Shown: positions 1 through 64,000 of the stretch, piece after piece | How the letters are laid out: each line of letters opens with the position of its first letter | Numbering within the stretch: position 1 is the first letter of the stretch | Origin: Octopus vulgaris | Taxonomy: Eukaryota | Direction of reading: 5' to 3' | Assembly (NCBI GenBank): GCA_951406725.2 | Contig: OX597815.1 | Location: 215,538,708-215,602,707 of the forward strand | DNA length: 64,000 nucleotides | Program-made: the position numbers and the translations under genes | Notes under the pieces: generated by a model | The model's database searches: none | Seen by the model: only the letters and a program-made list of their open reading frames with translations | What the model was told of the DNA's origin: nothing

Positions 1-3000
1 ACTTACTAGGTATTTACCTTGTTCTGATGTACCTACGGGAGCACCGGACTCTGCACAAGCTACAGACTTACTAGGTATTTACCTTGTTCTGATGTACCTA
101 CGGGAGCACCGGACTCTGCACAACTACAGACTACTAGGTATTTACTTGGATGTACTTTTCTGATGTACCTACGGGAGCACCGGACTCTGCACAAGCTACA
201 GACTTACTAGGTATTTACCTTGTTCTGATGTACCTACGGGAGCACCGGACTCTGCACAAGCTACAGACTTACTAGGTATTTACCTTGTTCTGATGTACCT
301 ACGGGAGCACCGGACTCTGCACAAGCTACAGACTTACTAGGTATTTACCTTGTTCTGATGTACCTACGGGAGCACCGGACTCTGCACAAGCTACAGACTT
401 ACTAGGTATTTACCTTGTTCTGATGTACCTACGGGAGCACCGGACTCTGCACAAGCTACAGACTTACTAGGTATTTACCTTGTTCTGATGTACCTACGGG
501 AGCACCGGACTCTGCACAAGCTACAGACTTACTAGGTATTTACCTTGTTCTGATGTACCTACGGGAGCACCGGACTCTGCACAAGCTACAGACTTACTAG
601 GTATTTACCTTGTTCTGATGTACCTACGGGAGCACCGGACTCTGCACAAGCTACAGACTTACTAGGTATTTACCTTGTTCTGATGTACCTACGGGAGCAC
701 CGGACTCTGCACAAGCTACAGACTTACTAGGTATTTACCTTGTTCTGATGTACCTACGGGAGCACCGGACTCTGCACAAGCTACAGACTTACTAGGTATT
801 TACCTTGTTCTGATGTACCTACGGGAGCACCGGACTCTGCACAAGCTACAGACTTACTAGGTATTTACCTTGTTCTGATGTACCTACGGGAGCACCGGAC
901 TCTGCACAAGCTACAGACTTACTAGGTATTTACCTTGTTCTGATGTACCTACGGGAGCACCGGACTCTGCACAAGCTACAGACTTACTAGGTATTTACCT
1001 TGTTCTGATGTACCTACGGGAGCACCGGACTCTGCACAAGCTACAGACTTACTAGGTATTTACCTTGTTCTGATGTACCTACGGGAGCACCGGATTCTCT
1101 GCACAAGCTACAGACTTACTAGGTATTTACCTTGTTCTGATGTACCTACGGGAGCACCGGACTCTGCACAAGCTACAGACTTACTAGGTATTTACCTTGT
1201 TCTGATGTACCTACGGGAGCACCGGACTCTGCACAAGCTACAGACTTACTAGGTATTTACCTTGTTCTGATGTACCTACGGGAGCACCGGACTCTGCACA
1301 AGCTACAGACTTACTAGGTATTTACCTTGTTCTGATGTACCTACGGGGAGCACCGGACTCTGCACAAGCTACAGACTTACTAGGTATTTACCTTGTTCTG
1401 ATGTACCTACGGGAGCACCGGACTCTGCACAAGCTACAGACTTACTAGGTATTTACCTTGTTCTGATGTACCTACGGGAGCACCGGACTCTGCACAAGCT
1501 ACAGACTTACTAGGTATTTACCTTGTTCTGATGTACCTACGGGAGCACCGGACTCTGCACAAGCTACAGACTTACTAGGTATTTACCTTGTTCTGATGTA
1601 CCTACGGGAGCACCGGACTCTGCACAAGCTACAGACTTACTAGGTATTTACCTTGTTCTGATGTACCTACGGGAGCACCGGACTCTGCACAAGCTACAGA
1701 CTTACTAGGTATTTACCTTGTTCTGATGTACCTACGGGAGCACCGGACTCTGCACAAGCTACAGACTTACTAGGTATTTACCTTGTTCTGATGTACCTAC
1801 GGGAGCACCGGACTCTGCACAAGCTACAGACTTACTAGGTATTTACCTTGTTCTGATGTACCTACGGGAGCACCGGACTCTGCACAAGCTACAGACTTAC
1901 TAGGTATTTACCTTTCTCTGATGTACCTACGGGAGCACCGGACTCTGCACAAGCTACAGACTTACTAGGTATTTACCTTGTTCTGATGTACCTACGGGAG
2001 CACCGGACTCTGCACAAGCTACAGACTTACTAGGTATTTACCTTGTTCTGATGTACCTACGGGAGCACCGGACTCTGCACAAGCTACAGACTTACTAGGT
2101 ATTTACCTTGTTCTGATGTACCTACGGGAGCACCGGACTCTGCACAAGCTACAGACTTACTAGGTATTTACCTTGTTCTGATGTACCTACGGGAGCACCG
2201 GACTCTGCACAAGCTACAGACTTACTAGGTATTTACCTTGTTCTGATGTACCTACGGGAGCACCGGACTCTGCACAAGCTACAGACTTACTAGGTATTTA
2301 CCTTGTTCTGATGTACCTACGGGAGCACCGGACTCTGCACAAGCTACAGACTTACTAGGTATTTACCTTGTTCTGATGTACCTACGGGAGCACCGGACTC
2401 TGCACAAGCTACAGACTTACTAGGTATTTACCTTGTTCTGATGTACCTACGGGAGCACCGGACTCTGCACAAGCTACAGACTTACTAGGTATTTACCTTG
2501 TTCTGATGTACCTACGGGAGCACCGGACTCTGCACAAGCTACAGACTTACTAGGTATTTACCTTGTTCTGATGTACCTACGGGAGCACCGGACTCTGCAC
2601 AAGCTACAGACTTACTAGGTATTTACCTTGTTCTGATGTACCTACGGGAGCACCGGACTCTGCACAAGCTACAGACTTACTAGGTATTTACCTTGTTCTG
2701 ATGTACCTACGGGAGCACCGGACTCTGCACAAGCTACAGACTTACTAGGTATTTACCTTGTTCTGATGTACCTACGGGAGCACCGGACTCTGCACAAGCT
2801 ACAGACTTACTAGGTATTTACCTTGTTCTGATGTACCTACGGGAGCACCGGACTCTGCACAAGCTACAGACTTACTAGGTATTTACCTTGTTCTGATGTA
2901 CCTACGGGAGCACCGGACTCTGCACAAGCTACAGACTTACTAGGTATTTACCTTGTTCTGATGTACCTACGGGAGCACCGGACTCTGCACAAGCTACAGA

Positions 3001-6000
3001 CTTACTAGGTATTTACCTTGTTCTGATGTACCTACGGGAGCACCGGACTCTGCACAAGCTACAGACTTACTAGGTATTTACCTTGTTCTGATGTACCTAC
3101 GGGAGCACCGGACTCTGCACAAGCTACAGACTTACTAGGTATTTACCTTGTTCTGATGTACCTACGGGAGCACCGGATTCTGCACAAGCTACAGACTTAC
3201 TAGGTATTTACCTTGTTCTGATGTACCTACGGGAGCACCGGACTCTGCACAAGCTACAGACTTACTAGGTATTTACCTTGTTCTGATGTACCTACGGGAG
3301 CACCGGACTCTGCACAAGCTACAGACTTACTAGGTATTTACCTTGTTCTGATGTACCTACGGGAGCACCGGATTCTGCACAAGCTACAGACTTACTAGGT
3401 ATTTACCTTGTTCTGATGTACCTACGGGAGCACCGGACTCTGCACAAGCTACAGACTTACTAGGTATTTACCTTGTTCTGATGTACCTACGGGAGCACCG
3501 GACTCTGCACAAGCTACAGACTTACTAGGTATTTACCTTGTTCTGATGTACCTACGGGAGCACCGGACTCTGCACAAGCTACAGACTTACTAGGTATTTA
3601 CCTTGTTCTGATGTACCTACGGGAGCACCGGACTCTGCACAAGCTACAGACTTACTAGGTATTTACCTTGTTCTGATGTACCTACGGGAGCACCGGACTC
3701 TGCACAAGCTACAGACTTACTAGGTATTTACCTTGTTCTGATGTACCTACGGGAGCACCGGACTCTGCACAAGCTACAGACTTACTAGGTATTTACCTTG
3801 TTCTGATGTACCTACGGGAGCACCGGACTCTGCACAAGCTACAGACTTACTAGGTATTTACCTTGTTCTGATGTACCTACGGGAGCACCGGACTCTGCAC
3901 AAGCTACAGACTTACTAGGTATTTACCTTGTTCTGATGTACCTACGGGAGCACCGGACTCTGCACAAGCTACAGACTTACTAGGTATTTACCTTGTTCTG
4001 ATGTACCTACGGGAGCACCGGACTCTGCACAAGCTACAGACTTACTAGGTATTTACCTTGTTCTGATGTACCTACGGGAGCACCGGACTCTGCACAAGCT
4101 ACAGACTTACTAGGTATTTACCTTGTTCTGATGTACCTACGGGAGCACCGGACTCTGCACAAGCTACAGACTTACTAGGTATTTACCTTGTTCTGATGTA
4201 CCTACGGGAGCACCGGACTCTGCACAAGCTACAGACTTACTAGGTATTTACCTTGTTCTGATGTACCTACGGGAGCACCGGACTCTGCACAAGCTACAGA
4301 CTTACTAGGTATTTACCTTGTTCTGATGTACCTACGGGAGCACCGGACTCTGCACAAGCTACAGACTTACTAGGTATTTACCTTGTTCTGATGTACCTAC
4401 GGGAGCACCGGATTCTGCACAAGCTACAGACTTACTAGGTATTTACCTTGTTCTGATGTACCTACGGGAGCACCGGATTCTGCACAAGCTACAGACTTAC
4501 TAGGTATTTACCTTGTTCTGATGTACCTACGGGAGCACCGGACTCTGCACAAGCTACAGACTTACTAGGTATTTACCTTGTTCTGATGTACCTACGGGAG
4601 CACCGGACTCTGCACAAGCTACAGACTTACTAGGTATTTACCTTGTTCTGATGTACCTACGGGAGCACCGGACTCTGCACAAGCTACAGACTTACTAGGT
4701 ATTTACCTTGTTCTGATGTACCTACGGGAGCACCGGACTCTGCACAAGCTACAGACTTACTAGGTATTTACCTTGTTCTGATGTACCTACGGGAGCACCG
4801 GACTCTGCACAAGCTACAGACTTACTAGGTATTTACCTTGTTCTGATGTACCTACGGGAGCACCGGACTCTGCACAAGCTACAGACTTACTAGGTATTTA
4901 CCTTGTTCTGATGTACCTACGGGAGCACCGGACTCTGCACAAGCTACAGACTTACTAGGTATTTACCTTGTTCTGATGTACCTACGGGAGCACCGGACTC
5001 TGCACAAGCTACAGACTTACTAGGTATTTACCTTGTTCTGATGTACCTACGGGAGCACCGGACTCTGCACAAGCTACAGACTTACTAGGTATTTACCTTG
5101 TTCTGATGTACCTACGGGAGCACCGGACTCTGCACAAGCTACAGACTTACTAGGTATTTACCTTGTTCTGATGTACCTACGGGAGCACCGGACTCTGCAC
5201 AAGCTACAGACTTACTAGGTATTTACCTTGTTCTGATGTACCTACGGGAGCACCGGACTCTGCACAAGCTACAGACTTACTAGGTATTTACCTTGTTCTG
5301 ATGTACCTACGGGAGCACCGGACTCTGCACAAGCTACAGACTTACTAGGTATTTACCTTGTTCTGATGTACCTACGGGAGCACCGGACTCTGCACAAGCT
5401 ACAGACTTACTAGGTATTTACCTTGTTCTGATGTACCTACGGGAGCACCGGACTCTGCACAAGCTACAGACTTACTAGGTATTTACCTTGTTCTGATGTA
5501 CCTACGGGAGCACCGGACTCTGCACAAGCTACAGACTTACTAGGTATTTACCTTGTTCTGATGTACCTACGGGAGCACCGGACTCTGCACAAGCTACAGA
5601 CTTACTAGGTATTTACCTTGTTCTGATGTACCTACGGGAGCACCGGATTCTGCACAAGCTACAGACTTACTAGGTATTTACCTTGTTCTGATGTACCTAC
5701 GGGAGCACCGGATTCTGCACAAGCTACAGACTTACTAGGTATTTACCTTGTTCTGATGTACCTACGGGAGCACCGGACTCTGCACAAGCTACAGACTTAC
5801 TAGGTATTTACCTTGTTCTGATGTACCTACGGGAGCACCGGACTCTGCACAAGCTACAGACTTACTAGGTATTTACCTTGTTCTGATGTACCTACGGGAG
5901 CACCGGACTCTGCACAAGCTACAGACTTACTAGGTATTTACCTTGTTCTGATGTACCTACGGGAGCACCGGACTCTGCACAAGCTACAGACTTACTAGGT

Positions 6001-9000
6001 ATTTACCTTGTTCTGATGTACCTACGGGAGCACCGGACTCTGCACAAGCTACAGACTTACTAGGTATTTACCTTGTTCTGATGTACCTACGGGAGCACCG
6101 GACTCTGCACAAGCTACAGACTTACTAGGTATTTACCTTGTTCTGATGTACCTACGGGAGCACCGGATTCTGCACAAGCTACAGACTTACTAGGTATTTA
6201 CCTTGTTCTGATGTACCTACGGGAGCACCGGATTCTGCACAAGCTACAGACTTACTAGGTATTTACCTTGTTCTGATGTACCTACGGGAGCACCGGATTC
6301 TGCACAAGCTACAGACTTACTAGGTATTTACCTTGTTCTGATGTACCTACGGGAGCACCGGACTCTGCACAAGCTACAGACTTACTAGGTATTTACCTTG
6401 TTCTGATGTACCTACGGGAGCACCGGACTCTGCACAAGCTACAGACTTACTAGGTATTTACCTTGTTCTGATGTACCTACGGGAGCACCGGACTCTGCAC
6501 AAGCTACAGACTTACTAGGTATTTACCTTGTTCTGATGTACCTACGGGAGCACCGGACTCTGCACAAGCTACAGACTTACTAGGTATTTACCTTGTTCTG
6601 ATGTACCTACGGGAGCACCGGATTCTGCACAAGCTACAGACTTACTAGGTATTTACCTTGTTCTGATGTACCTACTGGGAGCACCGGACTCTGCACAAGC
6701 TACAGACTTACTAGGTATTTACCTTGTTCTGATGTACCTACGGGAGCACCGGACTCTGCACAAGCTACAGACTTACTAGGTATTTACCTTGTTCTGATGT
6801 ACCTACGGGAGCACCGGACTCTGCACAAGCTACAGACTTACTAGGTATTTACCTTGTTCTGATGTACCTACGGGAGCACCGGACTCTGCACAAGCTACAG
6901 ACTTACTAGGTATTTACCTTGTTCTGATGTACCTACGGGAGCACCGGACTCTGCACAAGCTACAGACTTACTAGGTATTTACCTTGTTCTGATGTACCTA
7001 CGGGAGCACCGGACTCTGCACAAGCTACAGACTTACTAGGTATTTACCTTGTTCTGATGTACCTACGGGAGCACCGGACTCTGCACAAGCTACAGACTTA
7101 CTAGGTATTTACCTTGTTCTGATGTACCTACGGGAGCACCGGATTCTGCACAAGCTACAGACTTACTAGGTATTTACCTTGTTCTGATGTACCTACGGGA
7201 GCACCGGACTCTGCACAAGCTACAGACTTACTAGGTATTTACCTTGTTCTGATGTACCTACGGGAGCACCGGACTCTGCACAAGCTACAGACTTACTAGG
7301 TATTTACCTTGTTCTGATGTACCTACGGGAGCACCGGACTCTGCACAAGCTACAGACTTACTAGGTATTTACCTTGTTCTGATGTACCTACGGGAGCACC
7401 GGACTCTGCACAAGCTACAGACTTACTAGGTATTTACCTTGTTCTGATGTACCTACGGGAGCACCGGACTCTGCACAAGCTACAGACTTACTAGGTATTT
7501 ACCTTGTTCTGATGTACCTACGGGAGCACCGGATTCTGCACAAGCTACAGACTTACTAGGTATTTACCTTGTTCTGATGTACCTACGGGAGCACCGGTTC
7601 TGCACAAGCTACAGACTTACTAGGTATTTACCTTGTTCTGATGTACCTACGGGAGCACCGGACTCTGCACAAGCTACAGACTTACTAGGTATTTACCTTG
7701 TTCTGATGTACCTACGGGAGCACCGGACTCTGCACAAGCTACAGACTTACTAGGTATTTACCTTGTTCTGATGTACCTAGGGAGCACCGGATTCTGCACA
7801 AGCTACAGACTTACTAGGTATTTACCTTGTTCTGATGTACCTACGGGAGCACCGGACTCTGCACAAGCTACAGACTTACTAGGTATTTACCTTGTTCTGA
7901 TGTACCTACGGGAGCACCGGACTCTGCACAAGCTACAGACTTACTAGGTATTTACCTTGTTCTGATGTACCTACGGGAGCACCGGACTCTGCACAAGCTA
8001 CAGACTTACTAGGTATTTACCTTGTTCTGATGTACCTACGGGAGCACCGGACTCTGCACAAGCTACAGACTTACTAGGTATTTACCTTGTTCTGATGTAC
8101 CTACGGGAGCACCGGACTCTGCACAAGCTACAGACTTACTAGGTATTTACCTTGTTCTGATGTACCTACGGGAGCACCGGACTCTGCACAAGCTACAGAC
8201 TTACTAGGTATTTACCTTGTTCTGATGTACCTACGGGAGCACCGGATTCTGCACAAGCTACAGACTTACTAGGTATTTACCTTGTTCTGATGTACCTACG
8301 GGAGCACCGGACTCTGCACAAGCTACAGACTTACTAGGTATTTACCTTGTTCTGATGTACCTACGGGAGCACCGGATTCTGCACAAGCTACAGACTTACT
8401 AGGTATTTACCTTGTTCTGATGTACCTACGGGAGCACCGGATTCTGCACAAGCTACAGACTTACTAGGTATTTACCTTGTTCTGATGTACCTACGGGAGC
8501 ACCGGACTCTGCACAAGCTACAGACTTACTAGGTATTTACCTTGTTCTGATGTACCTACGGGAGCACCGGACTCTGCACAAGCTACAGACTTACTAGGTA
8601 TTTACCTTGTTCTGATGTACCTACGGGAGCACCGGACTCTGCACAAGCTACAGACTTACTAGGTATTTACCTTGTTCTGATGTACCTACGGGAGCACCGG
8701 ACTCTGCACAAGCTACAGACTTACTAGGTATTTACCTTGTTCTGATGTACCTACGGGAGCACCGGACTCTGCACAAGCTACAGACTTACTAGGTATTTAC
8801 CTTGTTCTGATGTACCTACGGGAGCACCGGATTCTGCACAAGCTACAGACTTACTAGGTATTTACCTTGTTCTGATGTACCTACGGGAGCACCGGACTCT
8901 GCACAAGCTACAGACTTACTAGGTATTTACCTTGTTCTGATGTACCTACGGGAGCACCGGACTCTGCACAAGCTACAGACTTACTAGGTATTTACCTTGT

Positions 9001-12000
9001 TCTGATGTACCTACGGGAGCACCGGACTCTGCACAAGCTACAGACTTACTAGGTATTTACCTTGTTCTGATGTACCTACGGGAGCACCGGACTCTGCACA
9101 AGCTACAGACTTACTAGGTATTTACCTTGTTCTGATGTACCTACGGGAGCACCGGACTCTGCACAAGCTACAGACTTACTAGGTATTTACCTTGTTCTGA
9201 TGTACCTACGGGAGCACCGGACTCTGCACAAGCTACAGACTTACTAGGTATTTACCTTGTTCTGATGTACCTACGGGAGCACCGGACTCTGCACAAGCTA
9301 CAGACTTACTAGGTATTTACCTTGTTCTGATGTACCTACGGGAGCACCGGACTCTGCACAAGCTACAGACTTACTAGGTATTTACCTTGTTCTGATGTAC
9401 CTACGGGAGCACCGGACTCTGCACAAGCTACAGACTTACTAGGTATTTACCTTGTTCTGATGTACCTACGGGAGCACCGGACTCTGCACAAGCTACAGAC
9501 TTACTAGGTATTTACCTTGTTCTGATGTACCTACGGGAGCACCGGACTCTGCACAAGCTACAGACTTACTAGGTATTTACCTTGTTCTGATGTACCTACG
9601 GGAGCACCGGACTCTGCACAAGCTACAGACTTACTAGGTATTTACCTTGTTCTGATGTACCTACGGGAGCACCGGACTCTGCACAAGCTACAGACTTACT
9701 AGGTATTTACCTTGTTCTGATGTACCTACGGGAGCACCGGACTCTGCACAAGCTACAGACTTACTAGGTATTTACCTTGTTCTGATGTACCTACGGGAGC
9801 ACCGGACTCTGCACAAGCTACAGACTTACTAGGTATTTACCTTGTTCTGATGTACCTACGGGAGCACCGGACTCTGCACAAGCTACAGACTTACTAGGTA
9901 TTTACCTTGTTCTGATGTACCTACGGGAGCACCGGACTCTGCACAAGCTACAGACTTACTAGGTATTTACCTTGTTCTGATGTACCTACGGGAGCACCGG
10001 ACTCTGCACAAGCTACAGACTTACTAGGTATTTACCTTGTTCTGATGTACCTACGGGAGCACCGGACTCTGCACAAGCTACAGACTTACTAGGTATTTAC
10101 CTTGTTCTGATGTACCTACGGGAGCACCGGACTCTGCACAAGCTACAGACTTACTAGGTATTTACCTTGTTCTGATGTACCTACGGGAGCACCGGACTCT
10201 GCACAAGCTACAGACTTACTAGGTATTTACCTTGTTCTGATGTACCTACGGGAGCACCGGACTCTGCACAAGCTACAGACTTACTAGGTATTTACCTTGT
10301 TCTGATGTACCTACGGGAGCACCGGATTCTGCACAAGCTACAGACTTACTAGGTATTTACCTTGTTCTGATGTACCTACGGGAGCAACGGACTCTGCACA
10401 AGCTACAGACTTACTAGGTATTTATCTTTTTCTTATGTACCTACGGGAGCACCGGACTCTGCACAAGCTACAGACTTACTAGGTATTTACCTTGTTCTGA
10501 TGTACCTACGGGAGCACCGGACTCTGCACAAGCTACAGACTTACTAGGTATTTACCTTGTTCTGATGTACCTACGGGAGCACCGGACTCTGCACAAGCTA
10601 CAGACTTACTAGGTATTTACCTTGTTCTGATGTACCTACGGGAGCACCGGACTCTGCACAAGCTACAGACTTACTAGGTATTTACCTTGTTCTGATGTAC
10701 CTACGGGAGCACCGGATTCTGCACAAGCTACAGACTTACTAGGTATTTACCTTGTTCTGATGTACCTACGGGAGCACCGGATTCTGCACAAGCTACAGAC
10801 TTACTAGGTATTTACCTTGTTCTGATGTACCTACGGGAGCACCGGATTCTGCACAAGCTACAGACTTACTAGGTATTTACCTTGTTCTGATGTACCTACG
10901 GGAGCACCGGATTCTGCACAAGCTACAGACTTACTAGGTATTTACCTTGTTCTGATGTACCTACGGGAGCACCGGACTCTGCACAAGCTACAGACTTACT
11001 AGGTATTTACCTTGTTCTGATGTACCTACGGGAGCACCGGACTCTGCACAAGCTACAGACTTACTAGGTATTTACCTTGTTCTGATGTACCTACGGGAGC
11101 ACCGGACTCTGCACAAGCTACAGACTTACTAGGTATTTACCTTGTTCTGATGTACCTACGGGAGCACCGGACTCTGCACAAGCTACAGACTTACTAGGTA
11201 TTTACCTTGTTCTGATGTACCTACGGGAGCACCGGACTCTGCACAAGCTACAGACTTACTAGGTATTTACCTTGTTCTGATGTACCTACGGGAGCACCGG
11301 ACTCTGCACAAGCTACAGACTTACTAGGTATTTACCTTGTTCTGATGTACCTACGGGAGCACCGGACTCTGCACAAGCTACAGACTTACTAGGTATTTAC
11401 CTTGTTCTGATGTACCTACGGGAGCACCGGACTCTGCACAAGCTACAGACTTACTAGGTATTTACCTTGTTCTGATGTACCTACGGGAGCACCGGACTCT
11501 GCACAAGCTACAGACTAAGGTTACTTACTAGGTATTTACCTTGTTCTGATGTACCTACGGGAGCACCGGACTCTGCACAAGCTACAGACTTACTAGGTAT
11601 TTACCTTGTTCTGATGTACCTACGGGAGCACCGGACTCTGCACAAGCTACAGACTTACTAGGTATTTACCTTGTTCTGATGTACCTACGGGAGCACCGGA
11701 CTCTGCACAAGCTACAGACTTACTAGGTATTTACCTTGTTCTGATGTACCTACGGGAGCACCGGACTCTGCACAAGCTACAGACTTACTAGGTATTTACC
11801 TTGTTCTGATGTACCTACGGGAGCACCGGACTCTGCACAAGCTACAGACTTACTAGGTATTTACCTTGTTCTGATGTACCTACGGGAGCACCGGACTCTG
11901 CACAAGCTACAGACTTACTAGGTATTTACCTTGTTCTGATGTACCTACGGGAGCACCGGATTCTGCACAAGCTACAGACTTACTAGGTATTTACCTTGTT

Positions 12001-15000
12001 CTGATGTACCTACGGGAGCACCGGACTCTGCACAAGCTACAGACTTACTAGGTATTTACCTTGTTCTGATGTACCTACGGGAGCACCGGACTCTGCACAA
12101 GCTACAGACTTACTAGGTATTTACCTTGTTCTGATGTACCTACGGGAGCACCGGATTCTGCACAAGCTACAGACTTACTAGGTATTTACCTTGTTCTGAT
12201 GTACCTACGGGAGCACCGGACTCTGCACAAGCTACAGACTTACTAGGTATTTACCTTGTTCTGATGTACCTACGGGAGCACCGGACTCTGCACGGACTCT
12301 GCACAAGCTACAGACTTACTAGGTATTTACCTTGTTCTGATGTACCTACGGGAGCACCGGACTCTGCACAAGCTACAGACTTACTAGGTATTTACCTTGT
12401 TCTGATGTACCTACGGGAGCACCGGACTCTGCACAAGCTACAGACTTACTAGGTATTTACCTTGTTCTGATGTACCTACGGGAGCACCGGACTCTGCACA
12501 AGCTACAGACTTACTAGGTATTTACCTTGTTCTGATGTACCTACGGGAGCACCGGACTCTGCACAAGCTACAGACTTACTAGGTATTTACCTTGTTCTGA
12601 TGTACCTACGGGAGCACCGGACTCTGCACAAGCTACAGACTTACTAGGTATTTACCTTGTTCTGATGTACCTACGGGAGCACCGGACGACTGCACAAGCT
12701 ACAGACTTACTAGGTATTTACCTTGTTCTGATGTACCTACGGGAGCACCGGACTCTGCACAAGCTACAGACTTACTAGGTATTTACCTTGTTCTGATGTA
12801 CCTACGGGAGCACCGGACTCTGCACAAGCTACAGACTTACTAGGTATTTACCTTGTTCTGATGTACCTACGGGAGCACCGGACTCTGCACAAGCTACAGA
12901 CTTACTAGGTATTTACCTTGTTCTGATGTACCTACGGGAGCACCGGACTCTGCACAAGCTACAGACTTACTAGGTATTTACCTTGTTCTGATGTACCTAC
13001 GGGAGCACCGGACTCTGCACAAGCTACAGACTTACTAGGTATTTACCTTGTTCTGATGTACCTACGGGAGCACCGGACTCTGCACAAGCTACAGACTTAC
13101 TAGGTATTTACCTTGTTCTGATGTACCTACGGGAGCACCGGATTCTGCACAAGCTACAGACTTACTAGGTATTTACCTTGTTCTGATGTACCTACGGGAG
13201 CACCGGACTCTGCACAAGCTACAGACTTACTAGGTATTTACCTTGTTCTGATGTACCTACGGGAGCACCGGACTCTGCACAAGCTACAGACTTACTAGGT
13301 ATTTACCTTGTTCTGATGTACCTACGGGAGCACCGGACTCTGCACAAGCTACAGACTTACTAGGTATTTACCTTGTTCTGATGTACCTACGGGAGCACCG
13401 GATTCTGCACAAGCTACAGACTTACTAGGTATTTACCTTGTTCTGATGTACCTACGGGAGCACCGGACTCTGCACAAGCTACAGACTTACTAGGTATTTA
13501 CCTTGTTCTGATGTACCTACGGGAGCACCGGACTCTGCACAAGCTACAGACTTACTAGGTATTTACCTTGTTCTGATGTACCTACGGGAGCACCGGACTC
13601 TGCACAAGCTACAGACTTACTAGGTATTTACCTTGTTCTGATGTACCTACGGGAGCACCGGACTCTGCACAAGCTACAGACTTACTAGGTATTTACCTTG
13701 TTCTGATGTACCTACGGGAGCACCGGACTCTGCACAAGCTACAGACTTACTAGGTATTTACCTTGTTCTGATGTACCTACGGGAGCACCGGACTCTGCAC
13801 AAGCTACAGACTTACTAGGTATTTACCTTGTTCTGATGTACCTACGGGAGCACCGGACTCTGCACAAGCTACAGACTTACTAGGTATTTACCTTGTTCTG
13901 ATGTACCTACGGGAGCACCGGACTCTGCACAAGCTACAGACTTACTAGGTATTTACCTTGTTCTGATGTACCTACGGGAGCACCGGACTCTGCACAAGCT
14001 ACAGACTTACTAGGTATTTACCTTGTTCTGATGTACCTACGGGAGCACCGGACTCTGCACAAGCTACAGACTTACTAGGTATTTACCTTGTTCTGATGTA
14101 CCTACGGGAGCACCGGACTCTGCACAAGCTACAGACTTACTAGGTATTTACCTTGTTCTGATGTACCTACGGGAGCACCGGACTCTGCACAAGCTACAGA
14201 CTTACTAGGTATTTACCTTGTTCTGATGTACCTACGGGAGCACCGGACTCTGCACAAGCTACAGACTTACTAGGTATTTACCTTGTTCTGATGTACCTAC
14301 GGGAGCACCGGACTCTGCACAAGCTACAGACTTACTAGGTATTTACCTTGTTCTGATGTACCTACGGGAGCACCGGACTCTGCACAAGCTACAGACTTAC
14401 TAGGTATTTACCTTGTTCTGATGTACCTACGGGAGCACCGGACTCTGCACAAGCTACAGACTTACTAGGTATTTACCTTGTTCTGATGTACCTACGGGAG
14501 CACCGGACTCTGCACAAGCTACAGACTTACTAGGTATTTACCTTGTTCTGATGTACCTACGGGAGCACCGGACTCTGCACAAGCTACAGACTTACTAGGT
14601 ATTTACCTTGTTCTGATGTACCTACGGGAGCACCGGATTCTGCACAAGCTACAGACTTACTAGGTATTTACCTTGTTCTGATGTACCTACGGGAGCACCG
14701 GACTCTGCACAAGCTACAGACTTACTAGGTATTTACCTTGTTCTGATGTACCTACGGGAGCACCGGACTCTGCACAAGCTACAGACTTACTAGGTATTTA
14801 CCTTGTTCTGATGTACCTACGGGAGCACCGGACTCTGCACAAGCTACAGACTTACTAGGTATTTACCTTGTTCTGATGTACCTACGGGAGCACCGGACTC
14901 TGCACAAGCTACAGACTTACTAGGTATTTACCTTGTTCTGATGTACCTACGGGAGCACCGGACTCTGCACAAGCTACAGACTTACTAGGTATTTACCTTG

Positions 15001-18000
15001 TTCTGATGTACCTACGGGAGCACCGGACTCTGCACAAGCTACAGACTTACTAGGTATTTACCTTGTTCTGATGTACCTACGGGAGCACCGGACTCTGCAC
15101 AAGCTACAGACTTACTAGGTATTTACCTTGTTCTGATGTACCTACGGGAGCACCGGACTCTGCACAAGCTACAGACTTACTAGGTATTTACCTTGTTCTG
15201 ATGTACCTACGGGAGCACCGGACTCTGCACAAGCTACAGACTTACTAGGTATTTACCTTGTTCTGATGTACCTACGGGAGCACCGGACTCTGCACAAGCT
15301 ACAGACTTACTAGGTATTTACCTTGTTCTGATGTACCTACGGGAGCACCGGACTCTGCACAAGCTACAGACTTACTAGGTATTTACCTTGTTCTGATGTA
15401 CCTACGGGAGCACCGGACTCTGCACAAGCTACAGACTTACTAGGTATTTACCTTGTTCTGATGTACCTACGGGAGCACCGGACTCTGCACAAGCTACAGA
15501 CTTACTAGGTATTTACCTTGTTCTGATGTACCTACGGGAGCACCGGACTCTGCACAAGCTACAGACTTACTAGGTATTTACCTTGTTCTGATGTACCTAC
15601 GGGAGCACCGGACTCTGCACAAGCTACAGACTTACTAGGTATTTACCTTGTTCTGATGTACCTACGGGAGCACCGGACTCTGCACAAGCTACAGACTTAC
15701 TAGGTATTTACCTTGTTCTGATGTACCTACGGGAGCACCGGATTCTGCACAAGCTACAGACTTACTAGGTATTTACCTTGTTCTGATGTACCTACGGGAG
15801 CACCGGATTCTGCACAAGCTACAGACTTACTAGGTATTTACCTTGTTCTGATGTACCTACGGGAGCACCGGACTCTGCACAAGCTACAGACTTACTAGGT
15901 ATTTACCTTGTTCTGATGTACCTACGGGAGCACCGGATTCTGCACAAGCTACAGACTTACTAGGTATTTACCTTGTTCTGATGTACCTACGGGAGCACCG
16001 GACTCTGCACAAGCTACAGACTTACTAGGTATTTACCTTGTTCTGATGTACCTACGGGAGCACCGGACTCTGCACAAGCTACAGACTTACTAGGTATTTA
16101 CCTTGTTCTGATGTACCTACGGGAGCACCGGACTCTGCACAAGCTACAGACTTACTAGGTATTTACCTTGTTCTGATGTACCTACGGGAGCACCGGACTC
16201 TGCACAAGCTACAGACTTACTAGGTATTTACCTTGTTCTGATGTACCTACGGGAGCACCGGACTCTGCACAAGCTACAGACTTACTAGGTATTTACCTTG
16301 TTCTGATGTACCTACGGAGCACCGGACTCTGCACAAGCTACAGACTTACTAGGTATTTACCTTGTTCTGATGTACCTACGGGAGCACCGGACTCTGCACA
16401 AGCTACAGACTTACTAGGTATTTACCTTGTTCTGATGTACCTACGGGAGCACCGGACTCTGCACAAGCTACAGACTTACTAGGTATTTACCTTGTTCTGA
16501 TGTACCTACGGGAGCACCGGACTCTGCACAAGCTACAGACTTACTAGGTATTTACCTTGTTCTGATGTACCTACGGGAGCACCGGACTCTGCACAAGCTA
16601 CAGACTTACTAGGTATTTACCTTGTTCTGATGTACCTACGGGAGCACCGGACTCTGCACAAGCTACAGACTTACTAGGTATTTACCTTGTTCTGATGTAC
16701 CTACGGGAGCACCGGACTCTGCACAAGCTACAGACTTACTAGGTATTTACCTTGTTCTGATGTACCTACGGGAGCACCGGATTCTGCACAAGCTACAGAC
16801 TTACTAGGTATTTACCTTGTTCTGATGTACCTACGGGAGCACCGGACTCTGCACAAGCTACAGACTTACTAGGTATTTACCTTGTTCTGATGTACCTACG
16901 GGAGCACCGGACTCTGCACAAGCTACAGACTTACTAGGTATTTACCTTGTTCTGATGTACCTACGGGAGCACCGGATTCTGCACAAGCTACAGACTTACT
17001 AGGTATTTACCTTGTTCTGATGTACCTACGGGAGCACCGGACTCTGCACAAGCTACAGACTTACTAGGTATTTACCTTGTTCTGATGTACCTACGGGAGC
17101 ACCGGACTCTGCACAAGCTACAGACTTACTAGGTATTTACCTTGTTCTGATGTACCTACGGGAGCACCGGACTCTGCACAAGCTACAGACTTACTAGGTA
17201 TTTACCTTGTTCTGATGTACCTACGGGAGCACCGGACTCTGCACAAGCTACAGACTTACTAGGTATTTACCTTGTTCTGATGTACCTACGGGAGCACCGG
17301 ACTCTGCACAAGCTACAGACTTACTAGGTATTTACCTTGTTCTGATGTACCTACGGGAGCACCGGATTCTGCACAAGCTACAGACTTACTAGGTATTTAC
17401 CTTGTTCTGATGTACCTACGGGAGCACCGGACTCTGCACAAGCTACAGACTTACTAGGTATTTACCTTGTTCTGATGTACCTACGGGAGCACCGGACTCT
17501 GCACAAGCTACAGACTTACTAGGTATTTACCTTGTTCTGATGTACCTACGGGAGCACCGGACTCTGCACAAGCTACAGACTTACTAGGTATTTACCTTGT
17601 TCTGATGTACCTACGGGAGCACCGGACTCTGCACAAGCTACAGACTTACTAGGTATTTACCTTGTTCTGATGTACCTACGGGAGCACCGGACTCTGCACA
17701 AGCTACAGACTTACTAGGTATTTACCTTGTTCTGATGTACCTACGGGAGCACCGGACTCTGCACAAGCTACAGACTTACTAGGTATTTACCTTGTTCTGA
17801 TGTACCTACGGGAGCACCGGACTCTGCACAAGCTACAGACTTACTAGGTATTTACCTTGTTCTGATGTACCTACGGGAGCACCGGACTCTGCACAGCTAC
17901 AGACTTACTAGGTATTTACCTTGTTCTGATGTACCTACGGGAGCACCGGACTCTGCACAAGCTACAGACTTACTAGGTATTTACCTTGTTCTGATGTACC

Positions 18001-21000
18001 TACGGGAGCACCGGACTCTGCACAAGCTACAGACTTACTAGGTATTTACCTTGTTCTGATGTACCTACGGGAGCACCGGACTCTGCACAAGCTACAGACT
18101 TACTAGGTATTTACCTTGTTCTGATGTACCTACGGGAGCACCGGACTCTGCACAAGCTACAGACTTACTAGGTATTTACCTTGTTCTGATGTACCTACGG
18201 GAGCACCGGACTCTGCACAAGCTACAGACTTACTAGGTATTTACCTTGTTCTGATGTACCTACGGGAGCACCGGACTCTGCACAAGCTACAGACTTACTA
18301 GGTATTTACCTTGTTCTGATGTACCTACGGGAGCACCGGACTCTGCACAAGCTACAGACTTACTAGGTATTTACCTTGTTCTGATGTACCTACGGGAGCA
18401 CCGGACTCTGCACAAGCTACAGACTTACTAGGTATTTACCTTGTTCTGATGTACCTACGGGAGCACCGGACTCTGCACAAGCTACAGACTTACTAGGTAT
18501 TTACCTTGTTCTGATGTACCTACGGGAGCACCGGACTCTGCACAAGCTACAGACTTACTAGGTATTTACCTTGTTCTGATGTACCTACGGGAGCACCGGA
18601 CTCTGCACAAGCTACAGACTTACTAGGTATTTACCTTGTTCTGATGTACCTACGGGAGCACCGGACTCTGCACAAGCTACAGACTTACTAGGTATTTACC
18701 TTGTTCTGATGTACCTACGGGAGCACCGGACTCTGCACAAGCTACAGACTTACTAGGTATTTACCTTGTTCTGATGTACCTACGGGAGCACCGGACTCTG
18801 CACAAGCTACAGACTTACTAGGTATTTACCTTGTTCTGATGTACCTACGGGAGCACCGGACTCTGCACAAGCTACAGACTTACTAGGTATTTACCTTGTT
18901 CTGATGTACCTACGGGAGCACCGGACTCTGCACAAGCTACAGACTTACTAGGTATTTACCTTGTTCTGATGTACCTACGGGAGCACCGGACTCTGCACAA
19001 GCTACAGACTTACTAGGTATTTACCTTGTTCTGATGTACCTACGGGAGCACCGGACTCTGCACAAGCTACAGACTTACTAGGTATTTACCTTGTTCTGAT
19101 GTACCTACGGGAGCACCGGACTCTGCACAAGCTACAGACTTACTAGGTATTTACCTTGTTCTGATGTACCTACGGGAGCACCGGACTCTGCACAAGCTAC
19201 AGACTTACTAGGTATTTACCTTGTTCTGATGTACCTACGGGAGCACCGGACTCTGCACAAGCTACAGACTTACTAGGTATTTACCTTGTTCTGATGTACC
19301 TACGGGAGCACCGGATTCTGCACAAGCTACAGACTTACTAGGTATTTACCTTGTTCTGATGTACCTACGGGAGCACCGGATTCTGCACAAGCTACAGACT
19401 TACTAGGTATTTACCTTGTTCTGATGTACCTACGGGAGCACCGGATTCTGCACAAGCTACAGACTTACTAGGTATTTACCTTGTTCTGATGTACCTACGG
19501 GAGCACCGGACTCTGCACAAGCTACAGACTTACTAGGTATTTACCTTGTTCTGATGTACCTACGGGAGCACCGGACTCTGCACAAGCTACAGACTTACTA
19601 GGTATTTACCTTGTTCTGATGTACCTACGGGAGCACCGGACTCTGCACAAGCTACAGACTTACTAGGTATTTACCTTGTTCTGATGTACCTACGGGAGCA
19701 CCGGACTCTGCACAAGCTACAGACTTACTAGGTATTTACCTTGTTCTGAATGTACCTACGGGAGCACCGGACTCTGCACAAGCTACAGACTTACTAGGTA
19801 TTTACCTTGTTCTGATGTACCTACGGGAGCACCGGACTCTGCACAAGCTACAGACTTACTAGGTATTTACCTTGTTCTGATGTACCTACGGGAGCACCGG
19901 ACTCTGCACAAGCTACAGACTTACTAGGTATTTACCTTGTTCTGATGTACCTACGGGAGCACCGGACTCTGCACAAGCTACAGACTTACTAGGTATTTAC
20001 CTTGTTCTGATGTACCTACGGGAGCACCGGACTCTGCACAAGCTACAGACTTACTAGGTATTTACCTTGTTCTGATGTACCTACGGGAGCACCGGACTCT
20101 GCACAAGCTACAGACTTACTAGGTATTTACCTTGTTCTGATGTACCTACGGGAGCACCGGACTCTGCACAAGCTACAGACTTACTAGGTATTTACCTTGT
20201 TCTGATGTACCTACGGGAGCACCGGACTCTGCACAAGCTACAGACTTACTAGGTATTTACCTTGTTCTGATGTACCTACGGGAGCACCGGACTCTGCACA
20301 AGCTACAGACTTACTAGGTATTTACCTTGTTCTGATGTACCTACGGGAGCACCGGACTCTGCACAAGCTACAGACTTACTAGGTATTTACCTTGTTCTGA
20401 TGTACCTACGGGAGCACCGGACTCTGCACAAGCTACAGACTTACTAGGTATTTACCTTGTTCTGATGTACCTACGGGAGCACCGGACTCTGCACAAGCTA
20501 CAGACTTACTAGGTATTTACCTTGTTCTGATGTACCTACGGGAGCACCGGACTCTGCACAAGCTACAGACTTACTAGGTATTTACCTTGTTCTGATGTAC
20601 CTACGGGAGCACCGGACTCTGCACAAGCTACAGACTTACTAGGTATTTACCTTGTTCTGATGTACCTACGGGAGCACCGGACTCTGCACAAGCTACAGAC
20701 TTACTAGGTATTTACCTTGTTCTGATGTACCTACGGGAGCACCGGATTCTGCACAAGCTACAGACTTACTAGGTATTTACCTTGTTCTGATGTACCTACG
20801 GGAGCACCGGACTCTGCACAAGCTACAGACTTACTAGGTATTTACCTTGTTCTGATGTACCTACGGGAGCACCGGACTCTGCACAAGCTACAGACTTACT
20901 AGGTATTTACCTTGTTCTGATGTACCTACGGGAGCACCGGACTCTGCACAAGCTACAGACTTACTAGGTATTTACCTTGTTCTGATGTACCTACGGGAGC

Positions 21001-24000
21001 ACCGGATTCTGCACAAGCTACAGACTTACTAGGTATTTACCTTGTTCTGATGTACCTACGGGAGCACCGGACTCTGCACAAGCTACAGACTTACTAGGTA
21101 TTTACCTTGTTCTGATGTACCTACGGGAGCACCGGACTCTGCACAAGCTACAGACTTACTAGGTATTTACCTTGTTCTGATGTACCTACGGGAGCACCGG
21201 ACTCTGCACAAGCTACAGACTTACTAGGTATTTACCTTGTTCTGATGTACCTACGGGAGCACCGGACTCTGCACAAGCTACAGACTTACTAGGTATTTAC
21301 CTTGTTCTGATGTACCTACGGGAGCACCGGACTCTGCACAAGCTACAGACTTACTAGGTATTTACCTTGTTCTGATGTACCTACGGGAGCACCGGACTCT
21401 GCACAAGCTACAGACTTACTAGGTATTTACCTTGTTCTGATGTACCTACGGGAGCACCGGACTCTGCACAAGCTACAGACTTACTAGGTATTTACCTTGT
21501 TCTGATGTACCTACGGGAGCACCGGACTCTGCACAAGCTACAGACTTACTAGGTATTTACCTTGTTCTGATGTACCTACGGGAGCACCGGACTCTGCACA
21601 AGCTACAGACTTACTAGGTATTTACCTTGTTCTGATGTACCTACGGGAGCACCGGACTCTGCACAAGCTACAGACTTACTAGGTATTTACCTTGTTCTGA
21701 TGTACCTACGGGAGCACCGGACTCTGCACAAGCTACAGACTTACTAGGTATTTACCTTGTTCTGATGTACCTACGGGAGCACCGGACTCTGCACAAGCTA
21801 CAGACTTACTAGGTATTTACCTTGTTCTGATGTACCTACGGGAGCACCGGACTCTGCACAAGCTACAGACTTACTAGGTATTTACCTTGTTCTGATGTAC
21901 CTACGGGAGCACCGGACTCTGCACAAGCTACAGACTTACTAGGTATTTACCTTGTTCTGATGTACCTACGGGAGCACCGGACTCTGCACAAGCTACAGAC
22001 TTACTAGGTATTTACCTTGTTCTGATGTACCTACGGGAGCACCGGACTCTGCACAAGCTACAGACTTACTAGGTATTTACCTTGTTCTGATGTACCTACG
22101 GGAGCACCGGATTCTGCACAAGCTACAGACTTACTAGGTATTTACCTTGTTCTGATGTACCTACGGGAGCACCGGATTCTGCACAAGCTACAGACTTACT
22201 AGGTATTTACCTTGTTCTGATGTACCTACGGGAGCACCGGACTCTGCACAAGCTACAGACTTACTAGGTATTTACCTTGTTCTGATGTACCTACGGGAGC
22301 ACCGGACTCTGCACAAGCTACAGACTTACTAGGTATTTACCTTGTTCTGATGTACCTACGGGAGCACCGGACTCTGCACAAGCTACAGACTTACTAGGTA
22401 TTTACCTTGTTCTGATGTACCTACGGGAGCACCGGACTCTGCACAAGCTACAGACTTACTAGGTATTTACCTTGTTCTGATGTACCTACGGGAGCACCGG
22501 ACTCTGCACAAGCTACAGACTTACTAGGTATTTACCTTGTTCTGATGTACCTACGGGAGCACCGGATTCTGCACAAGCTACAGACTTACTAGGTATTTAC
22601 CTTGTTCTGATGTACCTACGGGAGCACCGGACTCTGCACAAGCTACAGACTTACTAGGTATTTACCTTGTTCTGATGTACCTACGGGAGCACCGGACTCT
22701 GCACAAGCTACAGACTTACTAGGTATTTACCTTGTTCTGATGTACCTACGGGAGCACCGGACTCTGCACAAGCTACAGACTTACTAGGTATTTACCTTGT
22801 TCTGATGTACCTACGGGAGCACCGGACTCTGCACAAGCTACAGACTTACTAGGTATTTACCTTGTTCTGATGTACCTACGGGAGCACCGGACTCTGCACA
22901 AGCTACAGACTTACTAGGTATTTACCTTGTTCTGATGTACCTACGGGAGCACCGGACTCTGCACAAGCTACAGACTTACTAGGTATTTACCTTGTTCTGA
23001 TGTACCTACGGGAGCACCGGACTCTGCACAAGCTACAGACTTACTAGGTATTTACCTTGTTCTGATGTACCTACGGGAGCACCGGACTCTGCACAAGCTA
23101 CAGACTTACTAGGTATTTACCTTGTTCTGATGTACCTACGGGAGCACCGGATTCTGCACAAGCTACAGACTTACTAGGTATTTACCTTGTTCTGATGTAC
23201 CTACGGGAGCACCGGATTCTGCACAAGCTACAGACTTACTAGGTATTTACCTTGTTCTGATGTACCTACGGGAGCACCGGACTCTGCACAAGCTACAGAC
23301 TTACTAGGTATTTACCTTGTTCTGATGTACCTACGGGAGCACCGGACTCTGCACAAGCTACAGACTTACTAGGTATTTACCTTGTTCTGATGTACCTACG
23401 GGAGCACCGGACTCTGCACAAGCTACAGACTTACTAGGTATTTACCTTGTTCTGATGTACCTACGGGAGCACCGGACTCTGCACAAGCTACAGACTTACT
23501 AGGTATTTACCTTGTTCTGATGTACCTACGGGAGCACCGGATTCTGCACAAGCTACAGACTTACTAGGTATTTACCTTGTTCTGATGTACCTACGGGAGC
23601 ACCGGACTCTGCACAAGCTACAGACTTACTAGGTATTTACCTTGTTCTGATGTACCTACGGGAGCACCGGACTCTGCACAAGCTACAGACTTACTAGGTA
23701 TTTACCTTGTTCTGATGTACCTACGGGAGCACCGGACTCTGCACAAGCTACAGACTTACTAGGTATTTACCTTGTTCTGATGTACCTACGGGAGCACCGG
23801 ACTCTGCACAAGCTACAGACTTACTAGGTATTTACCTTGTTCTGATGTACCTACGGGAGCACCGGACTCTGCACAAGCTACAGACTTACTAGGTATTTAC
23901 CTTGTTCTGATGTACCTACGGGAGCACCGGACTCTGCACAAGCTACAGACTTACTAGGTATTTACCTTGTTCTGATGTACCTACGGGAGCACCGGACTCT

Positions 24001-27000
24001 GCACAAGCTACAGACTTACTAGGTATTTACCTTGTTCTGATGTACCTACGGGAGCACCGGACTCTGCACAAGCTACAGACTTACTAGGTATTTACCTTGT
24101 TCTGATGTACCTACGGGAGCACCGGACTCTGCACAAGCTACAGACTTACTAGGTATTTACCTTGTTCTGATGTACCTACGGGAGCACCGGACTCTGCACA
24201 AGCTACAGACTTACTAGGTATTTACCTTGTTCTGATGTACCTACGGGAGCACCGGACTCTGCACAAGCTACAGACTTACTAGGTATTTACCTTGTTCTGA
24301 TGTACCTACGGGAGCACCGGACTCTGCACAAGCTACAGACTTACTAGGTATTTACCTTGTTCTGATGTACCTACGGGAGCACCGGACTCTGCACAAGCTA
24401 CAGACTTACTAGGTATTTACCTTGTTCTGATGTACCTACGGGAGCACCGGACTCTGCACAAGCTACAGACTTACTAGGTATTTACCTTGTTCTGATGTAC
24501 CTACGGGAGCACCGGACTCTGCACAAGCTACAGACTTACTAGGTATTTACCTTGTTCTGATGTACCTACGGGAGCACCGGACTCTGCACAAGCTACAGAC
24601 TTACTAGGTATTTACCTTGTTCTGATGTACCTACGGGAGCACCGGATTCTGCACAAGCTACAGACTTACTAGGTATTTACCTTGTTCTGATGTACCTACG
24701 GGAGCACCGGATTCTGCACAAGCTACAGACTTACTAGGTATTTACCTTGTTCTGATGTACCTACGGGAGCACCGGACTCTGCACAAGCTACAGACTTACT
24801 AGGTATTTACCTTGTTCTGATGTACCTACGGGAGCACCGGACTCTGCACAAGCTACAGACTTACTAGGTATTTACCTTGTTCTGATGTACCTACGGGAGC
24901 ACCGGACTCTGCACAAGCTACAGACTTACTAGGTATTTACCTTGTTCTGATGTACCTACGGGAGCACCGGACTCTGCACAAGCTACAGACTTACTAGGTA
25001 TTTACCTTGTTCTGATGTACCTACGGGAGCACCGGACTCTGCACAAGCTACAGACTTACTAGGTATTTACCTTGTTCTGATGTACCTACGGGAGCACCGG
25101 ATTCTGCACAAGCTACAGACTTACTAGGTATTTACCTTGTTCTGATGTACCTACGGGAGCACCGGACTCTGCACAAGCTACAGACTTACTAGGTATTTAC
25201 CTTGTTCTGATGTACCTACGGGAGCACCGGACTCTGCACAAGCTACAGACTTACTAGGTATTTACCTTGTTCTGATGTACCTACGGGAGCACCGGACTCT
25301 GCACAAGCTACAGACTTACTAGGTATTTACCTTGTTCTGATGTACCTACGGGAGCACCGGACTCTGCACAAGCTACAGACTTACTAGGTATTTACCTTGT
25401 TCTGATGTACCTACGGGAGCACCGGACTCTGCACAAGCTACAGACTTACTAGGTATTTACCTTGTTCTGATGTACCTACGGGAGCACCGGACTCTGCACA
25501 AGCTACAGACTTACTAGGTATTTACCTTGTTCTGATGTACTACGGGAGCACCGGACTCTGCACAAGCTACAGACTTACTAGGTATTTACCTTGTTCTGAT
25601 GTACCTACGGGAGCACCGGACTCTGCACAAGCTACAGACTTACTAGGTATTTACCTTGTTCTGATGTACCTACGGGAGCACCGGACTCTGCACAAGCTAC
25701 AGACTTACTAGGTATTTACCTTGTTCTGATGTACCTACGGGAGCACCGGACTCTGCACAAGCTACAGACTTACTAGGTATTTACCTTGTTCTGATGTACC
25801 TACGGGAGCACCGGACTCTGCACAAGCTACAGACTTACTAGGTATTTACCTTGTTCTGATGTACCTACGGGAGCACCGGACTCTGCACAAGCTACAGACT
25901 TACTAGGTATTTACCTTGTTCTGATGTACCTAGGGAGCACCGGACTCTGCACAAGCTACAGACTTACTAGGTATTTACCTTGTTCTGATGTACCTACGGG
26001 AGCACCGGACTCTGCACAAGCTACAGACTTACTAGGTATTTACCTTGTTCTGATGTACCTACGGGAGCACCGGATTCTGCACAAGCTACAGACTTACTAG
26101 GTATTTACCTTGTTCTGATGTACCTACGGGAGCACCGGACTCTGCACAAGCTACAGACTTACTAGGTATTTACCTTGTTCTGATGTACCTACGGGAGCAC
26201 CGGACTCTGCACAAGCTACAGACTTACTAGGTATTTACCTTGTTCTGATGTACCTACGGGAGCACCGGATTCTGCACAAGCTACAGACTTACTAGGTATT
26301 TACCTTGTTCTGATGTACCTACGGGAGCACCGGACTCTGCACAAGCTACAGACTTACTAGGTATTTACCTTGTTCTGATGTACCTACGGGAGCACCGGAC
26401 TCTGCACAAGCTACAGACTTACTAGGTATTTACCTTGTTCTGATGTACCTACGGGAGCACCGGACTCTGCACAAGCTACAGACTTACTAGGTATTTACCT
26501 TGTTCTGATGTACCTACGGGAGCACCGGACTCTGCACAAGCTACAGACTTACTAGGTATTTACCTTGTTCTGATGTACCTACGGGAGCACCGGACTCTGC
26601 ACAAGCTACAGACTTACTAGGTATTTACCTTGTTCTGATGTACCTACGGGAGCACCGGACTCTGCACAAGCTACAGACTTACTAGGTATTTACCTTGTTC
26701 TGATGTACCTACGGGAGCACCGGACTCTGCACAAGCTACAGACTTACTAGGTATTTACCTTGTTCTGATGTACCTACGGGAGCACCGGACTCTGCACAAG
26801 CTACAGACTTACTAGGTATTTACCTTGTTCTGATGTACCTACGGGAGCACCGGACTCTGCACAAGCTACAGACTTACTAGGTATTTACCTTGTTCTGATG
26901 TACCTACGGGAGCACCGGACTCTGCACAAGCTACAGACTTACTAGGTATTTACCTTGTTCTGATGTACCTACGGGAGCACCGGACTCTGCACAAGCTACA

Positions 27001-30000
27001 GACTTACTAGGTATTTACCTTGTTCTGATGTACCTACGGGAGCACCGGACTCTGCACAAGCTACAGACTTACTAGGTATTTACCTTGTTCTGATGTACCT
27101 ACGGGAGCACCGGACTCTGCACAAGCTACAGACTTACTAGGTATTTACCTTGTTCTGATGTACCTACGGGAGCACCGGACTCTGCACAAGCTACAGACTT
27201 ACTAGGTATTTACCTTGTTCTGATGTACCTACGGGAGCACCGGACTCTGCACAAGCTACAGACTTACTAGGTATTTACCTTGTTCTGATGTACCTACGGG
27301 AGCACCGGACTCTGCACAAGCTACAGACTTACTAGGTATTTACCTTGTTCTGATGTACCTACGGGAGCACCGGACTCTGCACAAGCTACAGACTTACTAG
27401 GTATTTACCTTGTTCTGATGTACCTACGGGAGCACCGGATTCTGCACAAGCTACAGACTTACTAGGTATTTACCTTGTTCTGATGTACCTACGGGAGCAC
27501 CGGATTCTGCACAAGCTACAGACTTACTAGGTATTTACCTTGTTCTGATGTACCTACGGGAGCACCGGACTCTGCACAAGCTACAGACTTACTAGGTATT
27601 TACCTTGTTCTGATGTACCTACGGGAGCACCGGACTCTGCACAAGCTACAGACTTACTAGGTATTTACCTTGTTCTGATGTACCTACGGGAGCACCGGAC
27701 TCTGCACAAGCTACAGACTTACTAGGTATTTACCTTGTTCTGATGTACCTACGGGAGCACCGGACTCTGCACAAGCTACAGACTTACTAGGTATTTACCT
27801 TGTTCTGATGTACCTACGGGAGCACCGGACTCTGCACAAGCTACAGACTTACTAGGTATTTACCTTGTTCTGATGTACCTACGGGAGCACCGGACTCTGC
27901 ACAAGCTACAGACTTACTAGGTATTTACCTTGTTCTGATGTACCTACGGGAGCACCGGACTCTGCACAAGCTACAGACTTACTAGGTATTTACCTTGTTC
28001 TGATGTACCTACGGGAGCACCGGACTCTGCACAAGCTACAGACTTACTAGGTATTTACCTTGTTCTGATGTACCTACGGGAGCACCGGACTCTGCACAAG
28101 CTACAGACTTACTAGGTATTTACCTTGTTCTGATGTACCTACGGGAGCACCGGACTCTGCACAAGCTACAGACTTACTAGGTATTTACCTTGTTCTGATG
28201 TACCTACGGGAGCACCGGACTCTGCACAAGCTACAGACTTACTAGGTATTTACCTTGTTCTGATGTACCTACGGGAGCACCGGACTCTGCACAAGCTACA
28301 GACTTACTAGGTATTTACCTTGTTCTGATGTACCTACGGGAGCACCGGACTCTGCACAAGCTACAGACTTACTAGGTATTTACCTTGTTCTGATGTACCT
28401 ACGGGAGCACCGGACTCTGCACAAGCTACAGACTTACTAGGTATTTACCTTGTTCTGATGTACCTACGGGAGCACCGGACTCTGCACAAGCTACAGACTT
28501 ACTAGGTATTTACCTTGTTCTGATGTACCTACGGGAGCACCGGACTCTGCACAAGCTACAGACTTACTAGGTATTTACCTTGTTCTGATGTACCTACGGG
28601 AGCACCGGATTCTGCACAAGCTACAGACTTACTAGGTATTTACCTTGTTCTGATGTACCTACGGGAGCACCGGATTCTGCACAAGCTACAGACTTACTAG
28701 GTATTTACCTTGTTCTGATGTACCTACGGGAGCACCGGACTCTGCACAAGCTACAGACTTACTAGGTATTTACCTTGTTCTGATGTACCTACGGGAGCAC
28801 CGGACTCTGCACAAGCTACAGACTTACTAGGTATTTACCTTGTTCTGATGTACCTACGGGAGCACCGGACTCTGCACAAGCTACAGACTTACTAGGTATT
28901 TACCTTGTTCTGATGTACCTACGGGAGCACCGGATTCTGCACAAGCTACAGACTTACTAGGTATTTACCTTGTTCTGATGTACCTACGGGAGCACCGGAC
29001 TCTGCACAAGCTACAGACTTACTAGGTATTTACCTTGTTCTGATGTACCTACGGGAGCACCGGACTCTGCACAAGCTACAGACTTACTAGGTATTTACCT
29101 TGTTCTGATGTACCTACGGGAGCACCGGACTCTGCACAAGCTACAGACTTACTAGGTATTTACCTTGTTCTGATGTACCTACGGGAGCACCGGACTCTGC
29201 ACAAGCTACAGACTTACTAGGTATTTACCTTGTTCTGATGTACCTACGGGAGCACCGGACTCTGCACAAGCTACAGACTTACTAGGTATTTACCTTGTTC
29301 TGATGTACCTACGGGAGCACCGGACTCTGCACAAGCTACAGACTTACTAGGTATTTACCTTGTTCTGATGTACCTACGGGAGCACCGGACTCTGCACAAG
29401 CTACAGACTTACTAGGTATTTACCTTGTTCTGATGTACCTACGGGAGCACCGGACTCTGCACAAGCTACAGACTTACTAGGTATTTACCTTGTTCTGATG
29501 TACCTACGGGAGCACCGGACTCTGCACAAGCTACAGACTTACTAGGTATTTACCTTGTTCTGATGTACCTACGGGAGCACCGGACTCTGCACAAGCTACA
29601 GACTTACTAGGTATTTACCTTGTTCTGATGTACCTACGGGAGCACCGGACTCTGCACAAGCTACAGACTTACTAGGTATTTACCTTGTTCTGATGTACCT
29701 ACGGGAGCACCGGACTCTGCACAAGCTACAGACTTACTAGGTATTTACCTTGTTCTGATGTACCTACGGGAGCACCGGACTCTGCACAAGCTACAGACTT
29801 ACTAGGTATTTACCTTGTTCTGATGTACCTACGGGAGCACCGGATTCTGCACAAGCTACAGACTTACTAGGTATTTACCTTGTTCTGATGTACCTACGGG
29901 AGCACCGGATTCTGCACAAGCTACAGACTTACTAGGTATTTACCTTGTTCTGATGTACCTACGGGAGCACCGGACTCTGCACAAGCTACAGACTTACTAG

Positions 30001-33000
30001 GTATTTACCTTGTTCTGATGTACCTACGGGAGCACCGGACTCTGCACAAGCTACAGACTTACTAGGTATTTACCTTGTTCTGATGTACCTACGGGAGCAC
30101 CGGACTCTGCACAAGCTACAGACTTACTAGGTATTTACCTTGTTCTGATGTACCTACGGGAGCACCGGACTCTGCACAAGCTACAGACTTACTAGGTATT
30201 TACCTTGTTCTGATGTACCTACGGGAGCACCGGACTCTGCACAAGCTACAGACTTACTAGGTATTTACCTTGTTCTGATGTACCTACGGGAGCACCGGAC
30301 TCTGCACAAGCTACAGACTTACTAGGTATTTACCTTGTTCTGATGTACCTACGGGAGCACCGGACTCTGCACAAGCTACAGACTTACTAGGTATTTACCT
30401 TGTTCTGATGTACCTACGGGAGCACCGGACTCTGCACAAGCTACAGACTTACTAGGTATTTACCTTGTTCTGATGTACCTACGGGAGCACCGGACTCTGC
30501 ACAAGCTACAGACTTACTAGGTATTTACCTTGTTCTGATGTACCTACGGGAGCACCGGACTCTGCACAAGCTACAGACTTACTAGGTATTTACCTTGTTC
30601 TGATGTACCTACGGGAGCACCGGACTCTGCACAAGCTACAGACTTACTAGGTATTTACCTTGTTCTGATGTACCTACGGGAGCACCGGACTCTGCACAAG
30701 CTACAGACTTACTAGGTATTTACCTTGTTCTGATGTACCTACGGGAGCACCGGACTCTGCACAAGCTACAGACTTACTAGGTATTTACCTTGTTCTGATG
30801 TACCTACGGGAGCACCGGACTCTGCACAAGCTACAGACTTACTAGGTATTTACCTTGTTCTGATGTACCTACGGGAGCACCGGACTCTGCACAAGCTACA
30901 GACTTACTAGGTATTTACCTTGTTCTGATGTACCTACGGGAGCACCGGATTCTGCACAAGCTACAGACTTACTAGGTATTTACCTTGTTCTGATGTACCT
31001 ACGGGAGCACCGGACTCTGCACAAGCTACAGACTTACTAGGTATTTACCTTGTTCTGATGTACCTACGGGAGCACCGGACTCTGCACAAGCTACAGACTT
31101 ACTAGGTATTTACCTTGTTCTGATGTACCTACGGGAGCACCGGACTCTGCACAAGCTACAGACTTACTAGGTATTTACCTTGTTCTGATGTACCTACGGG
31201 AGCACCGGACTCTGCACAAGCTACAGACTTACTAGGTATTTACCTTGTTCTGATGTACCTACGGGAGCACCGGACTCTGCACAAGCTACAGACTTACTAG
31301 GTATTTACCTTGTTCTGATGTACCTACGGGAGCACCGGATCTGCACAAGCTACAGACTTACTAGGTATTTACCTTGTTCTGATGTACCTACGGGAGCACC
31401 GGATTCTGCACAAGCTACAGACTTACTAGGTATTTACCTTGTTCTGATGTACCTACGGGAGCACCGGATTCTGCACAAGCTACAGACTTACTAGGTATTT
31501 ACCTTGTTCTGATGTACCTACGGGAGCACCGGACTCTGCACAAGCTACAGACTTACTAGGTATTTACCTTGTTCTGATGTACCTACGGGAGCACCGGACT
31601 CTGCACAAGCTACAGACTTACTAGGTATTTACCTTGTTCTGATGTACCTACGGGAGCACCGGACTCTGCACAAGCTACAGACTTACTAGGTATTTACCTT
31701 GTTCTGATGTACCTACGGGAGCACCGGACTCTGCACAAGCTACAGACTTACTAGGTATTTACCTTGTTCTGATGTACCTACGGGAGCACCGGACTCTGCA
31801 CAAGCTACAGACTTACTAGGTATTTACCTTGTTCTGATGTACCTACGGGAGCACCGGACTCTGCACAAGCTACAGACTTACTAGGTATTTACCTTGTTCT
31901 GATGTACCTACGGGAGCACCGGACTGTGCACAAGCTACAGACTTACTAGGTATTTACCTTGTTCTGATGTACCTACGGGAGCACCGGATTCTGCACAAGC
32001 TACAGACTTACTAGGTATTTACCTTGTTCTGATGTACCTACGGGAGCACCGGATTCTGCACAAGCTACAGACTTACTAGTTATTTACCTTGCTCTGATGT
32101 ACCTACAGGAGCACCGGACTCTGCACAAGCTACAGACTTACTAGGTATTTACCTTGTTCTGATGTACCTACGGGAGCACCGGACTCTGCACAAGCTACAG
32201 ACTTACTAGGTATTTACCTTGTTCTGATGTACCTACGGGAGCACCGGACTCTGCACAAGCTACAGACTTACTAGGTATTTACCTTGTTCTGATGTACCTA
32301 CGGGAGCACCGGATTCTGCACAAGCTACAGACTTACTAGGTATTTACCTTGTTCTGATGTACCTACGGGAGCACCGGATTCTGCACAAGCTACAGACTTA
32401 CTAGGTATTTACCTTGTTCTGATGTACCTACGGGAGCACCGGATTCTGCACAAGCTACAGACTTACTAGGTATTTACCTTGTTCTGATGTACCTACGGGA
32501 GCACCGGACTCTGCACAAGCTACAGACTTACTAGGTATTTACCTTGTTCTGATGTACCTACGGGAGCACCGGACTCTGCACAAGCTACAGACTTACTAGG
32601 TATTTACCTTGTTCTGATGTACCTACGGGAGCACCGGACTCTGCACAAGCTACAGACTTACTAGGTATTTACCTTGTTCTGATGTACCTACGGGAGCACC
32701 GGACTCTGCACAAGCTACAGACTTACTAGGTATTTACCTTGTTCTGATGTACCTACGGGAGCACCGGACTCTGCACAAGCTACAGACTTACTAGGTATTT
32801 ACCTTGTTCTGATGTACCTACGGGAGCACCGGACTCTGCACAAGCTACAGACTTACTAGGTATTTACCTTGTTCTGATGTACCTACGGGAGCACCGGACT
32901 CTGCACAAGCTACAGACTTACTAGGTATTTACCTTGTTCTGATGTACCTACGGGAGCACCGGATTCTGCACAAGCTACAGACTTACTAGGTATTTACCTT

Positions 33001-36000
33001 GTTCTGATGTACCTACGGGAGCACCGGACTCTGCACAAGCTACAGACTTACTAGGTATTTACCTTGTTCTGATGTACCTACGGGAGCACCGGACTCTGCA
33101 CAAGCTACAGACTTACTAGGTATTTACCTTGTTCTGATGTACCTACGGGAGCACCGGACTCTGCACAAGCTACAGACTTACTAGGTATTTACCTTGTTCT
33201 GATGTACCTACGGGAGCACCGGACTCTGCACAAGCTACAGACTTACTAGGTATTTACCTTGTTCTGATGTACCTACGGGAGCACCGGACTCTGCACAAGC
33301 TACAGACTTACTAGGTATTTACCTTGTTCTGATGTACCTACGGGAGCACCGGACTCTGCACAAGCTACAGACTTACTAGGTATTTACCTTGTTCTGATGT
33401 ACCTACGGGAGCACCGGACTCTGCACAAGCTACAGACTTACTAGGTATTTACCTTGTTCTGATGTACCTACGGGAGCACCGGACTCTGCACAAGCTACAG
33501 ACTTACTAGGTATTTACCTTGTTCTGATGTACCTACGGGAGCACCGGACTCTGCACAAGCTACAGACTTACTAGGTATTTACCTTGTTCTGATGTACCTA
33601 CGGGAGCACCGGACTCTGCACAAGCTACAGACTTACTAGGTATTTACCTTGTTCTGATGTACCTACGGGAGCACCGGACTCTGCACAAGCTACAGACTTA
33701 CTAGGTATTTACCTTGTTCTGATGTACCTACGGGAGCACCGGACTCTGCACAAGCTACAGACTTACTAGGTATTTACCTTGTTCTGATGTACCTACGGGA
33801 GCACCGGACTCTGCACAAGCTACAGACTTACTAGGTATTTACCTTGTTCTGATGTACCTACGGGAGCACCGGACTCTGCTCAAGGTACAGACTTACTAGG
33901 TATTTACCTTGTTCTGATGTACCTACGGGAGCACCGGACTCTGCACAAGCTACAGACTTACTAGGTATTTACCTTGTTCTGATGTACCTACGGGAGCACC
34001 GGACTCTGCACAAGCTACAGACTTACTAGGTATTTACCTTGTTCTGATGTACCTACGGGAGCACCGGATTCTGCACAAGCTACAGACTTACTAGGTATTT
34101 ACCTTGTTCTGATGTACCTACGGGAGCACCGGACTCTGCACAAGCTACAGACTTACTAGGTATTTACCTTGTTCTGATGTACCTACGGGAGCACCGGACT
34201 CTGCACAAGCTACAGACTTACTAGGTATTTACCTTGTTCTGATGTACCTACGGGAGCACCGGACTCTGCACAAGCTACAGACTTACTAGGTATTTACCTT
34301 GTTCTGATGTACCTACGGGAGCACCGGACTCTGCACAAGCTACAGACTTACTAGGTATTTACCTTGTTCTGATGTACCTACGGGAGCACCGGACTCTGCA
34401 CAAGCTACAGACTTACTAGGTATTTACCTTGTTCTGATGTACCTACGGGAGCACCGGACTCTGCACAAGCTACAGACTTACTAGGTATTTACCTTGTTCT
34501 GATGTACCTACGGGAGCACCGGACTCTGCACAAGCTACAGACTTACTAGGTATTTACCTTGTTCTGATGTACCTACGGGAGCACCGGACTCTGCACAAGC
34601 TACAGACTTACTAGGTATTTACCTTGTTCTGATGTACCTACGGGAGCACCGGACTCTGCACAAGCTACAGACTTACTAGGTATTTACCTTGTTCTGATGT
34701 ACCTACGGGAGCACCGGACTCTGCACAAGCTACAGACTTACTAGGTATTTACCTTGTTCTGATGTACCTACGGGAGCACCGGACTCTGCACAAGCTACAG
34801 ACTTACTAGGTATTTACCTTGTTCTGATGTACCTACGGGAGCACCGGACTCTGCACAAGCTACAGACTTACTAGGTATTTACCTTGTTCTGATGTACCTA
34901 CGGGAGCACCGGACTCTGCACAAGCTACAGACTTACTAGGTATTTACCTTGTTCTGATGTACCTACGGGAGCACCGGACTCTGCACAAGCTACAGACTTA
35001 CTAGGTATTTACCTTGTTCTGATGTACCTACGGGAGCACCGGACTCTGCACAAGCTACAGACTTACTAGGTATTTACCTTGTTCTGATGTACCTACGGGA
35101 GCACCGGACTCTGCACAAGCTACAGACTTACTAGGTATTTACCTTGTTCTGATGTACCTACGGGAGCACCGGACTCTGCACAAGCTACAGACTTACTAGG
35201 TATTTACCTTGTTCTGATGTACCTACGGGAGCACCGGACTCTGCACAAGCTACAGACTTACTAGGTATTTACCTTGTTCTGATGTACCTACGGGAGCACC
35301 GGACTCTGCACAAGCTACAGACTTACTAGGTATTTACCTTGTTCTGATGTACCTACGGGAGCACCGGATTCTGCACAAGCTACAGACTTACTAGGTATTT
35401 ACCTTGTTCTGATGTACCTACGGGAGCACCGGATTCTGCACAAGCTACAGACTTACTAGGTATTTACCTTGTTCTGATGTACCTACGGGAGCACCGGACT
35501 CTGCACAAGCTACAGACTTACTAGGTTTTACCTTGTTCTGATGTACCTACGGGAGCACCGGACTCTGCACAAGCTACAGACTTACTAGGTATTTACCTTG
35601 TTCTGATGTACCTACGGGAGCACCGGACTCTGCACAAGCTACAGACTTACTAGGTATTTACCTTGTTCTGATGTACCTACGGGAGCACCGGACTCTGCAC
35701 AAGCTACAGACTTACTAGGTATTTACCTTGTTCTGATGTACCTACGGGAGCACCGGACTCTGCACAAGCTACAGACTTACTAGGTATTTACCTTGTTCTG
35801 ATGTACCTACGGGAGCACCGGACTCTGCACAAGCTACAGACTTACTAGGTATTTACCTTGTTCTGATGTACCTACGGGAGCACCGGATTCTGCACAAGCT
35901 ACAGACTTACTAGGTATTTACCTTGTTCTGATGTACCTACGGGAGCACCGGATTCTGCACAAGCTACAGACTTATTAGGTATTTACCTTGTTCTGATGTA

Positions 36001-39000
36001 CCTACGGGAGCACCGGAATCTGCACAAGCTACAGACTTACTAGGTATTTACCTTGTTCTGATGTACATACGGGAGCACCGGACTCTGCACAAGCTACAGA
36101 CTTACTAGGTATTTACCTTGTTCTGATGTACCTACGGGAGCACCGGACTCTGCACAAGCTACAGACTTACTAGGTATTTACCTTGTTCTGATGTACCTAC
36201 GGGAGCACCGGAATCTGCACAAGCTACAGACTTACTAGGTATTTACCTTGTTCTGATGTACCTACGGGAGCACCGGATTCTGCACAAGCTACAGACTTAC
36301 TAGGTATTTACCTTGTTCTGATGTACCTACGGGAGCACCGGACTCTGCACAAGCTACAGACTTACTAGGTATTTACCTTGTTCTGATGTACCTACGGGAG
36401 CACCGGAATCTGCACAAGCTACAGACTTACTAGGTATTTACCTTGATCTGATGTACCTACGGGAGCACCGGACTCTGCACAAGCTACAGACTTACTAGGT
36501 ATTTACCTTGTTCTGATGTACCTACGGGAGCACCGGACTCTGCACAAGCTACAGACTTACTAGGTATTTACCTTGTTCTGATGTACCTACGGGAGCACCG
36601 GACTCTGCACAAGCTACAGACTTACTAGGTATTTACCTTGTTCTGATGTACCTACGGGAGCACCGGACTCTGCACAAGCTACAGACTTACTAGGTATTTA
36701 CCTTGTTCTGATGTACCTACGGGAGCACCGGACTCTGCACAAGCTACAGACTTACTAGGTATTTACCTTGTTCTGATGTACCTACGGGAGCAGCGGATTC
36801 TGCACAAGCTACAGACTTACTAGGTATTTACCTTGTTCTGATGTACATACGGGAGCACCGGATTCTGCAGAAGCTATAGACTTACTAGGTATTTACCTTG
36901 TTCTGATGGACCTACTGGAGCACCGGATTCTGCACAAGCTAAAGTCTTACGAGGTATTTACTTTGTTCTGATGTACCTACGGGAGCACCGGACTCTGCAC
37001 AAGCTACAGACTTACTAGGTATTTAACTTGTTCTGATGTACCTACGGGAGCAACGGACTCTGCACAAGCTACAGACTTACTAGGTATTTACCTTGTTCTT
37101 ATGTACCTACGGGAGCACCGGATTCTGCACAAGCTGCAGACTTACTAGGTATTTACCTTGTTTTGATGTACCTACGGGAGCACCGGATTCTGCACAAGCT
37201 ACAGACTTACTAGGTATTTACCTTGTTCTGATGTACCTACGGGAGCACCGGACTCTGCACAAGCTACATACTTACTAGCTATTTACCTTGTTCTGATGTA
37301 CATACGGGAGCACCGGACTCTGCACATGATACTGACTGACTAGGTATTTACCTTGCTCTGATGTACCTACGGGAGCACCGGACTCTGCACAAGATACAGA
37401 CTGTCTAGGTATTTACCTTGCTCTGATGTACCTACGGGAACACCGGATTCTGCACAAGCTACAGACTTACTAGGTATTTACCTTGTTCTGATGTACCTAC
37501 GGGAGCAGCGGATTCTGCACAAGCTACAGACTTACTAGGTATTTACCTTGTTCTGATGTACCTACGTGAGCACCGGATTCTGCACAAGCTACAGACTTAC
37601 TAGGTATTTACCTTGTTCTGATGTACCTACGGGTGCACCGGATTCTGCACAAGCTACAGACTTACTAGGTATTTACCTTGTTCTGATGTACCTACGGGAG
37701 CACCGGACTCTGCACAAGCTACATACTTACTAGGTATTTACCTTGTTCTGATGTACCTACGGGAGCACCGGACTCTGCACAAGATACTGACTTACTAGGT
37801 ATTTAACTTGCTCTGATGTACCTACGGGAGCACCGGACTCTGCACAAGCTACAGACTTACTAGGTATTTACCTTGTTCTGATGTACCTACGGGAGCACCG
37901 GATTCTGCACAAGCTACAGACTTACTAGGTATTTACCTTGTTCTGATGTACCTACGGGAGCACCGGATTCTGCACAAGCTACAGACTTACTAGGTATTTA
38001 CCTTGTTCTGATGTACCTACGAGAGCACCGGATTCTGCACAAGCGAAAGACTTACTAGGTATTTACCTTGTTCTGATGTACCTACGGGAGCACAGGACTC
38101 TGCACAAGCTACAGACTTACTAGGTATTTACCTTGTTCTGATGTACCTACGGGAGCACCGGACTCTGCACAAGCTACAGACTTACTAGTTATATACCTTG
38201 TTCTGATGTACCTACGAGCGCACAAGATTCTGCACAAGCTACAGACTTACTAGGTATTTACCTTGTTCTGATGTACCTACGGGAGCACCGGATTCTGCAC
38301 AAGGTACAGACTTACTAGGTATTTACCTTGTTCTGATGTACCTACGGGAGCACCGGACTCTGCACAAGCTACAGACTTACTAGGTATTTACCTTGTTCTG
38401 ATGTACCTACGGGAGCACCGGTCTCTGCACAAGCTACAGACTTACTAAATATTTACCTTGTTCTGATGTACCTACGGGAGCACCGGATTCTGCACAAGCT
38501 ACAGTCTTACTAGGTATTTACCTTGTTCTGATGTACCTACGGGAGCACCGGATTCTGCACAAGCTACAGACTTACTAGGTATTTACCTTGTTCTGATATG
38601 TACCTACGGGAGCACCGGATTCTGCACAAGCTAAAGACTTACGAGGTATTTACTTTGTTCTGATGTACCTACGGGAGAACCGGACTCTGCACAAGCTACA
38701 GACTTACTAGGTATTTACCTTGTTCTGATGTACCTACGGGAGCACCGGACTCTGCACAAGCTACAGACTTACTAGGTATTTACCTTGTTCTGATGTACCT
38801 ACGTGAGCACCGGATTCTGCACAAGCTGCAGACTTACTAGGTATTTACCTTGTTCTGATGTACCTACGGGAGCACCGGATTCTGCACAAGCTACAGACTT
38901 ACTAGGTATTTACCTTGTTCTGATGTACATACGGGAGCACCGGACTCTGCACAAGCTACAGACTGACTAGGTATTTACCTTTTTCTGATGTACCTACGGG

Positions 39001-42000
39001 AGCACCGGACTCTGCACAAGTACAGACTTACTAGGTATTTACCTTGTTCTGATGTAGCTACGGGAGCACCGGACTCTGCACAAGCTACAGACTTACTAGG
39101 TATTTACCTTGTTCTGATGTACCTACGGGAGCACCGGTCTCTGCACAAGCTACAGACTTACTAGGTGTTTACCTTGTTCTGATGTACCTACGGGAGCACC
39201 GGACTCTGCACAAGGTACAGACTTACTAGGTATTTACCTTGTTCTGATGTACATACGGGAGCACCGGACTCTGCACAAGCTACAGACTTACTAGTTATAT
39301 ACCTTGTTCCGATGTGCCTACGAGCGCACCGGATTCTGCACAATTTAAAGATTTACTAGGTATTTACCTTTTTCTGATGTACCTACGGGAGCACCGGACT
39401 CTGCACAAGGTACAGACTTACTAGGTATTTACCTTGTTCTGACGTACCTACGGGAGCACCGGACTCTGCACAAGCTACAGACTTACTAGGTATTTACCTT
39501 GTTCTGATGTACCTACGGGAGCACCGGTCTCTGCAAAAGCTACAGACTTACTAGGTATTTACCTTGTTCTGATGTACATACGGGAGCACCGGATTCTGCA
39601 CAAGCTATAGACTTACTAGGTATTTACCTTGTTCTGATGGACCTACAGGAGCACCGGATTCTGCACAAGCTAAAGTCTTACGAGGTATTTACTTTGTTCT
39701 GATGTACCTACGGGAGCACCGGACCCTGCACAAGCTACAGACTTACTAGGTATTTAACTTGTTCTGATGTACCTACGGGAGCAACGGACTCTGCACAAGC
39801 TACAGACTTACTAGGTATTTACCTTGTTCTGATGTACCTACGTGAGCACCGGATTCTGCACAAGCTGCAGACTTACTAGGTATTTACCTTGTTTTGATGT
39901 ACCTACGGGAGCAACGGATTCTGCAAAAGCTACAGACTTACTAGGTATTTACCTTGTTCTGATGTACCTACGGGAGCACCGGACTCTGCACAAGCTACAT
40001 ACTTACTAGCTATTTACCTTGTTCTGATGTACATCCGGAGCACCGGACTCTGCACAAGCTACAGACTTACTAGGTATTTACCTTGTTCTGATGTACCTAC
40101 GGGAGCACCGGACTCTGCACATGATACTGACTGACTAGGTATTTACCTTGCTCTGATGTACCTACGGGAGCACCGGACTCTGCACAAGATACAGACTGTC
40201 TAGGTATTTATCTTGCTCTGATGTACCTACGGGAACACCGGATTCTGCACAAGCTACAGACTTACTAGGTATTTACCTTGTTCTGATGTACCTACGGGAG
40301 CAGCGGATTCTGCACAAGCTACAGACTTACTAGGTATTTACCTTGTTCTGATGTACCTACGAGAGCACCGGATTCTGCACAAGCGAAAGACTTACTAGGT
40401 ATTTATCTTTTTCTGATGTACCTACGGGTGCACCGGACTCTGCACAAGGTACAGACTTACTAGGTATTTACCTTGTTCTGATGTACATACGGGAGCACCG
40501 GACTCTGCACAAGCTACAGACTTACTAGTTATATACCTTGTTCTGATGTGCCTACGAGCGCACCGGATTCTGCACAATTTAAAGACTTACTAGGTATTTA
40601 CCTTTTTCTGATGTACCTACGGGAGCACCGGACTCTGCACAAGGTACAGACTTACTAGGTATTTACCTTGTTCTGATGTACCTACGGGAGCACCGGACTC
40701 TGCACAAGCTACAGACTTACTAGGTATTTACCTTGTTCTGATGTACCTACGGGAGCACCGGTCTCTGCATAAGCTACAGACTTACTAGGTATTTACCTTG
40801 TTCTGATGTACCTACGGGAGCACCGGTCTCTGCACAAGCTACATACTTACTAAAAATTTACCTTGTTTTGATGTACCTACGGGAGCACCGGATTCTGCAC
40901 AAGCTACAGACTTACTAGGTATTTACCTTGTTCTGATGTACCTTCGGGAGCACCGGACTCTGCACAAGCTACATACTTACTAGCTATTTACCTTGTTCTG
41001 ATGTACATACGGGAGCACCGGACTCTGCACAAGCTACAGACTGACTAGGTATTTACCTTGTTCTGATGTACCTACGGGAGCACCGGACTCTGCACATGAT
41101 ACTGACTGACTAGGTATTTACCTTGCTCTGATGTACCTACGGGAGCACCGGACTCTGCACAAGATACAGACTGACTAGGTATTTACCTTGCTCTGATGTA
41201 CCTACGGGAACACCGGATTCTGCACAAGCTACAGACTTACTAGGTATTTACCTTGTTCTGATGTACCTACGGGAGCAGCGGATTCTGCACAAGCTACAGA
41301 CTTACTAGGTATTTACCATGTTCTGATGTACCTACGAGAGCACCGGATTCTGCACAAGCTAAAGACTTACTAGGTATTTACCTTTTTCTGATGTACCTAC
41401 GGGAGCACCGGACTCTGCACAAGGTACAGACTTACTAGGTATTTACCTTGTTCTGATGTACATACGGGAGCACCGGACTCTGCACAAGCTACAGACTTAC
41501 TAGGTATATACCTTGTTCTGATGTGCCTACGAGCGCACCGGATTCTGCACAATTTAAAGACTTACTAGGTATTTACCTTTTTCTGATGTACCTACGGGAG
41601 CACCGGACTCTGCACAAGGTACAGACTTACTAGGTATTTACCTTGTTCTGATGTACCTACGGGAGCAGCGGATTCTGCACAAGCTACAGACTTACTAGGT
41701 ATTTACCTTGTTCTGATGTACCTACGGGAGCACCGGACTCTGCACAAGCTACAGACTGACTAGGTATTTACCTTTCTCTGATGTACCTACGGGAGCACCG
41801 GACTCTGCACAAGCTACAGACTGACTAGGTATTTACCTTGTTCTGATGTACTGACGGGAGCACCGGACTCTGCACAAGCTACAGACTTACTAGGTATTTA
41901 CCTTGTACTGATGTACCTACGGGAGCACCGGATTCTGCACAAGCTACAGACGTACTAGGTATTTACCTTTTTCTGATGTACCTACGGGAGCACCGGATTC

Positions 42001-45000
42001 TGCACAAGCTACAGACCTACTAGGTATATACCCTGTTCTGTTGTACCTACGGGAGCACCGGATTCTGCACAAGCTACAGACTTACTAGGTATTTACCTTG
42101 TTCTGATGTACATACGGGAGCACCGGATTCTGCACAAGCTATAGACTTACTAGGTATTTACCTTGTTCTGATGGACCTACAGGAGCACCGGATTCTGCAC
42201 AAGCTAAAGTCTTACGAGGTATTTACTTTGTTCTGATGTACCTACGGGAGAACCGGACTCTGCACAAGCTACAGACTTACTAGGTATTTAACTTGTTCTG
42301 ATGTACCTACGGGAGCACCGGACTCTGCACAAGCTACAGACTTACTAGGTATTTACCTTGTTCTGATGTACCTACGGGAGGACGGACTCTGCACACGCTA
42401 CAGACTTACTAGGTATTTACCTTGTTCTGATGTACATACGGGAGCACCGGACTCTGCACAAGATACAGACTGACTAGGTATTTACCTTGCTCTGATGTAC
42501 CTACGGGAGCACCGGAATCTGCACAAGCTACAGACTGATTAGGTATTTACCGTGCTCTGATGTACCTACGGGAGCACCGGACTCTGCACAAGCTACAGAC
42601 TTACTAGGTATTTACCTTGTTCTGATGTACCTACGGGAGCACCGGATTCTGCACAAGCTACAGACTTACTAGGTATTTACCTTTTCCTGATGTTACGACG
42701 GGAGCACCGGACTCTGAACAAGCTACAGACTTACTAGGTATTTACCTTGTTCTGATGTACCTACGGGAGCACCGGACTCTGCACAAGCTACAGACTTACT
42801 AGGTATTTACCTTGTTCTGATGTACATACGGGAGCACCGGACTCTGCACAAGATACAGACTGACTAGGTATTTACCTTGCTCTGATGTACCTACGGGAGC
42901 ACCGGACTCTGCACAAGCTACAGACTGACTAGGTATTTACCTTGCTCTGATGTACCTACGGGAGCACCGGACTCTGCACAAGCTACAGACTGACTAGGTA
43001 TTTACCTTGCTCTGATGTACATACGGGAGCACCGGACTCTGCACAAGCTACAGACTTACTAGGTATTTACCTTGTTCTGATGTACCTACGGGAGCACCGG
43101 ATTCTGCACAAGCTACAGACTTACTAGGTATTTACCTTTTCCTGATGTAACTACGGGAGCACCGGACTCTGAACAAGCTACAGACTTACTAGTTATTTAC
43201 CTTATGCTGGTGTACATACGGGTGCACCGGACTCTGCACAAGCTACAGACTTACTAGTTATTTACCTTGTTCTGATGTACCTACGGGAGCACCGGACTCT
43301 GCACAAGCTACAGACTGACTAGGTATTTATCTTGTTCTGATGTACCTACGGGAGCACCGGATTCTGCACATGCTACAGACTTACTAGGTATTTACCTTGT
43401 GCTGATGTACCTACGGGAGCACCGGATTCTGCACAAGCTACAGACTTACTAGGTATTTACCTTGTTCTGATGTACCTACGGGAACACCGGAGTCTGCACA
43501 AGCTACAGACTGACTAGGTATTTACATTGTTCTGATGTACATACGGGAGCACCGGACTCTGCACAAGCTACAGACTTACTAGGTATTTACCTTGTTCTGG
43601 TGTACCTACGGGAGCACCGGATTCTGCACAAGCTACAGACTTACTAGGTATTTACCTTGTTCTGATGTACCTACGGGAGCACCAGATTCTGCACAAGCTA
43701 CAGACTTACTAGGTATTTACCTTGTTCTTATGTACCTACGGGAGCACCGGACTCTGCACAAGCTACAGACTTACTAGGTATTTACCTTGTTCTGATGTAC
43801 TTACGGGAGCACCGGACTCTGCACAAGCTACAGACTTACTAGGTATTTGCCTTGTTCTGATGTACATATGGGAGCACCGGACTCTGCACAAGATACAGAC
43901 TGACTAGGTATTTACCTTGTTCTAATGTACCTACGGGAGCACCGGACTCTGCACATGATACACACTGACTAGGTTTTTACATTGCTCTGATGTACCTACG
44001 GGAGCACCGGACTCTGCACAAGCAACCGACTGACTAGGTATTTACCTTGCTCTGATGTACATACGGGAGCACCGGACTCTGCACAAGCTACAGACTTACT
44101 AGGTATTTACCTTGTTCTGATGTACATACGGGAGCACCGGATTCTGCACAAGCTTCAGACTTACTAGGTATTTACCTTTTTCTGATGTACTTACGGGAGC
44201 ACCGGACTCTGCACAAGCTACAGACTTAATAGGTATATACCTTGTTCTGATGTACCTATGTGAGCACTGGTCTCTGCACAAGCTACAGACTTACTAGGTA
44301 TTTACCTTGTTCTGATGTACCTATGGGGGCACCGGACTCTGCACAAGCTACAGACTGACTAGGTATTTACATTGTTCTGATGTACCTACGGGAGCACCGG
44401 TCTCTGCACAAGCTACAGACTTACTAGGTATTTTCCTTGTTCTGATGTACCTACGGGAGTACCGGTCTCTGCACAATCTACAGACTTACTAGGTATTTAC
44501 CTTGTTGTGATGTACCTACGGGAGCACCGGATTCTGCACAAGCTAAAGACTTACTAGTTATTTACCCTGTTCTGATGTACCTACGGGAGCAGCGGATTCT
44601 GCACAAGCTACAGACTTACTAGGTATTTACCTTGTTCTGATGTACATACGGGAGCACCGGATTCTGCACAAGCTACAGACTTACTAGGTATTTAACTTGT
44701 TCTAATGTACCTACGGGAGCACCGGATTCTGCACAAGCTAAAGACTTACGAGGTATTTACCTTGTTCTGATGTACCTACGGGTGCAGCGGATTCTGCACA
44801 AGCTACAGACTTACTAGGTATTTACCTTGTTCTGATGTACCTACGGGAGCACCGGATTCTGCACAAGCTAAAGACTTACTAGCTATTTACTTTTTCTGAT
44901 GTACCTATGGGAGCACCGGACTCTGTACAAGGTACAGACTTACTAGGTATTTACCTTGTTCTGATGTACCTACGGGAGCACCGGACTCTGCACAAGCTAC

Positions 45001-45317
45001 AGACTTACAAGTTATATACCTTGTTCTGATGTACCTACGAGAGCACTGGTCTCTGCACAAGCTACAGACTTACTAGGTATTTACCTTGTTCTGATGTACC
45101 TATGGGGGCACCGGACTCTGCACAAGCTACAGACTTACAAGGTATTTACCTTGTTCTGATGTACCTACGGGAGCACCGGTCTCGGCACAAGCTACAGACT
45201 TACTAGGTATTTACCTTGTTCTGATGTACCTACGGGAGCACCGGTCTCTGCACAAGCTACAGACTTACTAGGTATTTACCTTGTTCTGATGTACCTACGG
45301 GAGCACCGGATTCTGCA
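1..45317. repeat. 65-bp tandem satellite array (~700 monomers; runs off the left edge of the window)
   Basis: Head-to-tail unit ACTTACTAGGTATTTACCTTGTTCTGATGTACCTACGGGAGCACCGGA(C/T)TCTGCACAAGCTACAG, period 65. Near-invariant to ~35.9 kb, increasingly substituted from ~36 kb; the last unit breaks off at ...GGATTCTGCA (45317). Confidence 0.99.
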
Positions 45318-48300
45318 GAGATCGAGAAAATGACTTAGCGGACTGCTAAACGAGATGAAAATATGACTTAGCGGACCACCAAACGAGATCGATAAAATGA
45401 TTTAATGGACCGCCAAACGAGATCGATAAAATGACTGAGCGGACCGCCAATCGAGACGGATAAAATGAACTAGCTGGCCGCCAAACGAGATCGATAAAAT
45501 GATTTAATGGACCGCCAAACGAGATCTATAAAATGACTGCACGGACCGCCAATCGAGACAGATAAAATGACCTAGCGGGCCGCCAAAGGAGATCGATAAA
45601 ATAAATTAGCAGATGACGGAACGAGATCTATAAAATGACTTAGTGGACCGCTAAACGAGATCGACAAAATGACCTAGCGGACCGCCAAAATTGATCGATA
45701 AAATGAATTAGCGGACCGCCAAACGAGATCGAGAAAATGACTTAGCGGACCGCCAATCGAGACGGATAAAATGACCTAGCGGAAAGCCAAACGAGATCGA
45801 TAATATGACATAGTGGACCACCAAAGAAGATCGATAGAATGACTTAGTGGACCACAAAACGACATCGATAAAATGACTTTGCGGACCACGAAACGTTATC
45901 GATAAAATGACTTAGCGGAGCGCTAAACGAGATCGATAAAATGACCTAGCGGACCGCTAATTGAGATGGATAAACTGACCTAGCGGGCCGCCAAACGAGA
46001 TCGATAAAATGACTTAGCACACGACGTAAGGAGATCGATAAAATGACCCTAGCGGACCACCAAACAAGATCGATAAAATGACTTAGCGGACCACTAAACG
46101 AGATCGATAAAATGACTTAGCGGACCGCCAATCGTGACGGATAGAATGACCTAGCGGACTGCCAAACGAGATCGATAAAATGACCTAGTGGACCGCCAAA
46201 AGAGATCGATAAAATGACCGAGCGGACCATGAAACGAGATCGATAAAATGAATTAGCGGACCAATAAACGACATCGATAAAATGACTTAGCGGACCACCA
46301 AACAAGATCGATAGAATGACTTAGTGGACCACAAAACGACATCGATAAAATGACTTTGCGGACCACGAAACGTTATCGATAAAATGACTTAGCGGAGCGC
46401 TAAACGAGTTCGATAAAATGACCGAGTGGACCGCCAAACGAGTTCGATAAAATGACTTAGCGGACCGCTTAACGAGATCAAAAAATGACTTAGCGGACCA
46501 CCAAACGACATCGATAAAATGATTTAGTGGACCGCCAAACGAGATCGATAAAATGACTTAGCGGACCGCTAATTGAGACGGATAAAATGACCTAGCGGGC
46601 CCCCAAACGAGATCGATAAAATGACTTAGCACACGACGAAAGGAGATCGATAAAATGACCCGGGCGGACCACCAAACAAGATCGATAAAATGACTTAGCG
46701 GACCACTAAACAAGATCGATAAAATGACTTAGCGGACCGCCAATCGTGATGGATAAAATGACCTAGCGGACTGCCAAACGAGATCGATAAAATGACCTAG
46801 TGGACCGCCAAAAGAGATCGATAAAATGACCGAGCGGACCACCGAACGAGATCGATAAAATGAATTAGCGGACCAATAAACGACATCGATAAAATGACTT
46901 AGCGGACCACCAAACGACATCGATAAAATGATTTAGCGGACCAATAAACGACATCGATAAAATTACTTAGCGGACCACCAAACGAGATCAAAAAAATGAC
47001 CTAGCAGACCGCCAAAAAAGATCGATAAAATGAGTTAGCGGACAGCCAAACGAGATCGATAAAATGACATAGCAGACCGACAATCGAGACGGATACAATG
47101 ACCTAGCGGACGGCCAAACGAGATCGATAAAATGACTTAGCGGACCGCTAATTGAGACGGATAAAATGACCTAGCGGGCCGCCAAACGAGATCGATAAAA
47201 TGACTTAGCACACGACGAAAGGAGATCGATAAAATGACCCTAGCGGACCACCAAACAAGATCGATAAAATGACTTAGCGGACCACTAAACGAGATCGATA
47301 AAATGGCTTAGCGGACCGCCAATCGTGACGGATAAAATGACCTAGCGGACTGCCAAACGAGATCGATAAAATGACCTAGTGGACCGCCAAAAGCGATCGA
47401 TAAAATAACCGAGCGGACCATGAAACGAGATCGGTAAAATGAAATAGCGGACCACCACACAAGATCGATAGAATGACTTAGTGGACCACAAAACGACATC
47501 GATAAAAAGACTTTGCGGACCACGAAACGTTATCGATAAAATGACTTAGCGGACCGCTAAACGAGATCGATAAATTGACCGAGTGGACCGCCAAACGAGT
47601 TCGATAAAATGACTTAGCGGACCGCTAAACGAGATCAAAAAATGACTTAGCGGACCACCAAACGACATCGATAAAATGATTTAGTGGACCGCCAAACGAG
47701 ATTGATAAAATGACTTAGCGGACCGCTAATTGAGACGGATAAAATGACCTAGCGGGCCGCCAAACGAGATCGATAAAATGACGTAGCACACGACGAAAGG
47801 AGATCGATAAAATGACACTAGCGGACCACCAAACAAGATCGATAAAATGACTTAGCGGACCACTAAACGAGATCGATAAAATGACTTGGGGGAACGCCAA
47901 TCGTGACGGATAAAATGACCTAGCGGACCAATAAACGACATCGATAAAATGACTTAGCGGACCACCAAACGAGATCGATAAAATGATTTAGCGGACCGCT
48001 AATTGAGACGGACAAATTGACCTAGCGGGCCGCCAAACGAGATCGATAAAATGACTTAGCGGACCACCAAACGAGATCAACAAAATGACCTAGCAGACCG
48101 CCAAAAGAGATCGATAAAATGAGTTAGCGGACAGCCAAACGAGATCGATAAAATGACTTAGCGGACCGACAATCGAGACGGATAAAATGACCTAGCGGAC
48201 CGCCAAACGAGATCGATAAAATGACATAGCGGACCACCAAACGAGATCGATAAAATGAGTTAGCAGACAGCCAAACGAGATCGATAAAATGACTTAGCAG

Positions 48301-51300
48301 ACCGACAATCGAGACGGATACAATGACCTAGCGGACCGCCAAACGAGATCGATAAAATGACATAGCGGACCACCAAACGAGATCGATAAAATGAATTAGC
48401 GGACTACCAAACGAGATCGTTAAAATGACATAGTGGACCGCTAAACGAGATCAACAAAATGACCTAGCAGACCGCCAAAAGAGATCGATAAAATGAATTA
48501 GCGGACCAGCAAACGAGATCGATAAAATGACTTAGCACACGACGAAAGGAGATCGATAAAATGACTTAGCGGACCACTAAACGAGATCGATAAAATGACT
48601 TAGCGGACCGCGAATCGTGACGGATAAAATGACCTAGCGGACAGCCAAACGAGATCGATAGAATGACTTAGTGGAACGCCAAAAGATATCGACAAAATGA
48701 CTGATCGGACCACCAAACGAGATCGATAAAATGAATTAGCAGACCAATAAACGAGATCGATAAAATGACATTAGCGAACTGCTAAACATGATCGACAAAA
48801 TGAATGAGTGGACCGCCAAACGAGATCGATAAAATGAGCAAGTGGACCGCCAAACGAGATCGATAAAATGACAGCGGACCGCCAAACGAGATCGATAAAA
48901 TGATTTAGTGGACCAATAAACGAGATCGATAAAATGACATTAGCGGAACGCTAAACGTGATCGACAAAATGACTGAGCGAACCGCCAAACGAGATCGATA
49001 AAATGACCTAGTGGACCGCCAAACGAGATCGATAAAATGACTTGGCGGACCGCCAATCGAGACGGATAAAATGACCTAGCGGACCACCAAACTTGATCGA
49101 TAAAATGACATAGTGGACCACCAAACGAGTTCGATAAAATGAATTAGCGGACCACGAATCGAGGTCGATAAAATGACTTAGTGGACCGCAAAACGAGATC
49201 GATAAAATGACCGAGGGGACCGCCCAACGAGATCGATAAAATGACTTAGCGGACCGCTAAACGAGATCAAAATATGACCTAGCGGACCACCAAACGAGAT
49301 CGATAAAATGATTTAATGGACCGCCAAACGAGATCGATAAAATGACTGAGCGGATCGCCAATCGAGACGGATAAAATGAACTAGCGGGCCGCCAAACGAG
49401 ATCGATAAAATGATTTAATGGACCGCCAAACGAGATCGATTAAATGACTGAGCGGACCGCCAATCGAGACGGATAAAATGACCTAGCGGGCCGCCAAACG
49501 AGATCGATAAAATAACTTAGCAGATGACGGAACGAGATCGATAAAATTGACTTAGCGGACCACTAAACGAGATCGATAAAATGACTTAGCGCACCACCAA
49601 ACGCGATTGATAAAATGAAATAGCGGAACGCTAAACGAGATCGACTAAATGACCTAGCGGACCGCCAAAACAGATCGATAAAATGAGTTAGTGGACAGCC
49701 AAACGAGATCGATAAAATGACTGAGCGGACCGACAATCGCGACGGATAAAATGATCGATAAAATGAATTAGCCGACCACCATACGAGATCGATAAAATGA
49801 ATTAGCGGACCAATAAACGAGATCGATAAAATGACATTAGCGGACCGCTAAACGTGATCGACAAAATGACTGAGCGGACCGCCAAACGAGATCGATAAAA
49901 TTACAGCGGACCGCCAAGCGAGATCGATAAAATGACTTACTGGACCGCGAAATGAGATCGATAAAATGACTTATCGGACCGCCAATCGAGGCGGATAAAA
50001 TGACCTAGCGGACCGCCAAACGAAATCGATAAAATGACATAGCGGACCACTAAACGAGATCGATAAAAAGAATTAGCGGACCACCAAACGAGATCGATAA
50101 AATGACTTAGTGGACCGAAAAACGAGATCGATAAAATGACTTAGCGGACCACGAAACGTTATCGATAAAATGACTTAGCGGACCACCAAAAGAGATCGAT
50201 AAAATGAATTAGTGGACCGCCAAACTAGATCGATAAAATGATTTAGCAGACGACGAAACGAGATCAATAAAATGACTTAGCGGACCACCAAACGAGATCG
50301 ATAAAATGACTGAGCGGACCACCAAACGAGATCGATAAAACGATTTAGCGGACCGCTAAACGAGATCGACAAAATGACAGAGCGAACCGCCAAAAGAGAT
50401 CGATAAAATGAATTAGCGGACCGCCAAACGAGATCGATTAAATGACTTAGCGGACCGCCGATCGAGACGGATAAAATGACCTAGTGGACTGCCAAACGAG
50501 ATCGATAAAATGACATAGCGGACCACCAAATGAGATCGATAAAATGAATTAGCGCACCACCAAACGAGATCGATAAAATGACATTAGCGGACCGCTAAAC
50601 GTGATCGACAAAATGACTGAGCGGACCGCCAAACGAGATCGATAAAATGAGCAAGTGGACCGCCAAACGAGATCGATAAAATGACAGCGGACCGCCAAAC
50701 GAGATCGATAAAATGACTTAGTGGACTGTTAAACGAGATTGATAAAATGACTTATCGGACCGCCAATCGAGACGGATAAAATGACCTAGCGGACCGCCAA
50801 ACGAAATCGATAAAATGACATAGCGGACCACCAAACGAGATCGATAAAAAGAGTTAGCGGACCACCAAACGAGATCGATAAAATGACTTAGTGGACCGCA
50901 AAACGAGATCGATAAAATGACTTAGCGGACCACGAAACGTTATCGATAAAATGACTTAGCGGACCGCTAAACGGGATCGATAAAATGACCGAGTGGACCG
51001 CCAAACGAGATCGATAAAATGAATTAGCGGACCAATAAAATAAAATGAATTAGCGGACCAATAAAGTAAAATGATATAGCGGACCGCCTAACGTGATCGA
51101 CAAAATGATCCAGCGGACCGCCAAACAAGATCGATAAAATGACTTAGTGGACCCCCAAACGAGATCGATAAAATGACTTAGCGGACCGCCAATCGTGACG
51201 GATAAAATGACCTAGCGGACCGCCAAACGATATCGATAAAATGACCTAGTGGACCGCCAAAAGAGATCGATAAAATGATCGAGCGGACCACCAAACGAGA

Positions 51301-53022
51301 TCGATAAAATGAAAATAGCGGACCAATAAACGAGATCGATAAAATGACTTAGCGGACCGCTAAACGAGATCGACAAAATGACTGAGCGGACCACCAAACG
51401 AGATCGATTTATGACCAAGTGGACCACCAAACGAGATCGATAAAATTACAGCGGACCGCCAAACGAGATCGATAAAATGACTTAGCGGACCGCCAAACGA
51501 GATCGATAAAATGACTTAGCGGACCACGAAACATTATCGACAAAATGACATAGCGGAGCGCTAAATGAGATCAATAAAATGACCGACTGGACGGACAAAC
51601 GAGATCGATACAATGACTTAGTGGACTGCCATAAGAGATCGATAAAATGACCGAGCGGACCACCAAACGAGATCGATTAAATGAAGTAGTGGACCAATAA
51701 ACGAGATCAATAAAATGAATTAGCGGACCGCTAAACAAGATCGACAAAATAACTGAGCGGACCACCAAACGAGATCGATAATATGACCAAGTGGACCACC
51801 AAACGAGATCGATAAAATGACAGCGGACCGCCAAACAAGATCGATAAAATGACCTAGTGGACCACCAAACAAGATCGATAAAATGACTTAGCGGACCACC
51901 AAACGAGATCGATAAAATGATTTAGCGGACCGCTAAACGAGATCAACAAAATGAGCTAGCAGACCGCCAAAAGAGATCGATAAAATGAATTAGCGGACCA
52001 ATAAACGAGATCGATAAAATGACATTAGCGGACCGCTAAACGTGAGTGACAAAATGACTGAGCGAACCGCCAAACGAGATCGATAAAATGACCTAGTGGA
52101 CCGCCAAACGAGATCGATAAAATGACTTAGCGGACCGCCAATCGAGACGGATAAAATGACCTAGGGGACCGCCAAACGAGATCGATAAAATGATTTAGCG
52201 GACCGCTAAACGAGATCAACAAAATGAACTAGCAGACCGCCAAAAGAGATCGATAAAATGAATTAGCGGGGCACCAAACGAGATCGATAAAATGAATTAG
52301 CGGACCACCAGACGAAATCGATAAAATGACTTAGTGGACCGCAAAACGAGATCGATAAAATGACTTAGCGGACCACGAAACGTTATCGATAAAATGACTT
52401 AGCGGACCGCTAAACGAGATCGATAAAATGACCGAGTGGATCGCCAAACGAGATCGATAAAATGAATTAGCGGACCGCTAAACGAGATCAAAATATGACT
52501 TAGCGGACCACCAAACGAGATCGATAAAATGATTTAATGGACCGCCAAACGAGATCGATAAAATGACTGAGCGGACCGCCAATCGAGACGGATAAAATGA
52601 TCTAGCGGGCCGCCAAACGAGATCGATAAAATAACTTAGCAGATGACGGAACGAGATCGATAAAATGACTTAGCGGACCACCAAACGAGATCGATAAAAT
52701 TGACTTAGCGGACCACTAAACGAGATCGATAAAATGACTTAGCGCACCACCAAACGAGATCTATAAAATGACCTTAGCGGACCGCTAAACGAGATCGACA
52801 AAATGAACTAGCGGACCGCCAAAAGAGATCTATGAAATGAGTTAGCGGACAGCCAAACGAGATCGATAAAATGACTTAGCGGACCGACAATCGAGACGGA
52901 TAAAATGACCTAGCAGACCGCCAAACGAGATCGATAAAATGATATAGCGGACCACCAAACGAGATCGATAAAATGAATTAGCGGACCACCAAACGAGATC
53001 GATAAAATGAGTTAGCGGACAG

Positions 53023-53026
<4 letters not shown>
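45318..53026. repeat. 34-bp tandem satellite/minisatellite array (~227 diverged monomers, higher-order structure)
   Basis: Consensus ACTTAGCGGACCGCCAAACGAGATCGATAAAATG; period 34 (e.g. 45421 to 45455); recurring variant monomers. Confidence 0.98.

Positions 53027-53105
<79 letters not shown>
53026..53105. repeat. (TA)n microsatellite, ~40 units
   Basis: Pure AT dinucleotide run between the 34-bp array and the LINE. Confidence 0.98.
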
Positions 53106-53109
<4 letters not shown>

Positions 53110-54195
53110 ACGTACACAGAAGAATTCAATGTAGAGGTTGGGGTCCACCAGGGTTCAGTACTCAGCCCCCTCCTATTTATCATAGTCCTCCAGGCAATAA
53201 CGGAGGAATTCAAGACAGGTTGTCCCTGGGAGCTCCTCTACGCTGACGACCTTGCTCTAATTGCTGAGTCACTATCAGAACTGGAGGAGAAGTTCCAGGT
53301 GTGGAAGGTGGGTTTAGAATCGAGGGGCCTTAGAGTCAACCTAGCTAAAACCAAAGTCCTAATAAGTAGGAAGGCACGCAAACCACAAATCCCTTCAGGT
53401 AGATGGCTCTGCTCGATCTGTAGTAGAGGCGTCGGTAGAAGCTCTATAAGATGTACCCAGTGTAAGCTATGGACACATAAGAGGTGCAGCAATGTCAAAG
53501 GTAGGCTAACTGGGAAGATAGTTTTTGTATGTGGCAGATGCTCGGGAGCATTAACCTCCGAAAATCTGCAGAAAACAACTTCCGTGACTTTCGAGGGGGA
53601 AAAACTAGAAGTAGGTGATAGCTTCCATTATCTAGGTGACCAAGTCAGTAGTGGGGGTGGGTGCGCTGAAAGTGTAACTGCTAGAATAAGAATAGCCTGG
53701 GCAAAGTTTAGGGAGCTCTTACCTCTGCTGGTGACTAAAGGCCTCTCGCAAAGAATAAAAGGCAGACTGTATGATGCATGTGTACGAACAGCCATGCTAC
53801 ATGGCAGTGAAACATGGGCCGTGACTGCTGAGGACATGCGTAAGCTCGCGAGGAATGAAGCCAGTATGCTCCGATGGATGTGTAATGTCTGTGTACATAC
53901 TCGACAGAGCGTTAGTACCTTGAGAGAAATGTTGTACCTAAGAAGCATCAGTTGTGGTGTGCAAGAGAGACGATTGCGCTGGTATGGTCATGTGGCGAGA
54001 ATGGATGAAGATAGGTGTGTGAGAAAGTGCCAATCCCTAGCAGTTGAGGGAACCCGTGGAAGAGGTAGACCCAGGAAAACCTGGGACGAGGTAGTGAAGC
54101 ACGACCTTCGAACTTTAGGCCTCACTGAGGAAATGACCAGCGACCAAGACCTTTGGAAATATGCTGTACGTGAGAAGACCAGGCAGGACAAGTGA
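53104..54195 (+). pseudogene. Truncated RTE reverse transcriptase ORF (C-terminal ~360 aa, no stops); N-terminal RT and endonuclease missing
   Basis: Motifs GVHQGSVLSPLLF, LLYADDLAL (YADD at 53239-53250), GLRVNLAKTKVL, FHYLG, RRLRWYGHVARM, RGRGRPRKTW. The initiating ATG lies in the flanking microsatellite/TSD, so it is not the native start. Confidence 0.93.
53410..53541 (+). other. PHD-type zinc finger (C4HC3) encoded inside the RT ORF
   Basis: CSIC-x10-CTQC-x4-H-x2-C-x14-CGRC, with W two residues before the His and F two residues before the last Cys pair. Confidence 0.8.
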
Positions 54196-54282
54196 GCCCA
54201 GCCCACTTATGAATGCCTTTCCTCCCTTGGACACAAAGACCTGTTGAGGCAAGCGAAGTCGATATAGAACCTCATCCGACAA

Positions 54283-55054
54283 CAGGCACCCATGCCAACC
54301 CCCCTTGCTTGCGAAGACATGTTGGGGCAAGCGAAAGCGAAATCGAAATCGAATTGAACCAGCCAGGATCCCTGGTCTGGTGGTACGTAAAAGCACTATC
54401 CGACTCGTGGCCGATGCCAGCGCCACCTCCACTGGCTTCCGTGACGGTGGCACGTAAAATACACCAATCCGACCGTACGACAGGCACCCATGCCAACCCC
54501 CTTTGCTTGCGAAGACATGTTGAGGCAAGCGAAATCGAAATCGAATTGAACCAGCCAGGATCCCTGGTCTGGTGGTACGTAAAAAGCAATATCAGACTCG
54601 TGGCCGATGCCAGCACCGCATCGACTGGCTTCCGTGCCGGTGGCACATAAAATACACCAATCCGACCGTACGACAGGCACCCATGCCAACCCCCTTTGCT
54701 TGCGAAGACATGTTGGGGCAAGCGAAATCGAAATCGAATTGAACCAGCCAGGATCCCTGGTCTGGTGGTACGTAAAAAGCAATATCAGACTCGTGGCCGA
54801 TGCCAGCGCCGCCTCCACTGGCTTCCGTGCCGGTGGCACGTAAAATACATCAATCCGACCGTACGACAGGCACCCATGCCAACCCCCTTTGCTTGCGAAG
54901 ACATGTTGGGGCAAGCGAAATCGAAATCGAATTGAACCAGCCAGGATCCCTGGTCTGGTGGTACGTAAAAGCACTATCCGACTCGTGGCCGATGCCAGCA
55001 CCGCATCGACTGGCTTCCGTGCCGGTGGCACATAAAATACACCAATCCGACCGT
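54283..55054 (+). repeat. Four tandem ~193-bp units in the LINE 3' UTR
   Basis: CAGGCACCCATGCCAACCCCC begins at 54283, 54481, 54674 and 54867 (spacings 198, 193, 193). Confidence 0.95.
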
Positions 55055-55268
55055 GGCCGTTGCCAGCCTCGCCTGGCACCTGTGCAGGTGGCACGTAAAA
55101 AGCACCCACTACACTCACGGAGTGGTTGGCGTTAGGAAGGGCATCCAGCTGTAGAAACATTGCCAGATAAGACTGGAGCCCGGTGCAGCCTTCTGGCTTC
55201 CCAGATCCCCGGTCGAACCGTCCAACCCATGCTAGCATGGAGAACGGACGTTAAACGATGATGATGAT

Positions 55269-55310
55269 ATATATATATATATGTATACATATATATATAT
55301 ATATATATGT

Positions 55311-55366
<56 letters not shown>
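55269..55366. repeat. Compound (AT)n microsatellite with GTATAC interruptions
   Basis: Direct reading; its start forms the right copy of the LINE TSD. Confidence 0.95.
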
Positions 55367-55370
<4 letters not shown>

Positions 55371-55530
55371 AGGAGTGGCTGTGTGGTAAGTAGCTTGCTA
55401 ACCAACCACATGGTTCCGGGTTCAGTCCCACTGCGTGGCATCTTGGGCAAGTGTCTTCTGCTATAGCCCCGGGCCGACCAATGCCTTGTGAGTGGATTTG
55501 GTAGACGGAAACTGAAAGAAGCCTGTCGTG

Positions 55531-55566
<36 letters not shown>

Positions 55567-55787
55567 CGTTTGTGTGTCTGTGTTTGTCCCCCTAGCATTG
55601 CTTAACAACCGATGCTGGTGTGTTTACGTCCCCGTCACTTAGCGGTTCGGCAAAAGAGACTGATAGAATAAGTACTGGGCTTACAAAAGAATAAGTACCG
55701 GGGTCGAGTTGCTCGATTAAAGGTGGTGCTCCAGCATGGCCGCAGTCAAATGACTGAAACAAGTAAAAGAGAGTAAGAGTAAAAAGA

Positions 55788-55790
<3 letters not shown>
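55367..55790 (+). mobile_element. Full-length bipartite tRNA-derived SINE with internal (TA)n(TG)n tract (resembles octopus OR-type/CORE-like SINEs)
   Basis: A-box-like TGGCTGTGTGG (55376-55386); B-box-like GGTTCAGTCCC (55419-55429); TTGGGCAAGT after the head; internal microsatellite 55529-55566; 3' half ending in a GAGTAA(A)-type tail. Homologous copies occur elsewhere in the window. The family name is from recall, not a search. Confidence 0.85.
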
Positions 55791-55827
<37 letters not shown>

Positions 55828-55948
55828 ACATATATATATATACACATATATATATACCGGAGTAAACACATAAATGTGAAACAAGGTGGAAAAAAGAGTA
55901 CTCAAATACCAGTGGTAGAGTAATATGCTTTATTTTCTGCTGCTTAAA

Positions 55949-55949
<1 letters not shown>

Positions 55950-55983
<34 letters not shown>

Positions 55984-56037
55984 TGTATGTATACATATAT
56001 ATATGTATACATATATATATGTATACATATATATATG

Positions 56038-56103
<66 letters not shown>

Positions 56104-56182
56104 TGTATGTATACATATATATATGTATACATATATATATGTATACATATATATATATATGTATACATATATATATGTATAC

Positions 56183-56225
<43 letters not shown>

Positions 56226-56230
56226 TATAT
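55950..56230. repeat. Compound AT/GTATAC microsatellite with a 120-bp internal duplication
   Basis: GCATGTATGTATACATAT... at both 55981 and 56101. Confidence 0.9.
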
Positions 56231-56602
56231 CGTTGAATAAAAACACTTTTAAATATTTTTTGCTGTTTTTAACCTTCTCTTAATAAATCTGAACTCAGTT
56301 ATTTCGTCTATGATACGAATACGAAACTAACATGACGTTGAAATCGGAATCAAGAGTTTAAACCTTAAACTCCATGTTTAAGTTAAAGATAATGGAAAGA
56401 CGATGGACTCGTTCGATTGTTTTAAAGCAATTTGTGTTAAATATTTGGTTTCTGGAAAAAAATTTCATTGAAAGTTACTTTCTACACTCGATATACGAAG
56501 GTAAATGAATTACATTTTGAGATTTTTCGTTTGACTTTGGGAAAAATCACCCCTAGTGATGCTTCGTAACTCTAGAAAAAAATTGATAGAGTGAGGGACT
56601 GA

Positions 56603-56642
<40 letters not shown>

Positions 56643-56654
56643 AGAGAGAGAGAG
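56603..56654. repeat. (TA)n followed by (GA)n microsatellite
   Basis: Direct reading. Confidence 0.9.
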
Positions 56655-57269
56655 AAGCAGATTCTAACAGATAAATAATTTGACAGCAATAGATGAAGTC
56701 AGAAGAAGCAAATACGGAACTACAGCGGCTGCAAATGAGTTTCTGACTTTTCGCAAAGCATTGTGGGATTGTCGTTTCAATATTAATGGCGGCGAGTTTG
56801 TAAAAAATCTGAATTCAATTTCTGGACTTTTCTGTCTTCAATCTGAAAATATTTGCCTTGTTTATTCACTGAATATTGTTTGTAAGTTTGAGCTTGTATG
56901 AATACATATTACTTAAAAGGATTTTAATGAGTAACGATTGTAAACAAACAGGAATTGTGAATGAAGTCAACAGAAGAATTTCCGAAAAAGTAAGAATTTA
57001 TTAATATTTTTGTCTTAAGTTTTGTGTCAATTATGATGTATTGGGATAAATATATTGATTCTTAAACAAGAGACCCTTTTCTACCACCTACCTTCACACA
57101 CACACACACACACACACGTTTAGACGTTCACATGATTAACAAGGCTAACGTGGGGTGGCTAGAAATAGCAGTCAAATTACTCTCAGATCCATACAAGGAG
57201 CCCAATAACAAATCAACTTAGTTGTTTATGAAAGAAATCGTTATTTAGAGTGTGAAAACGTGTTTTTCT

Positions 57270-57415
57270 CTCTTTTTTGCTGGATCACCGACTTTAGTCG
57301 AGCAAATCGACCCCAGGACTTATTCTTTGTAAGCCTAGTACTTATTCTATCGGTCTCTTTTGCCGTAAACACAGCATCGGTTGCCAAGCGGTGTTTGGGG
57401 GGGGGGGCAAACATA
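57270..57415 (-). mobile_element. SINE 3'-half fragment
   Basis: TTTAGTCGAGCAAATCGACCCCAGGACTTATTCTTTGTAAGCCTAGTACTTATTCTATCGGTCTCTTTTGCCG is the reverse-complement homologue of 55648-55720. Confidence 0.85.
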
Positions 57416-57502
57416 TACATACACACACTCACATATATATATATATATATATATAGGTTAATATAGGGCGTAACAAATATCAGAAAATCAAAAAAAAAAT
57501 GT

Positions 57503-57980
57503 GTGTAATAGGTGTAAAACAACTTCCTATGAACGAATATGAAAAAAAAAATTCGCGCACGCGAAAGGGGGTGGGGGAGAGGCCTCGGAAAATTCACATC
57601 GGGAAGTTCCGAAAGCGTCTGAGGAGCTGACCCGGGCACCAAAACAAAAAAAAAATAGTGTAATATGTGTAAAACAACTTGCTCTAAACGAATATGACAA
57701 AAAAAAATGCGCTCTCGCGAAAGAGGGGTGGGGGAGAGGCCTCGGAATATTTATATCGGGAATTTCCGAAAGCGTCTGAACCGGGCACAAAAACAAAAAC
57801 AAAAACAGCGTAATAGGTGTAAAACAACTTGCTCTAAACGACTATCATGAAAAAAATGCGCGCTCGCGAAAGGGGGGTGGGGGAGAGGCTTCGGAAATTT
57901 CACATCTTCAGTCCACGGCCTTTAAACTAAGAAAAAATAGTGTTATTGGTGTAAAACTACTTGTTCTAAACGAGTATCAA
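57503..57980. repeat. ~150-bp minisatellite, three copies plus a partial fourth
   Basis: GTGTAATAGGTGTAAAACAACTT...CGCGAAAGGGGGTGGGGGAGAGGCCTCGGAA units start at 57503, 57658, 57808 and 57940. Confidence 0.85.
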
Positions 57981-58903
57981 GAACACACACTCACACATGA
58001 ATCATAAACTCCGTATTTCGCAAAAAAAAAAAAAATAAAGAGAAGAAATTCTGGAAAAAGTGAAGAAATGTTGGATCTCATTCCTTGGTTAAAGCTATTT
58101 TAAACATTAAATTTATGCTTTTCTTTGAAATAGTTCAGATATATGCAATTCTTCTCACTTATTAAGATGCATTTATCAGAAAAAAAGAGACAGAAAAAAT
58201 TATTATTTTGTGTCAATCCTTCCCTAATTATCCTTTATTAATTAGTTTTGGCGTGTATTTTTTTCCCAAATTTATTTTTTCACCTTTACAACACTGTTTA
58301 GTAAAGCAATTAATTATCTTTATAATTTGCATATTTGACTTATTAATCAAAATTCTCTAGATGTAATATATACTAAGTAATGCATCCTTCATTTATGTGT
58401 TCTGTTCTGTATTATGCATGCGTGACTGTTTGTATGTAAGTGTGTTTAACTGTGCACATGAATGTGAATATTAAAGAACATATTTATTTACTATGATTGT
58501 TATTTTCAGAACAAATAAATCTTTTGGCTGTTATGTTATTGATGTTATTATTATTGCTAGTTAAAGGGTGGTGACTTGGCTGAATATTTTGAGTCTTGTA
58601 GTATGTAGTTGTGTTAGTCAATATTCTGAGTTCAAATCCAACTCATTTCTTTATCATCATTATCGATGGACCACTCAAAGAGGTATGTATACATTATCAT
58701 TTTCGTAACATAATTTCTGTAATTTCAAGATGTTTCTGACACGTATTTTGATTCACATGGCGGAGATCCAACATTTCTTCACTTTTTCCAGAATTTCTTC
58801 TCTTTATTTTTTTTTTTTTGCGAAATACGGAGTTTATGATTCATGTGTGAGTGTGTGTTCTTGATACTCGTTTAGAACAAGTAGTTTTACACCAATAACA
58901 CTA
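57938..58903. repeat. 142-bp inverted repeat pair (57938-58079 / 58763-58903) around a 683-bp AT-rich spacer
   Basis: Arms are reverse complements, identical by eye except A14 versus T13. Confidence 0.92.
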
Positions 58904-58905
58904 GA

Positions 58906-59032
58906 GTGCTGGAGTGTTCATGTCCCTGTAACTTAGCTGTTTGTCAAAAGTGAAAGATAGATTAAATACTAGGCCTATAAAAAATAAGACCTGGGGTCGA
59001 TTTTCTCGAATAAAGGCGCTGCTGCGGCATGG
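58906..59032 (+). mobile_element. Diverged SINE 3'-half fragment
   Basis: GTAACTTAGCTGTTTGTCAAAAG...TACTAGGCCTA...CCTGGGGTCGATTTTCTCGAATAAAGGCG is homologous to 55610-55740. Confidence 0.75.
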
Positions 59033-59059
59033 AATACATGTATGTATATATATATATTT

Positions 59060-59240
59060 GTATGTCTGTTTATTTCTCCAACATCGTTGGACAACTGGTG
59101 TTGGTGTGTACAGGTCCCCGAACTTATCGGTTCGGGAAAAGGGACCGATAGTTTAAATACTAGGCCTACAAAGTGTAAGTCCTGGGAGGATTTACACGAA
59201 TAAAGGCATTGCTCTACCATGGCCGCAGTCAAATAATTGC
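59060..59240 (+). mobile_element. Diverged SINE 3'-half fragment
   Basis: ACTTATCGGTTCGGGAAAAGGGACCGATAG...TACTAGGCCTACAAAG...CATGGCCGCAGTCAAAT. Confidence 0.8.
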
Positions 59241-59712
59241 ATAAATTAAGTGTTGAAAATAGAAAATAACCAGAAAAGTTTATATTCTATTAACTACATT
59301 AGTGAGGGAGATAACTAAAAATCAAATTTTAGAGTTACTTCTCTTGACATATTAATAAAAGACATGACAGTTTAAGATGTAGGCGCGTTTGTTTTTCGCA
59401 TGCGAAGGGCACACTTGCATTCGTGCAAGAATAGACATACACATGCACATTTTCTGCTGTTTACTTTAACAAATACACATTATAATTTACATTTAATTAC
59501 ACCTGAAAACTATGTAAAGTACTCCCCATATCTAGTACCACCCTTTGGACATGATCAGGTTTTTATTTTGTTTTAGATAGTATATATGCGTATGTGGGTA
59601 TATACACGTATATATTTATGAATGCATGTATATAAATATGTATATTTGTATGTATGTATGTATGTATATATATATTAGTATGAAATGAATTTATATATAT
59701 ATATTTATGCAT

Positions 59713-59824
59713 ATGCCCGAGCACAGCCTTTAGTCAAACAAAACGTACCCCAGGGCTTATCCTTTGGAAGCTTAGTACTTCTATCTTTTTTTACTCTTTT
59801 GCGGAACCGTAAAGTTAGCGGGGC
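59713..59824 (-). mobile_element. Old SINE 3'-half fragment
   Basis: GAGCACAGCCTTTAGTCAAAC...CCCCAGGGCTTAT...CTCTTTTGCGGAACCG..AAGTTA resembles the reverse complement of the SINE 3' half. Confidence 0.65.
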
Positions 59825-59959
59825 ATATGTGTGTGTTGTGCTCACCCACAAACACACATACCTCCGAACACGCACACATAGATACATGCAAAGATACACA
59901 CTTGTTGCTATTTATGCTTTAAATATGTTGACCATAAAACCGTTACGTTCTGAAGAAAT

Positions 59960-60440
59960 GTATGTGTGTGCTTTCATTTCTGTGTCTGTGTGTGAGCGCG
60001 CATGTGTGACAGTGTTTCCAGTTCAATGTGTGTGTGAGTGAGGGAGTGTGTAAATGTGTATTTTGATTTCTCGGTGCGTGTGTGAGTGTGTAACTGTTTT
60101 CATTTCTGTGTGTATGTGCGTACGTTTGTGTGTGACTATTTTCATTTCTGTGTGGGTGTTTGTTTGGATGTGCAACTATTTTCATTTCTATGTGTGTGTG
60201 TGAGTGTTTGGATGTGTAACTGTGTATTGTCATTTCTATGTGTGTGTGTTTTGTACGTATGTGAGTGTGTGTGAGTATTTTTATTTCAGTGTTTGTGGGA
60301 CTGTTTGTGTTTATTTGTGTGCGAATGTGTTTTGTGTTAGTATTTTAATTTCAGTGTTTGTGTGTGTGAGAGAGTGTTTTTATTTGTGTGTGTACATGTG
60401 TGTGCTCGACTGAGTGTTTTTAATTGTTTGTGTGCGTGCG
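59960..60440. repeat. Degenerate TG-rich low-complexity tract with a recurring TTTTCATTTCTGTGTG motif
   Basis: Direct reading; a related tract lies at ~61570-61825. Confidence 0.75.
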
Positions 60441-60792
60441 ACAATTACTACTACAACAAACACTTTGACCATTTCTAAGATACCCACATTTGAGATCACT
60501 AACTACTAAATCAAAATAAGTTCAATTTATTACACCTTTAGTGACTTCAGATATTGCTCATATTTTTCTCATATGGCGACAATGTATTAACTTCACAAGT
60601 GGATAAAACAACTTCTCATACTGGCGTGGAGGGGGCTGAGATTATAACTGCGAGTGCCAAGCACCCAATGCCTCCCCCGTATCTACATACCTGGATCGGC
60701 CGTAATTGGTCTCATTCTGAGATCTCTCGGGAGTAGAATATTTATGACTATAGAAGTTAACTTGTTACAGGCTTCGTAGACTTTTGTCGCTA

Positions 60793-61208
60793 TTTACTCT
60801 TTTATTCTCATTTACTTGTTTCAGTCATTTGATTGTGGCCATGCTGGAGCACCAACTTTAGTCGAACATATCGACCCCAGGACTTATTCTTTGTAGGCCT
60901 AGTACTTATTCTATCAGTCTCTTTCGCTGAACCTCTTAGTTACGGGGACGTAAACAGACTAGCATCAGTTGTGAAGCAATGTTTGAGGACAAACACAGAC
61001 ACAAACCCACAAACATACACACACACATATATATAAACATATATACGACAGTCTTCTTTCAGTTTCCGTCTACCAACTCGACTCAGAAGTATTTGATTGG
61101 CCCGAGGCTATATTTGAATACACTTGCCGAAGGTGCCACACTGTGGGACTGAACCCAGCACATTGCGATTCGTAAGCAAACTGTTTATCACACGGCCACT
61201 CCTACGCC
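60793..61208 (-). mobile_element. Full-length bipartite SINE copy (minus strand)
   Basis: Reverse complement of the 55367-55790 layout: tail TTTACTCTTT, 3' half, internal CA/TA tract, TTCAGTTTCCGTCTACCAA, GGGACTGAACC (B box), CACACGGCCACTCCTACGCC (head). Confidence 0.85.
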
Positions 61209-62225
61209 TATCAATATATATATATATTGATATATATATACCTACATACATGTATATAGAAGCACATAGTCGCGCACACACACATACACACACACACACA
61301 CTCACTCACACACACACACACACACACACACATGAAAACTCAGTTATATTTGCTTCTTGGCAAAAATGCATTTAAGTGGAAAGAACTTAAACATAAAAAT
61401 TAATATCAAACCAACGAAAGTAACTCCCGCCAATCCCTTACTTGAAAAGAGTTACCTCCCTTGATTGATGAAAAGCGTTTTCCTCGTGTCTTGGAGACTC
61501 TAAGGGATGGTACGGGAGTTTTTTCCATTTAATTAAGAAACTTTGCATCTGTATGCGTGCGCGCATGCTCGAGTGTTTGTCCGCGTGTTTGTGTGAATAT
61601 GTAGCTGTGTATTTTCATTTCTGTGTGTGTATTTGTGCGTATGTGTGTGTGTGTGTGTGAGAATTTTTATTCAGTGTTTGTGTGCGTGGGACGGTTTTTA
61701 TTTGTGTGAGTGTGAAAGTGTGTGTTGGTATTTTCATTTCAGTGTTTGTGTTTGTGTGAATGTTTTTATTTGTGTGTGTAAGTGTGTGTGAGCGACTGTG
61801 TTTTTATTCGTTTGTGTGTGTGCGACAATTACAGCTACAACAAACACTTTAAGCATCTCTAAGATACCCACATTTGCAGATCCCTAAGTTCTAAATGAAA
61901 AGAAGTTCAATTTATTGCGACTTCAGATTTGCGTTTGTTAAGCACCCAATGCCCCCCGTATGTACATACATGGATCGGCCATAATTGGCCTCATTCGGAG
62001 ATCTCTCGGGTGTGGAATATTTATGACTATAGAAGTTAACTTGTTACAGGTTTTGTTTATGGCTTAACTTTTGTAGATTTTGGGAAGTCCATAGATGTTA
62101 CTGGCTTTGCAGTGAAATCTAGTCAAGCAATTTGTCTGGTTTTTTGTTAAATCGTGTTGGAACTGGTGGATAAGAGTAGACAGTTTGGTCATTATCTTCG
62201 ATTGACTGTAGTTGTTGATGTTTTT

Positions 62226-62353
62226 AACCGATGCTGGTGTGTTTTACTCCCTGTATTTTAGCGGTTCGGCAAAAGAGAATAAGTTAGAATAAATACTAGG
62301 CTTACAAAGAATAAGTGCTGCGGACGATGTGCTCGACTAAAGGCGGCGCTCTA
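62226..62353 (+). mobile_element. SINE 3'-half fragment
   Basis: AACCGATGCTGGTGTGTTT...TTAGCGGTTCGGCAAAAGAGA...TACTAGGCTTACAAAGAATAAG...GCTCGACTAAAGGCGG. Confidence 0.82.
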
Positions 62354-62354
62354 G

Positions 62355-62410
<56 letters not shown>

Positions 62411-62756
62411 TACAGATATACATGTATATACCCACACATGCATATATACTATCTAAAACAAAAAAAGAAACTTGATTATGTCCGAAGAGTAGTACTAGAT
62501 AACATTATTACTTTATATATTTGTGGGGTGTAGTGAAATGTAAATGATCAGCTAGTCAATGTTTATTTGTTAAAGGTACCAGCAGATTACTTGGATGTGT
62601 ATGTGTCTCTGTTGGTGTGCGCATGGTCGTGTCTTCTTTCGCAGGCGTCAAACAAACACACCTATTACAGAAATTACAACATGAAAGGTATTATATGATG
62701 TCTAGGAGATATTTTCAGCTATCTCCCTAGTGAACAGGTTATAGACTTTTGTCGCT

Positions 62757-62922
62757 ATTTACTCTTTTACTCTCATTTACTTTTTTCAGTCATTTAACTG
62801 TGGCCATGCTGGAACAACACCTTCAGTCGAGCATATCGACCCCCAGGACTTATTCTTTGTAGGCCTAGTACTTATTCTAACAGTCTCTTTCGCTGAACCT
62901 CTAAGTTACGGGGACGTAGACA
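62757..62922 (-). mobile_element. SINE 3'-half fragment (duplicate of 60793-60955)
   Basis: Shares the flank AGACTTTTGTCGCTA and variants such as CTTTCGCTGAACCTCT with the 60793 copy. Confidence 0.85.
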
Positions 62923-63045
<123 letters not shown>

Positions 63046-63466
63046 ATGTATATAAAAGCACGTAGTCGCACACACAGAAATGGAAATACACACATCTAAC
63101 CCTAACTCATAGTTTCATCTCCCTTTGGCATTTAAACTTAAATATAAAAATGAATCTCAAACCAAGGAAAGTAACTCCCTCTACATCCCTTACTTGACAA
63201 GAGTTACATCCGTTAATTGATACTAATACAATTTAACATTAGGAAACGTAAATAGTGTTTGAATAATAATAGGCTCTAAGCGATGTATGGAGAGTTGCCT
63301 TCCTTACAAGTATATAATACTAAAAGTAGTTAAAGGAAGGAATTTTACTCATAGCTCTCGGAAACTGTTTGGGATAGAATGGGAGTTGTTTCCCTTTCAT
63401 TGAGAAAACTTGCATCTGTATGTCTGATGGTTCATGCGTGCATGCTCGTGTGCCATTCGAGTGCGA

Positions 63467-63511
<45 letters not shown>

Positions 63512-63517
63512 AACATA

Positions 63518-63681
63518 TACGACGGGATTCTTTCAGTTTCCTTCCACCAAATCCAATCACAAGGATTTGGTCGGCCCGGGGCTACTGTAGAAGACAATTG
63601 GACAAGATGCGAGGCAGTGGGAATGAAACTGAAACCATGTGGTTCGTAAGCAAACTACTTACCACATAGCCATTCGTGCGC
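63518..63681 (-). mobile_element. SINE 5' half (tRNA-derived head), diverged
   Basis: TACGACGGGATTCTTTCAGTTTCC...GGTCGGCCCGGGGCTA...CTACTTACCACATAGCCATTCGTGCGC, the reverse-complement homologue of 55367-55530. Confidence 0.82.
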
Positions 63682-63694
63682 TGATATTCATATA

Positions 63695-63840
63695 TACGAC
63701 GGTCTTCTTTCAGTTTCTCTCTACCAACCCTACTCAGAATACATTGGTCGGCCCGGGGGTATAGTTGAATACACTTGCCGAAGGTACCACGCTGTTGGAT
63801 TGAACCCAGCACATTGAGGTTGGTGAGCAAACACTCTCAC
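63695..63840 (-). mobile_element. Second tandem SINE 5'-half fragment
   Basis: TACGACGGTCTTCTTTCAGTTTC...GAATACACTTGCCGAAGGT...TGAACCCAGCACATTG; shares variants with 61045-61185. Confidence 0.8.
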
Positions 63841-64000
63841 ACACATGCGCGAGCGCAAACAGACACAGAGATGAAAGCACACATATTGGCTGACCCACAC
63901 GCTCATACAATTTCTTGAGAGTGTCACGGTTTTAAGGTCAACATATTTAAAACATGAAATAGCTTTGCATGTATCTATGTGCATGAGTGCGGAAGTGTGG

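What the first reader, a model, noticed from the sequence alone, without database searches (positions are those of the whole stretch)
45318..55669. 34-bp satellite monomer appears to be an amplified internal segment of the neighbouring SINE
Seen: satellite consensus ACTTAGCGGACCGCCAAACGAGATCGATAAAAT aligns without gaps to SINE positions 55637-55669 (ACTTAGCGGTTCGGCAAAAGAGACTGATAGAAT) at 26/33 identities in the same orientation. Minor satellite variants restore SINE bases at several mismatches (CAAAAGAGA, GAGAC, GATAGAAT, e.g. near 45831 and 46197). Other SINE copies carry GAGACCGAT, closer still. If the TSD-bounded LINE is removed, the array, a (TA)n tract and this SINE are directly adjacent. 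Inference: the satellite arose by tandem amplification of a SINE body segment, as is known for other TE-derived satellites. The changes TTCGG->ACCGC created a palindrome that the SINE lacks.
Basis: partly seen in the sequence, partly recalled or inferred. Interest (0 to 1): 0.8.

Follow-up and report, generated by a model that had tools for sequence, protein, structure and literature searches.

The report
Octopus satellite from a SINE fragment
A 7.7-kb array of a 34-base repeat in what is likely an octopus genome matches one internal 34-base piece of a very abundant short mobile element (SINE) far better than chance, so it likely grew from that element family, though not demonstrably from the copy next door; this kind of satellite origin is already known from reptiles and a limpet.

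Summary
The core observation holds. The array at 45318-53026 has 226 full 34-bp monomers. Its consensus matches SINE bases 55635-55668 without gaps at 26/34, and the family-majority SINE at 27/34; 0 of 50,000 shuffles reached 26. (1) Minor variants do not restore SINE bases beyond chance: 56 of 119 variant cells against 45 expected, and no monomer is closer than the consensus. (2) Adjacency says little: SINE pieces fill 20% of the flank, and the neighbour is an intact, single-segment copy that matches worse than the family majority. (3) The palindrome gain is real but not significant (p about 0.07-0.15). No SINE arms flank the array, and no intermediate was seen. Best reading (0.7): an old SINE-family-derived satellite, seeded elsewhere by duplication between the short near-repeats TAACT and TAAGT, which lie 34 bp apart, then homogenised and spread. 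One lead: contigs from 3 of 4 runs join the SINE tail back to the same left breakpoint. This is a new member of a known kind; my searches found no cephalopod case.

The parts
45318..53026 (+). 34-bp satellite array: 226 full monomers, 167 distinct, with block duplications of 5-9 monomers and no regular higher-order period
51478..51511 (+). the one monomer identical to the array consensus
1..45317 (+). 65-bp satellite (about 697 copies) abutting the 34-bp array; unrelated to the SINE and to the 34-bp unit
53027..53111 (.). (TA)n tract ending in the left copy of the 22-bp target-site repeat (53090-53111)
53112..55266 (+). 5'-truncated LINE: C-terminal RT and PHD-like ORF to 54195, 3' UTR with four 193-bp tandem copies, (GAT)n tail; 84% identical over 265 aa to an Octopus bimaculoides RT protein
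55267..55288 (.). right copy of the 22-bp target-site repeat (low complexity), inside a TA-rich tract that runs to 55366
55367..55790 (+). full-length SINE copy: Pol III A-box-like 55376-55386 and B-box-like 55419-55429 (1 mismatch each), central (TA)n(TG)n, 3' body, A-rich GAGTAA tail
55635..55668 (+). SINE body segment homologous to the monomer (26/34; family majority 27/34); begins with TAACT in the family majority and is followed by TAAGT at 55669-55673
60790..61207 (-). second full-length SINE copy (82% to the first); eight more partial copies lie at 57278-63846

Best explanation
The 34-bp satellite matches one internal 34-base segment of an abundant octopus-type SINE family at 27 of 34 bases, and it likely arose when that segment was tandemly duplicated in some copy of the family (probably not the copy next door) and was then amplified and homogenised into a free-standing satellite. 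Shown: the match, its significance, the family's abundance, the absence of SINE arms on this array, and the near-repeat TAACT...TAAGT spaced exactly one period apart in the SINE. Inferred: slippage or unequal exchange at that near-repeat made the first dimer. Seven substitutions were then fixed in the seed by concerted evolution, three of them (positions 12, 13, 16) possibly in one quasi-palindrome template switch. The array later spread to satellite-rich chromatin beside the 65-bp satellite, and the LINE and SINE to its right are independent insertions into a (TA)n tract. No function is shown; it most likely behaves as ordinary, partly methylated heterochromatic satellite.
For: 27/34 ungapped against the family-majority SINE; 0 of 50,000 shuffles reached 26 (maximum 25). 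Gapped local scores beat 5,000 of 5,000 shuffles under both scoring schemes and for both targets. The analytic upper bound for >=27/34 is 1e-6 per SINE and 0.005 for an assumed 2-Mb repeat library. The match covers a whole period and falls off on either side (27 at registers 0 to +3, 22 at -6, 25 at +6). The monomer does not match the LINE, the 149-bp repeat or the 65-bp unit, and the 65-bp unit does not match the SINE. The family is very abundant: 112,037-265,714 contigs were laid on 201 bases in each of 4 runs. All 8 aligned copies overlap the segment once, at 74% mean pairwise identity, against 89% for monomers to their consensus, which fits an older SINE. A 5-mer match of 4/5 at offset 34 occurs at 8 of 300 SINE starts (2.7%; 7.7% with +-2 register). 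6 of the 12 joints shown in table 5c run from the SINE tail back to 55637 or 55640, the left edge of the unit, in 3 of 4 runs.
Against: Only 34 bases at 79% identity carry the argument, and about 6 such matches are expected by chance in 2.5 Gb of random DNA (upper bound). No SINE arm flanks either end of the array. No monomer is closer to the SINE than the consensus, and variants are at chance level. No 34-bp-back joint is among the 15 of 742 and 12 of 511 joint rows shown, and none of the 40 of 165 variant rows shown has a satellite base at the seven differing sites (tables cut, so not proof of absence). The genome's other repeat families could not be searched. The microhomology (p 0.03-0.08) and the template switch (p 0.07) are only suggestive.
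Confidence: 0.7

Rival explanations
1. The source is an older or sister SINE family or subfamily that shares this body module and already carried some of the satellite's bases; the SINE seen here is a cousin, not the parent.
For: Seven fixed differences with no relic monomers. SINEs swap modules between families (PMC4758252, passages). That octopuses have several tRNA-derived SINE families is recalled; only OR1 was seen named.
Against: No second family in the 11-kb flank matches better: best local score 14 outside the adjacent copy against 19 for it. No variant row shown (40 of 165) carries a satellite base at the differing sites.
Confidence: 0.12
2. Chance resemblance: the satellite arose from unrelated DNA and happens to match the SINE.
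For: Short unit, no flanking SINE arms, no intermediates, comparison chosen after the fact; 1 of 6,000 shuffles reached 26 against the 11-kb flank.
Against: 0 of 50,000 shuffles reached 26 against the SINE. The bound is 0.005 even for a 2-Mb library. The match improves when the family majority replaces the single copy (26 to 27).
Confidence: 0.1
3. Reverse direction: the SINE master captured one monomer of a pre-existing satellite.
For: Sequence identity has no direction.
Against: The segment is single-copy and collinear in all 8 aligned SINE copies, which are more diverged from one another (74%) than monomers are from their consensus (89%); homogenisation weakens this argument.
Confidence: 0.05

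Closest known systems
SINE-derived satellites (sSat1-3) of squamate reptiles (Vassetzky, Kosushkin, Ryskov 2023, PMC10702118; read: abstract, background, start of results, passages, whole discussion)
   Same: Head-to-tail array of a sub-SINE segment, hundreds of units, from a high-copy tRNA-type SINE; homogenised away from the parent.
   Different: Their units are about 70-290 nt, here 34. Most of theirs keep an extended terminal unit that runs to a SINE end; this array has none, which they report only for minor variants. Here the link rests on statistics, not on retained SINE arms.
PcH-sat of the limpet Patella caerulea (Petraccioli et al. 2024, PMC11121367; abstract and passages)
   Same: Molluscan satellite whose monomer matches part of a SINE (118 bp at 84.6% to Lottia Nin-SINE).
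   Different: 179-bp AT-rich unit only partly SINE-like, with FISH-mapped pericentromeric location; here a 34-bp unit wholly SINE-like, in a cephalopod, location untested.
Alu- and B1-derived minisatellites of human and mouse (as tabulated in the review PMC9659126; passages and table; primary papers not seen)
   Same: Short unit taken from inside a SINE; origin between short direct repeats is the usual model (recalled, not read here).
   Different: Those are mostly locus-bound arrays still inside their SINE (recalled); this one is 7.7 kb, detached from SINE arms and abuts another satellite.
Octopus tRNA-derived SINEs such as OR1, a CORE-SINE (named in PMC4824008, passages)
   Same: Pol III box-like head followed by a TTGGGCAAG motif that by eye resembles the CORE start in the bivalve CORE-SINE alignments (supplement passages).
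   Different: No OR1 sequence was available (0 hits in the supplements searched; file 1 of each was not searchable), so the family name is not established.

Membership tests
SINE-derived satellite (sSat sense) | [quoted passage not shown] | tested here: met
   226 full monomers
SINE-derived satellite (sSat sense) | Unit similar to a portion of a SINE and shorter than it | tested here: met
   27/34, 0 of 50,000 shuffles reached 26
SINE-derived satellite (sSat sense) | Parent is a real, high-copy dispersed SINE family in the same genome | tested here: met
   10 copies or pieces in 11 kb; over 100,000 contigs in each of 4 runs; Pol III box-like motifs
SINE-derived satellite (sSat sense) | Extended terminal unit running to a SINE end (usual, not universal, per PMC10702118) | tested here: not met
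   Left end joins the 65-bp satellite directly, right end joins (TA)n. The paper allows minor variants without such ends, so this lowers but does not exclude membership.
SINE-derived satellite (sSat sense) | Short intermediate arrays inside SINE copies elsewhere in the genome | tested here: inconclusive
   No genome held; joint tables cut to 15 of 742 and 12 of 511 rows, none 34 bp back; collection scans found no match even for the plain segment
SINE-derived satellite (sSat sense) | Subtelomeric or heterochromatic location | not testable with these tools
   Only hint: it abuts a 65-bp satellite block of at least 45 kb
tRNA-derived SINE | Head with Pol III A and B boxes, tRNA-like | tested here: inconclusive
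   A and B boxes with 1 mismatch each against recalled consensus patterns, correctly spaced; ARAGORN found 0 tRNAs, Rfam gave no tRNA hit at E<=5, fold z -0.42
CORE-SINE / octopus OR1 | About 60-bp CORE domain behind the head; identity to the OR1 consensus | tested here: inconclusive
   Short motif resemblance by eye only; no alignment computed and no OR1 sequence seen
Non-LTR retrotransposon (RTE-like LINE) | RT ORF, 5' truncation, simple-repeat tail, target-site duplication | tested here: met
   RVT_1 E 2e-13; full-length relatives are endonuclease-RT-PHD proteins of about 1,050 aa; repeat abuts both ends. The RTE clade label is recalled, no tree built.

The most novel reading that the evidence does not exclude
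The TAAC site of this octopus SINE is a recurrent duplication breakpoint that has seeded more than one tandem family: the 34-bp satellite and a roughly 138-bp tail-to-body unit seen as joints in three runs. The 34-bp unit was then remodelled in one quasi-palindrome template switch (its bases 12-19 equal the reverse complement of SINE bases 5-12 at 7 of 8, and the perfect 7-bp-arm palindrome is present 19 times) before spreading as a satellite shared by several octopus species. That would give a cephalopod series from intact SINE through dimer to mature satellite, with a sequence-level trigger.
Probability: 0.2. Interest if true: 0.55.

Novelty: new member of a known kind. Interest (0 to 1): 0.3.

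Why it matters
Well-supported SINE-to-satellite cases are few: the reptile paper calls the earlier examples inconclusive, and molluscs have one limpet case in my searches. A cephalopod example with a very short unit, fully detached from its parent and 21% diverged, would extend the route to a new class. It would also show the late stage, where the parent is recognisable only statistically. It does not reveal a new mechanism or function. If the shared breakpoint holds up, it would make 'why do some SINE segments seed satellites' testable in octopus assemblies.

Tried and rejected
Relic ancestral monomers: rejected. Gradient of SINE likeness along the array: none. Palindrome gain as a signal: 15% of 2,187 base choices at the same sites and 17-34% of 20,000 random 7-site changes do as well; the template-switch tract test gives 7.4%. 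A hairpin defining the segment: the single-copy RNA centroid pairs ACUUA with UAAGU around the unit, but z is +1.17 and the 8-copy consensus has no structure there; not used as evidence. The 65-bp satellite as SINE- or LINE-derived, or related to the 34-bp unit: no (the 14-point score against the far flank was matched by 16 of 200 shuffles). Regular higher-order repeat: none at lags 1-59. Collection scans for a tandem junction with SINE letters (metagenome) and for the shared segment (viral, genome, metagenome) gave 0; these collections evidently lack this animal's DNA, so the blanks say nothing. LINE relatives in viral contigs: none. Rfam gave only microsatellite artefacts. No RNA holder was listed for the satellite, which is no evidence on expression; 5 runs with share under 0.2 were not counted. 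Literature: 10 searches found no cephalopod SINE-derived satellite and no description of this repeat. The octopus genome paper was not held, and the primary octopus SINE papers and Repbase/Dfam were not available, so prior annotation cannot be excluded. Look-ups of earlier scan findings by place and by sequence were empty.
Full report
Setting. Bases 1-45317 are a 65-bp satellite, 45318-53026 a 34-bp satellite, and the remaining 11 kb is microsatellite-rich DNA with a LINE and many SINE pieces. The LINE's ORF has an RT domain, and its best hit among 634 longer proteins is an Octopus bimaculoides protein at 84% (next best 53%), so the genome is likely an octopus. No whole genome was held.

The match. 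Wrap-around alignment gave 226 full monomers, 89% identical to their consensus on average. Against the 424-bp SINE copy, 0 of 5,000 mono- and 0 of 5,000 dinucleotide shuffles reached 25. Against the whole 10,974-bp flank, 1 of 6,000 reached 26. Laying contigs of four public runs on 55575-55775 showed that about 75% of depth has C at 55661 in every run, so the family majority matches at 27/34. There, 0 of 50,000 shuffles reached 26, and gapped scores beat 5,000 of 5,000 shuffles in all four tests. An analytic upper bound puts >=27/34 at 1e-6 per SINE, 0.005 per assumed 2-Mb repeat library and about 6 per 2.5 Gb. So the match is significant because the target is the dominant dispersed repeat; a hit of this size in unique DNA would not be. 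The LINE, the 149-bp repeat and the 65-bp unit give no match.

The supporting claims. At the 7 sites that differ from the family majority, SINE bases are 56 of 119 variant cells; 45 are expected from the array's own mutation spectrum, and 17% of 2,187 random base choices do as well. Four of the seven are transitions. Five monomers carry two SINE bases against 4.4 expected, and none carries three. The C26 variant travels with T20 and G27 in 23 of 24 monomers, two further differences from the SINE. No monomer exceeds 27/34, and GCGGT never occurs.

Adjacency. The LINE boundaries are sound: protein homology starts at 53113 and a 22-bp direct repeat abuts both ends, although that word occurs 7 times in the window. 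Removing the LINE leaves array, 163 bp of TA-rich tract, then the SINE head. But SINE pieces cover 2,165 of 10,974 flank bases, and 112,037-265,714 contigs per run lie on 201 SINE bases (this is not a copy number). The neighbour is intact, holds the segment once and carries the minority T. Neither array end shows SINE arms, and there is no gradient of SINE likeness along the array. The family, not this copy, is the candidate parent.

Palindrome. GCGG-N-CCGC occurs 61 times and the perfect TTAGCGG-N-CCGCTAA 19 times; the SINE segment lacks it but has other short inverted repeats. Random changes give as much self-complementarity in 15-34% of cases. One detail is worth keeping: satellite bases 12-19 equal the reverse complement of SINE bases 5-12 at 7 of 8, so one template switch would explain three of the seven differences; 7.4% of random choices do as well. 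This is a lead only.

How the unit could have been cut out. In the family majority the segment begins TAACT and is followed by TAAGT exactly 34 bases on; 8 of 300 SINE starts are that good (2.7%; 7.7% with register freedom). In one search, 6 of the 12 rows shown of table 5c (511 in all) join the SINE's 3' tail (55762-55772) back to 55637 or 55640, in runs X1, X8 and X12. So tandem or nested SINE pieces that begin at the unit's left edge exist in 3 of 4 runs, probably through the GTAA shared by tail and site (inference; they may all be one inherited family). No joint 34 bases back is among the 15 of 742 and 12 of 511 rows shown, and none of the 40 of 165 variant rows shown has a satellite base at the differing sites; the tables are cut.

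Spread and age. Words of the array were held at share >=0.2 by 14 of 24 listed runs, from 7 studies and 4 organism labels. SINE copies in the window average 74% pairwise identity, which fits a SINE older than the last homogenisation of the array. The array shows CpG decay (first CpG: TG 45 and CA 19 of 226; second: CA 78, TG 8), in line with the report that octopus satellites are more methylated than transposons (PMC9476566, passages). It grew by irregular block duplications of 5-9 monomers with no fixed higher-order period.

Mechanism, with status. Shown: homology-level match, family abundance, no flanking arms, near-repeat at one period. Inferred (0.7 overall): duplication inside some SINE copy, fixation of seven changes in the seed, amplification and transfer to a satellite-rich region, later independent LINE and SINE insertions in the (TA)n tract. 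Rivals: a sister or older SINE as the true source (0.12), chance (0.10), capture of a monomer by the SINE (0.05), growth in situ from the neighbour (0.03).

Comparison. It works like the squamate sSats (PMC10702118; abstract, background, start of results, passages and discussion read) and meets their array, similarity and parent criteria. It fails the usual extended terminal unit, and its unit is shorter than their 70-290 nt. A limpet satellite from a Nin-SINE is the molluscan precedent (PMC11121367; abstract and passages); Alu- and B1-derived minisatellites are listed in PMC9659126 (passages and table). The SINE's family name is open. OR1 is named as an octopus CORE-SINE in PMC4824008 (passages), and a short motif resembles bivalve CORE alignments by eye, but no octopus sequence was found in the supplements searched. 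File 1 of both SINE papers could not be searched and may bear on this. PMC4758252 and PMC9115989 were seen as passages only. Ten searches found no cephalopod case. An unchecked scan note from another genome (e1-7814136) describes a 33-bp satellite still flanked by its SINE halves; it shows what the missing evidence would look like and is not support.

Verdict.

Noticed in passing
window 55637-55772 (table 5c): Contigs in runs X1, X8 and X12 run from the SINE tail back to 55637 or 55640: a candidate SINE-derived tandem unit or dimer of about 138 bp that shares its left breakpoint with the 34-bp unit.
   Followed up: partly
window 1-45317: 65-bp satellite of at least 45 kb, 475 exact copies of the consensus. 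It is very homogeneous to about 36 kb (13-mer share 0.94-0.98), then decays to 0.53-0.70 towards the 34-bp array, like the diverged edge of an actively homogenised, possibly centromeric block.
   Followed up: partly
window 45317/45318: The two satellites join directly, with no spacer and no evident microhomology.
   Followed up: partly
window 54282-55054: Four 193-bp tandem copies (94% alike) inside the LINE 3' UTR: a second case of tandem amplification within a retroelement at this locus.
   Followed up: no
window 53112-54195: The truncated LINE ORF is free of stops over about 360 codons and has a PHD-like finger behind the RT (just under Pfam's cut-off), which suggests a young insertion.
   Followed up: partly
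window 58907-59249 and 63467-63846: Pairs of partial SINE copies lie head-to-tail (two 3' halves; two 5' halves), so local SINE doubling is common here.
   Followed up: no
window 57484-57906 and 58037-58075 / 58790-58900: A 149-bp repeat in 2.8 copies; bases near 57930-58035 reappear inverted at about 58805-58900, suggesting a non-autonomous DNA element with terminal inverted repeats (seen by eye).
   Followed up: no
window 60013-60560 and 61570-62060: Two similar TG-rich blocks followed by the same downstream sequence, each next to a SINE: a probable 1.4-2 kb local duplication (seen by eye; SINE copies at 60790 and 62755 share diagnostic bases).
   Followed up: no

Follow-up and report, generated by a model that had tools for sequence, protein, structure and literature searches.

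Predicted pseudoknots related to RTE retrotransposon leaders behind the reading frame of an Octopus vulgaris LINE

The Locus

The window, which is the whole stretch of 64,000 nt of Octopus vulgaris DNA that we have analyzed, consists mostly of satellite DNA. A 65-bp array (1-45317, about 697 copies with 98% matches) adjoins a 34-bp array (45318-53026, about 228 copies), and a LINE lies at the edge of this satellite region (1-53026), inside an (AT)n run. The features of the LINE are listed below. PK-A and PK-B are two predicted compact pseudoknots of the same build, and names starting with L are loci used for comparison.

53113..54195, + strand: open reading frame (ORF) of an RTE-clade LINE, 5'-truncated, 360 codons, directly 3' of the (AT)n run, stop codon at 54193-54195
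54196..54281, + strand: spacer with an older partial copy (54236-54269) of the first hairpin region of the tandem unit, 88% over 34 nt
54282..55054, + strand: four tandem units of 189-198 nt each, from TRF and sequence comparison
54440..54465, + strand: PK-A of unit 1, with a stem-1 mismatch, re-registering to a 4-bp stem is possible
54633..54658, + strand: PK-A of unit 2, outer stem-1 pair lost
54826..54851, + strand: PK-A of unit 3, all pairs kept, one G.U in stem 2
55018..55043, + strand: PK-A of unit 4, outer stem-1 pair lost
55081..55106, + strand: PK-A in its original context, with homologues in RTE 5' leaders (L009:321-346, L022:334-359)
55112..55124, + strand: short hairpin CACTC/GAGTG between the knots, loop bases 55117-55119 variable
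55131..55164, + strand: PK-B, with stem 1 GTT(A)GGA/TCC-AGC, stem 2 GGCA/TGCC and an A-rich loop
55173..55175, + strand: CTG at about the place of the start codon in leaders, likely a relic of a start codon
55215..55266, + strand: ordinary RTE 3' terminal stem-loop and (GAT)n tail, common to the short 3' UTRs of relatives

The reading frame contains the end of the reverse transcriptase (RT) domain, a PHD-like zinc finger and the C-terminus (Pfam RVT_1, 1.7e-13; PHD, 9.7e-5, which is below the Pfam cut-off). Its best match among 679 longer relatives is an RT protein from Octopus bimaculoides (84%). Many relatives, at about 50% identity, encode both endonuclease and RT in a single ORF of about 1040-1100 amino acids. 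The copy in the window does not have the 5' two thirds of this ORF, and it ends at 55266 with a stem-loop, (GAT)n and then (AT)n. Judging from its sequence, the element is a 5'-truncated RTE-type LINE: the RVT_1 domain is found in the window itself, while the single-ORF architecture with AP endonuclease and RT comes from the relatives. We take the clade to be RTE from this architecture and from characteristic motifs, rather than from a tree with named clades.

Other repeats are found 3' of the LINE. By eye, a SINE-like repeat with a tRNA-like start extends from 55367 to 55780, and similar pieces appear again at about 57300, 60830, 61050, 62790 and 63520; ARAGORN finds no match over 53000-64000. 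At 59117-59152 and 55618-55660, copies of a common SINE-like repeat contain a further candidate for a compact pseudoknot, also with an A-rich loop. The one at 59117 is the only match other than PK-A in a generic pseudoknot scan of 53111-64000. A 149-bp tandem repeat with G-rich runs (2.8 copies) is located at 57484-57906.

The Tandem Array

The original prediction, made from the window by itself, described units of about 193 nt with hairpins and a compact pseudoknot, multiplied in the 3' UTR of the LINE. The array is indeed there: TRF gives a period of 193, with 4.0 copies and 94% matches, and the units correspond to 54282-54479, 54480-54672, 54673-54865 and 54866-55054. The hairpin arms sit at the predicted positions, with a correction for the first hairpin arm of unit 1, which reads CTTGCTTGC. 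A half-motif is present once per unit as predicted (54379, 54571, 54764 and 54957), without the 5' arm of stem 1. No unit copies are found elsewhere in the window.

The pseudoknots also begin where they had been placed, at 54440, 54633, 54826, 55018 and 55081. None of the four units fully matches the sequence quoted for them, CGTGC-C-GGTG-GCACG-TAAAATA-CACC: CGTGA is found in unit 1, GCACA in units 2 and 4, and CATC (G.U) in unit 3. A stem-1 pair is lost in three of these four copies, and a 4-bp core of stem 1 is kept in all of them. The fifth copy had been said to keep all its pairs; pairing is in fact retained, although the first pair only as U.G. This change and GCACA are both CpG-type transitions. 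With a 4-bp stem 1 and stem 2 kept throughout, PK-A can form in the five copies of the window. For those copies in which loop 1 is C, local folds also give a simple hairpin, closed over 3 nt, in competition with the knot.

The array is a mosaic of two variant sets. Units 1 and 4 differ from units 2 and 3 at two columns, and units 1 and 3 differ from units 2 and 4 at four columns located 20-55 nt further on, which indicates recombination or template switching. Across the four units 11 of the 189 ungapped columns vary, and the stems are not spared: variation affects 4 of 67 stem columns and 7 of 122 columns elsewhere (p=1). Within the pseudoknot stems, 3 of 18 positions are variable. Stem and non-stem columns thus vary alike, and the functional multiplication suggested by the original prediction is not supported.

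Folding does not single out the unit either. Its nested fold is no better than that of shuffled sequences (z -1.35), and the terminal part gives a similar value (z -1.28); pseudoknots are not considered in these folds. Dinucleotide shuffles of one unit contain a comparable compact knot in 17 of 2000 cases when a 5-bp stem 1 is required, and in 60 of 2000 with 4 bp. The tandem copies count as one observation, not four, and the case that can be made for the knot from the window alone is weak. We consider that the array is likely a neutral iteration; the feature to which the original prediction drew attention is probably the least important part of the element.

The 3' End

The region 55215-55266 is the conserved 3' feature of the element. 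It matches locus L075 with 89% over 54 nt (E 2.5e-12), and the 3' UTRs of relatives, mostly about 50-150 nt long, end in the same way. As in other RTE elements, a terminal stem-loop is followed by a microsatellite tail instead of poly(A). Neither PK-A nor PK-B corresponds to the 3' recognition stem-loop of stringent LINEs. In fact, neither knot is found up to 300 nt after the ORF in any of the 39 relatives whose sequence continues for 90 nt or more past the end of the ORF. The octopus family itself is represented by the 5'-truncated copy in the window, and this comparison of 3' UTRs therefore concerns its relatives. A native 3' UTR signal, as proposed originally, is not supported: the homologues of the knots are in 5' leaders.

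The terminal region 55095-55163 matches the leader of L009 with 81% over 69 nt (E 3.7e-10), shorter matches are found to other leaders, and 55124-55164 matches a motif in the 5' leaders of relatives. PK-B is separated from the 3' stem-loop by about 50 nt, with no ORF between them. From the matches to leaders, 55055-55266 appears to be a piece of leader fused to the 3' end of an RTE element, and the knots in this region very probably derive from a leader. Such bipartite units with RTE 5' and 3' parts are known in RTE-derived SINEs (PMC5786205).

PK-A in the Leaders of Distant RTE Elements

A protein-guided scan of 9 of 64 parts gave 79 metagenome loci, kept from the best 80 of 342 confirmed matches. 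Ten further loci come from genome contigs, six of them RTE-like. A descriptor scan for PK-A on both strands of 85 loci (484,802 bases) gave four matches, vs. 0-5 in 20 shuffles. Two of the four, in L009 and L022, are at the homologous place in the 5' leader, before PK-B. The distance from the start of PK-A to the PK-B core is 52 nt in L009, 51 nt in L022 and 54 nt in the window. PK-A reads CGAGA-T-GGTG-TCTCG-GTAAAAA-CACT in L009 and GAGA-C-GGTG-TCTC-GATAAAAA-TACT in L022. The two elements are not close to each other: their proteins are 44% identical (each is 46% identical to that of the window), they lie on opposite sides of a 100/98 tree split, and they are not sisters.

In an alignment of the five window copies with both relatives, 94% of the cells are paired, a value reached in 9 of 500 shuffles. 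Two pairs of stem 1 are changed on both sides. Stem 2 keeps its four pairs and changes by wobble only, with no compensatory change. The covariation in PK-A may correspond to one double event, because L009 and L022 share the same stem 1. Support for PK-A from the sequences of its relatives is thus real but thin. The original idea of a cis-acting conserved pseudoknot is supported by this covariation in distant elements. A third carrier is suggested by the translation of a leader: the database protein P0003 has the N-terminus DGVTIKIL, vs. DGVSIKIL from the L022 leader, and a PK-B-like read-through 18 codons later.

PK-A is present in only two of nine leaders with PK-B; the other seven have different structures at this place or are cut short. 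A third possible leader pseudoknot takes the place of PK-A in L013:38-80, L017:70-180 and L088:3940-3985. Its hairpin has a TGCCTT loop which can pair with AAGGC downstream, its stem pairs are changed, and it is duplicated in L017. L006:1-80 and L023:140-200 contain another structured motif 5' of PK-B. This motif looks ribozyme-like, but at the gathering threshold it matches nothing in Rfam. At about the place of 55112-55124, most relatives have a predicted hairpin, the sequence of which varies.

PK-B and the Start Codon

PK-B, which does not appear in the original prediction, is the better conserved of the two knots. In 11 sequences, pairing in its stem 1 amounts to 97% and includes two compensatory pairs, a level reached in 1 of 500 shuffles; the register of the lower stem 1 is ambiguous, as RNAalifold gives the same upper stem but a displaced lower one. 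Stem 2, scored as the best of 11 positions, has 4-5 bp in seven sequences and 3 bp in three, and is absent in L014.

Nine of ten loci with an ORF of at least 900 codons have PK-B 5' of the ORF; L087 has a full ORF without PK-B. In all nine, the first in-frame ATG 3' of the knot is located 26-38 nt past the end of the PK-B core. A tenth, truncated element (L088) has an in-frame ATG at +29. In the eight loci with stem 2, the spacers between stem 2 and the ATG are 9, 11, 11, 11, 12, 15, 16 and 20 nt long (median 11.5). Both the spacers and the N-terminal sequences are unrelated among loci. A figure of 2e-8 may be calculated for this spacing, which is post hoc and ignores kinship, and we have not relied on it. 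Some observations go against strict positioning: three of ten leaders have an out-of-frame ATG 4-5 nt before the in-frame one, and the frame of L088 contains another in-frame ATG already 5' of the knot. In the window the corresponding place has CTG; a loose-end consensus of other copies reads ATG, TTG and GTG in three runs, with an agreement of only 0.52-0.55. Within the limits of this weak consensus, these triplets fit a decaying start codon.

PK-B with stem 2 is also kept in four ORF-less SINE-like repeats (L105, L110, L115 and L107). These repeats have no start codon to place, which counts against a role in start-codon choice. Three of them (L105:1400-1600, L110 and L115) belong to one SINE-like family, in which a tRNA-like head is combined with PK-B, including its stem 2, and with an RTE-like 3' end; this element, from another animal, shows a clean succession of head, RTE 5' part and RTE 3' part. 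A second SINE-like family (L039, L052, L060, L065 and L066) has the PK-B core without stem 2 and ends like the 3' UTR of the neighbouring RTE element. L013:1-30 resembles the conserved RTE 5' UTR domain of Ceph-SINEs (supplement of PMC5786205) and ties this domain and PK-B to one leader. We should also note that animal-type RTE elements and SINEs are found in contigs of six bacterial genome bins (L084-L089); eukaryotic contamination is the most likely origin of these contigs.

Abundance and Variation in Read Sets

In three related read sets, 55,000-122,000 contig records per run fall on 54866-55262; a fourth run (X23) has 30 reads in total and none on the unit. Summed depth peaks over both knots, where it exceeds the depth of the 5' half of the unit about 12- to 30-fold or more. 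These sums, which cover 54866-55262, are not copy numbers. The depth of the terminal unit is far above that of the 193-nt unit, with no head or target-site duplication seen, and the tandem junction has a low summed depth compared to the unit. Joints in other genomes skip or repeat a module of 64 nt or place the unit in tandem; the array is therefore unlikely to be an assembly artefact, and the number of modules varies.

Among the 40 of 123 variant rows listed, 14 variant sites fall in 55062-55165 and are mostly located in loops: 11 of the 46 unpaired bases are affected, vs. 3 of the 58 stem bases (p=0.008). The base in loop 1 of PK-A varies between A, C and T across read sets, and the GCACA variant is common in other runs.

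Possible Functions

Of the four roles suggested by the original prediction (RT recognition, nuclease block, translation control or an unknown ribozyme), translation control has the best support, with the difference that the place of action would be the 5' leader. PK-A is predicted to be an H-type pseudoknot which distant RTE retrotransposons carry before PK-B, and the pair would likely load ribosomes and place the start codon on an RNA that is probably uncapped. The leader knots may work like the basal pseudoknot of HCV-type IRES elements, while remaining outside that class. A LINE would have captured a bipartite non-autonomous RTE unit, consisting of a leader piece and a 3' end, either by template switch or by insertion, and the distal 3' stem-loop would have taken over as the signal for reverse transcription. 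A hairpin and PK-A module of about 63 nt, and then the 193-nt block, may have been iterated by slippage or recombination. No ORF lies 3' of the knots in the window, where the 3' stem-loop is likely the RT signal and the array would be a tolerated iteration. We give even chances to this explanation as a whole, in which a pair of leader knots is relocated to the tail and then neutrally iterated. A role of the leader knots in translation initiation, modelled on other leaders, could equally well turn out to be right or wrong, and the case is better for PK-B than for PK-A.

The main alternative, possible if tentative and drawn by analogy with other elements, is that the RTE protein binds to the leader knots, which would be required in cis for integration and hence kept by non-coding bipartite units. 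The preservation of PK-B with stem 2 in SINE copies with a tRNA-like head and in other ORF-less repeats would be expected in this case, as would the great abundance of the terminal unit, whose depth peak lies over the two knots. The R2 protein binds a 5' pseudoknot (PMC6765202), and RTE 5' parts recur in SINEs (PMC5786205). However, protein binding alone does not predict a narrow distance between knot and AUG with unrelated spacers, and one SINE-like family (L039, L052 and L060) has lost stem 2. A function of the multiplied module in the 3' UTR, where more copies would mean stronger RT recognition, ribosome capture or stability, is improbable. The 4-bp stem 1 and stem 2 are kept in all five copies, the module is iterated at two scales with a number that varies among family copies, and the 3' UTR of a published octopus RTE, with about 600 nt (PMC9115989), is far longer than those of relatives. 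Against this function, stems are not spared across units, GCACA is frequent in other runs, relatives do without the motif in 3' UTRs of about 50-150 nt, the tandem junction has little depth compared to the unit, and the copy in the window is 5'-truncated.

Three other explanations concern the knot itself. PK-A is compact and located upstream of the ORF in leaders, and self-cleaving ribozymes often start RTE leaders (PMC6765202, PMC8501958), so it might be an exonuclease block which protects uncapped, ribozyme-cut RNA from 5'-3' decay. We find this quite improbable, as neither the window stretch nor 12 relative loci match any xrRNA in Rfam and the spacing to the AUG would remain unexplained. 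Known xrRNAs have a ring-forming junction, which is missing from the PK-A fold. It is very improbable that the unit holds a novel self-cleaving ribozyme. HDV-like and twister ribozymes are present in RTE leaders, and the 5-bp hairpin with the A-rich linker after it resembles the start of pistol; nevertheless, simple patterns for CTGANGA and for twister, pistol or HDV loops are absent from 54196-55262, Rfam gives no match, invariant unpaired bases are too few, and a transcript cut behind the ORF would lose its RT signal. Finally, the pairing might be due to chance and copied by duplication, since 0.9-3% of shuffled units hold such a knot and the unit folds no better than shuffles. The same fold, with a changed stem 1 and at the same distance from PK-B, is found in two distant elements, which makes chance extremely improbable.

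The proposed role in translation may be extended. PK-A, the hairpin and PK-B might form a putative minimal RTE ribosome-binding element of about 85 nt, which we regard as unlikely. We attach the same low probability to the idea that ORF-less bipartite SINEs and the 3' UTR of the octopus LINE keep this element in order to dock ribosomes and capture nascent RTE protein, in analogy to the mode of action proposed for Alu through SRP9/14. If true, ribosome docking would account for the repeated presence of pieces of RTE 5' UTRs in the SINE bodies of animals, and the iterated 3' copies would be an enhancer of ribosome capture.

These results bear on how single-ORF LINEs translate an RNA that is probably uncapped, and on why SINEs retain internal pieces of RTE 5' UTRs. 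A small pair of covarying pseudoknots at a narrow distance from the AUG offers precise mutations for both questions. If it does act in translation, it would be among the smallest initiation elements. RTE UTRs are currently under engineering for gene insertion (PMC13708176).

Comparison with Known Systems

Neither the bipartite organization of RTE units nor structure in RTE leaders is new. Both pseudoknots, their covariation and the AUG spacing are not described in Rfam or in the literature we have searched, which did not include the repeat databases Repbase and Dfam or closed journals; the motif strings are matched in three unrelated papers only. Rfam gives AT-repeat artefacts and chance rows for the window stretch, with two rows in 54196-55262 (E 3.7 and 9.6), and no matches at the gathering threshold for 12 relative loci. 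The poor fit to hammerhead and HDV ribozymes that had been noted originally was confirmed with simple core patterns, which also gave no twister or pistol core. An HDV fold around the GCC/GGC hairpin was rejected by eye, as there is no partner for P1.

Luteoviral frameshift knots, preQ1-I and pistol P1 are compact H-type pseudoknots in which loop 1 has 1 nt and loop 3 is A-rich. PK-A has the same topology and size, but no Rfam match. A -1 frameshift pseudoknot was rejected: no slippery heptamer is found up to 20 nt upstream in any of seven copies, and those in the window come after a stop codon. In viral contigs, the PK-A pattern gives four loci, all without the stem-1 arm, and two PK-B patterns give 0 and 11 loci, the 11 without RTE-like context. 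A protein scan finds no relatives among 129 viral stretches.

The basal pseudoknot of HCV is located about 11-12 nt before the AUG. In type IV IRES elements a pseudoknot positions the AUG (PMC7354566, PMC2212637), and those of HCV and pestiviruses resemble the RTE leaders in a short, fairly fixed distance between knot and AUG and in covariation (PMC7354566, PMC8789048, PMC2212637). The RTE knots differ in their small length of about 26-34 nt and in having no domain II, domains IIIa-IIIf, IIId GGG loop or GA[U/C]A tetraloop. Membership in this class was rejected: the defining domains are absent, the loops of adjacent hairpins vary freely, and there is no Rfam match. A knot shortly before the AUG is found in the leaders of relatives only; no AUG follows in the window.

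Structured 5' leaders that contain HDV-like or twister ribozymes are known from RTE, R2 and L1Tc elements, where they support translation independent of a cap (PMC6765202, PMC8501958). Our elements share with them a single-ORF non-LTR element, a structured leader and the proposed translation of uncapped RNA. The difference is that PK-A and PK-B match no ribozyme model and lie directly before the AUG, or behind the ORF in the window. The octopus element RTE-2_OV and related RTE LINEs (Petrosino 2022, PMC9115989), which we have compared by description rather than by sequence, have the same clade, zinc finger, ORF of about 1100 amino acids and long 3' UTR (about 600 nt); the available part of that paper describes no UTR structure.

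The closest known organization is that of Bov-A/Bov-tA, RTE-N and the Ceph-SINEs (Kojima 2018, PMC5786205), which combine an internal piece of RTE 5' UTR, an RTE 3' end and a microsatellite tail, like the element in the window. In the available part of that work no pseudoknot is proposed and transcription-factor binding is suggested; the available supplement has no match to the PK-B core string or to the PK-A string of the window. Duplicated 5' UTR domains are known in AviRTE (PMC5786205). Unlike the units described in 2018, the bipartite piece in the window sits behind the ORF of a LINE and is partly iterated.
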